Under the pieces are notes generated by a model. That model saw only the letters and a program-made list of their open reading frames with translations, searched no databases and had not been told where the DNA came from. Shown piece after piece: positions 1 to 50,324 of a stretch of 50,324 nt of DNA (the stretch's first letter is position 1; each line of letters begins with the position of its first letter). The stretch comes from Flavobacteriaceae bacterium (GTDB taxonomy: Bacteria; Bacteroidota; Bacteroidia; Flavobacteriales; Flavobacteriaceae). The stretch covers positions 1 to 50,324 of the forward strand of contig CANCFZ010000001.1 of NCBI GenBank assembly GCA_947377425.1, given 5' to 3'. The position numbers were made by a program, and so were the translations under genes.

Positions 1-119
1 TCTTTGTTCTCTATTTTAATGGAGCTTCCAATATCACTTTTAATGGTTATCAAGCTGAGAACGGTAACGATACATGTCCACAGTAAAGCAAGTAGGAAAT
101 ATGTTTTTTTATTAAGCAC
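1..119 (-). CDS. VanZ-like membrane protein, 5' part (runs off the window)
   Basis: Manual translation from GTG at 119: [40 protein letters not shown]; hydrophobic N-terminus; start overlaps the gcvH stop. A VanZ-family gene after gcvH is the arrangement I recall in Flavobacteriaceae. Confidence 0.6.
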
Positions 120-492
120 CGATTAAATTGCCATAAGCTTCGCTATCTAACAATTCATCCCATTGCGATACATCAGATACTTTTACCTTCACCATCCATC
201 CTGCTCCATAAGGATCAGAGTTTACGGTTTCTGGAGTACGCTCTAAACTGTCATTGAATTCAATGATTTCTCCAGCCATTGGCAAGAATAAATCAGATAC
301 AGTTTTTACAGCTTCTACAGTTCCAAAAACTTCGTCTTTGTCTAAAGTTTGGTCTAATGTTTCTACTTCTACATAAACGATATCACCAAGTTCGCTTTGT
401 GCAAAATCTGTAATTCCGATAGTTGCTACATCGCCATCCATAGAAATCCATTCGTGGTCTTTTGTGTATTTTAAATTAGTTGGTATGTTCAT
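112..492 (-). CDS. gcvH: Glycine cleavage system H protein
   Basis: [23 protein letters not shown], lipoyl-lysine motif [19 protein letters not shown]. Confidence 0.97.
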
Positions 493-517
493 TTGTTTGT
501 TTGTTTTAAATTCGGGT

Positions 518-525
518 CAAATGTA
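518..525 (-). promoter_or_regulatory. Bacteroidota -7 promoter element upstream of gcvH
   Basis: TACATTTG on the minus strand matches TAnnTTTG, 26 bp before the start codon. Confidence 0.55.
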
Positions 526-569
526 TTGTTTATTCTTAAAATGTTAAAATGATTCTATTGTAATTTTCA

Positions 570-3500
570 TTAATTTCCAAAGTTATATCGCAGTGTAAAT
601 CCACCTCTGATATTGGTTAATGGAAATGATGTTGAAATAACGGCTTTAGAAAATGAATGGTCATAATATAAAATAGCAGTTAGGTTTTTACTGAATGAAT
701 AATCCGCAGTTAACTTAAACGACCATATATTTTGTCCGCCACCCAATTGATTGTTATTATAATCTAAATAACGAACAATGGTCTTGTTGTTTCTATAAGA
801 AAAATCAATTTTCAGGTTAATATCACTTTTAATAATTCCAGAAGGATTGTCTGCCATTTTAGTTGAGAAAATAACGTCTTTAAATCGGTATCCAGTTCCA
901 ATTACATATTCAATTCCTTTTACTTCGGTAAGCAAATTATTATCAAAACTTAAAGAAAGTGCTCTGTCTTTTTTCATTTCGGCAAGAATTTTAAACGAGC
1001 TCTTAGTTTCAAAATCCAATCTAATTAATGGGTTGAATTGTTCTACTAAATTGACATTTCCAATAATAGTGGCATTATAGAAATTACCATTAAGTGGATT
1101 AATTTCACCAGCATGTTGGTTGTAATCTAAATTAGAACGGAATGCATTAATAGTATAAGATGCTTTGTAAGCATGTTGAATAGAGAAACGTTTGAATTTA
1201 TCTTTAAAGAATTTGTAACGCATCAATCCAGTATACTTAATGTTCCAGTTAGGAATAGGAATATTTCTAAAAATTCCTAAAGAAGAACTTGAAGCATCAG
1301 AACCTGTATAAGCAGCCAAGAAAGCTGGCAACAATACTTCTTGATTGTTCTTGCCATATCCTTTAGGATACCCTTCAGCATTAATATTTAATGGGTCGTT
1401 AATATCAATTCCTCTTTGGGTAGCTAATCTATTGGCAACAATAAGTCGGTTATTTCTAAATTCATCAAAAGCTACCGAACCAAATTCGTCACTACTCTTG
1501 AAAGCTGTTTTAATTAAAACAGTAGAAATGGCAAAGTTTCCGGTGTTATAAGGTGATCTTGAATTATACTGTCCATTAGTTACATCATATTGCTCTGAGT
1601 AATTATCGGCATAGGTTCTGTTAGCACTCAAATCAATCTTAAAGTCAGGGAATACATCCATATTAGCAGTAAAATCTAAAGCTCTTGTAAGAACATGAGT
1701 ATAGTTTTGATTGAAGTTTGGATAGTTAGTCAACCAACCATTCTTAGCCGCTTCAAAACGAATATCATCTTGAGCTCCAAAGGCAAATCCTAAAGATGGT
1801 TTCGCCGTTCCAAAGAAACCAACACCTGGAATAAATCCTGGCAAAGCCGTTCCTTGATTTTCAGAATAATTTATCTGAATGTTTTTTACGCTTGTAATTA
1901 TACCTATTAAACCATCCACAAAAATATTAGAGTCTTTAGTTGGCACTGCTTTTACAGCACTCAACTTTTCTCCTGGTTTTGGTGGTCCAACTGGAGCAAC
2001 TTTAGCTGGTTTCTTTTGTTTAGAAAGTCCAATATACTTGTAAAAAGTTTCCATATTGAACGCTGAATTCAATTTATGAGAACCCGAATTTTGAATAGTA
2101 CTACCTAGGTTATATTCAATACCCGAATCAATTACTGATGACATTGCTAATGATGAATGTTGCCAACTATAATTTCCGGTATAGGTATAAGTTGATTTTA
2201 CAAAACTCAAAAATGGAAGTTTGGCAAGAGGCAACTCATAATTAAGAGTAATTTGTTGGTTGTGTTGATTTGGAGTACCAATATTCCAATAATCCGTCCA
2301 AACCGTATAGGAGTTATCAGGCGTATTGTCTTCTTTCATATAGTTTCTTACAATATTGTTGGATGTAGCAGTAAAATTAAGCTTCAATGCTTTTGTAAGA
2401 TTATAATTAAATCCATATTGATAATTAAACAAGAAGTTTCTTTGATACAAAGCTTCCAATCCGATACCCTCAACATCAACCAATCTAAACTGTTGTCTGT
2501 TGAATTGTCTTGTAATATTCGAGCTGAAAGAAACATTAGTTGGCACATAGTTAAAGTTAAAATCACTCAACATTTTCCAATAACTACTTTTCTTAAATAC
2601 TTTTACTTGTTTAAGTGGTTCAACCGGTTTTGGTTGAAAAGCAAAAGTATAATCGGCAGTAGTGCTAACTTTTTGGTCAACATAATTTTCTAATTCATAA
2701 GTATGTCTTTCCACTTGATTGAAAGTATAAGACAATGTTAGATTTTCTGGATCATAAAAATGTGGCTTTTGTTTTTCGCCGCGTTCCTTTTTAATACCAA
2801 TAAAGTTGATACTTTTTCTTTTGGTATAATCTATGGCTCTGTCTTTTAAATTTTTCTTAGCTGCAGCATCAGTTGTTACATCAATCAATTGTTTCAACTC
2901 AATATCTTGATTGAATGGATCGTATTTTGGTGTAATAAACTCTTCTCCGATAGAATAATTAAAAGGCAAATTAACATGATAGGTTTTAGGCAATAATTTA
3001 CCCAAACTCATGTTGGTAACAATGTTATACTGCAACACATCTTCTTTGCTGCGTTCATTTGGCCCTTGCTCTAAAGCTCCAAATCCTATAGTACTCATTT
3101 TACCTGTTGCAGAGACATTGGCAAAATCAGCTAGATTGGCATCCATACTACCCACGGCTGCCATACCACCTTTATTATCCATTTGAGCCAAACGAAGTTC
3201 GTTGAACCAAACTTCACCTTTAACACGTCTCGGGTTTAATGGATGTTGCGCTGTATTTAATTTGTTAGTATTATTTTTAACTCCAAGCATTAACATTCTA
3301 ACCAGTCCAAAGTTAGGATTTCCTCGAATACCCAAACGTAAATTAGGATCACCATCACCATCAGGTAAGCTAGTGTCATCATCTGGATAATAAATTTGAC
3401 CCGCTGCTGTATAAACATGAGTCATAGCAAGAATTTTCATTCGGGTTAAAAGCTCTAGTGAAATATCCAACATGTTGGCTTCTGGCCAAACACCTTCTCT

Positions 3501-6500
3501 TGAATTATCTCCAAACTGAGTTTTCTTTAAAGGTTTTTCAACTTGATAAAAGTTATCGGTAAAGTCACCACCAAAACGTACATATCCAGATATTTCATCA
3601 TCTTCAATTGAATTTGGATTGGTTGGAATTGCTTCAGCGTGCATGAACATTTTCAATCTTTTGTACTGACGCATATCAACACTAATATTTTTAAACACGG
3701 CTCTTGAATCGGCTGGTTCTAAACCATTATCTATTGTGCTTCCTATTTTTATTGATAACGATTGCTCGTTTTGAGGAATTAATGTGTTGTTATTATACAA
3801 TTGTTCTAACTCAACTCCTGGAGGCATCACATAATTAATAGGAGATCTTGTTCCATTTTCTTGAACGTTTACCGCTGCTGAATCATAATCGGTATCATCA
3901 TCTGTAGTATCTGTATCCGCTGGATCTAATGTGTTTTCATATTTTCTCCAATCACCACGTACCAAATCTAAGGCTCCAAAACGAAGTGTCATTTGGTCAC
4001 TAAATTTAGTCATGAACATTCTCATAAATCTAATAGAACGAAAATCGGAAATACTTCCAATAATATTTCTTGGTTGATTGATTGGAATTTTAAACTGAAT
4101 CCATTTAGCATGTCTTGTTTCTCCATTAGCAAGAGAAACTTGAGTTAACTGAATATTAGTAATGTAATTTTGTCCAACATTAAATTTTGTTTCATCAATA
4201 TCAACAGCATATTCATAATAAGCATTGATAGTACTCATGGTGTTATCTCTATTAATATCTTCAACATCAGGAACCGTAGTAGAACCTCTATTGGTATCAG
4301 TTACAGTTACAGGCGAGTTACCTTCGGTACCATTATAATATTTATATCTGTCAAAAACAGTTCCTGTTGTATTCAAGAAGTATTTATAATTATCTTCGGC
4401 AGGATCAGGAAAGGCTGCAAAAGCTGGAAACTTAGCCGCTTCTTGTCCGTCATTTAACCCATTATATCCTATATCTTGAGAAGTTCTATTGTCTTGATTA
4501 GAATCGAAAGCATAAATTAAAGATTGTGAAGCAGGGACATCTCCCCAAATTGGTTGTGGATTGACCACTACTTGATTATTTCCAACCCCATTTTCATAGA
4601 ATTTTCTACCATCTTGAAGAACATCCTCCGATATTTCACCTAAATTGAAATATACTTTTCCTTTATTGGTTGCAGATGGTGCAGCTCCAACTCCAGCAGG
4701 ACTATCAGGATCATAGAAAGGATCCATCATCCAAAACTGGATGTATTCAATATTGGATTGTTCAAAATTAGTCGAGTTTAATGCACGAACTATACCACCA
4801 AAATTATCTTGAGGATTAGGAATAGTGTTATCCGAAGCTGTTGCAGGATTGAAATTGTATGGACCACGTTCTTTTGGGAAAAACGTCAAATCTAACGTAT
4901 TAACGACTTGAGATTGTCCAGAAGCTATTACTGTTGCAGGATATAACTCCGAGCTATAAATTCTTCTGGTGCTATTGAACGACAAATCTTCGTCGGAAAT
5001 TCCGGATGGTCTTTGTGTATAAAAAATTGGATCAATACTATACCACGACAATTTGGCTCTTTTATAACCATAATCTAATGTCATTGCATTCCCTCCAAAA
5101 TCATTGTATTCTGTTGGAAAACCAAGAGTTGGCTTAATTGGCGTTGCTGATAAAAACCATGAATAAGGAGATTTTACATCGATATTGGTTTGAGAACCTT
5201 CAAAATCTTCTACATAAACGGTTGATTCACCATTGAATCTATCGGCTTTTGGAGTTCCCGGTTTTAGATAAGCAACTTCACCTCTAAAAGAAACATTAGA
5301 AGGAACATCGGTATCAATATTAGGAAGTTTATTTACCAATCGAGTTAAAAAAGGAACTTCAGAAGAGAAACTGGTATTTAAACCATAAATAGTATTGTTT
5401 ACAGATTCTTGACCATAGTTGGTTTTCTGAGTAAATGGACGTTCCGCCATTCTTAAATAAGTGGCTCCAACAAGGAATTTATCAGAGAATTTATGTTCTA
5501 CATTAATTCCATAAAAACGCTTGGTTTGTCTTCCAAAAGTAGAGTTGTTTTCAACCGAAACTTGAATTGGTGTATTAGAAGCCGTTAAAGCTGGATCAAG
5601 AATTTGAACTCTACCTGCTTGATAATTTACGGTATAATCTACACCTTCAACCAATTTTCTACCTCCAGCAGTAACTACTACCGAACCTTTTGGTACATTA
5701 AAAGCACCAATAGGAATTCCATCACCACCCGACGATTTGAATTTTCCTTTCAATTGGAATTTATTCTTTTGGCTGTCTTGTAATGCTTTTGCTTGTGTGC
5801 TTCTATACAACTCACGGAAGACATATTTAGACTGGTTAGGGTTGAATGTATTGGTTATCGGTGTTGGTTGCGTTGAATAATAATCTTCATAATAATTTTC
5901 AGTTGCATTGGTTCTTAATTTTTCAAACAAATACTTTCCAAATGGTTCAACAGAAGTAAAGATAATTCTACCATTTTGTTGATCAACAGTCATCCCTGGA
6001 ATAAAATCGAAGAAACCATCACCACCAGTTTGTGGGTCATTGTTATAATTCAATCTGTCTAATCCAAAAACTTTCATCAAAGGCGTATCGGCAACATCTG
6101 TTGGAAGTGGTGATGTTGTGGTAGCGGGTGTAATATAGTTTAACGGAGATGGATCGGTATATAAGATATTGAATTTAAAATCTTCTTTCTGCAATTGAAA
6201 ACCACTCGGAATTTGATAGATGTTTTTCATCATCAATCCCCAAATTGGTTTTTGAACATTGGTCAAACTACTTTTAAGCATTTTTAAAACCAACGATTGC
6301 GAAGTAGGAATTCCAGTAGCACTAACTTGAGTTGCCTCAACACCGTCTGTTCCAAACTCTCCAACTTGATAGACTTGATCGCCAATTGTATATTGATAAG
6401 CTACCGCTAAAACCTCGTCATTGGCTAATCGTTGTTGCAACGACACATATCCTAATTGCGTATTATAAGTAAACTCGTTCGGAAGTAATTTTCGGGCATT

Positions 6501-7913
6501 TTCAAGCTTCCCATAATCGGTTCCTTCATTAACAGGAACCGTATTATTAAACCCAATATTTGAAGTAACAATCGCTCTAATATTAGTATTCAACAACCCC
6601 GGATAATTAGGATTTGGTGGTGTTGCTGGTATTATTAAACCTGGATCGTATCTATTATTACTATTATTTGGTGGTGTATCTTTAGGAACTAAAAAGAAAT
6701 CATTGGGCAAACCAACATTAAGATCCCCAGCTGCAATTGCAACCACTTTATCATAATCTAGTTCACTAGATGTTGACAAATCAGTTAAACGCGATTCTCC
6801 TAAATCTTGAAGTGCTATAATATTTCTTAAATTATTACTAGTTGTACTTACACGATTTTGTTTATTGGTAATCCAAACCTCAACACGGGTAATTTGAACT
6901 CTACTATCAATTAACGGATAATTTCTTAAAGCATAATCGTATCTATTTTTGAAATATTGCGATAAGAAAAAGTGCCTGTCGGCATCATATTCTTGGGCAA
7001 ACATTTCAAAGTTTTGAACCGTTCCGCCACCTTGAGCAGTAACCGTTTTGGTTTGTGATTTTTGTTCTGCAAAAACTGCATTAACTGTAGTTTTTCCAAA
7101 TTGTAATTGTGTTTTAACACCAAACAAACTTTGTGCACCTCTTATTAATGAGCTATTAAGTGGCATGCTCACATTTCCAACTTCAATTTTTTTGATAATC
7201 GAATCGTCATTTCCAGAGGCCGTTGGGTCAAACGAAAGTTTTATAAGGTTTTGAAATGCAAAAGTAGATTGGGTATCATAATTGGCATTTACATTCAATC
7301 GAGTACCTACTTTTCCCATCAAACTCATGCTGATTCTTTGATTGAAATCAAAAGTGGTAGTAGATCTATTTCTTGGAGAAAATGATGGATTATCTTGTTT
7401 GGTATGTCTAAATCCTAAATCAATTTCGGCTGAACCTGTTGGTTTTACATCAATAGTATTGGATCCAAATATAGCTTCAAAGAAACTTGAATTGACATAA
7501 TATCTTGGAAGCAAATTTTTCTTTTTATCTAAACTGGCTGCTTTTTTACCATCAATGGCATCCGATTTGTCTTTGAAATAATTGTGCATCGATTCTTTAA
7601 GAACCAATCGTTCATATTCTTTTGGAGTAAGAATAATTGGATAATTAATATTAAATCCTTCAAATGTTTTGGTAAGAATATAGCGATCGGTTGCAGGATC
7701 ATAAGTATAGGCCTCAACAATGCTTTTTGGATTGTCAATTTTAATACTTCCGGTATTATATCCTGTAGAATCTGGTGTTTGAACCGGCGTTGTTGTTGGT
7801 GTAGGAGTTGGTGTAACTTGCGCAACAGACACTTGACCGACTAACATCATTAGTAAAATGAAGGTTAGTTTCTGCACCACTTTTGTGTATTTATTGTAAT
7901 GTGTTTCCAACAA
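570..7913 (-). CDS. sprA: Type IX secretion system outer-membrane translocon SprA (Sov family)
   Basis: About 2440 aa; IKKIEVGNVSMPLNSSLIRGAQSLFGVK, FEQSNIEYIQFWMMDPF, SIRFMRMF, VWFNELRL, C-terminal LRYNFGN; lies between ruvA and gcvH. True start may be GTG at 7880 or 7877, just before the signal peptide. Confidence 0.95.
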   Translation of the reverse strand: MLETHYNKYTKVVQKLTFILLMMLVGQVSVAQVTPTPTPTTTPVQTPDSTGYNTGSIKIDNPKSIVEAYTYDPATDRYILTKTFEGFNINYPIILTPKEYERLVLKESMHNYFKDKSDAIDGKKAASLDKKKNLLPRYYVNSSFFEAIFGSNTIDVKPTGSAEIDLGFRHTKQDNPSFSPRNRSTTTFDFNQRISMSLMGKVGTRLNVNANYDTQSTFAFQNLIKLSFDPTASGNDDSIIKKIEVGNVSMPLNSSLIRGAQSLFGVKTQLQFGKTTVNAVFAEQKSQTKTVTAQGGGTVQNFEMFAQEYDADRHFFLSQYFKNRYDYALRNYPLIDSRVQITRVEVWITNKQNRVSTTSNNLRNIIALQDLGESRLTDLSTSSELDYDKVVAIAAGDLNVGLPNDFFLVPKDTPPNNSNNRYDPGLIIPATPPNPNYPGLLNTNIRAIVTSNIGFNNTVPVNEGTDYGKLENARKLLPNEFTYNTQLGYVSLQQRLANDEVLAVAYQYTIGDQVYQVGEFGTDGVEATQVSATGIPTSQSLVLKMLKSSLTNVQKPIWGLMMKNIYQIPSGFQLQKEDFKFNILYTDPSPLNYITPATTTSPLPTDVADTPLMKVFGLDRLNYNNDPQTGGDGFFDFIPGMTVDQQNGRIIFTSVEPFGKYLFEKLRTNATENYYEDYYSTQPTPITNTFNPNQSKYVFRELYRSTQAKALQDSQKNKFQLKGKFKSSGGDGIPIGAFNVPKGSVVVTAGGRKLVEGVDYTVNYQAGRVQILDPALTASNTPIQVSVENNSTFGRQTKRFYGINVEHKFSDKFLVGATYLRMAERPFTQKTNYGQESVNNTIYGLNTSFSSEVPFLTRLVNKLPNIDTDVPSNVSFRGEVAYLKPGTPKADRFNGESTVYVEDFEGSQTNIDVKSPYSWFLSATPIKPTLGFPTEYNDFGGNAMTLDYGYKRAKLSWYSIDPIFYTQRPSGISDEDLSFNSTRRIYSSELYPATVIASGQSQVVNTLDLTFFPKERGPYNFNPATASDNTIPNPQDNFGGIVRALNSTNFEQSNIEYIQFWMMDPFYDPDSPAGVGAAPSATNKGKVYFNLGEISEDVLQDGRKFYENGVGNNQVVVNPQPIWGDVPASQSLIYAFDSNQDNRTSQDIGYNGLNDGQEAAKFPAFAAFPDPAEDNYKYFLNTTGTVFDRYKYYNGTEGNSPVTVTDTNRGSTTVPDVEDINRDNTMSTINAYYEYAVDIDETKFNVGQNYITNIQLTQVSLANGETRHAKWIQFKIPINQPRNIIGSISDFRSIRFMRMFMTKFSDQMTLRFGALDLVRGDWRKYENTLDPADTDTTDDDTDYDSAAVNVQENGTRSPINYVMPPGVELEQLYNNNTLIPQNEQSLSIKIGSTIDNGLEPADSRAVFKNISVDMRQYKRLKMFMHAEAIPTNPNSIEDDEISGYVRFGGDFTDNFYQVEKPLKKTQFGDNSREGVWPEANMLDISLELLTRMKILAMTHVYTAAGQIYYPDDDTSLPDGDGDPNLRLGIRGNPNFGLVRMLMLGVKNNTNKLNTAQHPLNPRRVKGEVWFNELRLAQMDNKGGMAAVGSMDANLADFANVSATGKMSTIGFGALEQGPNERSKEDVLQYNIVTNMSLGKLLPKTYHVNLPFNYSIGEEFITPKYDPFNQDIELKQLIDVTTDAAAKKNLKDRAIDYTKRKSINFIGIKKERGEKQKPHFYDPENLTLSYTFNQVERHTYELENYVDQKVSTTADYTFAFQPKPVEPLKQVKVFKKSSYWKMLSDFNFNYVPTNVSFSSNITRQFNRQQFRLVDVEGIGLEALYQRNFLFNYQYGFNYNLTKALKLNFTATSNNIVRNYMKEDNTPDNSYTVWTDYWNIGTPNQHNQQITLNYELPLAKLPFLSFVKSTYTYTGNYSWQHSSLAMSSVIDSGIEYNLGSTIQNSGSHKLNSAFNMETFYKYIGLSKQKKPAKVAPVGPPKPGEKLSAVKAVPTKDSNIFVDGLIGIITSVKNIQINYSENQGTALPGFIPGVGFFGTAKPSLGFAFGAQDDIRFEAAKNGWLTNYPNFNQNYTHVLTRALDFTANMDVFPDFKIDLSANRTYADNYSEQYDVTNGQYNSRSPYNTGNFAISTVLIKTAFKSSDEFGSVAFDEFRNNRLIVANRLATQRGIDINDPLNINAEGYPKGYGKNNQEVLLPAFLAAYTGSDASSSSLGIFRNIPIPNWNIKYTGLMRYKFFKDKFKRFSIQHAYKASYTINAFRSNLDYNQHAGEINPLNGNFYNATIIGNVNLVEQFNPLIRLDFETKSSFKILAEMKKDRALSLSFDNNLLTEVKGIEYVIGTGYRFKDVIFSTKMADNPSGIIKSDINLKIDFSYRNNKTIVRYLDYNNNQLGGGQNIWSFKLTADYSFSKNLTAILYYDHSFSKAVISTSFPLTNIRGGFTLRYNFGN

Positions 7914-8495
7914 TTATAAATTTTTTAATGCTTGTTTAATAATTATTTCAACGGTGGCATCCGGATTTTGACTTATCACTTTATCTACTATTTTTTCGGA
8001 AGTTTTTCTAACAAAACCTAAAACCTCCAAAGCAGATAACGCTTCATCTCGATTTGTATTGTTTTGAGTAAGCGAAATTTCGTCTAAATCGTAAATTTTT
8101 AACACTTTATCCTTCAAATCAAGGATTGCTCGTTGGGCAGTTTTACTTCCAATTCCTTTGATAGACTGAATTGTTCCTACATCACCACTAGCCAAAGCTT
8201 GAATGATTTGTTTGGGTTCTATTGATGACAACATCGTTCTTGCAATTCCTGCTCCAATACCAGAAACGGTCAATAGCATTTTAAAAATTTCTTTTTCCGA
8301 TTTTTCTACAAATCCATACAACGAATGAGAATCTTCTTTGATTATCAAGTGGGTAAACAATTTTATAAAATCGGTTTTAGGCAATAACGAATAGGTATGC
8401 AAAGAAATATTAATATGATAACCAACACCATTGCAGTCTATTACAACTTCTGTTGGTGTTTTTTCAACTAATTTTCCTTGAATGTGTGCTATCAT
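7914..8495 (-). CDS. ruvA: Holliday junction branch migration protein RuvA
   Basis: MIAHIQGKL, VIDCNGVGY, LYGF, helix-hairpin-helix motifs VSGIG and IKGIGSKTAQR, EALSALEVLGF. Confidence 0.97.
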   Translation of the reverse strand: MIAHIQGKLVEKTPTEVVIDCNGVGYHINISLHTYSLLPKTDFIKLFTHLIIKEDSHSLYGFVEKSEKEIFKMLLTVSGIGAGIARTMLSSIEPKQIIQALASGDVGTIQSIKGIGSKTAQRAILDLKDKVLKIYDLDEISLTQNNTNRDEALSALEVLGFVRKTSEKIVDKVISQNPDATVEIIIKQALKNL

Positions 8496-8514
8496 AATTT
8501 AACCTATGTAATTC

Positions 8515-8522
8515 CAAATATA
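8515..8522 (-). promoter_or_regulatory. -7 promoter element upstream of ruvA-sprA
   Basis: TATATTTG on the minus strand, 20 bp before the ruvA start. Confidence 0.55.
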
Positions 8523-8562
8523 ACAAAAATCTTTAATTAGCATAACTATTGCCGATTTAATG

Positions 8563-10860
8563 CTACTTTTTTACGTCAAAATTCTTAATTCGTTTCGATT
8601 TTTCTTGTGCATCGACCACAGCAACAGCAGCCATATTTACCATTTCTTCAACGCTTGCTCCTAGTTGAAAAATGTGAACTGGTTTGTCCATTCCGAGCAT
8701 GATTGGTCCAATTGAATCTACTTTGTACAATTCTTTCAATAGCTTGTAGGTTATATTTGCCGATTCTAAATTTGGAAAAATTAAGGTATTTACTTTTTTT
8801 CCTGCCAATTTAGAAAACGGAAATTTGGCTTTGAGCATTTCTGGATTTAAAGCAAAATCTGCTTGAATTTCACCATCAACAATCAAATCAGGATAATAAT
8901 GATGTAAGTAAGCTACTGCTTCACGAACTTTATTGGCGCTTTCATGTGATGAAGATCCAAAATTAGAAAATGAAACCATTGCAATTACAGGCTCCATTCC
9001 AAACATACGAACTGTTTTTTCGGTCATCAAAGCAATTTTTGCTAAATCATCTGCTGATGGATCAGGATTTATTGCAGTATCTGACAAAAACATTGGTCCG
9101 CGATTGGTCATCATCATGTTAGTAGTTGCAATTAATGAAATTCCTGGTGCTTTACCAATCAACTGCATTAAAGGCTTTACAACCGTTGGATAACTCCTAG
9201 AATAACCCGACAACATTGCATCTGCATCACCTTGATTGACCATCATTGCGGCAAAATAATTGCGTTCGCGCATCCATTTTTGAGCATCAAGCAACGATAT
9301 TCCTCTTCGGTTTCTTTCTTTCCAATAGATATCGGCGTATTCTAGCCTGCGTTTGTCTTCTTCTTTGGTTTTTGGATCAAAAATTGGCACATCGGCATCA
9401 AAACCAATTTCTTCTTTTAGTTCCAAAATATCTTCTTTTCGTCCTAACAAAATTGGATAACCAATACCTTCTTCATAAACAATTTGAGCTGCTTTAAGTA
9501 CATCCAATTGATCAGCTTCTGCAAAAACAATACGTTTTGGATCGGTTTTAGCACGATTGGTTAATAATCTAACCATTTTGTTATCAGAACCCATTCGTTC
9601 TAATAATTCTTCTTCATATTTTTCCCAATCGGTTATTGGATGTAAAGCTACGCCACTATCCATTGCTGCTTTTGCAACAGCTGGAGCAACCATAGTTATC
9701 AATCTTGGGTCAAATGGTTTTGGGATTATATAATCTCTACCAAAATTCAATCTGGTTTCACCATAGGCAATATTCACTTGCTCAGGAACAGATTCTTTTG
9801 CTAGTGCAGCCAAAGCTCGAACGGCAGCCATTTTCATAGCTTCGTTGATTTTAGTAGCTCTAACATCTAATGCGCCACGAAAAATATAAGGAAAACCTAA
9901 AACATTATTGACTTGATTAGGATGGTCAGACCGACCAGTTGCCATGATAATATCTTTTCTAGTAGCTATTGCCACATTGTAATCAATCTCTGGAGTAGGA
10001 TTTGCCATAGCAAAAACAATTGGGTCTTTTGCCATACCAAGCAGCATTTGTGAAGTAAGAATATTACCTGCTGAGAGTCCTAAAAAAACATCGGCATTTA
10101 CTAATGCTTCTTGCAAGTTCATTTCTTTTTTGCCAAATGTGTATCTCTTTTGTAATTCAGATAAATCGGTTCTATCACTAGATAAGACACCGTCTTTGTC
10201 AAACATTATAATGTTTTTTGGTTGAACACCAAGTAAAACATATAAGTTAGCACAAGCTAAAGCAGCCGAACCAGCACCAGAGACTACTAGTTTTACTTCT
10301 TCTATATTTTTATTTGCTAATTCTAAAGCATTTAACAAAGCGGCAGATGAAATGATTGCTGTTCCGTGTTGGTCATCATGCATTACTGGAATATTCAACT
10401 CTTCTACAAGACGTCTTTCAATTTCAAATGACTCTGGCGCTTTAATATCTTCTAGATTTATTCCTCCAAAAGTGGGAGCAATATTTTTTACAGTAGCAAT
10501 AAATTCTTCAATATCTTTTGTGCCTACTTCAATGTCAAAAACATCAATATCGGCAAAGATTTTGAACAACAATGCCTTTCCTTCCATTACTGGCTTTGAA
10601 GCTTCTGGGCCAATGTCACCGAGTCCTAATACTGCTGTACCATTGGAAATTACAGCAACAAGATTTCCTTTTGAAGTATATTTATAAACGTTGTTTACGT
10701 CTTTTGCAATCTCTAAACAAGGTTCGGCAACACCTGGTGAATACGCCAACGATAAATCTCGTTGTGTAGCATATTTCTTGGTAGGAACAACTTTTATTTT
10801 ACCTGGAGTAGGTTTGGCATGATATAAAAGTGCTTCTCTACGTTTATTGTCTTTGTGCAT
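8563..10860 (-). CDS. maeB: NADP-dependent malic enzyme with C-terminal phosphotransacetylase-like domain
   Basis: LSLAYSPGVA, GTAVLGLG, INLEDIKAPE, HDDQHGTA, ATGRSDHPNQVNNVLGFP; PTA-like VDGEIQAD and LIFPNLESANI. Confidence 0.96.
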   Translation of the reverse strand: MHKDNKRREALLYHAKPTPGKIKVVPTKKYATQRDLSLAYSPGVAEPCLEIAKDVNNVYKYTSKGNLVAVISNGTAVLGLGDIGPEASKPVMEGKALLFKIFADIDVFDIEVGTKDIEEFIATVKNIAPTFGGINLEDIKAPESFEIERRLVEELNIPVMHDDQHGTAIISSAALLNALELANKNIEEVKLVVSGAGSAALACANLYVLLGVQPKNIIMFDKDGVLSSDRTDLSELQKRYTFGKKEMNLQEALVNADVFLGLSAGNILTSQMLLGMAKDPIVFAMANPTPEIDYNVAIATRKDIIMATGRSDHPNQVNNVLGFPYIFRGALDVRATKINEAMKMAAVRALAALAKESVPEQVNIAYGETRLNFGRDYIIPKPFDPRLITMVAPAVAKAAMDSGVALHPITDWEKYEEELLERMGSDNKMVRLLTNRAKTDPKRIVFAEADQLDVLKAAQIVYEEGIGYPILLGRKEDILELKEEIGFDADVPIFDPKTKEEDKRRLEYADIYWKERNRRGISLLDAQKWMRERNYFAAMMVNQGDADAMLSGYSRSYPTVVKPLMQLIGKAPGISLIATTNMMMTNRGPMFLSDTAINPDPSADDLAKIALMTEKTVRMFGMEPVIAMVSFSNFGSSSHESANKVREAVAYLHHYYPDLIVDGEIQADFALNPEMLKAKFPFSKLAGKKVNTLIFPNLESANITYKLLKELYKVDSIGPIMLGMDKPVHIFQLGASVEEMVNMAAVAVVDAQEKSKRIKNFDVKK

Positions 10861-10885
10861 TTTATTTTCTGTTTATTCTGACTTA

Positions 10886-10893
10886 CAAAGGTA
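10886..10893 (-). promoter_or_regulatory. -7 promoter element upstream of maeB
   Basis: TACCTTTG on the minus strand, 26 bp before the start. Confidence 0.55.
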
Positions 10894-10976
10894 GAAGTAT
10901 CAGCCGAAAAAGGAAATTTTTATGCAATTTCTTTTAAAGAAAAGCATAATTTTAATTGATTTGAAACAAGCTTGAG

Positions 10977-12836
10977 TTAAACAAATAATTTTTCTGGAGA
11001 TGTTAGTTTATTTAAGTTAAGTTTTAAATCGGAATTCAATAGTTTGAATCCGTATTGAAAAGAGGCATTCATCCAACCAAAACCTTCACGGGTAATGTAT
11101 TCAAAATCGGTGCCTTGATTACCATATTCTGCAAAGACTTTATGGGAAGCACTTACAACGTCGTATTTTTCTGGAACCGTTCCGTTATAATCACAGGCAT
11201 TTTTAGTTATCATCCAGAGCCATCTATAAATTAATTCTTGTGCTTTTTCGTGATATCCATAATTCAACAATCCTTGCCAAATAATGATTTGATGTGGTGG
11301 CCAACCATTTGGGAAATCCCATTGTCGTTGCATTTGATTTTCATCTACAATAGCTAGTGCTTCTGCCGAACAACCTGCAATTCCACCAAGACAAATTAAT
11401 TTTGGAAGTGCATTCTGAATCATTTTATCGGCTTGTTCTTGTGAAGCAATATTTGCCCATAATGGAAAAAAACTAGTTGCTGATAAAAATACATTTTGAG
11501 ATTTGGCTTCAATATTGTAGTCAAAAAAGGAAGAATGTTCTTCATTCCACAGATACTTGTTTATTAATTTCTTTCTGTTTTCTGATTTTGACAACCAATA
11601 ATTTTTGTTGTGTTTTTTATTGTTAAACTCAAAATCATCTTCAAAATATACTGCTATTAAAGTTGCAAAATCTGTTTCGTATTTATACAACATAGCATTC
11701 AACTCAACCACGTTCAACGAAGCGCAAGTTGCTTCAATACGATAACTAGTATCATGACCACTTTCGCGAACACTTCTATCATGAATAAAATAAGCGTCTA
11801 ATTCGGGATTGTCAATTTTGCGTTGATAATACAGCTTTTCATATTCCGAAATAGACAAATTTATTTCATCTGCAAAAGGCTTTAAAATTTCATCATAATG
11901 TCCGGGTTCGGTTTCTGGCGGCAAGCCAATTCCTTGTGCTAAATAACGATTCAATCCATTTTTGGTTAGGCGATTTTCATCAACCATCCAAACCGTTTCA
12001 TATTCTGTAATTGCAACTTGCAACTGCTTTTTAAGCCAATTCAAATCCTTGTTAGGCATGGCGTCAAAAACCTCACGAATCATACTTGAAAAAAATGGAG
12101 GCTGCGTTCGAGTTAAATAATACGAGCGATTGGCATTTAGAATTTTGCCGTAATGCATAATTTGATACGTGAAATTTTCAACCATACTTTTTGCCAAATC
12201 CAACTTTCCGTCAATTAGCAAACCTATATTTTCAAAATAACTGTCCCAACCATACATTTCATTAAATCTTCCTCCAGGAACGACAAAAGGCAATCCTGAC
12301 GTTTTTCCTTCAATAGTTTGCAAAGCAAGTGCTAAAATTCCACCTTCATCATTGATACTACTTACATATTGAGGCGTAATGTTTTTGGGAAGTTGTACTA
12401 CTTTTAAATTAAATTTAGACGACAAATCTTGGTAATATCTAAAAGCAAAATCATCAGTAAATGGGACATATATAATAGATTTCTCCGCTTTAGATTTGGA
12501 ATCAGTTAGAATGTTTTCTAACCCTTTTTCATCCATTGTTCGGGTTAATCCATCCCAAAAATAATCTTTTATCATGCGATTAATTCTATTCGCTGGAAGT
12601 TCAAAAATTTTGTCAGCATCAATAAAATCTGAATTATTTTCTTGTGCTAGAATTAATTCTTGCAATAAATTGGATAAAAAATAAGTCCCTTCAATAGCAA
12701 TAAGATTTCTATCAGATAGCAGAATAAATTTTTTTATTCCTTTGTCTTCAATAGTAATTCTTTTGTCTTTGTCAGTATCTTCTTGTAGTAGAAGTTGCGA
12801 AAGTGTCTCGGAAATATTAAGCTTGAGTAATTGCAT
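10977..12836 (-). CDS. GH37 alpha,alpha-trehalase, neutral-trehalase type with N-terminal Ca-binding motif
   Basis: VVPGGRFNEMYGWDSYF, ILNANRSYYLTRTQPP, RESGHD, QWDFPNGWPP, PEKYDV, EGFGWMNAS; N-terminal EDTDKDKRITIED; no signal peptide. Confidence 0.93.
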   Translation of the reverse strand: MQLLKLNISETLSQLLLQEDTDKDKRITIEDKGIKKFILLSDRNLIAIEGTYFLSNLLQELILAQENNSDFIDADKIFELPANRINRMIKDYFWDGLTRTMDEKGLENILTDSKSKAEKSIIYVPFTDDFAFRYYQDLSSKFNLKVVQLPKNITPQYVSSINDEGGILALALQTIEGKTSGLPFVVPGGRFNEMYGWDSYFENIGLLIDGKLDLAKSMVENFTYQIMHYGKILNANRSYYLTRTQPPFFSSMIREVFDAMPNKDLNWLKKQLQVAITEYETVWMVDENRLTKNGLNRYLAQGIGLPPETEPGHYDEILKPFADEINLSISEYEKLYYQRKIDNPELDAYFIHDRSVRESGHDTSYRIEATCASLNVVELNAMLYKYETDFATLIAVYFEDDFEFNNKKHNKNYWLSKSENRKKLINKYLWNEEHSSFFDYNIEAKSQNVFLSATSFFPLWANIASQEQADKMIQNALPKLICLGGIAGCSAEALAIVDENQMQRQWDFPNGWPPHQIIIWQGLLNYGYHEKAQELIYRWLWMITKNACDYNGTVPEKYDVVSASHKVFAEYGNQGTDFEYITREGFGWMNASFQYGFKLLNSDLKLNLNKLTSPEKLFV

Positions 12837-14061
12837 TTTTTTTATTCATTTTATACAATATCCAAATTAAGATAAAAATAAATATTATTGGAATTAATGA
12901 GAAATAGAAGGCTGTTGTACCGTCAAAAGATTCGAAAACGTGACCCGTAATTATAGAGCCTGTTGTGCCACCAAGCGCAGAAAAAACGACGATTAATCCA
13001 GCCATTGAACTGTGCATATATTTGGGTAACGAAGAAAGAATCGTGGAATTTAATGTTGGGTATATTGGAGCTAAAAACAATCCCATAATTGGCAATAAAT
13101 ACAACACAAAAGGTGCATTTAACCATGTCATTTGTTGGTCATTTTCAATAACAATATTTTTGGCTAAAGGCATTACAATAATTACAATTGAAGCAACTGC
13201 AAGCAAACAAAAAGATAAAAAATAAATCCATTTTATACGTAACAAAACAAAACCCGAAAGCAATCTACCTAGAAATGTTGCACCTGCCAAAATAGAACCT
13301 GCTTGAACAGCAACACTTGTTGGAGAATGAAGAATTTCTTTATAGAATGTTGGCATCCAAGTAGAAAAACTTTGTTCAATCATTACATAAAAAAATATTG
13401 AAAGTATAAAAACGATTATTAGTGATTTTACAATCAATCCTATCATTTCTTTAAAATCTTTTTCAATTGAAGTATTTTCAATTTTGGCTTCACTCTCATC
13501 TAATTTTGAAAACAATAACAATAAAAAAGCTAGTAAAGACAAACCAGAAATTAACCAATAAATATGCAGCCATTCACGAGATTTTGAATTGGCATCGTTT
13601 ACAAAATAACTAAAAACAAATCCGCCAAGCATAACTCCCGACATAAAAATCGCTTCCAAAAAATTCATGAAACTACCATGTTCTTTTTCGTTATCGGTTA
13701 ATAATCCTATGGTTGAAAAAATAGAAACTTTGATAAGCGCAAAGGAAACTCCAATTACAAAAAACAAAAGTTTGAAATACCAAAAAGCATCTGCAAAAGG
13801 CATAATACTACTAATAATTGTTACTAATGACAAAGCAATGAGCATTGATTTTTTAAGCCCTATTTTGGGCAGAAAAGAAGCAAAAATAAAAGCCGCAATT
13901 GCAATTGGTAAATCTTTAAATCCTTCAAGAACGGAGGCACCGCTTTTAGAAACACCAAAATTAAGTTGCATTTGAAGCATGACAACTCCAACGCAGTTTA
14001 GCAATATTGCAAACACAAAATAGTTAAAAAACAAAGATAATTTTATGGTTGCATTTTTCAT
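12817..14061 (-). CDS. MFS transporter, FucP/glucose-galactose type
   Basis: About 12 hydrophobic segments; YVMIEQSFSTW, FLGRLLSG, GLFLAPIYPT; overlaps the trehalase start. Confidence 0.8.
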   Translation of the reverse strand: MKNATIKLSLFFNYFVFAILLNCVGVVMLQMQLNFGVSKSGASVLEGFKDLPIAIAAFIFASFLPKIGLKKSMLIALSLVTIISSIMPFADAFWYFKLLFFVIGVSFALIKVSIFSTIGLLTDNEKEHGSFMNFLEAIFMSGVMLGGFVFSYFVNDANSKSREWLHIYWLISGLSLLAFLLLLFSKLDESEAKIENTSIEKDFKEMIGLIVKSLIIVFILSIFFYVMIEQSFSTWMPTFYKEILHSPTSVAVQAGSILAGATFLGRLLSGFVLLRIKWIYFLSFCLLAVASIVIIVMPLAKNIVIENDQQMTWLNAPFVLYLLPIMGLFLAPIYPTLNSTILSSLPKYMHSSMAGLIVVFSALGGTTGSIITGHVFESFDGTTAFYFSLIPIIFIFILIWILYKMNKKNAITQA

Positions 14062-14084
14062 TTAAACTAATTTATGGTTGTTTA

Positions 14085-15014
14085 TTATGCTTTTAGATAT
14101 TCTTTAAAATCAATTCCATCAGGCAATCTTCCTACATTTTGAAGTTTTAAGGACGCTAATTTTTGAGCAATTGAAATACTATCTTCTAGATTTATTTGTT
14201 GCAATTGAGCGTACAAAAACCCTGTCCAAAAGGCATCGCCTGCGCCGGTTGCATCTTTAACTTCATTAATTGGTAATGCTTCTTGAAAAAACAAACCGTG
14301 GTTTTTATCTGACAAAACTACACCATTTTTACCTTTCGTCAAACAAATTGTTGTTGCTCCAAGATTGTGAAAATAGTCAAAAATATAATCCTCCGATTTT
14401 ACTTCTGCAAACAATCTGTAACAATCATCTTCACTTAATTTTACTAATGGATCATTTGATAAATATTCTTTTATAACCTGCTTTGCTTCTTCTCTATTGG
14501 GCCAAATTCGTTCTGAAAAATTAACATCAATACTTAATTGCAATCCTAATTCTTTGGCTTTTCTGGCACGGTTTAGAATTGTTTCTCTCGCAGGATTTTT
14601 ACTTAACGCAAAACAAGTTGTGTGAAATATTTTAGCTTTTTCAAGAAGTTCGTCTGGCAATTGATGTTCTAAAATATTACAATCGGCTTCACGATATGGA
14701 ATGAAATCGGGTGTTTCGGTCGATTTTGAAACAAAAATCACTGATGTTGGTGCCGTTTCTAATTTGCTAATATAATTAGTATTTACTTCATTAGCTTTCA
14801 ATTTTCTAACTATATAATCACCTAAACCATCTTGCCCACAAGTTGCCACAATAACAGATTTTAAACCTAATCTAGATGCGTTTACCGCAACATTTGTAGG
14901 TGAGCCACCAAGAAATCTATGGTAATCTTTGGTTCTATTTATGGAAGTATTGACTTCATGTCCAATAAAATCTATTAGTACTTCTCCTATGCAAATGATG
15001 TCTATAGTTTTCAA
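14085..15014 (-). CDS. PfkB-family carbohydrate kinase (fructokinase-like)
   Basis: GEVLIDF, GGSPTNVA, DVNF, DATGAGDAF; TTG start. Confidence 0.9.
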   Translation of the reverse strand: MKTIDIICIGEVLIDFIGHEVNTSINRTKDYHRFLGGSPTNVAVNASRLGLKSVIVATCGQDGLGDYIVRKLKANEVNTNYISKLETAPTSVIFVSKSTETPDFIPYREADCNILEHQLPDELLEKAKIFHTTCFALSKNPARETILNRARKAKELGLQLSIDVNFSERIWPNREEAKQVIKEYLSNDPLVKLSEDDCYRLFAEVKSEDYIFDYFHNLGATTICLTKGKNGVVLSDKNHGLFFQEALPINEVKDATGAGDAFWTGFLYAQLQQINLEDSISIAQKLASLKLQNVGRLPDGIDFKEYLKA

Positions 15015-15015
15015 A

Positions 15016-16191
15016 TTAAACTAGAATTTTAAAATTATGATATACTGATTGATGAACTAAAACCGCTGCTGCTGCACTCCAGGCACAAAAAGCAACTCCG
15101 TTTGGCTCTTGTGTATTGGTGTTAAAATTTTCGTAAAAGGAATACTCTTTTATGGCATTTGCGTGATTTATTTTTTCTAAAATCGCTATCGTTTCGTAGG
15201 TTTTAGATTTAGAATGTAATGCCAATCCGAAGAAACCATTGACCATTGACCAACTTCCACCATTGTGAAATTCGTAAGGAAAATTTCTAAATTCGTACTT
15301 GCAATTATTTTTTAGCAAATTCCAATGCTCATCAGTTTCAAAAATTGGCGGCCAAAAAGCAGGAAGTAATCCTAATTTAGTTTCTGACGCTAATGAAAGT
15401 GAGTAGTTTAGAATTTTATCTTGAGATTCGGCAGAACCAATATTTAATAAAACTACTAAAGAATTTGCGAAAGCATCGAAATTGGTTTTATAACCTGAAG
15501 GCGAAAAAGAACAAGGCATAAAATCGTTAAATTTCATTTCGTTGTAAGCGCGTTCGTGGTATTTTTCACCGTTTGAATTCGGCAAGAAATTAGTTTCTAT
15601 TTGTTTGGTTATGTTGTTGATTTTTAGAGTAATAAAATCGCTTTTAGCAAAATAATTATATGATTTTAAAGCCCAAACGCGCAACAATTGATCGTATAAA
15701 GTGTAACCATCTGTAATGTATTCGTCAGCCCAATTTCCTGATAATGGCACATATAATAAATGTTTATTATTGAATTCCCAAGCGTCTAAAAGTGCAAGAC
15801 ATTTTTCTATTTCCAAATCATATTGAGCAACAAAATCGACATCCTTTTTATAAAAAGCATATTGACAAATTCCAATAACAAACCAAGTTACGGCATCTAC
15901 TCTTCCTGCTAAACCGCCGTAACTAACCTCATTTTTATCATCTGAAATTAATACATTGGATGGAATAGTTCCAACTTGATGTTGGTTATTAGCTAACGTT
16001 TGCAATGTTTTTTTGAACGTTTCAATAAGTTTTTCGTCACCTGATGCTAATGCTGACAATCCGCAAATAACGCCATCGCGTGCCCAAACTCGTTTATAAT
16101 TGGACGTATTTTCTGCACTTGCCAAAAACCCATTTGGCGAAGCTACATCATGCAACAATTGAATTGCTTTTTGATAGGCTAAATTATTCAC
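15016..16191 (-). CDS. GH100-like (alkaline/neutral invertase-related) glycoside hydrolase
   Basis: NYKRVWARDG, VDAVTWFVIG, YEFHNGGSW, FYENF, C-terminal WSAA resemble GH100 motifs; no signal peptide; substrate not established. Confidence 0.7.
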   Translation of the reverse strand: MNNLAYQKAIQLLHDVASPNGFLASAENTSNYKRVWARDGVICGLSALASGDEKLIETFKKTLQTLANNQHQVGTIPSNVLISDDKNEVSYGGLAGRVDAVTWFVIGICQYAFYKKDVDFVAQYDLEIEKCLALLDAWEFNNKHLLYVPLSGNWADEYITDGYTLYDQLLRVWALKSYNYFAKSDFITLKINNITKQIETNFLPNSNGEKYHERAYNEMKFNDFMPCSFSPSGYKTNFDAFANSLVVLLNIGSAESQDKILNYSLSLASETKLGLLPAFWPPIFETDEHWNLLKNNCKYEFRNFPYEFHNGGSWSMVNGFFGLALHSKSKTYETIAILEKINHANAIKEYSFYENFNTNTQEPNGVAFCAWSAAAAVLVHQSVYHNFKILV

Positions 16192-17494
16192 TAATAGCTT
16201 GCTTTTTTGTTTTCATAAATAAAGTACAAATGGCGCTCAAAACTAACAAAACTCCCGCAAAAGTTATTGCCTGTCTGGGATCATTGTTTAAAAAATGTTT
16301 CATAATATATCCAAAAGTGATTGTTTGAATGAACATTGGAATTACGATCATCATGTTAATAATTCCCATATAAACACCATAACGTTCTTTAGGTATGTTA
16401 CTTACTATCATCAGATAAGGAATTCCCATCATGCTTGCCCATCCAATTCCAAAACCTGTAATGGCTGGAAACAATAGATATTTATTTTCTATATGTGGAA
16501 AAATTAAAAATCCAATCGCAGCAAAAGTCAAACAGATAAAATGAACATATTTGGCAGAATATTTTTTAGCAAAACCGACTAAGGCAAAAGCCACTAAAAA
16601 AGTTACAACATTATACCAACCGTTTACTAATCCAGTCCAACTTACAGCTTCACCATATAATTTCATGTTTTTTTCTGGAGTGGTATTCCAAACAGAAAGT
16701 GCAATGCTTTTAGATGAATTTTGCCAATAACAAAACAAGGCATACCATTGAAACAAATATACTAATGCCAATTGCCACATTACTTTGGGCATCTCTTTTA
16801 TTGCATCAAAAATATCAATAAATGGAGTGAAAACATTAATTTTTTCGGACTTCATTTTTTGTATTTCTTCTTCTGTTGGTGGAATCTCCGAAGTTGTTTT
16901 CATACTCCATAAAACGGTTGCTATTGAACAAACGGCCCCAAAAATAAATGACCCAAAAACCCAATTAGGAATTTTTCCGGTAGTTCCAATAATAATCATT
17001 GGAAAAATAAATAATGAAATGTTGGCTAATGTTTGACCCAATCCGGTAAAAAAACTTTGTGCCTGAAAACCAGTCGGCTGTTGATTTTCATCTAGTTTAT
17101 CGGCAATAAAAGCGCGATAAGGTTCCATTGCTGTGTTATTTCCAACGTCTAAAATCCAAAGCAACCCAGCTGCCATCCACAACGAACTACTAAACGGAAA
17201 AGCAAATAATGCCAAACTACACATTATAGCACCTACAAGAAAATAAGGTTTTCTTCTTCCTCCAAGTCGCGGCGACCAAGTTTTATCACTCAAGGCTCCA
17301 ATAATTGGCTGTACTAACAATCCGGTTAATGGACCTGCAAGATTTAAAAAAGGTATTTGATCTGGATGGGCACCAAGAAAGTCGTAAATAGGATTGACGG
17401 CACTTTGTTGCAAACCAAAACTATATTGAATGCCAAAAAAGCCTACATTCATATTGATGATTTGCCAGAAACTTAATTTTATTTTCATGCTCAT
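16184..17494 (-). CDS. MFS sugar transporter, SLC45/sucrose-maltose type
   Basis: NMNVGFFGIQYSFGLQ, AGPLTGLLVQPIIGALSD, GRRKPY, NNTAMEPYRAFIAD, GVYMGIINMMIVIP. Start may be 17488. Confidence 0.88.
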   Translation of the reverse strand: MSMKIKLSFWQIINMNVGFFGIQYSFGLQQSAVNPIYDFLGAHPDQIPFLNLAGPLTGLLVQPIIGALSDKTWSPRLGGRRKPYFLVGAIMCSLALFAFPFSSSLWMAAGLLWILDVGNNTAMEPYRAFIADKLDENQQPTGFQAQSFFTGLGQTLANISLFIFPMIIIGTTGKIPNWVFGSFIFGAVCSIATVLWSMKTTSEIPPTEEEIQKMKSEKINVFTPFIDIFDAIKEMPKVMWQLALVYLFQWYALFCYWQNSSKSIALSVWNTTPEKNMKLYGEAVSWTGLVNGWYNVVTFLVAFALVGFAKKYSAKYVHFICLTFAAIGFLIFPHIENKYLLFPAITGFGIGWASMMGIPYLMIVSNIPKERYGVYMGIINMMIVIPMFIQTITFGYIMKHFLNNDPRQAITFAGVLLVLSAICTLFMKTKKQAISE

Positions 17495-17507
17495 AGTTGA
17501 ATCCTAT

Positions 17508-17553
17508 AAAAATTAAAAATAGTTTCCTCATCAACAAAGACAAGAAAACTATT
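17508..17553 (-). terminator. Terminator-like hairpin in the leader of the MFS-GH100 operon
   Basis: Minus strand AATAGTTTTCT-14 nt-AGGAAACTATT (one G-U pair) followed by TTTAATTTTT; AT-rich, weak stem. Confidence 0.35.
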
Positions 17554-17621
17554 AATTTTAAACAAAATATATGAAAAACTAACTTAACTATATAATGAGT
17601 TTCATATTATTTTCATATATT

Positions 17622-17629
17622 CAAATGTA
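17622..17629 (-). promoter_or_regulatory. -7 promoter element for the MFS-GH100-pfkB-MFS-trehalase operon
   Basis: TACATTTG on the minus strand. Confidence 0.6.
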
Positions 17630-17684
17630 AAGCTCTTAAGCTATATAGCAGCACTATTACTATCAAAATCGTCATGAAACGACA

Positions 17685-17698
17685 CGAAATCGTTTTCG
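17685..17698. promoter_or_regulatory. LacI-family operator (weaker companion site at 17664-17677)
   Basis: CGAAATCGTTTTCG, 13/14 match to the palindrome CGAAAACGTTTTCG seen at 31294 and 33651. Confidence 0.75.
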
Positions 17699-17707
17699 GA
17701 AATACTA

Positions 17708-18625
17708 TTAGTTTTTTAAATACGGAATAATGATTTGTGTTTCCCACTCAATTTCATTTCCGCCATTGAACGGATTTGCAAAAAAATGTTCTAAAGGCTT
17801 ATAATTAAGTTTGATATTGTGCTCTTTTGCATAATCTAAAAGAGCAAACCAAGCCCTATCTGAAGTTCTCATGTTTCCATAATAGGTTGCTGATAATCCT
17901 TTCATCGCTGGAATTGTTTTGAATTTTACTTTTTCATCTGCAATGTAAATTGTAGATCTATCTATTGGAAAACAGTAATTGAATTCAATTTGTTCTGAAT
18001 CTAAATCCCATTTTACAATTTCAACATAGGGCTTCCCTATAATTTTAATTTTATTATTAGTTAAGTATAATGAAATTGCCGCATCGTTCATAATCATCAT
18101 TTGTGCTTTTTCTTGCAAAACACTTTTCATGTTTATGTAGGCAACAAACTCTTCTTGGGATGAACCTTCTCCATTAATTTTGACTTTAAAATTTTGCAAA
18201 TGTGCCTCAAGTGCTTCTTTAAAATCCTTTATTTTTTTTAGTTGTTCTTCTTTGAATTTTGTTTTAAAAAAAGGTGCTGTTAATCGATTGTAAATACTGT
18301 TTCCTTCTTCTTTTATATCCACTTTTACTTCCGTTATTGAATCGTTATCTGAAGACAAATACCACGAATAATTAAATACTTGATTTCCTTTTATCATTTT
18401 TTGAGCAATGAAATCAAAATTGTTTTTTTCTAAAACAACATAGTTTTCGTTCTTACTTTTAAGTTGTTGATTAGACCAATCTTTTATACCTTGAAAAACA
18501 GTTGCGGTAGCTGTTTTTGCTTTAAATGTAATTGTATAATCACTTTTTTTAACAACTAAATACCAAATCAAAAAAGCAACAAAAACAATCAAAAATCCAA
18601 CAAAATATTTCTTTTTATTTAACAT
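17708..18625 (-). CDS. Membrane-anchored protein with C-terminal GyrI-like small-molecule-binding domain
   Basis: N-terminal TM helix; C-terminal GKPYVEI, FNYCFPI, LSATYYGN, AWFALLDYAKEH, PLEHF, WETQIIIP pattern; start overlaps the upstream gene by 11 bp. Confidence 0.7.
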   Translation of the reverse strand: MLNKKKYFVGFLIVFVAFLIWYLVVKKSDYTITFKAKTATATVFQGIKDWSNQQLKSKNENYVVLEKNNFDFIAQKMIKGNQVFNYSWYLSSDNDSITEVKVDIKEEGNSIYNRLTAPFFKTKFKEEQLKKIKDFKEALEAHLQNFKVKINGEGSSQEEFVAYINMKSVLQEKAQMMIMNDAAISLYLTNNKIKIIGKPYVEIVKWDLDSEQIEFNYCFPIDRSTIYIADEKVKFKTIPAMKGLSATYYGNMRTSDRAWFALLDYAKEHNIKLNYKPLEHFFANPFNGGNEIEWETQIIIPYLKN

Positions 18626-19952
18626 CTTTTTTTAAGAATTTTAATTTTTTAACAATAAATTCACCCACATTTCTACCTTGAATAATTCCGTTTTCTATAG
18701 CAGCTTTGTAATGAATTCCACCGTAAAAACGACTCATAGACGCTTCTTTGGCAGCATCTTTAAACGATTTAAATTTTCTACTTGGTAAATTATATGGCAA
18801 TTCTGTATCATCTAAATAGACAAAGTTTTCTCCAAAAACAGAAGTCAAAACTATAGAAGAACACGTTGAGGCTACCGAATGTCCACTTGTGTATTCTGGA
18901 AATGGTGGTGTTTGCAATAACGGACGCCAGTTTTCATCAATATTTTGATTGATAATTGTTTCCGGACGAACCACATTACTTCTGTATTTTTCATCCCAAC
19001 AACTAATAAACGCATCAAACAATCCGATTGAAGTTGCAGTGTAAGCATAAACAGTTTTATCAAAATCAGCTTTAGAAGAATTACAGGCAATTTTGGTAAT
19101 TCCCATCCAGTGTCCACCTGGTGTAATTTTCTTTTTGGCAAACATCATGTGTCCTTGATTTACGGTTACATACGGATTGCAATCCCAAAATTGTGCAATT
19201 TTCATTTCTTCAGACTTATCACCTTTTTTAATCATCATTTGACTGATATCATAAACTTCTTGTACTTGTTTGAAAAACGGTGAATTTTTATCTGTAGAAT
19301 ACTTTAATGCAGGAGCAGGTTTAAACTGCGATGATGAATCTAAAACCAAGGTTCTTATTTCGCCCCAATGCGGTTCAACGGCATCCATATAAGACGGTGG
19401 CGTAGGTTGCCATCTCGATTTATCATTGGCAAAAACAGAAAATTTTGGATAGGTCCGAGTTTGTTTGTAGTTGTCTTTTCCCATCCATTTTTTGATTCGT
19501 TCGGCAACTTTTAGCCCGTATTCTTTGGAAACTTCAAATTCTTTTGGATTTTCATCCGACCATTTTTTATACAAGCTATCGCGAAATTTTTCAACCAAAT
19601 CTTCTGAAAAAACTAGCGCTTTACTCACTTCCATGTGAGCTACCAAAGCCGCTACATTTTTATTGACACCACTTTTAGCATCCAATCTCGGAATAGAATC
19701 CAAACCTTTCAATTGACCTTGAAGCGAATTGTAAGTAGTGCTATTTTGAGAAATAACCTCATAAGCCGCAATATTGGGATAGGTATAAATCCTACTGGCT
19801 ACAGGCGGCGAAAAAATATCGTGAATCAAGATTTGAGTTACATTATCTATCGATGCTTCATAATCGGATGGTGTTACTACAATCGGCTTTTCTTTTTTGC
19901 AAGAAACAACCAACATACATAGTGCTGCAAGGGTAACTATTTTAAATTTCAT
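18615..19952 (-). CDS. Vanadium-dependent haloperoxidase / PAP2-superfamily lipoprotein
   Basis: Lipobox VVSC; complete vanadate/phosphate-binding motifs KYRSNVVRP, TPPFPEYTSGHS, SRFYGGIHY. Confidence 0.85.
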   Translation of the reverse strand: MKFKIVTLAALCMLVVSCKKEKPIVVTPSDYEASIDNVTQILIHDIFSPPVASRIYTYPNIAAYEVISQNSTTYNSLQGQLKGLDSIPRLDAKSGVNKNVAALVAHMEVSKALVFSEDLVEKFRDSLYKKWSDENPKEFEVSKEYGLKVAERIKKWMGKDNYKQTRTYPKFSVFANDKSRWQPTPPSYMDAVEPHWGEIRTLVLDSSSQFKPAPALKYSTDKNSPFFKQVQEVYDISQMMIKKGDKSEEMKIAQFWDCNPYVTVNQGHMMFAKKKITPGGHWMGITKIACNSSKADFDKTVYAYTATSIGLFDAFISCWDEKYRSNVVRPETIINQNIDENWRPLLQTPPFPEYTSGHSVASTCSSIVLTSVFGENFVYLDDTELPYNLPSRKFKSFKDAAKEASMSRFYGGIHYKAAIENGIIQGRNVGEFIVKKLKFLKKDVK

Positions 19953-19962
19953 TGTGTATTTT

Positions 19963-22900
19963 TTAATTTTTCAAACTTGGTAATTCGTATACTTCTGCGG
20001 GTTTATTATTGATGGTTATTAAAAGGTGTTTTTTACCTTTAACATTCAATATGTCCAAATGTCTAACTGCTTTTTGGGTCAAATCAATTCCAATTTGATT
20101 GCCTAGTAAAATGGTTTTATCGTTTTTGATTAAAGCACCCGAAAACCCATCAAATCTACTATGGTAAGGCGTAACACCAAAATAATTTCCTGCAGCAAAA
20201 ACTTCTTCTTTAGCATCGCCATCAAAATTAGATTTTACAAAACACGTAATTGGTGCCACTTGCAAAACATTTAAAAACGGTACAAAAGTAAATTTGCCAT
20301 TATTATTTTTCAAATAACCCGACTTTAGATTGTGCACTTCATACAATTTTGCTTTGTCCAACAATGCAGGGTCGAAGATTTCTTCTACGGTTTTTCCGGC
20401 AAAATCTTTATAGGCATTGAACTTCTTTTTAACCAATCCGCTAAATTGTTCTGCCAGTTCATCCAAGCCCATTGTGGTGTAATATTTTCCTTCTTTTTCA
20501 ATAGCTACGATGGTTTCAAACGATTCATTTTTGTCAAAATCATCGTAGTACATTTTCATTGGAAATTCTTGACTAGCTTTAAATTTCGAATTCAATCCCC
20601 AGTTTCCAACCAAATAATCTAAATCGCCGTCGCCATCAATATCAAAAGGTTGAATCGACTGCCACAATCCGTTGCATTTTTCAGGAAGAATCGTTTCGGT
20701 TACATTAGAAAATCTTCCGTTAGTATTGGCAAAAAAAGTAGGTTTCATCCATTCGCCAACCACAATCAAATCGGTTTTTCCATCTTTATTAAAATCAGAA
20801 AAAACAGCATCACTCACCATTCCAATTCCAGAAAATGTTTTGGTTTCTACTATAGTAAAATTACCATTATTGTTGTTCAATAAATAACAATCGGAAGTAC
20901 TTCCAAAACGATTATTCTTAGAATTATTCCCAACAAACAAGTCTACATCGCCGTCTTTATCATAATCAAAGGCTTTCACTAATGAAGCATTTTGCATTAA
21001 ACTTGGCAACGTTGTCGCTGTTAAATTTTTACCTAAATACAATCGGTCTTGCAAATCGGAAGCATTTTGACCGCCACCAGAAGCCACATATAAATCGTTA
21101 TTTTTATCATTGTTAAAATCGGCAATTACCGCAGAGGCATCTTCATAAACCGCATCTTTTTCGATACTTGGATATGCTTTTTTAGAAAATCCGTTGCCAT
21201 TTTGAAGAAAAATTTGAGCCGGAATATCTTTCGCACCGCCAAAGAAAATATCGCCTTTTCCATCGCCATTCAAATCGCCAATAGCTGTTGCCGGGCCTCT
21301 ATCAGAACGTTGGTACGGAATTAATTTTTGATAGACAAAATCAACAAAATCATTTTCTTGATGTGTGAAATTGATGCCTAGATTGGAATCCGTTTTTTTG
21401 AAAATTGGTAAAACCGCAGGATGCAATCTACTGTAATCAAAAGGTTTTCTGGTAGTATTCGCTTTAATTGTCAAGGTTTGATTGGTTTTTACACCTTTCA
21501 ATGTTTGATACGTTTTGTCAGGCCAAATAACCACAATCGAATCTACTTTGGCTTCTTTTTTATATCCGAAATGAATCATTGGTTCAGAAGATGATTGAAA
21601 TCCTCTAGTCGTTTGCAGTTCTTTGTATTGTTTTTTCCCTTTAGAATACGAAATCACTTTGGTTCCAATTGCGAAAGTATTTTTACCTTGAAATTGCAAT
21701 TTGATTTTTAGATAATTCGATTGCGAATTCGTTTGATTGATATAAATTGATGCTTCACTGTTCAAGTTATTGGTTACTACATCCAAATCGCCGTCATTAT
21801 CTAAGTCTGCATAACCACTTCCATTGGAAATTATAGAATCGTTTTCAATCCAATCGGCCGATTTATTTTTAAAGTTCAAATCAGCTCCGCCTTGAAAAAT
21901 ATAATTGGTTACTTTGCCGCTTGGCATACGTTTTAAGGCTTCTTTATCTAATAATTTCGTAGAACTGATTTTGGTTTTTACTCTATCATTCGAATAATAT
22001 TTGATGTAATCTAAATCGTTTGGTCGCTTCGGAATTCCGTTGCACACAAAAATATCTTGTTCTCCATCTTGATCGTAATCGGCAAAAAGAGAACTCCAAC
22101 TCCAATCGGAAGCTGCCACACCACTCATCAAAGCCGTTTCGGTAAAATTAGTGCCGCCTTGATTGATTTGCAACATATTGCGCGTGTACTGGCAATGATA
22201 GCCTAACTTTTCGGTGCGCACTTTAAACATTTGAGGATTATCATCTCCGGCCGACGATTTTAGCACTTTTTCATTCTCAGGAAGCATGTCAAGTGTCATG
22301 ATATCTGGGAAAGCGTCGTGGTTGATATCGGCCACATCTATACCCATCGAGAAACGGCTGGTATGCCCAAAGTGCTGTTTCAAACTTTCTGTAAAAGTAC
22401 CGTCGCCGTTGTTTAGATAGTAATAATCGTCTTCGTGAAAATCGTTACAAACGTAAATATCGGGATATCCATCTTGATTAAAATCGGACACTGCCAATCC
22501 TAAACCGTACCCATTAGCACCACCAAAAATTCCGGCTTGTTCGCTGATATCTACAAATTTTCCATTCTCATTTCTGAATAATTTATCGCCACATTCGTAA
22601 CTTCTTTTCTTACGAATGTCGGCATTTCCATACGACAATTCCGAGTGCACAGCATGATTAAGCAAATACATATCCAAATCGCCGTCTAAATCGAAATCGA
22701 AGAAAGCTGCTGAGGAACTGTAATTGTCTAAATCCAATCCATATTCGGCTGCACTTTCAGTAAACGTGTTGTTTTTGTTGTTGATGAACAATTCATTGTG
22801 TCCTTCAAATCCGTTAATCCCCACAACAGCACACACATAAATATCCAAATAACCATCGCCATTTACATCAGCCATAATGGTTCCCGATTCCCAATCGCTA

Positions 22901-23220
22901 GAGCCTTCTACTCCTGCTTTGGCAGAAATATCTTCGTATTTATTGTTGCCTTTGTTTAGGTATAATTTGTTTTTTCCTTGATTGGAACTGAAATAAATAT
23001 CAACCAAACCGTCGTTATTGATATCACCCAAAGCCACACCACCACCATTGTAATAATAGAGGTAATCAAGTATGGAAATATTTTTCTTTGAATCGAGTTC
23101 GTTCACAAAAGTGATATTACTTTCGCTTGAAGGCAATTTCTTAAACAACAAATTTTCTTGTCTTTTTGAACAGCCAACCAGAAGAATAGAAACGAAAAGA
23201 AGTTTATAAAAATTAGTCAT
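19963..23220 (-). CDS. VCBS/FG-GAP repeat lipoprotein with ASPIC/UnbV domain (CRTAC1-like)
   Basis: Start reassigned to ATG 23220 (MTNFYK...LVGC lipobox); many DxDxDGxxD repeats; NGGGVALGDINNDG, WSWS, TRGFQSS. Confidence 0.85.
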   Translation of the reverse strand: MTNFYKLLFVSILLVGCSKRQENLLFKKLPSSESNITFVNELDSKKNISILDYLYYYNGGGVALGDINNDGLVDIYFSSNQGKNKLYLNKGNNKYEDISAKAGVEGSSDWESGTIMADVNGDGYLDIYVCAVVGINGFEGHNELFINNKNNTFTESAAEYGLDLDNYSSSAAFFDFDLDGDLDMYLLNHAVHSELSYGNADIRKKRSYECGDKLFRNENGKFVDISEQAGIFGGANGYGLGLAVSDFNQDGYPDIYVCNDFHEDDYYYLNNGDGTFTESLKQHFGHTSRFSMGIDVADINHDAFPDIMTLDMLPENEKVLKSSAGDDNPQMFKVRTEKLGYHCQYTRNMLQINQGGTNFTETALMSGVAASDWSWSSLFADYDQDGEQDIFVCNGIPKRPNDLDYIKYYSNDRVKTKISSTKLLDKEALKRMPSGKVTNYIFQGGADLNFKNKSADWIENDSIISNGSGYADLDNDGDLDVVTNNLNSEASIYINQTNSQSNYLKIKLQFQGKNTFAIGTKVISYSKGKKQYKELQTTRGFQSSSEPMIHFGYKKEAKVDSIVVIWPDKTYQTLKGVKTNQTLTIKANTTRKPFDYSRLHPAVLPIFKKTDSNLGINFTHQENDFVDFVYQKLIPYQRSDRGPATAIGDLNGDGKGDIFFGGAKDIPAQIFLQNGNGFSKKAYPSIEKDAVYEDASAVIADFNNDKNNDLYVASGGGQNASDLQDRLYLGKNLTATTLPSLMQNASLVKAFDYDKDGDVDLFVGNNSKNNRFGSTSDCYLLNNNNGNFTIVETKTFSGIGMVSDAVFSDFNKDGKTDLIVVGEWMKPTFFANTNGRFSNVTETILPEKCNGLWQSIQPFDIDGDGDLDYLVGNWGLNSKFKASQEFPMKMYYDDFDKNESFETIVAIEKEGKYYTTMGLDELAEQFSGLVKKKFNAYKDFAGKTVEEIFDPALLDKAKLYEVHNLKSGYLKNNNGKFTFVPFLNVLQVAPITCFVKSNFDGDAKEEVFAAGNYFGVTPYHSRFDGFSGALIKNDKTILLGNQIGIDLTQKAVRHLDILNVKGKKHLLITINNKPAEVYELPSLKN

Positions 23221-26200
23221 TACGCTTGAATATTTTCGGCTTGTTATCATTTACTACTGCAATTATCGTTGCCGAATTGTTTTTTGTTTTAATTATTTTA
23301 ATGTTTTTAACTTCGCCTTTAATGAAAATACCCGATTTTTCATTCGGAACCCAAGTAAACGTTCCGTTTTTAGTTCCTAACAATACACTGCTGTAATTGG
23401 CATCCAATCGAGCATATTGTGGTTTGAATTCGTATTGATTTCCACCCAGAATTAAATCTAAAATTCCATCTTTATTGACGTCCATAGTGCAAATGGCATT
23501 CACACTAGAAAACTGTACTTCTTTAGGCAATGCTTTCATTTCAAACTGTCCGTTACCTTTGTTAATGGCAACAGAACTTTGTTGAACATAAGCTGTTTTT
23601 ATTATCGAATTGGAAACTACTTCGGGTGTAAAGATTTCTTGAACTGATTTTTTAGCGTATTCTTCATAGCTCAAATTCTTCTTTTTGATGGATGGAATTT
23701 GTTTGGCTAATTCGCCTTTCATGTGAATAGGCATATCTTTTCCGTCGATGGTTCGTGATGAAATTTGTTCGATAGTTCCGTTGTTATCAAAATCGTTGAC
23801 AAACATTTTCATCGGACTTTCCTTAGTACATTTATAGGAAGTATTGGTTCCTTTATTACCAAAAATTAAATCTTTTTTGCCGTCGTTATTCAAATCGACA
23901 CAAGAAACGGTGTTCCAAAATCCTTTTTCGTTGGTCAAATTATTTTTAAATTCTGCCAAACGTCTACCCGTATTTTTGAAAATAACTGGCGCCATCCAAT
24001 CGCCCACAATAATCAAATCTTTTTTATTGTCGTTGTCAATATCTTCCCAAATTGCATCGGTAATCATTCCAACTTCATTCATTTTGAAGGCTTTTTTATC
24101 GGTGACATTAGTGAAATTTCCTTTGCCGTCATTTTCCAATAATAAGTGTTTTGGGTCAATTCCGTATACGCCTGGTACACTTCTGCTTCCTATAAAAACA
24201 TCGGTATCACCATCATTATCAAAATCATACGGCGCAATAACAGCTACATTGGCATTTGTAGTTGGCAATGCCGAAGTGCTTTTTGTAAACAGCCCTTTTC
24301 CATTATTTAGATACAAACGGTTTTTGTAATTGGCTTGATCGGCTTTTTCATTTCCTCCGGAACCCACAAGTAAATCAATATCTCCGTCATTATCAGCATC
24401 AAAGAAACTTGCAGCCGTATATTCAAACATGGCGTCGCTATTTAATGCTGGTTGGTTAGTTGGTGTGAAATTAGAATTGCCATTATTGAGGTAAATTTTG
24501 CCAGGAGTTCCTTTAGCACCGCCAATAAACAAATCGTCATTTCCGTCATTATTGATATCTGCAACAGCTAATGATGGTCCTTCCTGCGATAACATTTTAG
24601 AAATTAATCCTTCATAATCAAAGTCGATGTAATCGTTTTCTTTGTGAGGAATTAAAGTATTCGCTTGTTCCTTAAATAACGGTTTAAACATTTCTTTTTT
24701 AGGAACAAAAGTATTTTTAGCATCGGCAATATTCAAGGTAATAGTTGAATTAGCGGCTACTTTTTTTATTGTTTGAAATTTATCATTTGGCCAAATAACT
24801 TTTAAAGAATCTATTTTTTTGGTTCCAATTCCGAAGGTCATCACATAATCAATAGACGATTGGAATCCGCGAGACGGAATCAATTCTTGACGAATAATTT
24901 CTTTTTTAGAATACAATTCGACTACGCTTCCGATGGCAAATTTGTTTTGTTTATCGCCTTTAAGCTTGACTTTTATGAAGTGATTGTCTTTGTTTTTTTG
25001 CGAATTATTTTGATAGACAAAAGCAGGCATGTTTACATTATTAACAATCAAATCTAAATCGCCGTCATTATCTAAATCACCATAAGCCGCTCCATTAGAG
25101 AAACTTGGCGTTCCCAATCCCCAATTTTGAGCTTCGTTGGTGAACGTTAAATTTTTATTATTTCTGTAAGCATAATTTGGAATTGGCGTGCTTGGCATTT
25201 TATTAATGATGTTTTCCATATCATCTTTTTTACCTGTAATCGCCATTTTTTGCATCACATCATTGGCGAAAAAGTCCACAAAATCTTGATTGGTTAAGTC
25301 GTGGTAAATTCCGTTACAAACATAAATATCTTTGTAACCATCGTTGTCCATATCGAAAAGTAAAGCTCCCCAACTCCAATCTGTTTTGGCTACTCCAGCA
25401 AAACTCGCTATTTCATTAAATTGCCCATTTTTGGAATTTAATTGCAAGGTGTTTTGCATGTATTGATTAAAGAAATCGAGGTTTAACTTTCTTGTAAATA
25501 AGTCGTAATTATCAAAAGTTGTAGTAGTTTTAGTTCTTTGATCGCCTTCGGGCAACATATCAGTAGTGAAAATATCGGCTAAACCGTCGTTGTTGATATC
25601 AGCCATATCGGCACCCATAGAAGATTGACTAATGTGTGTTGCCCAATTCTGAATTTGCTCCGAAAAAGTGCCATTTTTGTTATTAATATAAAGGTAATCT
25701 CTTTCGTAAAAATCGTTAGAAATATAAATATCCGGATACAAATCACCGTTTACATCACCAACAGTGACTCCTAATCCGAACCCAATAAGACTTCCATAAA
25801 TTCCGGCTTCTTCACTTACATCTTTAAATTTTCCGTCGTCATTTCGCAACAATCGGTCGCCACCACCTTTAAGAATTGGATTAACATCCCAATCTTTATC
25901 GCGAAGTTCACGCTTGTTGGAATAATTCAAACTACTCACTGGTATAAAACTGTTGTTCAGTATATAGCAATCTAAATCGCCATCTTTGTCATAGTCAAAA
26001 AAGGCAGCATGAGTTGTAATTCCAGTATCGGCAAGATTGTATTCTTTGGCTTTTTCGGTAAAGGTTAAATTTCCATTATTGATGAAAAGTTCGTTATCTT
26101 GTTGTGCTCCTTTGTTGCTTCCGGCATTGCAAACATAAATATCTAATAAACCATCTCCATTAATATCAACCATAACAACTCCTGTTGACCACGATTTGGT

Positions 26201-26518
26201 TCCTTGAATTCCGGCTTTTTTGGAAATGTCTTCAAATTTAAAATTTCCTTTATTGAGATATAAGGTATTGGTTCCTTGATTGGAAGTGAAATATATATCT
26301 GACAGTCCATCGTTATTTATATCCCCAATAGCGACGCCGCCACCATTATAGAAATTACGGTATTTAAAAATATTCATTTCTTCTCCGTTTTTAACTTCAT
26401 TTACAAAGTTAATGCCTGTTTGAGACGGAGTTAATTCGGTAAACAATGTGTCTTCATTTTTGGAACATCCAATAAAAACAAAGGTTAGAAGCGAAACTAA
26501 TGCTAATTTTTTGTGCAT
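23213..26518 (-). CDS. VCBS/FG-GAP repeat lipoprotein with ASPIC/UnbV domain (paralog)
   Basis: Start reassigned to ATG 26518 (MHKKLAL...FIGC lipobox); NGGGVAIGDINNDG, DWSWG, SNGAAYGDLDNDGDLDL, SRGFQSS; stop overlaps the next gene start by 8 bp. Confidence 0.85.
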   Translation of the reverse strand: MHKKLALVSLLTFVFIGCSKNEDTLFTELTPSQTGINFVNEVKNGEEMNIFKYRNFYNGGGVAIGDINNDGLSDIYFTSNQGTNTLYLNKGNFKFEDISKKAGIQGTKSWSTGVVMVDINGDGLLDIYVCNAGSNKGAQQDNELFINNGNLTFTEKAKEYNLADTGITTHAAFFDYDKDGDLDCYILNNSFIPVSSLNYSNKRELRDKDWDVNPILKGGGDRLLRNDDGKFKDVSEEAGIYGSLIGFGLGVTVGDVNGDLYPDIYISNDFYERDYLYINNKNGTFSEQIQNWATHISQSSMGADMADINNDGLADIFTTDMLPEGDQRTKTTTTFDNYDLFTRKLNLDFFNQYMQNTLQLNSKNGQFNEIASFAGVAKTDWSWGALLFDMDNDGYKDIYVCNGIYHDLTNQDFVDFFANDVMQKMAITGKKDDMENIINKMPSTPIPNYAYRNNKNLTFTNEAQNWGLGTPSFSNGAAYGDLDNDGDLDLIVNNVNMPAFVYQNNSQKNKDNHFIKVKLKGDKQNKFAIGSVVELYSKKEIIRQELIPSRGFQSSIDYVMTFGIGTKKIDSLKVIWPNDKFQTIKKVAANSTITLNIADAKNTFVPKKEMFKPLFKEQANTLIPHKENDYIDFDYEGLISKMLSQEGPSLAVADINNDGNDDLFIGGAKGTPGKIYLNNGNSNFTPTNQPALNSDAMFEYTAASFFDADNDGDIDLLVGSGGNEKADQANYKNRLYLNNGKGLFTKSTSALPTTNANVAVIAPYDFDNDGDTDVFIGSRSVPGVYGIDPKHLLLENDGKGNFTNVTDKKAFKMNEVGMITDAIWEDIDNDNKKDLIIVGDWMAPVIFKNTGRRLAEFKNNLTNEKGFWNTVSCVDLNNDGKKDLIFGNKGTNTSYKCTKESPMKMFVNDFDNNGTIEQISSRTIDGKDMPIHMKGELAKQIPSIKKKNLSYEEYAKKSVQEIFTPEVVSNSIIKTAYVQQSSVAINKGNGQFEMKALPKEVQFSSVNAICTMDVNKDGILDLILGGNQYEFKPQYARLDANYSSVLLGTKNGTFTWVPNEKSGIFIKGEVKNIKIIKTKNNSATIIAVVNDNKPKIFKRND

Positions 26519-26605
26519 TTTAATAGTAAAATATTTAATTTTTGTGAAGTTGAAATTCAAGCACAATTTATGCTTTTTTTTTGGAAATTACAGCAAATAA
26601 ACAAT

Positions 26606-26633
26606 AAAAAAGAGGGCAATAAATGCCCTCTTT
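26606..26633 (-). terminator. Intrinsic terminator-like hairpin after susD
   Basis: Perfect 10-bp stem AAAGAGGGCA / TGCCCTCTTT with 5-nt loop; T-run on the minus strand. Confidence 0.75.
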
Positions 26634-26669
26634 AGAAATATAACTCAAACAAAACTAACAAACATTTTA

Positions 26670-28172
26670 TTAGTATCCAGCATTTTGTTTCAAATTAGCA
26701 TTGAACAAAGCGTCTGCTGGAATTGGGAATAAAAGATATTTCGGATCTGAGTTGTAAGGCTTTAATTCTCTAGCATCTAGGAATTTACCAAAACGAATCA
26801 TGTCATTTCTTCTCCATCCTTCCCACCATAATTCTCTACCTCTTTCAGCATATACTCCGTCAAGAGTATTTGCAGCAGCAGCAACACCAGCTCTTGTAGC
26901 AATATCAGACAATATTGAACCAGCACTACCTGTTCCTCCTCTTAAGATAGCTTCAACTTTCATTAATAATGCATCTGAATAACGCATTAAAACTAAGTCA
27001 TTATCTGGCGATCCTAAATTAGAGTTATCCGGAATATATTTCATACCACGAATACCCGCAGTTTCTAATGTTGCACCACTTGTAATTAAAGTAATAGCTG
27101 ATGTAAACACTAAAGGATGACTATTTCTATCTTGCAAAGCTACTACTCCACCTGGAGCATATTGTTGCCCAATATTAAATCCAACAGGATTTCCTAAATC
27201 AGCAATAATAGTTGGTGTTGAATATTTAGCTCTTGCGTCAGTTGACCCAAAACGGTTGTAATACTCTGACAATGTTGCGAAACCATTCCATCCAGAAGGA
27301 GTTTGGTTGTAGTGTGTACACATTCTCCATTTAGATTGCATATTTCCACCTGCTCCACCTTGAATATTTTTAGATGAAAAAATAACCTCATCAGAATTAT
27401 TATTGTTTGGAGCAAAGTTATCCCAATAATTAGGTGCTAATGTACTTGTAATTGCATCAACATGTTGCACCACTTTAGTCATATCAGCAGCAGCGAAAGA
27501 ACCAGAACCATCAAAAACTGATTTGTTAAGGTATAATTTAGCCAATAAAAAATGAGCTGCATCTTTGTTAACGATACTTGCATCACCAGAAACTCTTGCT
27601 GGTAAACTTCCAACAATAGCTTCCAATTCTGAAATCACAAAAGCAGTAGCTTCAGAACGAGACCATACTTTTGGGTCGTCTAATAAACTTGAACCAACTG
27701 GTCTGTATGGCGCTTGTCCGAATAAATCTACTACATTATAGTAATAAAACGCACGCAAGAAACGGGCTTGTAAAACTTCCGAAGCAGTTCCTCCATTTTC
27801 AATAACTAAATTACAATTGTAAACATTTGATAATAATGAATTCCATGCACCTTTAACTTCACCATGATCTGGTGCCCAAGTTTGCGTATGAATTTGTCTC
27901 CAAACTCCATTATCATCCCAGTCACCACCACGAGTTGGCCCAACCATTGCATCGGTTGACATTTCATCAAGCGCATACATCATACCTTGACCATTAAAAT
28001 CTCTTAATCCATTGTATGCAGCAACTAATGTTGCAGATGTATTTATTGAACCTCCAGCAGATGAATTATTAGGAACTCCATCCAAAATCTCTTCATCTAA
28101 ATTAGTACAACTTACAGTTAAAGCAAGTGCACTTAGGCATAAAAATCCTTTTATTAAATTATTTTTTTTCAT
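26670..28172 (-). CDS. SusD/RagB family lipoprotein
   Basis: Lipobox TVSC; ARFLRAFYY, AHFLLAKLYLN, RYSDALLMKVEA, ERGRELWWEGWRRNDMIRFG, C-terminal QNAGY. Confidence 0.93.
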   Translation of the reverse strand: MKKNNLIKGFLCLSALALTVSCTNLDEEILDGVPNNSSAGGSINTSATLVAAYNGLRDFNGQGMMYALDEMSTDAMVGPTRGGDWDDNGVWRQIHTQTWAPDHGEVKGAWNSLLSNVYNCNLVIENGGTASEVLQARFLRAFYYYNVVDLFGQAPYRPVGSSLLDDPKVWSRSEATAFVISELEAIVGSLPARVSGDASIVNKDAAHFLLAKLYLNKSVFDGSGSFAAADMTKVVQHVDAITSTLAPNYWDNFAPNNNNSDEVIFSSKNIQGGAGGNMQSKWRMCTHYNQTPSGWNGFATLSEYYNRFGSTDARAKYSTPTIIADLGNPVGFNIGQQYAPGGVVALQDRNSHPLVFTSAITLITSGATLETAGIRGMKYIPDNSNLGSPDNDLVLMRYSDALLMKVEAILRGGTGSAGSILSDIATRAGVAAAANTLDGVYAERGRELWWEGWRRNDMIRFGKFLDARELKPYNSDPKYLLFPIPADALFNANLKQNAGY

Positions 28173-28182
28173 AGTTTTTTAA

Positions 28183-31100
28183 TTAAAATGTTACATTAAG
28201 TCCTACAGCAAATGCTTTTGAACGCGGATATGACAAGTAATCAATTCCAGCAGATGGAACTCCGTTTAATGATTTATCAGTATTTACCTCTGGGTCGAAT
28301 CCAGAATATTTAGTGAATAATAATAAATTTTGACCATTTACATAAAAACGAGCTGATTTGATTTTTAATTTATCTAAAGTCGCTCCACTAAAAGTATAAC
28401 CAAATGTTAAGTTACCCATTCTTAAGAAATCTCCTTTTTCTAAATATTTAGTAGATGGAGAGTTTGGATCTCCTTGAGCTTGTGCAGATGTTGCAACTTC
28501 TTCAGGAACGTTTCTTCCTCCTTGGAAAGCACCTTTAAAGAAATAAGCATTAGCTGTATTATTATATAAATAATGACCAAATGCACCGTAGAAAGAAGCA
28601 GACATATCAAAGTTTTTGTATGCCATATTTGTTGTAAAACCTATATTCATTTTTGGCAAACCTTGTTTTCCAACTAATTTTTTAGCTGCCAAACCTAATC
28701 CTGCATTGTTTCCAGCAGCATCAGCATAGATAGAAGTACCATCAGCAGCATAACCTCTCCACTCATACATGTAGTAGCTATATATCGGTTCGTTGTTAGT
28801 AACAACTTGAGCATAAGCATTTGATAATCCTTGACCATTTAAGGCTCCTGCTTGAATAAATCCAGCAAAGTTTTTCATAGTGTTTTTGATGAACGATGCG
28901 TTTGCAGAAACATCCCAAGTAAAATCACCTTTATTGATAACTTTATAGTTTAATCCAATTTCATAACCTTTATTGATAAGGTTACCGTCAAGATTCACAT
29001 ATCTTGGTGATGGTGGACCTGGTTGAGTTGAAGCAGCAGGAACTGGGAAAATCAAATTTTTAGTATCTCTGTTGAAATAATCAACATTACCTGACAATCT
29101 GTTTTTTATTAATGTAAAGTCAGCACCAAAACCATACGATTTAGTAGTTTCCCATTTCAAAATTGTATTCGCGTTTGAATCAACATTCAATGATCCATTT
29201 AAACCATAAGATGAACGTGCTATAGCTGAATTTGGCGCAAATTCCTGATTACCAGTAGTACCAAAGTTAGCTCTTAATTTCAAAGAATTTGCTAAACCTT
29301 CTTTACCTTCAAAAACTTTATAACCTAATCCTACAGACGGAAATGAACCATATTTATTGTTAACACCTAATTTGGTAGAACCATCTTCACGAATAGTAGC
29401 CGTTACTAAGAATTTTTTGTATAAAGTAGCATTAAGTCTTGTATAATAAGATTGCAATTGAACTCTACTTCTGTATGAAGAAACTCTAAATTCATTTTGT
29501 AACCCTCCTTCGATATTATCAATAAGATTAACTTGAGCATCATCATATCCTTTACCAGAAGAAAAACTTCCATCAGCATTATAATCGTAGTAAGAATACC
29601 CAACTAAAGCATCAAAAATAAAGTTATCATTAAATGTTTTATTATAATTTAATGTATGCTCAAATGTTTTATTAAACTTATTGTTGTTCATTAATGCAGC
29701 TTGACCATATTTAACTGTAGTACTTCCAGGAGCGGTTGCTTGAGCTACGTTTTGAATATGTATAGATGGCAATAATTGTGATTTTCTAACTGAGTTTGAA
29801 CCTTCAACACCAAATAAGAATTGGTAGTTTAAGTTTTTAGATAATTTTAAAGTAGATTTAATACTAGCTAAAATTTTATTAGTGTTAGTATAATCTTTAT
29901 ACGAATCTAATAACTGAACTGGATTCAAATAAGTATCACTTCCGTAAGAAGTACTTGAATAACCAGGATTATAATAACCATCAGGTGAATTATCATAAAT
30001 TGGGTTAGTTGGATTCCAGTATAAAGCAGACCCAATTAAGTTACCTATAAAACCAGCATTATTAGAAATTAACGTAGCTTTATCTTTAATTCCAGCATAG
30101 TTAATTTTTGATTCAATTTTTAAATTTCCACCAAAATAATCATTTGAATTATTTAATGAGAATGTATATTTATCAATACCTGTGTTTTTAACAATTCCTT
30201 CTGTGTTAGAAGCACCAAAAGACAAACGAGTACTTGAGTTATCAGTAGATTTTGAAAATGATACATCATTGTTAACTGTTAATCCTCCACGTAATACAGC
30301 GTCTTTCCAATTGTAGACTCTTGAACCTGTATCTGCACCACCATTTCTTACAAATGTGTTGCTATCCATAACATTCAATTTACTTGAAAATTTACTGAAA
30401 GTAACGTTTGTACTAAAATTTAATTGTGGTTCTTTTGATTTTGATTTTTTAGTTGTAATAACAATAACACCATTAGCTCCACGAGAACCATAAATAGCAG
30501 TTGAAGACGCATCTTTTAAGATAGTCATGCTTTCAATATCATTTTGATTCACGAAGTTCAATGGGTTTCTTGCTGATGAAGTTCCTAATAAGTCATCTCC
30601 ACCTGCTGAAATATCACCACCATCTAATGGCACACCATCAATAACGATAAGTGGACCATTTCCTGAACGGATTGAAGAGTTACCACGAATTCTGATTGAA
30701 GACGCAGCTCCTGGCTCACCACTTGAAGAAGTAACTTGTACACCTGATACTTTACCTCTTAATAAATCTGCTGGTGATGTTGCAGATATGTTGTCAAAAT
30801 TTTTAGAGTTTAATTGATCTACAGCTCCTGTTGCATCTTTCTTTTTAACAGAACCGTAACCAATAACTACTACTTCTTTTAACTCTTGTAGATCGTCAGC
30901 CATCGTAACGTTAAGTGAAGTTTTACCTGCCACTTTAACTTCTTGTGTCTTAAGACCTATGTAACTGAATACAAGAACTGCATCTGAAGCTACATTTTTA
31001 ATTGTAAAATTTCCATCTAAATCTGTTTGTTGGCTGTTAGAGGTTCCTTTTACTGTGACAGAAACACCGGGTAATGACCCTCCTTTACTGTCGGATACTT

Positions 31101-31185
31101 TTCCTGTTACATTTTGCGCAAATGCAAAACCCGAAAAAAACATCGTTAGAAATACTAAAAAGCCCTTGAGTAGACTATTTTTCAT
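28183..31185 (-). CDS. SusC/RagA family TonB-dependent transporter
   Basis: Signal peptide, N-terminal carboxypeptidase-regulatory-like domain, EVVVIGYG, LKDASSTAIYGSRGANGVIVITTK, LKWETT, YSGFDPE, terminal F. Confidence 0.96.
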   Translation of the reverse strand: MKNSLLKGFLVFLTMFFSGFAFAQNVTGKVSDSKGGSLPGVSVTVKGTSNSQQTDLDGNFTIKNVASDAVLVFSYIGLKTQEVKVAGKTSLNVTMADDLQELKEVVVIGYGSVKKKDATGAVDQLNSKNFDNISATSPADLLRGKVSGVQVTSSSGEPGAASSIRIRGNSSIRSGNGPLIVIDGVPLDGGDISAGGDDLLGTSSARNPLNFVNQNDIESMTILKDASSTAIYGSRGANGVIVITTKKSKSKEPQLNFSTNVTFSKFSSKLNVMDSNTFVRNGGADTGSRVYNWKDAVLRGGLTVNNDVSFSKSTDNSSTRLSFGASNTEGIVKNTGIDKYTFSLNNSNDYFGGNLKIESKINYAGIKDKATLISNNAGFIGNLIGSALYWNPTNPIYDNSPDGYYNPGYSSTSYGSDTYLNPVQLLDSYKDYTNTNKILASIKSTLKLSKNLNYQFLFGVEGSNSVRKSQLLPSIHIQNVAQATAPGSTTVKYGQAALMNNNKFNKTFEHTLNYNKTFNDNFIFDALVGYSYYDYNADGSFSSGKGYDDAQVNLIDNIEGGLQNEFRVSSYRSRVQLQSYYTRLNATLYKKFLVTATIREDGSTKLGVNNKYGSFPSVGLGYKVFEGKEGLANSLKLRANFGTTGNQEFAPNSAIARSSYGLNGSLNVDSNANTILKWETTKSYGFGADFTLIKNRLSGNVDYFNRDTKNLIFPVPAASTQPGPPSPRYVNLDGNLINKGYEIGLNYKVINKGDFTWDVSANASFIKNTMKNFAGFIQAGALNGQGLSNAYAQVVTNNEPIYSYYMYEWRGYAADGTSIYADAAGNNAGLGLAAKKLVGKQGLPKMNIGFTTNMAYKNFDMSASFYGAFGHYLYNNTANAYFFKGAFQGGRNVPEEVATSAQAQGDPNSPSTKYLEKGDFLRMGNLTFGYTFSGATLDKLKIKSARFYVNGQNLLLFTKYSGFDPEVNTDKSLNGVPSAGIDYLSYPRSKAFAVGLNVTF

Positions 31186-31229
31186 ACGTAATAATTAGTT
31201 AGTTAATAAATTGATTTATAATATAACAT

Positions 31230-31237
31230 CAAACATA
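31230..31237 (-). promoter_or_regulatory. -7 promoter element of the susC operon
   Basis: TATGTTTG on the minus strand, 45 bp before the start. Confidence 0.6.
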
Positions 31238-31273
31238 ATTTAATTTTATGATAACTTTAAGATTTAAACACAA

Positions 31274-31307
31274 CGAAAACGTTATAGTAATAACGAAAAC
31301 GTTTTCG
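31274..31307. promoter_or_regulatory. Tandem LacI-family operators upstream of susC
   Basis: CGAAAACGTTATAG (31274-31287) and perfect palindrome CGAAAACGTTTTCG (31294-31307), 20 bp apart. Confidence 0.85.
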
Positions 31308-31562
31308 ATTCATAATCAAATACGTAAAAAAAGCGCTAAAAAATTATTAGATGTGTAAAAAAATAGGGGTAAAAAAATGCTATCTATTTTTTTTAAGAAA
31401 ATTTTAGCAATAAAGCCTGATTTTACTATGTCTAAAGTGACTTTTTTAGCTTTTAGTGAAAAATCCTTACTTCTAACTTTATAATAAGTACAGAAGTAAG
31501 GATTTATTTGTTCAATTCGTGGCAAAAACAACTAATGCTCTTGCCTTTAAATTTATAGCTAA

Positions 31563-33566
31563 TTAGTCTTTTATAAGAATCGTTTTATTGTCAATTCCAA
31601 GTCCAATTATCTTCAATGATTTCCATTGTTTTGGCAGATTTCCTTTGTTGTATTTTAAGCCATTATCTGTTTGCTCAACTCCACCAAAACCATAAATCAC
31701 AGCTTGCAACATAGCGCCTGCTCCGGTAGCAAAATAAGGATTATTACTGTTAGCCGATTCTGAAAAAACTCCAAATGGCGGACGACTATTTGGCAAATAG
31801 GCTTTTACAAAATGTTCGTAGGCTTTTTCTTTATCTCCCAATCTAGCATACAAAACCGATAATATTCCGTGCGCCATTGCTGGGCCGTCTTTTTTATCCA
31901 CTTTTTCAGAATAATAGGCTAAGTCTTTAATTATTTGTTCTCTATCGGTAATAATGTGTAATGGATAAGCCAATAAATTCACATCACCTTGTTTAATCGT
32001 TTGACCCGAATACCCTTTATAATTTTGAGTAATTCCATTTTCTCTATGAATCATAATATTATCAGAAACGGCAACCCATTTTGGATTAATAGGTTCTCCT
32101 AAAATAGTGGCTGCTTTTATTGTATTTCGTAACGCCTCAATAGCAGAAGCATTAGTGAAGGCATTATCATCAACATGTTGCGCATATTCATCGGCACCTA
32201 CTACATTTAAAATTGAATAACTTCCATCAGTATTTTTAACCACTCGACTTACCCAAAAATCGGCAGTTTCTTTCAGTACTTTATACTCACTTTTTAACCA
32301 CGATTTATCTTGAGTTAACGCATAATAATTCCAAAATGCAATGGCGACATCGGCCGTAATGTGTTGCTCAAAAATTCCAGTTAATGCCCAAGTAGGTGTT
32401 GCTTCTTCTCCAGTATCATCACTTTCCCACGGAAACATAGCGCCTTTATAACCGTAAATTGTGGCTTTTTGTTTGGCTTTTTCTAACCTATCAGAACGGT
32501 AATCCAAACATGATTTTGCAAGTTCAGGTTGTAATGCTAATAATGTTGGGTACATCCAAAGTTCCGAATCCCAAAAAATATGTCCGTTATATCCTTGTGA
32601 CGATAATCCCATAGGCGCAATACTCTGACGGGTTTCGGGACGAATGAACGAATACAAATTATACAATGCAAATCGAACGCGTTGTTGTGCATCCAAATCA
32701 CCCTCAATTTGAATATCACCGGTATTCCAAAGTTCCGCCCATGCTTGTTTGTGTCGTTCTACTAATTTGTCAATTCCTTCTTGCAGAGCAAAAATAGGCT
32801 GACGCTCTGACTCATTCAACGGATCGGTAATGTCCTTAGAAGTACAAATCCCGCCAGCAATAGCAAATCGATATTTTTTGCCTTTCACTAATTTTTTAGT
32901 AAATCCAACTTCATCACCAGTTTGTTTCAATGGTTCTTTATCCCCATCAAACAAAAATGTAGTTGAAGCAGCAATAGTCACTTTACCGTTCAGAGTTTTG
33001 GCTGAAGTTCCAAAAACTGGCATCAAAAACTGATTGTCTTTCAGCACGCGATACTGACTTTTAGCTTCTTTCAATTCTTCTGGAACGACCATATAATTGT
33101 TAACCGTGATTTCAATATCTTTCTTGGGCGTGATTTCTACTATAGCCATCGCCGAATAAGGAATTGCTCTGTTTGCCAAAATTGTGTAGTTAATAGTAGC
33201 TGACTCTTTAAACGAAAAGGAAACCGAACTCATGCCTTCTTTCATAGAAACCTGCTGACTCCAATTATCAATATTATCAGACTTTATTAATTCGTTATTA
33301 ATGCTCATGTGGAGATTCAAAAACTCAATTCCACGGACAATCTTACTAATTCCGTTTTCTAAACTTGGTTGATAAACACCATTCAAAATAATTTCTTTTG
33401 TTTTAAGGGGCTCGTCATTGGTTACAATACCAATTTGCCCATTTGCCATAGCAACACCAAAATAATTTTGACGTGAATTTGCAGTTAAATGCCACTCATC
33501 TGATTTGTTTTGACTAAATAAAGATAGCGAAGCAAAGCATGAAAACACTAGTAATTTAAATTTCAT
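31563..33566 (-). CDS. GH65 glycoside hydrolase, secreted (kojibiose hydrolase / acid trehalase / PGGHG-like)
   Basis: Signal peptide; GLSSQGYNGHIFWDSE, GAMFPWES, EQHITADVA, GADEY, KQGDV, DGPAM, GVFSES, FATGAGAMLQ. Confidence 0.88.
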   Translation of the reverse strand: MKFKLLVFSCFASLSLFSQNKSDEWHLTANSRQNYFGVAMANGQIGIVTNDEPLKTKEIILNGVYQPSLENGISKIVRGIEFLNLHMSINNELIKSDNIDNWSQQVSMKEGMSSVSFSFKESATINYTILANRAIPYSAMAIVEITPKKDIEITVNNYMVVPEELKEAKSQYRVLKDNQFLMPVFGTSAKTLNGKVTIAASTTFLFDGDKEPLKQTGDEVGFTKKLVKGKKYRFAIAGGICTSKDITDPLNESERQPIFALQEGIDKLVERHKQAWAELWNTGDIQIEGDLDAQQRVRFALYNLYSFIRPETRQSIAPMGLSSQGYNGHIFWDSELWMYPTLLALQPELAKSCLDYRSDRLEKAKQKATIYGYKGAMFPWESDDTGEEATPTWALTGIFEQHITADVAIAFWNYYALTQDKSWLKSEYKVLKETADFWVSRVVKNTDGSYSILNVVGADEYAQHVDDNAFTNASAIEALRNTIKAATILGEPINPKWVAVSDNIMIHRENGITQNYKGYSGQTIKQGDVNLLAYPLHIITDREQIIKDLAYYSEKVDKKDGPAMAHGILSVLYARLGDKEKAYEHFVKAYLPNSRPPFGVFSESANSNNPYFATGAGAMLQAVIYGFGGVEQTDNGLKYNKGNLPKQWKSLKIIGLGIDNKTILIKD

Positions 33567-33587
33567 AATTTAGGAATATTTTATCTT

Positions 33588-33595
33588 CAAACTTA
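33588..33595 (-). promoter_or_regulatory. -7 promoter element for GH65
   Basis: TAAGTTTG on the minus strand, 22 bp before the start. Confidence 0.6.
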
Positions 33596-33650
33596 TCATT
33601 TATTTTTTTTATTTGGAAGATAAATATCAAAAGTATAATTATCCATCAAT

Positions 33651-33664
33651 CGAAAACGTTTTCG
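33651..33664. promoter_or_regulatory. LacI-family operator between divergent GH65 and GH13 genes
   Basis: Perfect palindrome CGAAAACGTTTTCG. Confidence 0.85.
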
Positions 33665-33751
33665 GTTTTATTATGCAATTGTATTTTATTTAAAAAAGCA
33701 TTTCTTTCATATTATTATATAAATTGTCACACATTTCAAATTTTTCATTAA

Positions 33752-35506
33752 ATGAAACTTAAAAACGTATTTGCTTTAACTTTAGCTTTTTTGTCCACTC
33801 AAATTGATTTTGCACAGGAAACAGCTGCTACTTTAGACCGTAAATGGTGGAAAGAAGCCGTAGTATATCAAATTTATCCAAGAAGTTTTAAAGATTCTGA
33901 TGGCGATGGAATTGGTGATTTAAAAGGTATCATTTCCAAATTAGATTATCTTAAAAGTTTAGGCGTTGATGTAATTTGGTTAAATCCAATTTATGGCTCT
34001 CCAAATGCTGATAATGGGTATGATATTTCCGATTATCAAGCTATAATGAAAGAATTTGGAACCATGGATGACTTTGACGCATTGCTAAAAGGTATGCACC
34101 AAAGAAACATTAAATTAGTAATGGATTTAGTAGTTAATCATAGTAGTGACGAGCACAGATGGTTTCAAGAAAGCAGAAAATCACGCGACAATCCGTATCG
34201 AGATTATTACCATTGGTGGCCAGCCGAGAAAGGCAAACCAGCTTTCAGACCTGGTGCATTTGAAGCTGATGGAAGTGGTTGGAGGTATGATAAACAAACT
34301 GATTCCTATTACTTACATTATTTCAATTTCAAGCAACCCGATTTGAATTGGGAAAACCCAAAACTGCGTCAAGAAATTTACACTATGATGCGTTGGTGGC
34401 TAGATAAAGGCATCGACGGATTTAGAATGGATGTTATTCCGTTTATTTCTAAAGACACTACTTTTCCTGTAATTACGCAAGCAGATTTAGATAAAGATTA
34501 TCACGGTAGATGGGATGTTTTTATGGGGCAAGGACCTCATTTACACGAGTATCTTCAAGAAATGAATCGTGAGGTTTTAAGCAAATACGATTGTATGTCA
34601 TTAGCCGAAGGTGCTGGAATGCTGACTTCTACTGCTTTAAACTTTGTTGATCCAGCAAGAAAAGAATTAAACATGGGTTATCACTTTGAAGGAACTAATT
34701 TAGGATATGTGCCTGGTTTTTTTAAAAAAATGGGAAATTATTCTTTACTAGATTTCAAAAAAATCTATTCTGATTGGGACAAAGTATATGCCGATAAAGG
34801 TTGGGGAACTATTTATTTAGGAAACCACGACCAACCAAGAATGGCAACACGTTGGGGTAATGATTCGCCAGAATTTCATGATTATTCGTCTAAATTACTG
34901 ACTACTTTTTTACTATCAATGCGAGGTACGCCTTATTATTATAATGGTGATGAACTAGGAATGACTAATGCTAAATTTGATAAAATTGAAGATTACCGAG
35001 ATATCGAAACACTGGCAGAATACCAAAAGGTGATAAACGAAAAAGGTGATTTGAAACAATTTATTGAAGACCAAAAAACAGGTGGCGCTCGTGACAATGG
35101 AAGAACGCCTTTTCAATGGAATTCAACTGCAAATGGTGGATTTACTAGAGGAACGCCATGGCTAAAAGTGAATGATAACCACGTTACTTTAAATGCCGAA
35201 ACTCAAGGGAAAGATCCAAAATCTACTTTGAATTATTTTAGAAAAATGGTTCAATTGAGAAAAAATAATTTGGCTTTAGTTTATGGAAAATACACTTTAA
35301 TTGATGCTGAAAATCCAAATATATATGCATATACAAGAGAATTAGCTGGTAAAACAATTTTGGTAGTATTGAATTTCTCAACGCAAAAAGCAACTATAAA
35401 AACAGGCTTAGACACTAAAAAAGCAAAACTATTAATCAATAATTACGAAGGTAAATCTTCTACCTCAACACTTCGTCCATACGAAGCTGCGATTTACCAA
35501 TTATAA
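33752..35506 (+). CDS. GH13 alpha-glucosidase / oligo-1,6-glucosidase type, with signal peptide
   Basis: WWKEAVVYQIYPRSF, DLVVNHSSD, QPDLNW, DGFRMDVIPFISK, NHDQPR, RDNGRTPFQW. Confidence 0.92.
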   Translation: MKLKNVFALTLAFLSTQIDFAQETAATLDRKWWKEAVVYQIYPRSFKDSDGDGIGDLKGIISKLDYLKSLGVDVIWLNPIYGSPNADNGYDISDYQAIMKEFGTMDDFDALLKGMHQRNIKLVMDLVVNHSSDEHRWFQESRKSRDNPYRDYYHWWPAEKGKPAFRPGAFEADGSGWRYDKQTDSYYLHYFNFKQPDLNWENPKLRQEIYTMMRWWLDKGIDGFRMDVIPFISKDTTFPVITQADLDKDYHGRWDVFMGQGPHLHEYLQEMNREVLSKYDCMSLAEGAGMLTSTALNFVDPARKELNMGYHFEGTNLGYVPGFFKKMGNYSLLDFKKIYSDWDKVYADKGWGTIYLGNHDQPRMATRWGNDSPEFHDYSSKLLTTFLLSMRGTPYYYNGDELGMTNAKFDKIEDYRDIETLAEYQKVINEKGDLKQFIEDQKTGGARDNGRTPFQWNSTANGGFTRGTPWLKVNDNHVTLNAETQGKDPKSTLNYFRKMVQLRKNNLALVYGKYTLIDAENPNIYAYTRELAGKTILVVLNFSTQKATIKTGLDTKKAKLLINNYEGKSSTSTLRPYEAAIYQL

Positions 35507-36675
35507 TGAATTTAGCACTAAAAAATAACCGAATTGAAGTAGTAGATGCCTTGCGAGGTTTCGCTATTATGTGCATTGTACTTTTGCACAATATGGAACA
35601 CTTTGAATTTGTTTATGAACCAACTCAATTTCCAGAATGGCTTAAAAATTTAGATGCAAATATACTGAGTGCTGCTTATTTTTTATTTGGAGGAAAAGCC
35701 TATGCCATCTTTGCAATTTTATTTGGGTTTAGTTTTTACATTCAAAATGACAATCAAAACAAACAAGGAAAAGATTTTAGAGGTCGTTTCTTTTGGCGTA
35801 TGATGTTACTCTTGGTTTTTGGATTTATAAATACAGCTTTCTACCAAGGCGATATACTAACGATGTACGCCATTTTAGGATTATTATTAATTCCTGTCTC
35901 TAATTTGAGTACTAAAACCGTTTTTATAATAGCCGTTATTTTGATGTTTCAACCTATGGAATGGGGAAAATACATTTACATGATTTTCAATCCAGATTAT
36001 ATTCCAACTCCAAATTTATCTGAAAGTTACTATAAAGATATTTCAACCTACATGAATCATGGTGGTTTTTGGGATTACATGATTGGTGATGTTACCAAAG
36101 GCAAGGCTGCATCTTTACTTTGGTCGTGGGAAAACGGGCGATTTTTTCAAGCTCCAGCCTTATTCATGTTGGGAATGCTAGCCGGAAGAAAACAACTTTT
36201 TTCTAACATCGAAAACAATTTATTGTTCTGGAAAAAGGCTTTAAAAATTGCTATTTTAGCATTTATACCATTATATATTTTTTCCTTTTATTTGCCAGAT
36301 ATTGAAACTAATAAATTCGCCTTAGCAAGATTATTAGTGATTTTTGGTTCCTGGTCAAATTTTGCTATGATGACTTTTTGGGTATCTGCCTTTGTAATAT
36401 TATTTTATTCTACCAAAGTTAACTCATTGTTAGCAAAATTAATTCCTTTCGGAAAGATGAGTTTGTCAAATTATATCATTCAATCCATTGTTGGCTCCAC
36501 ATTATATTACAAATACGGTTTCGGATTATACCAATATACTGGAGCAACATTTTGTCTTTTAATCGGAATTATTTTATTTCTATTGAATGTTATTTTTTGT
36601 ACTTGGTGGTTAAAAAATCATAAACAAGGTCCGTTGGAATACATTTGGCACAAACTAACATGGATATCATTTTAA
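35506..36675 (+). CDS. DUF418 (YeiB-like) membrane protein
   Basis: RIEVVDALRGFA, FAILFGFSF, GDILTMYA, GKMSLSNYIIQS, QGPLEYIW; TAATG coupling to the upstream GH13. Confidence 0.85.
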   Translation: MNLALKNNRIEVVDALRGFAIMCIVLLHNMEHFEFVYEPTQFPEWLKNLDANILSAAYFLFGGKAYAIFAILFGFSFYIQNDNQNKQGKDFRGRFFWRMMLLLVFGFINTAFYQGDILTMYAILGLLLIPVSNLSTKTVFIIAVILMFQPMEWGKYIYMIFNPDYIPTPNLSESYYKDISTYMNHGGFWDYMIGDVTKGKAASLLWSWENGRFFQAPALFMLGMLAGRKQLFSNIENNLLFWKKALKIAILAFIPLYIFSFYLPDIETNKFALARLLVIFGSWSNFAMMTFWVSAFVILFYSTKVNSLLAKLIPFGKMSLSNYIIQSIVGSTLYYKYGFGLYQYTGATFCLLIGIILFLLNVIFCTWWLKNHKQGPLEYIWHKLTWISF

Positions 36676-36687
36676 TCAAAACAAACA

Positions 36688-38436
36688 ATGAATCTAAAAA
36701 AAACACTTTATATAGTATCACTTTTTATGTTGTTATCATCGCAAAAAAATTTGGCTCAAGAATCAAAATTAACTGTAGACGCACTTGAAAAAAAATGGTG
36801 GAAAGAAGCTGTTGTGTATCAAATATATCCTAGAAGTTTTAAAGACAGTAATGGCGACGGAATTGGCGATTTAAAAGGAATTATTTCTGAATTGGATTAT
36901 ATAAAAAGTTTAGGAATTGATGCCGTTTGGTTAAATCCAATTTATGAATCTCCAAATGATGACAATGGTTACGACATCAGTAACTATCGTGAAATCATGA
37001 AAGATTTTGGAACTATGCAAGACTTTGATTTATTGCTAAAAGGAATGCACGACCGTGGTATTAAAGTTGTAATGGATTTAGTATTTAATCACAGTAGTGA
37101 CGAACATTATTGGTTTCAAGAAAGCAGAAAATCTAGAGACAATAAATACAGAAATTATTACTATTGGTGGCCCGCCGAAAAAGGAACGCCACCCTATAGA
37201 TGGAGTTGGTTTGACGTAAATAGCAATGCTTGGAAATATGACGCTACAACAGATTCATACTACTTACATTATTTTTCAAAAAAGCAACCCGATTTGAATT
37301 GGAATAATCCAACAGTTCGTCATGAGCTATATGACGTAATGAAATATTGGCTTGACAAAGGTGTTGATGGATTTAGAATGGATGCTTTTCAATTCATTTC
37401 TAAAGATGATAGCTTTCCAGAGTTGCCAAAAGAATGTGTAGGCAAACCATTAGAAATTATAAAATATTATGGTAATGGCCCGCATTTACACGAGTATATT
37501 CAAGAAATGAATCGGGAAGTATTGAGTAAATACCCTAACGTGATGACCGTTTCGGAAGGCGCTGGAGATTCGCCACAAGCGGCTTTAAAATTTGTTGATC
37601 CAGATCGAAAAGAATTGAGCATGGCGTATCACTTTGAAAGTGTTGACGTAGGCAATCACGTTCTAGATTTTGGATTGGTAAAATACAAAGAAATTTTTTC
37701 TAGATATGATGAAGCCTTTAAAGACAAAGGTTGGCTGTCTATTTTCTTAGCTAATCACGACCAACCTAGAATGGTGAGTAAATTTGGAAGTGATACGCCT
37801 CAATATCGCGAAATTTCATCCAAAATGCTTTCTACTTTTGTAATGACTATGCGCGGAACATCTTATTATTATCAAGGTGACGAGTTAGGAATGGACAATA
37901 TTCGTTTTGACAACATTGATGATTATAACGATGTTGATACTCGAAATAGATATGAGTTTTTAAAAAATAATAACGGTGATTTAAAAGCGTTTCTTGAAGA
38001 TCGAAAACAAACTTCAAGAGAAAATGGAAGAACCCCTTTTCAATGGAATTCTGAAAAAAATGCTGGATTCACTGATGGAAAACCTTGGTTGAAAGTCAAT
38101 TCGAATCACACAACAATCAATGCGCTAGCACAAGAAAAAGAGCCAAATTCAATACTAAATTATTTTAGAAAATTAGTTTCACTTAGAAAAAATAATCCTG
38201 TATTAGTATATGGAAAATACACTTTGTTAGACAAAGAAAATCCTGCAATTTTTGCCTATATAAGAGAACTTGACGGAAGAAAACTGTTAATTTTATTAAA
38301 TTTTACTGATAAAGAAGCCAAATTAAATTCTGATTTAAAATTAAGCAACGCAAAATTATTATTAGGAAATTACAACAACGCCAGTACTAATGGAACGTTA
38401 AAACCATATGAAGCCGTAGTACTAGAATTGAAATAA
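36688..38436 (+). CDS. GH13 alpha-glucosidase, second paralog, with signal peptide
   Basis: WWKEAVVYQIYPRSF, DLVFNHSSD, QPDLNW, DGFRMDAFQFISK, NHDQPR, RENGRTPFQW. Confidence 0.92.
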   Translation: MNLKKTLYIVSLFMLLSSQKNLAQESKLTVDALEKKWWKEAVVYQIYPRSFKDSNGDGIGDLKGIISELDYIKSLGIDAVWLNPIYESPNDDNGYDISNYREIMKDFGTMQDFDLLLKGMHDRGIKVVMDLVFNHSSDEHYWFQESRKSRDNKYRNYYYWWPAEKGTPPYRWSWFDVNSNAWKYDATTDSYYLHYFSKKQPDLNWNNPTVRHELYDVMKYWLDKGVDGFRMDAFQFISKDDSFPELPKECVGKPLEIIKYYGNGPHLHEYIQEMNREVLSKYPNVMTVSEGAGDSPQAALKFVDPDRKELSMAYHFESVDVGNHVLDFGLVKYKEIFSRYDEAFKDKGWLSIFLANHDQPRMVSKFGSDTPQYREISSKMLSTFVMTMRGTSYYYQGDELGMDNIRFDNIDDYNDVDTRNRYEFLKNNNGDLKAFLEDRKQTSRENGRTPFQWNSEKNAGFTDGKPWLKVNSNHTTINALAQEKEPNSILNYFRKLVSLRKNNPVLVYGKYTLLDKENPAIFAYIRELDGRKLLILLNFTDKEAKLNSDLKLSNAKLLLGNYNNASTNGTLKPYEAVVLELK

Positions 38437-38442
38437 AGATAA

Positions 38443-39015
38443 ATGAAAAAAACTGCAACAGTACTATTAATCCTAATACTAACCTCAACGTTTTTATATA
38501 ATGTTGTTGGGTATTATTTGCTAGTTTCTCTTAAAAAAGAGCAAGCTTGGGTTAGTGCTGTTCAAAAAGATTCTAACTGCAATTTTAAAGTTATAAAACT
38601 GAATGCATCGGTATATTCGTTTATGGAAGACACCGATTTTGAATATGTAAACGAGAATGTTATCATCAACAAAAATGTATACCATGTATTCAAAAAAAGA
38701 ATAAAAGACAACATCATCAGTTTGTATTATTTACCTAACAAACAACAATCTACAACCGAAATCAATCTTAAAAAATTGGTCGACAACGATCTTTTTGAAA
38801 ATGCACCTTTGTCAAAAAAACCACTCGAAAAACTATTTAAGTCACTTATAAAAGATTATTTCCCAAGTAATTACTACAGTGAAGAATACAATGCACAATC
38901 TTATGTTGCACTTTTATGTGACGATTCACATCCAAATGGCAGACTTCATGCCGGATTTAAAACACTCGCCTACTCTCCTCCCAAAACAAGTCAATCACTT
39001 CTATTACTATCTTAA
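38443..39015 (+). CDS. Hypothetical protein with N-terminal hydrophobic segment and C-terminal SPP motif
   Basis: 190-aa ORF 6 bp after GH13; hydrophobic residues about 5-30; ends LAYSPPKTSQSLLLLS. Confidence 0.7.
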   Translation: MKKTATVLLILILTSTFLYNVVGYYLLVSLKKEQAWVSAVQKDSNCNFKVIKLNASVYSFMEDTDFEYVNENVIINKNVYHVFKKRIKDNIISLYYLPNKQQSTTEINLKKLVDNDLFENAPLSKKPLEKLFKSLIKDYFPSNYYSEEYNAQSYVALLCDDSHPNGRLHAGFKTLAYSPPKTSQSLLLLS

Positions 39016-39367
39016 TAGAAAACATATTCATGGCAACAGCTGTGATCTAGTGATTGTCCGTTACATTAACGAAACCGTAATTTGACTTAGTTGAGAATTT
39101 CAAATTGGGTGTTATGTTGATTGATGTATTTCAAGAAATTATTCCATTTTAACTTTTGATTTATAATAACAGAAAAAGTTAGTTATTAATATGTGAATTT
39201 ATTTTGAAGTAAATGATACTTACTCTAATTAATTTATTGGACAATCATTCTGATTAAAACAGTATCTGCTAGAATATTTTTCTAAAGACATTAGTATAGT
39301 CATCATACAATTTCTCGCTTTTTAATTAAAATCGTGACAAAAATTCAAAACCAATAACACTAAAATA

Positions 39368-40300
39368 ATGAAAAAACTATATATACTATTCTTGCTTTTT
39401 GCAGGACAAACATTCTTTGCACAAACCGAAATTGACGGTATAATGATGGATAAAAAACAACTTTGTACTGGATTCATTTACGAATATAGCAGCTGGAGCA
39501 ACTACTGGGAAGGCACTTATTATCGTGAAAATTTAAACATGGGAACAGTGTCTACACAAAAAACAGCTATCAATGCCAATTATGGTTTAAGTGATAAACT
39601 AAATATAATTGTAAGCCTTCCTTATGTTACTACAAAAGCGTCTGCCGGAACCATGATTGGACAAAAAGGCATGCAGGATGCTGCACTTACGGTGAAATAT
39701 ATGCCTTATGAAAAATCATTCAAAAACAATACACTCTCTTTTTATGTTATAGGAACCTACTCTTTTCCAACCAGTAATTATGTAGCAGACTATTTGCCAT
39801 TAAGTCTCGGTTTACACAGTAAAGTTGGATTGTTACGTTTACTTGGTGATTATCAATTCGGTAGTTTATTTTCAACTTTTTCTGGGGCATATGCTAAAAG
39901 ATCAAATATTACAATTGACAGGAACACATACTATTCTGACCAAATGCACTATACTAATGAAGTGAATTTACCAGATGCTATAACATTCAATGCTCGTTTT
40001 GGTTACAGAACAGACCGATTAATTGCCGAAGCAGTATTTGACACATGGACAACGCAAAAAGGAGGATTTGACATCACGACCAACAACTTGCCATTTCCTA
40101 GCAACACAATGAATATGAGCAAACTGGGATTAAACGGTAAATATAATTTAAAAAAAATCTCTGGATTGGCTTTAATAGGCGGCTTTAATCATGTCATTAC
40201 AGGAAGAAATGTTGGTCAGACAAATTCATTCTATGGCGGTTTATTCTATATTATCGATTTTACATCTAAAACAAAAAAAACAACTAACAATGAAAAATAA
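39368..40300 (+). CDS. Putative outer-membrane beta-barrel / transporter-like protein
   Basis: Signal peptide FFA-Q; alternating aromatic strands (INANYGLSD, FNARFGYR, GRNVGQTNSFYGGLFYIIDF). Confidence 0.65.
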   Translation: MKKLYILFLLFAGQTFFAQTEIDGIMMDKKQLCTGFIYEYSSWSNYWEGTYYRENLNMGTVSTQKTAINANYGLSDKLNIIVSLPYVTTKASAGTMIGQKGMQDAALTVKYMPYEKSFKNNTLSFYVIGTYSFPTSNYVADYLPLSLGLHSKVGLLRLLGDYQFGSLFSTFSGAYAKRSNITIDRNTYYSDQMHYTNEVNLPDAITFNARFGYRTDRLIAEAVFDTWTTQKGGFDITTNNLPFPSNTMNMSKLGLNGKYNLKKISGLALIGGFNHVITGRNVGQTNSFYGGLFYIIDFTSKTKKTTNNEK

Positions 40301-41846
40301 TAACTATAAAATCATAATTATAAGTTGCTTAACTTTATTATTAGGGATTTCTATTTCGTGCAACGACGAATTGGTAGAACGCAACATGCAATACCCGCAA
40401 CTAAATCCAACCAATCCCGATGCAAATGCAGGAACTTGGTCAACACTTTTATTAACAGCTCCAGATGAATTTCCGTTACCTGCACCAACGGCTACTGCAT
40501 CAAATTCTTACAAAGCTGAAATTAATGAAATTAAAAGTTACCAAGCCAATATTACTGATGACCAACAAAAAATCATTAATTATTGGAGTGCTGGCGGTGT
40601 GCTGCGTTGGAATGAAATTATGCAAACTTTAGTAGCACGACACAATCGTCCTCCTTATCAAAATGAAGACGGAACCTATCCTGCACCTTCGGCAGCAAAT
40701 CCGTTTGCTAATCCACAATTTCCATTTTCCAATCCGCCTTTTGCAGCTCGTGCTTATGCTTATGTTAGTGCCGCACAATATGACGCTATGGTTGCAACTT
40801 GGCATTACAAAAATTTATACCATCGTGATGCCCCTTTTACAGTTGACAATACTATTTCGGTATTAGTTCCTAAAAGCTCGTTACCTTCATATCCTTCAGA
40901 GGACGGAGTATTAGCTGGAGTAACTGTTGAAATTTTAAAATTATTATTCCCGACAGAAATCGCTTATATTCAACAAAAAGCAGATGAAGAAAAATTATAC
41001 CGCATCATTTCTGGAGCCAACGTGAGAAGTGATGTAGATGCTGGAGTACTACTTGGAAGAGCCATTGCTGCCAAATTTATAACTAAAGCTTCAACCGATG
41101 GCGCAGGCGCTGCTATCGGAAATCAAACTTTATGGACACAATTAGAAACTAACGCTATTGCAAATGGAGAAACTCCTTGGAAATCATTAGATGCTCCTTC
41201 AAGACCTCCAATGTTGCCATTGTTTGGAAATGTAAAATCATTTTTAATGACACCTGCAAATGTAATCGCTAGTAGACCTTTACCTCCGCCTTCAACCAAT
41301 TCACAACAGTTTTTAAACGAACTTAATGAAGTTAAAAGTTACAGTAACGATGCCAGTAGAGAACACATGAAAATTGTAAGTTTTTGGGCAGATGGTGTTG
41401 GAACATACACACCTCCTGGACATTGGAATGCGATTGCTGATGAAGCGTTTGTTTATCAATATTTTAGTGAAGTTCGTTGGGCAAGAAATATGGCACTTTT
41501 AAATATTTCGATGATGGATGCTGCAATTTGTTGTTGGGATGCCAAATACCATTACTTTAACCCAAGACCCTGTCAGGTAGATTCATCCATAAAAACATTA
41601 ACTGGCGTGCCAAATTTTCCAGCTTATGTATCAGGGCATTCCACTTTTAGTGGTGCTGCATCAACTTTCTTATCACATGTAATTCCGGCAAGAGCACAAG
41701 AGTTTCAAAACATGGCTAATGAAGCGTCTATGTCGAGATTGTATGGAGCCATTCACTACCGAAGCGATTGTGAAGCTGGATTATTGTTAGGGAATACTGT
41801 TGGGAATTTTGCTGTACAACGCGCCTTAATTGATGGTGCTGAATAA
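40290..41846 (+). CDS. Tandem-domain PAP2 / vanadium haloperoxidase-like lipoprotein
   Basis: Start reassigned to ATG 40290 (lipobox ISISC); C-domain KYHYFNPRP, PNFPAYVSGHS, SRLYGAIHY; N-domain KNLYHRDAP, PSYPSED, RIISGAN. Confidence 0.85.
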   Translation: MKNNNYKIIIISCLTLLLGISISCNDELVERNMQYPQLNPTNPDANAGTWSTLLLTAPDEFPLPAPTATASNSYKAEINEIKSYQANITDDQQKIINYWSAGGVLRWNEIMQTLVARHNRPPYQNEDGTYPAPSAANPFANPQFPFSNPPFAARAYAYVSAAQYDAMVATWHYKNLYHRDAPFTVDNTISVLVPKSSLPSYPSEDGVLAGVTVEILKLLFPTEIAYIQQKADEEKLYRIISGANVRSDVDAGVLLGRAIAAKFITKASTDGAGAAIGNQTLWTQLETNAIANGETPWKSLDAPSRPPMLPLFGNVKSFLMTPANVIASRPLPPPSTNSQQFLNELNEVKSYSNDASREHMKIVSFWADGVGTYTPPGHWNAIADEAFVYQYFSEVRWARNMALLNISMMDAAICCWDAKYHYFNPRPCQVDSSIKTLTGVPNFPAYVSGHSTFSGAASTFLSHVIPARAQEFQNMANEASMSRLYGAIHYRSDCEAGLLLGNTVGNFAVQRALIDGAE

Positions 41847-41854
41847 AAAATAGT

Positions 41855-42322
41855 ATGATAACAACATTTAACACATACTATTTTAAGTTGAGTACTTCTA
41901 TGGAAAAATACAGTATTACACTATTGCGAGTTGCTCTCGCAATAGTGTACATCTGGTTCGGTTCATTAAAAATGGCAGGCATAAGTCCGGCAGAAGAATT
42001 AGTAGAAAAAACTGTTTATTGGTTTAAACCCGAAATTTTCATTCCAATTTTGGGCCTCTGCGAAATTATAATCGGACTAGGATTACTTGTTAAAAGGTTT
42101 ATTCCAATTACTATTGTATTGTTATTATTACACATGATTGTAGCCTTTTTTCCTATGTTTGTTGTAGAAAAAGCATGCTTCGACACATTCCCATACCGCC
42201 CGTCATTGGTAGGTCAGTATATTATTAAAAACATCGTTTTAATTACTGGGGCTTTGGTGGTTGCAAGCAAATACAATGTAAAAAACTATTCCAAAAATAA
42301 CTTAAATAAAGATTTAATTTAA
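41855..42322 (+). CDS. DoxX-superfamily / DUF417 (RclC-YkgB-like) membrane protein
   Basis: LLRVALAIVYIWFGSLK, ILGLCEIIIGLGLL, GQYIIKNIVLITGAL; about four TM helices. Confidence 0.7.
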   Translation: MITTFNTYYFKLSTSMEKYSITLLRVALAIVYIWFGSLKMAGISPAEELVEKTVYWFKPEIFIPILGLCEIIIGLGLLVKRFIPITIVLLLLHMIVAFFPMFVVEKACFDTFPYRPSLVGQYIIKNIVLITGALVVASKYNVKNYSKNNLNKDLI

Positions 42323-42449
42323 ACTTTCTGAAAGAGCTTTATTTTTCAGAATAAAAAGTACTTTTCCTAAACCAGTTTTCTTTCAATTTAAACACATATT
42401 CTATTAAATATTAGTATTTTGCAGAACAAAAAATTCTAACCAAAACCCA

Positions 42450-44714
42450 ATGAAAAAAAACAAATTCCTCTTACTAATTTGCCTTATAACTGTCACCATT
42501 TCTTGGAGTCAAAAAGCAAAAACTTCATTGTCAGAAACCGATAAAAAAGTAGCGGATTTACTTTCTAAAATGACATTAGAAGAAAAAATTGGTCAAATGA
42601 CACAAATCACAGTGACTAATTTTAATCAACCTGAAAAACCAGATTTGGATTTGGTAAAATTAGACGAGGCTGTTTTAAAATTTCATATTGGTTCTATTCT
42701 AAATGTTCCAAATCCTGGAGCGCCTTCCATTCAAAAATGGAATGAAGTACTAACTATAATTACAACAGAAGCCAATAAAACTCGTTTAAAAATTCCAATT
42801 CTTTATGGAATCGATGCTATTCATGGCTCAAGTTATACATTGGGAGCTACTTTATTTCCTCAGCAAATAGGAATGGCGGCAACTTTCAACACCGATTTAG
42901 TTAAGAAAGGAGCAGAAATATCGGCATACGAAACACGTGCATCATCTATTCCATGGGTTTTTTCGCCCGATTTAGATTTTCCAAGAAATCCAGCATGGTC
43001 AAGAACATGGGAGTCTTTTGGTGAAGATGCTTATTTATCGTCACAAATGGGAGTAGCGATGGTTAGCGGTTTTGAAGGAACAGATGTAGGTTCTAAATAC
43101 AATGTTGCTTCGTGCATGAAACATTTTTTAGGATACGGAAGCACCACAACAGGCAAAGATAGAACGCCAAGTATTATTCCCGAACGCATTTTACGACAAT
43201 ACGACTTAACTATTTATGAAGCAGCGATAAAAGCAGGTGCTAAAAGCATCATGATTAGTTCGGGAGAAATTAACGGAACGCCAGTTCATGCCAGCAAATA
43301 CTTAATTACCGACATTTTAAAAAAAGAGTTGAATTTTAAAGGTGTAGTGGTAACCGATTGGAAAGATATTATCTATTTGCACACCCGACATAAAGTTGCC
43401 GAAACCAACCGTGATGCAGTAAAAATGTCTGTTATGGCAGGAATTGACATGAGTATGGTTCCTGAAGATTACACATTTTATTATGATTTATTAGATTTAG
43501 TTCAGAAAAAAGAAGTGCCAATGTCACGCATTGACGATGCTGTTTCTAGGATTTTGAAGATGAAAATGGAGTTAAATTTGTTCCAAAATACGGTAGCCGA
43601 TTTAAAAGATTATCCGAAATTTGGTTCTCAAGAATTTATTGATGAAGCCTATCAATCGGCTGCCGAATCAATTACATTATTAAAGAATAACAACGCTATT
43701 TTACCCTTAAATAAAACAGAAAAAATCTTTGTAACGGGCCCAACATCCAACAGTATGAAATACTTAAATGGTGGTTGGTCATACAATTGGCAAGGTGAAA
43801 ATTCTGATGTATATGCGGCTAATAAATTCACCATTTTAGAAGCATTGCAAAACAAAATCGGAAAGGATAATGTAACCTTTTCGGAAGGTGCTTATTTTGA
43901 CAAGGAAGACGAATCAGAAATTCTAAAGGCAGTTGAGATGGCTAAAGGTGCCTCTAAAATTATTTTATGTTTGGGAGAAAAAAACTATACCGAAACACCT
44001 GGCGATATTAGCAATTTATTTATTTCAGACTCACAGGTGAAATTAGCATTGGCATTATCTAAACTAAATATTCCTATTATACTGGTTTTAAATGAAGGTC
44101 GCCCGAGATTGATTAGCCAATTTGAACATATAACAAGTGCTATAGTTCAATGTTATTTACCAGGAAACGAAGGTGCTAGAGCATTAGCATCTATTTTGTT
44201 TGGCGATGTAAATCCAAGTGGAAAATTGCCCTACAACTACCCAAGATACCCAAATTCATTAGAAAAATATAATAGAAAATATACTGAAAGTTTGGGTGAT
44301 GATGAGCAAAATAATGATGCTAAATACGAAAAAAGCTATTTGCCTCAATTCGAATTCGGAACCGGATTATCATATACAACATTTACTTATTCTAATCTGA
44401 AAATTGACAAATCTGAAATCAATACTTCTGATAAAATAACCGTAACCGTTGACGTAACCAATAGCGGAAAAGTATCGGGAAAAGAAGCTGTTTTACTATA
44501 TTTGTCAGATGAATATGCCAGTATAACCCCTGAAGTAAAAGCATTAAAACGATTTCAAAAAATAAATTTACAACCTAATGAAACTAAAACAGTGACATTT
44601 ACTTTAGATCAAAAAGCATTGCAATTTGTAACTAATGATTTAAAATGGATTGCTGAAAAAGGAACTTTTAAAATTCAAATAGACAATCAAATTATTAAAT
44701 TTAAACTGAAATAA
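42450..44714 (+). CDS. GH3 beta-glucosidase (BglX-like), secreted
   Basis: MTLEEKIGQMTQ, GIDAIHG, ESFGED, CMKHF, VVTDW nucleophile motif, NPSGKLP, FGTGLSYTTF, Fn3-like tail. Confidence 0.93.
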   Translation: MKKNKFLLLICLITVTISWSQKAKTSLSETDKKVADLLSKMTLEEKIGQMTQITVTNFNQPEKPDLDLVKLDEAVLKFHIGSILNVPNPGAPSIQKWNEVLTIITTEANKTRLKIPILYGIDAIHGSSYTLGATLFPQQIGMAATFNTDLVKKGAEISAYETRASSIPWVFSPDLDFPRNPAWSRTWESFGEDAYLSSQMGVAMVSGFEGTDVGSKYNVASCMKHFLGYGSTTTGKDRTPSIIPERILRQYDLTIYEAAIKAGAKSIMISSGEINGTPVHASKYLITDILKKELNFKGVVVTDWKDIIYLHTRHKVAETNRDAVKMSVMAGIDMSMVPEDYTFYYDLLDLVQKKEVPMSRIDDAVSRILKMKMELNLFQNTVADLKDYPKFGSQEFIDEAYQSAAESITLLKNNNAILPLNKTEKIFVTGPTSNSMKYLNGGWSYNWQGENSDVYAANKFTILEALQNKIGKDNVTFSEGAYFDKEDESEILKAVEMAKGASKIILCLGEKNYTETPGDISNLFISDSQVKLALALSKLNIPIILVLNEGRPRLISQFEHITSAIVQCYLPGNEGARALASILFGDVNPSGKLPYNYPRYPNSLEKYNRKYTESLGDDEQNNDAKYEKSYLPQFEFGTGLSYTTFTYSNLKIDKSEINTSDKITVTVDVTNSGKVSGKEAVLLYLSDEYASITPEVKALKRFQKINLQPNETKTVTFTLDQKALQFVTNDLKWIAEKGTFKIQIDNQIIKFKLK

Positions 44715-44730
44715 TAATTTAAACTTTATT

Positions 44731-44769
44731 GGAAGGTCTTATAAATTAATTAATAAGACCTCCTTTTTT
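44731..44769. terminator. Terminator between convergent GH3 and GH30
   Basis: GGAAGGTCTTAT...ATAAGACCTCC followed by a T-run on the plus strand. Confidence 0.75.
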
Positions 44770-44783
44770 AATATAATTTTATT

Positions 44784-46211
44784 CTAATATACTAATGTTT
44801 GAATTGAATGAGCTGGAATAGATAATGTTGCTGCTTTAGTTTCAACATATAATTTATAGTCTATATTTGTTTCACTTTGATTCATAACTACAGTTACTAT
44901 TTTACCATCAACATTTACAAATGAAGTAGTTAACAACTGACTTCTACTAGCTACACTGCTAATTCTTTTAGCATTAGGTCTAATAAATTTTGAAAAATGT
45001 CCAATGTAATAATAGGAAGGTGTATAAATTAATTGACTCGTAGTTACATCTGCATGTACTGGTGCAAAGCAAAAATTACCAACGTGATTTGGACCTCCTT
45101 TTTCATCTAGAAGAATATTCCAATCAGTCCAAGCAACGGTTCCATTATTAAAATCATTGATCATTGATTTACCATATTTTTCTCCATTTGCCCAATTTTG
45201 ATACCGTTCTGGATTAAATGACTCTGCACAACCTTCGGTGAAAATCAAATTTTTATTTGGATAGGCTTCTTGTACTTTAGCTACATTTTCGAACATTGGT
45301 TGACCTCCAGCCCAAGTTTCATACCAATGGAATCCCATGCCCCAAGCATATTTTGATGCTTTTGGATCATCATAAATGGTAGAAGCACGTTGATACATTA
45401 AATCTCTATTATGATCCCAAATTATGATTTTTTTAGACAACAGTTTTTCTTTTTCTAATGTTGGTCCTAAAAAATTCTTTAAGAAATCCCGTTCCATTTC
45501 TGCAGTATAAATACACGATTCCCAAGTTTGTTTTGCCATAGGTTCATTCTGAATTGATAATCCCCAAATAGGAACGCCTACTTTTTCGTAAGCTCTAATA
45601 AATTTAACATAGTAATTAGCCCATGATTGATAGAATTCTGGCTTAAGGGAACCACCATGTAAAATATCATTATTCGTTTTCATGAAAGCTGGCGGACTCC
45701 ACGGCGAAGCAAATAATGTTAATTTACCTGCTACTGCAGTAGCTTGTTTTATTAGTGGTATTCTATATTTTAAATCATGAGTGATGCTAAATGTTGTTAA
45801 ATCTTTGTCGCCTTCTGTGACATAAGTATAACTATCACTTGAAAAATCGCAACTGTGAATATTAGTTCTTGCTAAAGTATACCCTATTCCCTTTGTTGGA
45901 CTATAATAGGATTGCAAAAATTCTTGTTGTTTTTCTTTGGAAAGTTTTGCAAATACTTCTGCACTTGCATCGGTAATTGCACCACCGATTCCAATAAAGG
46001 TTTGAAATTTTTTATTTGGGTTTACAAAAACACAAATTTGATTTTCAAACGGTTGACTAGAAGTAACAAGATTAACTGTTCCAGTAGCTGTAATTCTATT
46101 AGCAGTGTTTTCTGTAGAAGTATAGATAGAAACTATTTTATCATCATTCTTTTTTTGAGCTTCTGTGTTCCAAAATGAAAGGAAAACAATAATTAGAAAG
46201 CAGTTTTTCAT
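44784..46211 (-). CDS. GH30 glycoside hydrolase (glucosylceramidase-like), secreted
   Basis: GIGGAITDA, RTNIHSCDFS, ASPWSPPAFMKT, IQNEP acid/base, FTEGC nucleophile, WTDWNILLD, GHFSKFI. Confidence 0.92.
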   Translation of the reverse strand: MKNCFLIIVFLSFWNTEAQKKNDDKIVSIYTSTENTANRITATGTVNLVTSSQPFENQICVFVNPNKKFQTFIGIGGAITDASAEVFAKLSKEKQQEFLQSYYSPTKGIGYTLARTNIHSCDFSSDSYTYVTEGDKDLTTFSITHDLKYRIPLIKQATAVAGKLTLFASPWSPPAFMKTNNDILHGGSLKPEFYQSWANYYVKFIRAYEKVGVPIWGLSIQNEPMAKQTWESCIYTAEMERDFLKNFLGPTLEKEKLLSKKIIIWDHNRDLMYQRASTIYDDPKASKYAWGMGFHWYETWAGGQPMFENVAKVQEAYPNKNLIFTEGCAESFNPERYQNWANGEKYGKSMINDFNNGTVAWTDWNILLDEKGGPNHVGNFCFAPVHADVTTSQLIYTPSYYYIGHFSKFIRPNAKRISSVASRSQLLTTSFVNVDGKIVTVVMNQSETNIDYKLYVETKAATLSIPAHSIQTLVY

Positions 46212-46437
46212 ATTTATATTTATTAGTAAATATAAATAAAATTATAATATTCAAAAAATGGATTCCTTAAAAAAAATGGAGAAAACAATAATTTTATTTA
46301 ATTATTAATAAAATGACAAAAAGTTTAACAATTTAATTAGATTAAATCTATTTATTAAACAATTATTTTTTTTTAAACAATAGAAATACAAATAAAAATA
46401 ATTATATTACGTAAAATTTCCAAATCGGTTTATATTA

Positions 46438-47457
46438 ATGAAAGACATTACTTTAAAAGAAATTGCTATAAAACTAGGGATTTCTATAACTACAGTTTCT
46501 AAAGCTTTAAAGAATTACCCAGACGTTAGTGAAAAGACTAAAAATGCCGTCTTAGAAATGGCAAAATCTTTACATTTCACTCCCAATAGTTTTGCGGTAA
46601 ATCTTCGAACAAGAGAATCTAAGACTATTGGATTGATAATTCCTGAAGTGGTGCATCACTTTTTTTCAAACGTTATTAAAGGTATTATTGCTGAGGCTGA
46701 AAAAAGTGGTTATTTAGTTATTATTTTACAATCTAGCGAATCTAAAGAACTAGAAATAAAACAAGTAGATTTATTAATGAATAAACGAGTAGACGGTATC
46801 TTGTTATCACTTTCTAACGAATCTAACGATGATGACCATTTAAAAGAAATTATTAGAAGAGATGTTCCTTTTGTGATGTTTGATAAAATATCAAAACTAA
46901 TCAACTGTTCTAAAGTAATTATTAACGACCAAAAAGCAGCTTTTAATGCTACCGAGCATTTAATTGGCAAAGGTTGTAAAAGAATAGCTCATATTCGCGG
47001 CCCTGTAAATCCACAAAATGCTATTGATCGCTTTTTGGGATATAAAAAGGCATTAGAAAAACACAATATTCTATTTGACAAAAGCTTAGTTTATACCTGT
47101 AAAGGTTCGGAATTTGAAGAAGGCTATGATTTTGCTAAACAAATAATAACAGAACATAATGATATTGATGGAATCTTTTGCGTGACAGATATTGTTGCCA
47201 TTGGTGCTATCAATTATTTGAACGAAATTAATATTTCTATACCCAAACAGATTAAAGTTATTGGCTTTAGCAACTGGTTTATGGGACAAGTAATCACCCC
47301 TAAATTAAGCACTATAGATCAACCTGGATACGATATGGGTGTTGAATCGTTTAATCTATTATTGGAAGAGATGAATTGCCGCAGAGAAACAAAACCATTT
47401 ACTCCGCGAACTATTGAGCTTCCAACAAAAATCATTGAAAGAGAATCTACTTTATAA
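46438..47457 (+). CDS. LacI-family transcriptional regulator
   Basis: ITLKEIAIKLGISITTVSKAL helix-turn-helix, FTPNSFAVNLR hinge, IGLIIP, LSTIDQP, IERES. Confidence 0.95.
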   Translation: MKDITLKEIAIKLGISITTVSKALKNYPDVSEKTKNAVLEMAKSLHFTPNSFAVNLRTRESKTIGLIIPEVVHHFFSNVIKGIIAEAEKSGYLVIILQSSESKELEIKQVDLLMNKRVDGILLSLSNESNDDDHLKEIIRRDVPFVMFDKISKLINCSKVIINDQKAAFNATEHLIGKGCKRIAHIRGPVNPQNAIDRFLGYKKALEKHNILFDKSLVYTCKGSEFEEGYDFAKQIITEHNDIDGIFCVTDIVAIGAINYLNEINISIPKQIKVIGFSNWFMGQVITPKLSTIDQPGYDMGVESFNLLLEEMNCRRETKPFTPRTIELPTKIIERESTL

Positions 47458-47480
47458 AAGGAACACTATTTCTGATTTGC

Positions 47481-47548
47481 TATAACGGATTAAAATCTGT
47501 TGCAACACTATTGGATTTCCTATAACAATGGATTTTAAACCGTTGCTA
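47481..47548. repeat. Inverted pair of degenerate REP-like palindromes
   Basis: AACGGATTAAAATCTGTTGCAAC and AACAATGGATTTTAAACCGTTG: each is an imperfect hairpin and they approximate reverse complements of each other. Confidence 0.55.
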
Positions 47549-47653
47549 AAAAACATCTCGTTCCTACAGAACTTTTTCATGGCCTATATTAGCCGAAGGC
47601 TCAACCTATATTCTAGTTGGCTTATTATTAATTGGTGTGTTTTCAATCTCAAT

Positions 47654-47734
47654 TTACCTCAAAAAATTAATATTCCTTTTGAACCCATTAAGTTGCGTTC
47701 TATTTACAGCTGAACCTTTAAAGACTTTATTGAA
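47654..47734 (-). pseudogene. queG: 3'-terminal remnant resembling epoxyqueuosine reductase QueG
   Basis: Manual translation FNKVFKGSAVNRTQLNGFKRNINFLR-stop resembles the flavobacterial QueG C-terminus as I recall it (F..VFK.S.VKRTK..GLKRNI.FL); no upstream coding continuation. Confidence 0.55.
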
Positions 47735-47807
47735 GGCGCACCCACTTCTAGACTAGAAAGTTTAATAATTAGAAGCGAATGGTTTGGGCTTATTTGTAGT
47801 CCATTTT

Positions 47808-47849
47808 CCTGCTATCCGCGCTACAAGGTAGCTGCTCCTATCAGGGCTA
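47808..47849 (-). ncRNA. Flavo-1-like structured RNA / repeat element
   Basis: Minus strand TAGCCCTGATAGGAGCAGCTACCTTGTAGCGCGGATAGCAGG: CCTG/CAGG outer pairing and GCTAC/GTAGC inner hairpin; resembles the Flavo-1 motif from memory. Confidence 0.5.
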
Positions 47850-47953
47850 GTTGGATTTTGTCTTTTGTAAAGTTTCAAGTTCTATAGCACTAACTTTGAT
47901 ACATGAGGTGTCATTATTCATCATTTTACTCAATTTAAGGCTTTGTCAAATGT

Positions 47954-47981
47954 AAAAAGACGAGCAATACTGCTCGTCTTT
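47954..47981. terminator. Intrinsic terminator-like hairpin
   Basis: Perfect 11-bp stem AAAGACGAGCA-ATAC-TGCTCGTCTTT. Confidence 0.75.
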
Positions 47982-48036
47982 CTTACTTTAATTTTATACT
48001 ATTTTTTAATTTTTAGATAGTTAAGTTAACTAAGTA

Positions 48037-48175
48037 AGTTCATCACTAACTTTGAAACATTACCATTCTGCAATATCTTTTGTTTTTCAAATAGTTAAAT
48101 AATGTAAATTAGTTCATCACTAACTTTGAAACATTACCTAAGTTCAACAAATCAATTCATCACTAATTATGAAAC
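48037..48175 (+). repeat. Direct repeats containing a TAACTTTG promoter element
   Basis: AGTTCATCACTAACTTTGAAACATTACC exact at 48037-48064 and 48111-48138; degenerate copy at 48155-48175. Confidence 0.85.
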
Positions 48176-48212
48176 TGGATATACTAATTTAGCTTGGAGT
48201 TAAAGTTAAGAG

Positions 48213-48246
48213 AAAAAACTACAACTTGTTATTGTTGTAGTTTTTT
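48213..48246. terminator. Bidirectional terminator-like hairpin
   Basis: AAAAAACTACAAC-8 nt-GTTGTAGTTTTTT perfect inverted repeat. Confidence 0.75.
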
Positions 48247-48266
48247 GTATTTTATTCTCTTTGTTG

Positions 48267-48320
48267 GCACGGAATGCAATTCCGCGCTATCCGTAGAGGG
48301 ACATATCCGCGCCATCTGGG
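48267..48320. repeat. GC-rich REP-like palindrome plus partial second copy
   Basis: GCACGGAATGCAATTCCGCGC hairpin followed by TATC; partial repeat ATCCGCGCCATC at about 48305. Confidence 0.5.
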
Positions 48321-48415
48321 TTTAAATTATGTAATTCACTTGATTTATAATGTTTTAATATTGCTTTTATAATACACCAACACATTTGATACATTACCTA
48401 CATTACTCTTAATCT

Positions 48416-48982
48416 TTAATCACAATTAATATTTGGATAATCGTTTTCTTTAATTATAAAATTGCTTTTTCTTTTTACAAATTTTTTGTAATTATTTTTA
48501 CATACAAAATAAAATACTGACATTTCTTTTTCATTTGTATAAATTAATGGGGTTTTATTGTTTGTCAAATTATCCCCTCTTTGATCTTTAATTGAAGTAG
48601 AATCGAATAATCTATATTTTGTCATACTTTTAATCATTTCTTTTGAAATAGGATTTTCATAATCATCCCAAAGGTACAATCTATGTTTTATCTCTAATGA
48701 ATTTGTAGGAAAAGATTTGGTCTTTGCACCTATAGAATCTTCGATTTTTGGGAAATAAAGTTGCGCCTTAGAAATGAGATAGCAATCTATATTTTCTGTT
48801 TTTTTCAATAACTTTATCTTATATGCGCATCCTTTTTCATTTTTTTCAAAATTAGAAAAATCATAAATAATATTAATTATTGAATTCGACTTATAATCTT
48901 CTTTCTGTATATTTTTAGTTCCTTTGCAAGAACTTATTAAAATTATCATTAATGATAATAAAATTAATTTGTAATATTTCAT
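48416..48982 (-). CDS. Hypothetical lipoprotein, probable RHS immunity protein
   Basis: Lipobox ISSC; starts 2 bp after the RHS stop; very AT-rich. Confidence 0.7.
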   Translation of the reverse strand: MKYYKLILLSLMIILISSCKGTKNIQKEDYKSNSIINIIYDFSNFEKNEKGCAYKIKLLKKTENIDCYLISKAQLYFPKIEDSIGAKTKSFPTNSLEIKHRLYLWDDYENPISKEMIKSMTKYRLFDSTSIKDQRGDNLTNNKTPLIYTNEKEMSVFYFVCKNNYKKFVKRKSNFIIKENDYPNINCD

Positions 48983-48984
48983 AA

Positions 48985-50324
48985 TTAATAAGGTTTTCGT
49001 CCATTTTTATTGTATATATAATGAGGTAATGAAAATCCAGCTCCTCCTTTTTGATTTCTAATTTCTTGACCGTTTAAGTCAGGGATGGAAGCTGCATCAA
49101 TACCAGCATCAGAAACTATTGGTGAATCTGGATGACTATGAAAATGTGCCATCACAATATAAAGTGTTCCAGGTATTATTGTTGATAAAGAATATGGTTG
49201 ACTAAAATTTTCATAGAGGCTATTCATCAAGTAAGGTTCAGTATATAAAACTTTTTGCTGTGTATTCATTTTAATTGTTTCAAAACCAGATATTTCACTG
49301 TTTGCAATTTTTTCGCTAAATTGAACTATAAATTTAACAACATCATTTTCAGTCGGTTGATCTTTTCCGCCATATTCTATAGATGTATTTGAGTTACGCA
49401 TATTCATACCTTCTTTAATAATACCTTTATGTATATTGTCAATTGCTACTCTAGTATTACCATCACCATCTTTTTTTAAATTTCCTTTCCTATCTGTTTC
49501 TAAAATTCTGTCCGTTTCATTTTTTTCAGAACCATCATTAGGGTCTGCTCTAACTATTTTCCCTTTATCATCTCCAGTAGTCAAAACTTTATAATCTGTT
49601 AAAACGCCCTCTCCATTAATATCAACAAAAAACACAGGATTATTAACAGCTAAAGCATATGTAGTTTGATTGTAATATTGTTCTGCCTTTGGGTCAATTG
49701 ATGTAAGCCTACCCAAATCTGGCATATATCCTCGTGCTCCTAAATCATAAACATTAAGTCCCAACTCATCTTGAAACTCTTTACCATTGTACTTATAATT
49801 ATACCCAGTCTTTATATTATTAGGCGGCAATTTAATCTTCAACATCTCATCTTCCTTACATAAAATCATCATATCATTATTGTAATTGGTATGCTTCAAT
49901 CCAAATGGGTAGTAATGATTTTCTTCAATAATTCTAAGAACGCCGTTGCTTGGGTCTTTGCCGTAGCTTAATCGTATGTTTCCTAAATGGTCAACGTAGT
50001 TGTAAATATAACTGTATTGGTTGTTAGTAGTCTCTGCTTCGTGCTCAAAGAAACCGCCTTCATATTTAGTATGCGAGATATTGGCGTAACCCTCGGCGGT
50101 TGCAAAAAACTGCAATTCATTGGCTTTGTATTGAAAACCATCTAAATAATGAGTTGGTGTTTCTTCGTCTCCCACAACTACTGTTTTCTTAACTTTCTTG
50201 CCTGTGGCATCGTAAAGATATAAAATTTTATTACCTCCATCAAAATAAATTGTTGTTGGCAGGTTTAAATGATTGTAATCTATTTTGTTAATGCCTTTGT
50301 TTTGGTCGGCTATCATGTTGCCAT
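48985..50324 (-). CDS. RHS repeat-associated core protein with JAB/MPN-like C-terminal toxin domain (5' truncated by window)
   Basis: Frame stays open to the window edge (GNMIADQNKGI); DHLGNIRLSY, YYPFGLKH, YKYNGKEFQDELGLNVYDLGAR, NNPVFFVDINGE; C-terminal AHFHSHP. Confidence 0.9.
   Translation of the reverse strand, partial: GNMIADQNKGINKIDYNHLNLPTTIYFDGGNKILYLYDATGKKVKKTVVVGDEETPTHYLDGFQYKANELQFFATAEGYANISHTKYEGGFFEHEAETTNNQYSYIYNYVDHLGNIRLSYGKDPSNGVLRIIEENHYYPFGLKHTNYNNDMMILCKEDEMLKIKLPPNNIKTGYNYKYNGKEFQDELGLNVYDLGARGYMPDLGRLTSIDPKAEQYYNQTTYALAVNNPVFFVDINGEGVLTDYKVLTTGDDKGKIVRADPNDGSEKNETDRILETDRKGNLKKDGDGNTRVAIDNIHKGIIKEGMNMRNSNTSIEYGGKDQPTENDVVKFIVQFSEKIANSEISGFETIKMNTQQKVLYTEPYLMNSLYENFSQPYSLSTIIPGTLYIVMAHFHSHPDSPIVSDAGIDAASIPDLNGQEIRNQKGGAGFSLPHYIYNKNGRKPY

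What the first reader, a model, noticed from the sequence alone, without database searches (positions are those of the whole stretch)
17708..31185. Glycosidase-free SusC/D operon coupled to two giant VCBS-ASPIC/UnbV lipoproteins, a vanadium-haloperoxidase/PAP2 lipoprotein and a GyrI-like protein
Seen: six co-oriented genes, the last four with overlaps or a 10-bp gap; four carry lipoboxes; none has a recognisable glycosidase motif; the operon shares the operator found at the disaccharide genes. Established: surface lipoproteins following susD usually bind or process the substrate; ASPIC/UnbV proteins have no well-defined biochemical role; K-x6-RP/SGH/R-x5-H motifs are common to vanadium haloperoxidases and acid phosphatases. 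Inference: a sugar-induced envelope module in which beta-propeller proteins act as lectins, scaffolds or unrecognised hydrolases, and the enzyme either makes hypohalous acid for oxidative attack or dephosphorylates sugar phosphates. This gene combination probably recurs in other Bacteroidota, but I know of no functional description. Best candidate for an undescribed system here.
Basis: partly seen in the sequence, partly recalled or inferred. Interest (0 to 1): 0.85.

Follow-up and report, generated by a model that had tools for sequence, protein, structure and literature searches.

The report
Sugar importer with propeller–iodoperoxidase module
A lake Flavobacterium carries a small-sugar import locus that ends in a widely conserved four-gene module: giant propeller lipoproteins that likely capture sugar travel with a close relative of a known iodide-oxidising enzyme, and although this gene set is already catalogued, its job is untested.

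Summary
The six genes, four lipoboxes, tight junctions and shared operator are real. "Glycosidase-free" holds only for the six genes. Kojibiose hydrolase, two GH13s, an invertase-like enzyme, a PfkB sugar kinase and trehalase flank them behind the same operator, and the genome's only other exact copy of that operator precedes its starch Sus locus.

The enzyme is a close homologue of Zobellia vanadium iodoperoxidase Zg-VIPO1, whose gene also follows ASPIC/UnbV genes. The conserved unit is propeller plus peroxidase:
- 67 of 67 sampled genomes with a close peroxidase have the giant propeller (background 106 of 400).
- The pairs are co-inherited.
- They are fused in 23 of 36 long homologues.

The gene set is catalogued in North Sea PUL tables, and all six matching proteins are abundant but not glycogen-induced in a published Muricauda proteome. 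I found no functional description. This scan has already reported the cassette in at least nine other findings on other genomes.

Best reading (0.35): propeller-localised iodide/H2O2 chemistry at the sugar-capture site. Main rival: sugar-phosphate phosphatase (0.25), favoured by the freshwater habitat.

Verdict: real, widespread and unexplained; a variant of a known PUL type.

The parts
33651..33664 (.). LacI-type operator CGAAAACGTTTTCG between divergent GH65 and GH13 genes
   Evidence: exact palindrome
33752..38436 (+). Two secreted GH13 oligo-1,6-glucosidase/TreC-like enzymes with a DUF418 gene between them; same regulon
31563..33566 (-). GH65 kojibiose hydrolase
   Evidence: NF053734 899.6 bits, over the 800 cut-off
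31294..31307 (.). Operator upstream of susC; a partial second copy lies 20 bp downstream (about 31274-31287)
28183..31185 (-). SusC TonB-dependent transporter
   Evidence: TIGR04056 662 bits, cut-off 368
26670..28172 (-). SusD lipoprotein
   Evidence: PF07980 and PF14322 over cut-off; lipobox
26609..26633 (-). Terminator-like hairpin after susD (possible attenuator)
   Evidence: 10-bp stem plus T run; function inferred
23213..26518 (-). Propeller lipoprotein A (SusD-proximal type): CRTAC1/UnbV-like propeller plus ASPIC (mature residues 5-582) and a second propeller (595-1084); 12 DxDxDG-type loops
   Evidence: tree
19963..23220 (-). Propeller lipoprotein B (peroxidase-adjacent type), about 39-42% identical to A; 10 DxDxDG-type loops
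18615..19952 (-). Vanadium haloperoxidase-type lipoprotein, close homologue of Zg-VIPO1
   Evidence: 4CIT E 8.8e-192; cofactor-motif residues K, R, P, H, R, H invariant in 126 of 126 aligned homologues
17708..18625 (-). [quoted passage not shown]
   Evidence: PF06445 E 4.3e-5 (below cut-off); profile hits 7zhd and 6wl5 at E 2.6e-6
17685..17698 (.). Operator upstream of the sucrose/trehalose operon
   Evidence: kept in 74 of 75 testable related loci
10977..17494 (-). Sucrose-type MFS, GH100-like invertase, PfkB kinase, second MFS, GH37 trehalase
   Evidence: the invertase slot holds GH100-like (31) or sucrose-phosphorylase-like (34) genes, never both, in 80 related loci

Best explanation
This locus is a small alpha-glucoside uptake regulon that ends in a conserved four-gene module, in which propeller lipoproteins likely capture sugar at the cell surface and likely hold a vanadium iodoperoxidase whose iodide/peroxide oxidant would act on what they bind. 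Shown here: the genes, lipoboxes and shared operator; the flanking sucrose, trehalose and kojibiose enzymes; the CRTAC1-like fold; the intact peroxidase motifs; and co-occurrence, co-inheritance and fusion of propeller and peroxidase. Inferred: (1) SusC/D import sucrose, trehalose, kojibiose and short alpha-glucans under the LacI repressor of the starch locus. (2) Propeller A acts as the surface sugar-binding partner in a PUL type that has no SusE gene. (3) Propeller B and the peroxidase work as a pair, with ambient H2O2 turned into a localised iodine oxidant rather than a released one. (4) The GyrI-like protein binds a small product. Steps 1 and the genetic partnership are well supported (about 0.85-0.9); the confidence figure is for the chemistry.
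For: The enzyme matches 4CIT at E 8.8e-192, and Zg-VIPO1 (ZGAL_1262) itself follows three ASPIC/FG-GAP genes. 67 of 67 genomes with a close peroxidase have the giant propeller, against 106 of 400 overall. The genes are adjacent in 55 of 91 close loci but 3 of 27 distant ones. Paired distances mirror each other (rho 0.66, permutation maximum 0.24; 41 of 50 nearest neighbours agree, 3.1 expected), including among paralogous pairs within one genome. 23 of 36 longer homologues are FG-GAP+ASPIC+peroxidase fusions (three checked). A-type paralogues form a 32-row clade never adjacent to the peroxidase. In peroxidase-free genomes the propellers still sit within 20 kb of SusC in 19 of 20 loci, and two in a Muricauda xylose PUL rise 14- and 39-fold on xylan. 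A passage of PMC11871015 groups ZgVHPO with selective enzymes that have a shielded active site. The C-21 genome note reports glucose-, O2- and Ca2+-dependent iodide uptake and at least five Zg-VIPO homologues.
Against: Nothing shows sugar binding or a physical complex. The organism is a lake/freshwater one, where iodide and vanadate are scarce (recalled), and the recalled in-vitro iodide constants of Zg-VIPO1 (sub-millimolar Km, slow turnover) would make the reaction slow; I could not read that paper. The motifs are shared with acid phosphatases. No H2O2-producing oxidase lies in the locus, and no GMC oxidoreductase was found in this 76%-complete genome. The Muricauda module is not glycogen-induced. 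Only 24 of 93 close-peroxidase loci carry an alpha-glucoside gene within the 20 kb fetched, so the pair is not tied to this sugar class. Kin are not independent in any of these counts.
Confidence: 0.35

Rival explanations
1. The enzyme works in vivo as a vanadate-free surface phosphatase. It would strip phosphate from trehalose-6-P, sucrose-6-P or glucose phosphates released by lysing cells, which the propeller captures, so the free sugar can pass SusC/D. Iodide oxidation would be a test-tube side activity.
For: The K-x6-RP / SGH / R-x5-H motifs are the PAP2 phosphatase motifs (established knowledge). The habitat is freshwater, yet the gene is as conserved as the sugar enzymes (median 72.5% identity across Flavobacterium loci; PfkB 73.9, MFS 73.2). 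It sits in a sugar regulon. Vanadate-loaded acid phosphatases can oxidise halides and apo-haloperoxidases hydrolyse phosphate esters (both recalled).
Against: The only PDB relative found is the deposited vanadium haloperoxidase. The PAP2 Pfam score is below cut-off (24.4 < 27.2) and no NCBIfam phosphatase model hits. It does not explain why the propeller is always present.
Confidence: 0.25
2. The ASPIC/UnbV propeller is itself an unrecognised calcium-dependent sugar oxidase or dehydrogenase. It makes the H2O2 that the iodoperoxidase consumes; where the peroxidase is missing, other redox partners take the electrons.
For: It explains the one-way dependence (67 of 67 versus 37 of 106 propeller genomes without peroxidase). 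[quoted passage not shown] Related loci hold an RnfD/UnbU-like gene (1 tested, E 2e-5, below cut-off), 3-keto-disaccharide hydrolases, a cupredoxin, a redoxin and a Cu-monooxygenase-like gene. Gramella PUL 156 starts with glucoside 3-dehydrogenase. Propeller 1 has conserved non-loop residues, including D252, M284, M304, N339, W364 and W366. Enediyne E4/UnbV takes part in iodide-dependent oxidative chemistry (recalled; only the title of PMC11658463 was seen).
Against: Propeller 1 has no invariant His or Cys (H278 is kept in 60-69%) and no flavin, PQQ or heme family hit. The best fold match is CRTAC1, for which I recall no enzyme activity. The Met motifs are present in only 7 of 16 fusion proteins.
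Confidence: 0.15
3. The module is a general surface peroxide sink, made constitutively, that protects cells foraging near photosynthetic organisms. The propeller is only a scaffold or sacrificial iodine acceptor.
For: Constitutive high abundance of three haloperoxidases in Muricauda (0.05-0.18% riBAQ). Neither KatE nor KatG was found in this 76%-complete genome.
Against: 13 of 16 peroxidase-positive Flavobacterium genomes have KatG. Lack of both catalases is 3 of 16 versus 9 of 104 (Fisher p 0.20). Several paralogous pairs per genome, each in a different PUL, are hard to explain by a generic sink.
Confidence: 0.15
4. The propellers are new glycoside hydrolases or plain lectins of the PUL, and the peroxidase is a co-transcribed passenger with no functional link.
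For: Propellers occur without the peroxidase in 37 of 106 genomes. The two propellers are predicted to pack rigidly (pTM 0.94), and an ancestral GH74 double-propeller enzyme appears among the weak fold hits.
Against: 67 of 67 co-occurrence, mirror inheritance, and repeated fusions in proteins labelled Puia and Caldilineaceae.
Confidence: 0.1

Closest known systems
'Open-SusD' alpha-glucan PUL of Muricauda sp. MAR_2010_75 (Beidler et al. 2024, PMC11093988; one section, passages and rows of supplementary file 9 seen)
   Same: FG28_RS04375-04400 read SusC, SusD, VCBS, VCBS, vanadium haloperoxidase and a 299-aa regulator-like protein, next to GH65, GH13 and LacI; all six proteins are detected. The match is by order, annotation and size; sequences were not compared.
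   Different: The paper ends the PUL at SusD; its main text has no hit for VCBS, peroxidase or propeller. That host is marine. Here the regulon adds sucrose and trehalose operons, and the LacI is inferred to act in trans.
North Sea Flavobacteriia PULs 122, 156, 103/116 (Kappelmann et al. 2019, PMC6298971; supplement rows and figure text seen, some cells cut)
   Same: PUL 122 lists LacI, GH37, MFS, kinase, GH100, GyrI-like, PAP2, three repeat proteins and GH13. PUL 156 lists SusC, SusD, two FG-GAP proteins, haloperoxidase and an effector-domain protein. PULs 103/116 are drawn as a 'trehalose' PUL with ASPIC and PAP2 genes.
   Different: Catalogue only: substrate 'unknown' or predicted trehalose, and no role for the ASPIC or PAP2 genes in what I saw.
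Zg-VIPO1, vanadium iodoperoxidase of Zobellia galactanivorans (PDB 4CIT/4USZ; Fournier 2014, paper not held)
   Same: Full-length match at E 8.8e-192 with the same motif residues; lipoprotein; its gene follows three ASPIC/FG-GAP genes.
   Different: Activity and halide range of the window protein are untested. Freshwater host. The physiological role of Zg-VIPO1 was not established in anything I could read.
CRTAC1 / ASPIC-UnbV (enediyne E4) family (PDB 9ETN)
   Same: The first 582 mature residues superpose on murine CRTAC1 (Z 39.7, rmsd 2.5, 460 aligned); PF07593 is over cut-off.
   Different: An extra second propeller, a lipid anchor and a PUL context. No enediyne PKS genes lie in the window.
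Classical Sus/PUL systems (B. thetaiotaomicron starch Sus)
   Same: SusC/SusD pair, downstream surface lipoproteins, co-regulated glycosidases.
   Different: No SusE/F or surface amylase here. The downstream lipoproteins are ASPIC propellers and a haloperoxidase homologue. PF07593 was not found in the B. thetaiotaomicron control genome.

Membership tests
Polysaccharide utilisation locus | Tandem susC/susD | tested here: met
   TIGR04056 over cut-off; PF07980 and PF14322 over cut-off; 10-bp gap
Polysaccharide utilisation locus | Co-located glycan-cleaving enzymes | tested here: met
   GH65, two GH13, GH100-like and GH37 within about 16 kb on either side
Polysaccharide utilisation locus | Shared regulation (operator/regulator) | tested here: met
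   three exact operators here, a fourth beside LacI and the starch Sus locus on contig C56; repressor binding is inferred
Polysaccharide utilisation locus | Induction by and uptake of the substrate | not testable with these tools
   The published proteome of a like-ordered locus shows no glycogen induction
Open-SusD alpha-glucan PUL (Beidler 2024) | SusD lacks the ~17-residue loop and two ligand residues of B. thetaiotaomicron SusD; few enzymes, no SusE | tested here: inconclusive
   No SusE in the locus and the same gene order; the alignment to 3CK7 is two partial stretches and does not cover the loop question
Vanadium haloperoxidase, Zg-VIPO1 group | Cofactor motifs K-x6-RP, SGH, R-x5-H | tested here: met
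Vanadium haloperoxidase, Zg-VIPO1 group | Full-length similarity to 4CIT | tested here: met
   E 8.8e-192, residues 8-441
Vanadium haloperoxidase, Zg-VIPO1 group | Vanadate- and H2O2-dependent iodide oxidation | not testable with these tools
   needs assay
PAP2 / class A acid phosphatase | Family profile score | tested here: inconclusive
   PF01569 24.4 bits, below 27.2; a homologue passes with 38.7; no NCBIfam hit
PAP2 / class A acid phosphatase | Phosphomonoesterase activity | not testable with these tools
   needs assay
CRTAC1/ASPIC-UnbV | FG-GAP propeller followed by ASPIC/UnbV domain, CRTAC1 fold | tested here: met
   (fold modelled for protein A only)
Enediyne PKS cassette (PKSE, E3, E4, E5, TE; composition recalled) | Co-located PKSE and partner genes | tested here: not met
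   No PKS among the 27 window proteins scanned; the rest of the genome was not searched for them
Known glycoside hydrolase families (for the propellers) | GH profile or fold match with catalytic residues | tested here: inconclusive
   No GH Pfam hit; GH74 only as a weak generic double-propeller hit, 9% identity, TM 0.23; the model is longer than the fold search advises
[quoted passage not shown] | PF06445 domain / similarity to solved GyrI-like domains | tested here: inconclusive
   24.3 bits, below 26; profile hits 7zhd and 6wl5 at E 2.6e-6 over the C-terminal third

The most novel reading that the evidence does not exclude
Bacterial ASPIC/UnbV propellers are an unrecognised family of calcium-dependent surface sugar oxidases that feed H2O2 to a partner vanadium iodoperoxidase. 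This pair is the machinery behind glucose-, oxygen- and calcium-dependent iodide oxidation and accumulation in flavobacteria, an oxidative arm of PULs reaching into fresh water, and the first biochemical handle on the family that includes CRTAC1 and enediyne E4.
Probability: 0.15. Interest if true: 0.88.

Novelty: new variant of a known kind. Interest (0 to 1): 0.52.

Why it matters
About a quarter of the sampled Bacteroidota genomes (106 of 400) carry these 120-kDa propeller lipoproteins, mostly beside SusC/D, and I found no function for them in print. About one in six (67 of 400) also carry a close relative of the characterised bacterial vanadium iodoperoxidase, and every one of those also has the propeller.

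If the pair does halide/peroxide chemistry at a sugar importer, PULs have an oxidative arm that has been overlooked. It would also give candidate genes for flavobacterial iodide accumulation and a first activity for the CRTAC1/UnbV fold. If the enzyme is a phosphatase instead, it changes how Zg-VIPO1 should be read.

Cultured Flavobacterium, Zobellia, Gramella and Muricauda strains carry the module, so the question can be tested directly. This particular copy adds a freshwater host but is not unique.

Tried and rejected
Structure and complex jobs:
- Complex prediction of propeller B (residues 5-575) with the peroxidase, own paired alignments: no answer (score 0.01, mark 0.32). The second propeller was not tested.
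- AlphaFold model of a natural fusion (P0031, 16 sequences): pLDDT 77.5, pTM 0.62. Both parts fold, but their packing is undetermined.
- Fold searches gave only CRTAC1 and generic propellers. Aldos-2-ulose dehydratase (Z 29.2, 9% identity) sits among many non-enzymes of similar Z and was not used.
- The ESM Atlas did not answer.

Genome-distribution tests:
- Aerobe association was uninformative: COX1 is in 289 of 301 genomes; the 11 relatives listed without it also lack the propeller, but the base rate is about 19%.
- Catalase replacement: not supported.
- No GMC oxidoreductase or DUF1080 was found in the 76%-complete own genome; this is not proof of absence.

Expression and promoter data:
- RNA contigs from four studies cover susC/D and parts of the propellers and peroxidase but cannot rank genes or prove transcription.
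- Zobellia co-expression of VIPO1 with ZGAL_1261 (r 0.81) and ZGAL_1263 (0.80) is weak support, because ZGAL_1268 reaches 0.77 among only 17 comparison genes.
- The sigma-70 promoter scan is at chance level.

Literature:
- Ten searches found no functional study of the module in the held library, which lacks most subscription papers.
- Fournier 2014, Amachi 2007 and Gui 2024 were not held. They and their supplements may discuss gene context or phosphatase tests.

Readings rejected: 'glycosidase-free locus'; 'six-gene unit as the conserved core'; 'frameshift or assembly artefact'.
Full report
1. What is there. The window is contig C1 of a 2.3-Mb, 76%-complete genome. Its close relatives are labelled Flavobacterium. 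The DNA occurs in lake and freshwater runs: of 9 runs holding at least half its words, 5 are lake water, 2 freshwater and 2 soil, from 5 studies, one of which may be the source. The six genes are present as described, with four lipoboxes and junctions of an 8-bp overlap, a 10-bp gap and an 11-bp overlap among the last four. A 151-bp gap with a terminator-like hairpin separates susD from propeller A.

2. The locus has glycosidases. GH65 kojibiose hydrolase (over its NCBIfam cut-off), two GH13 enzymes, a GH100-like enzyme, a PfkB kinase, two MFS transporters and GH37 trehalase flank the six genes. The palindrome CGAAAACGWTTTCG matches exactly at four places in the genome: before the sucrose/trehalose operon, before susC, between GH65 and GH13, and on contig C56 between a LacI gene and a SusC-SusD-SusE-amylase locus. 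The operator after the GyrI-like gene is kept in 74 of 80 related loci. Five of the six without it end before that point, so it is 74 of 75 testable. In those 80 loci the invertase slot holds a GH100-like gene (31) or a sucrose-phosphorylase-like gene (34), never both, and 67 reach a trehalase. I infer an alpha-glucoside regulon run by the starch-locus LacI.

3. The enzyme. It matches Zobellia Zg-VIPO1 (4CIT) at E 8.8e-192. K, R, P, H, R and H of the three motifs are invariant in 126 of 126 aligned homologues. In Zobellia the gene follows three ASPIC/FG-GAP genes (rows of a supplement of PMC5613140). Passages of PMC13198595 and PMC11871015 class the Zobellia enzyme as an iodoperoxidase, say that halide determinants are largely unknown, and note its shielded active site. 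The primary paper was not held.

4. The propellers. Each has FG-GAP repeats, an ASPIC/UnbV domain and 10-12 DxDxDG-type loops; calcium binding is inferred from the motif. The model of A is confident (pLDDT 93.7, pTM 0.94). Residues 5-582 superpose on CRTAC1 (Z 39.7, rmsd 2.5, 460 aligned), and 595-1084 form a second propeller that matches only generic propellers. In 109 aligned sequences propeller 1 has 91 of 490 columns conserved at 90% or more, against 41 of 485 in propeller 2. These include non-loop D252, M284, M304, N339, W364 and W366, but no invariant His or Cys. Across Flavobacterium loci the propellers (median 78.6% identity) are better conserved than SusD (65.8%, range 46-83).

5. Conservation. 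I examined the best 80 of 140 relatives found by pattern, all close. Propeller B is directly upstream of the peroxidase in 77 of 78 testable loci, the GyrI-like gene directly downstream in 77 of 77, and the five-gene order holds in 67 of 69 that reach susC. In 400 phylum-wide genomes the peroxidase is in 80 and the giant propeller in 106. All 67 genomes with a close peroxidase have the propeller (E below 1e-85; I chose this cut at a gap in the list after seeing it). So do 69 of all 80, while 37 propeller genomes have no peroxidase. I fetched 120 of the 127 listed peroxidase matches. Two were dropped because my ORF caller missed the gene, and one of these (L108) shows adjacency on re-reading. 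Adjacency is 55 of 91 for close and 3 of 27 for distant homologues, and 49 of 91 have a SusC-like gene within the 20 kb fetched. Only 24 of 93 show an alpha-glucoside gene and 10 the GyrI-like gene. Other neighbours include fucosidase, GH3, ROK, redoxin, a Cu-monooxygenase-like gene and capsule/LPS genes. In 20 hand-picked loci from the 37 peroxidase-free genomes, 19 have SusC within 20 kb, some with 3-keto-glycoside genes or an RnfD-like gene. A quick tree puts A in a 32-row clade never adjacent to the peroxidase and B among adjacent ones (9 label changes, 36.7 in shuffles). Paired propeller and peroxidase distances mirror each other (rho 0.66; 41 of 50 nearest neighbours agree), also across paralogous pairs in one genome. 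Of 36 longer homologues, 23 are propeller-ASPIC-peroxidase fusions, some labelled Puia or Caldilineaceae. P0007 looks frameshifted; P0009, P0019 and P0031 have all three domains. Kin are not independent, so these counts show a pattern, not a p-value.

6. Prior description. Kappelmann 2019 lists this gene set as PULs 122 and 156 (substrate unknown) and 103/116 (trehalose) (supplement rows, some cut). Beidler 2024 studied a Muricauda alpha-glucan PUL whose SusC/D are followed by two VCBS proteins, a haloperoxidase and a 299-aa protein. Mean riBAQ on extract/glycogen/xylan was: SusC 0.98/0.49/0.51, SusD 0.38/0.50/0.36, VCBS 0.156/0.098/0.124 and 0.060/0.042/0.043, peroxidase 0.160/0.179/0.168, last gene 0.062/0.044/0.048, GH13 about 0.001. 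The module is therefore made, abundant and not glycogen-induced, while two VCBS proteins of a xylose PUL rise 14- and 39-fold on xylan. The main text does not mention the four genes. Orthology to the window is by order and size only. The C-21 genome note (whole text read) reports glucose-, O2- and Ca2+-dependent iodide uptake, a proposed oxidase-haloperoxidase mechanism and at least five Zg-VIPO homologues. Ten searches found no functional account (listed under Tried and rejected). This scan reported the cassette before on other DNA.

7. Mechanism. Well supported: a sugar regulon, and a genetic partnership of propeller and peroxidase. Inferred and preferred (0.35): the propellers capture sugar at the importer and keep the peroxidase's iodine oxidant local. 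This fits the one-way dependence, the PUL-specific paralogues and the shielded active site. Against it: freshwater scarcity of iodide and vanadate (recalled), no H2O2 source found, and no induction. Rivals are a sugar-phosphate phosphatase (0.25), the propeller as an oxidase feeding the peroxidase (0.15), a general peroxide sink (0.15; 13 of 16 carriers have KatG) and a passenger gene (0.10).

8. Verdict. The feature is real and conserved. It is a PUL variant that is catalogued but uncharacterised, with a propeller-peroxidase partnership I could not find described. Interest 0.52; the boldest reading has probability 0.15 and interest 0.88 if true.

Noticed in passing
window 38443-42322 (+): A second haloperoxidase/PAP2-type gene (40191-41846, motifs K-x6-RP, SGH, R-x5-H; lipobox-like ISISC) with a 310-aa secreted protein of no Pfam family, a 190-aa protein and a DoxX gene with a weak hit to the reactive-chlorine resistance protein RclC (E 1.1e-6, far below cut-off). 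The PAP2 gene sits beside the VIPO1-type gene in 6 of 93 other loci, the 310-aa gene in 5.
   Followed up: partly
G000:C56:2038-11830 (L221): Starch Sus locus (SusC, SusD, SusE, T9SS amylase) with divergent LacI and the fourth exact operator at 10690; likely the regulator of the window locus.
   Followed up: yes
window 42450-47457: GH3, GH30 (endo-1,6-beta-glucanase-like) and a LacI with a different palindrome near 46404; probably a separate beta-glucan unit.
   Followed up: no
L211:2-3468, and similar sizes in L212, L216, L217, L218, L220: A ~600-aa single ASPIC/UnbV propeller followed by a ~290-aa gene (RnfD/NQR2-like in the one tested, E 2e-5), reminiscent of enediyne E4/E5 (recalled). It lies inside SusC/D loci, some with 3-keto-disaccharide hydrolase and Gfo/Idh/MocA genes.
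   Followed up: partly
L112, L113, L116, L117: PULs with SusC-SusD-(redoxin)-Cu-monooxygenase-like gene-propeller-peroxidase: redox genes clustered inside a PUL.
   Followed up: no
L088, L090, L091, L095, L099, L105, L106 (~194 aa); L119-L149 (~188 aa, ~362 aa, ~313 aa): Small proteins with no Pfam hit that recur between propellers or beside the peroxidase.
   Followed up: no
P0001, P0014, P0018, P0002: Database proteins fusing the peroxidase to trehalase, GH20 or GH97, and tandem double peroxidases; the single-member ones may be read-through artefacts.
   Followed up: no
G000:C109:2107-4143: A third ASPIC/UnbV protein (678 aa, T9SS-like tail) outside any PUL.
   Followed up: no
G000 whole genome: No KatE or KatG catalase found (76% complete); 12 of 120 near-complete genus genomes also lack both.
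   Followed up: yes
window 47460-48415: Intergenic stretch holding two near-identical copies of GTAATGTTTCAAAGTTAGTGATGAACT and a looser third copy.
   Followed up: no
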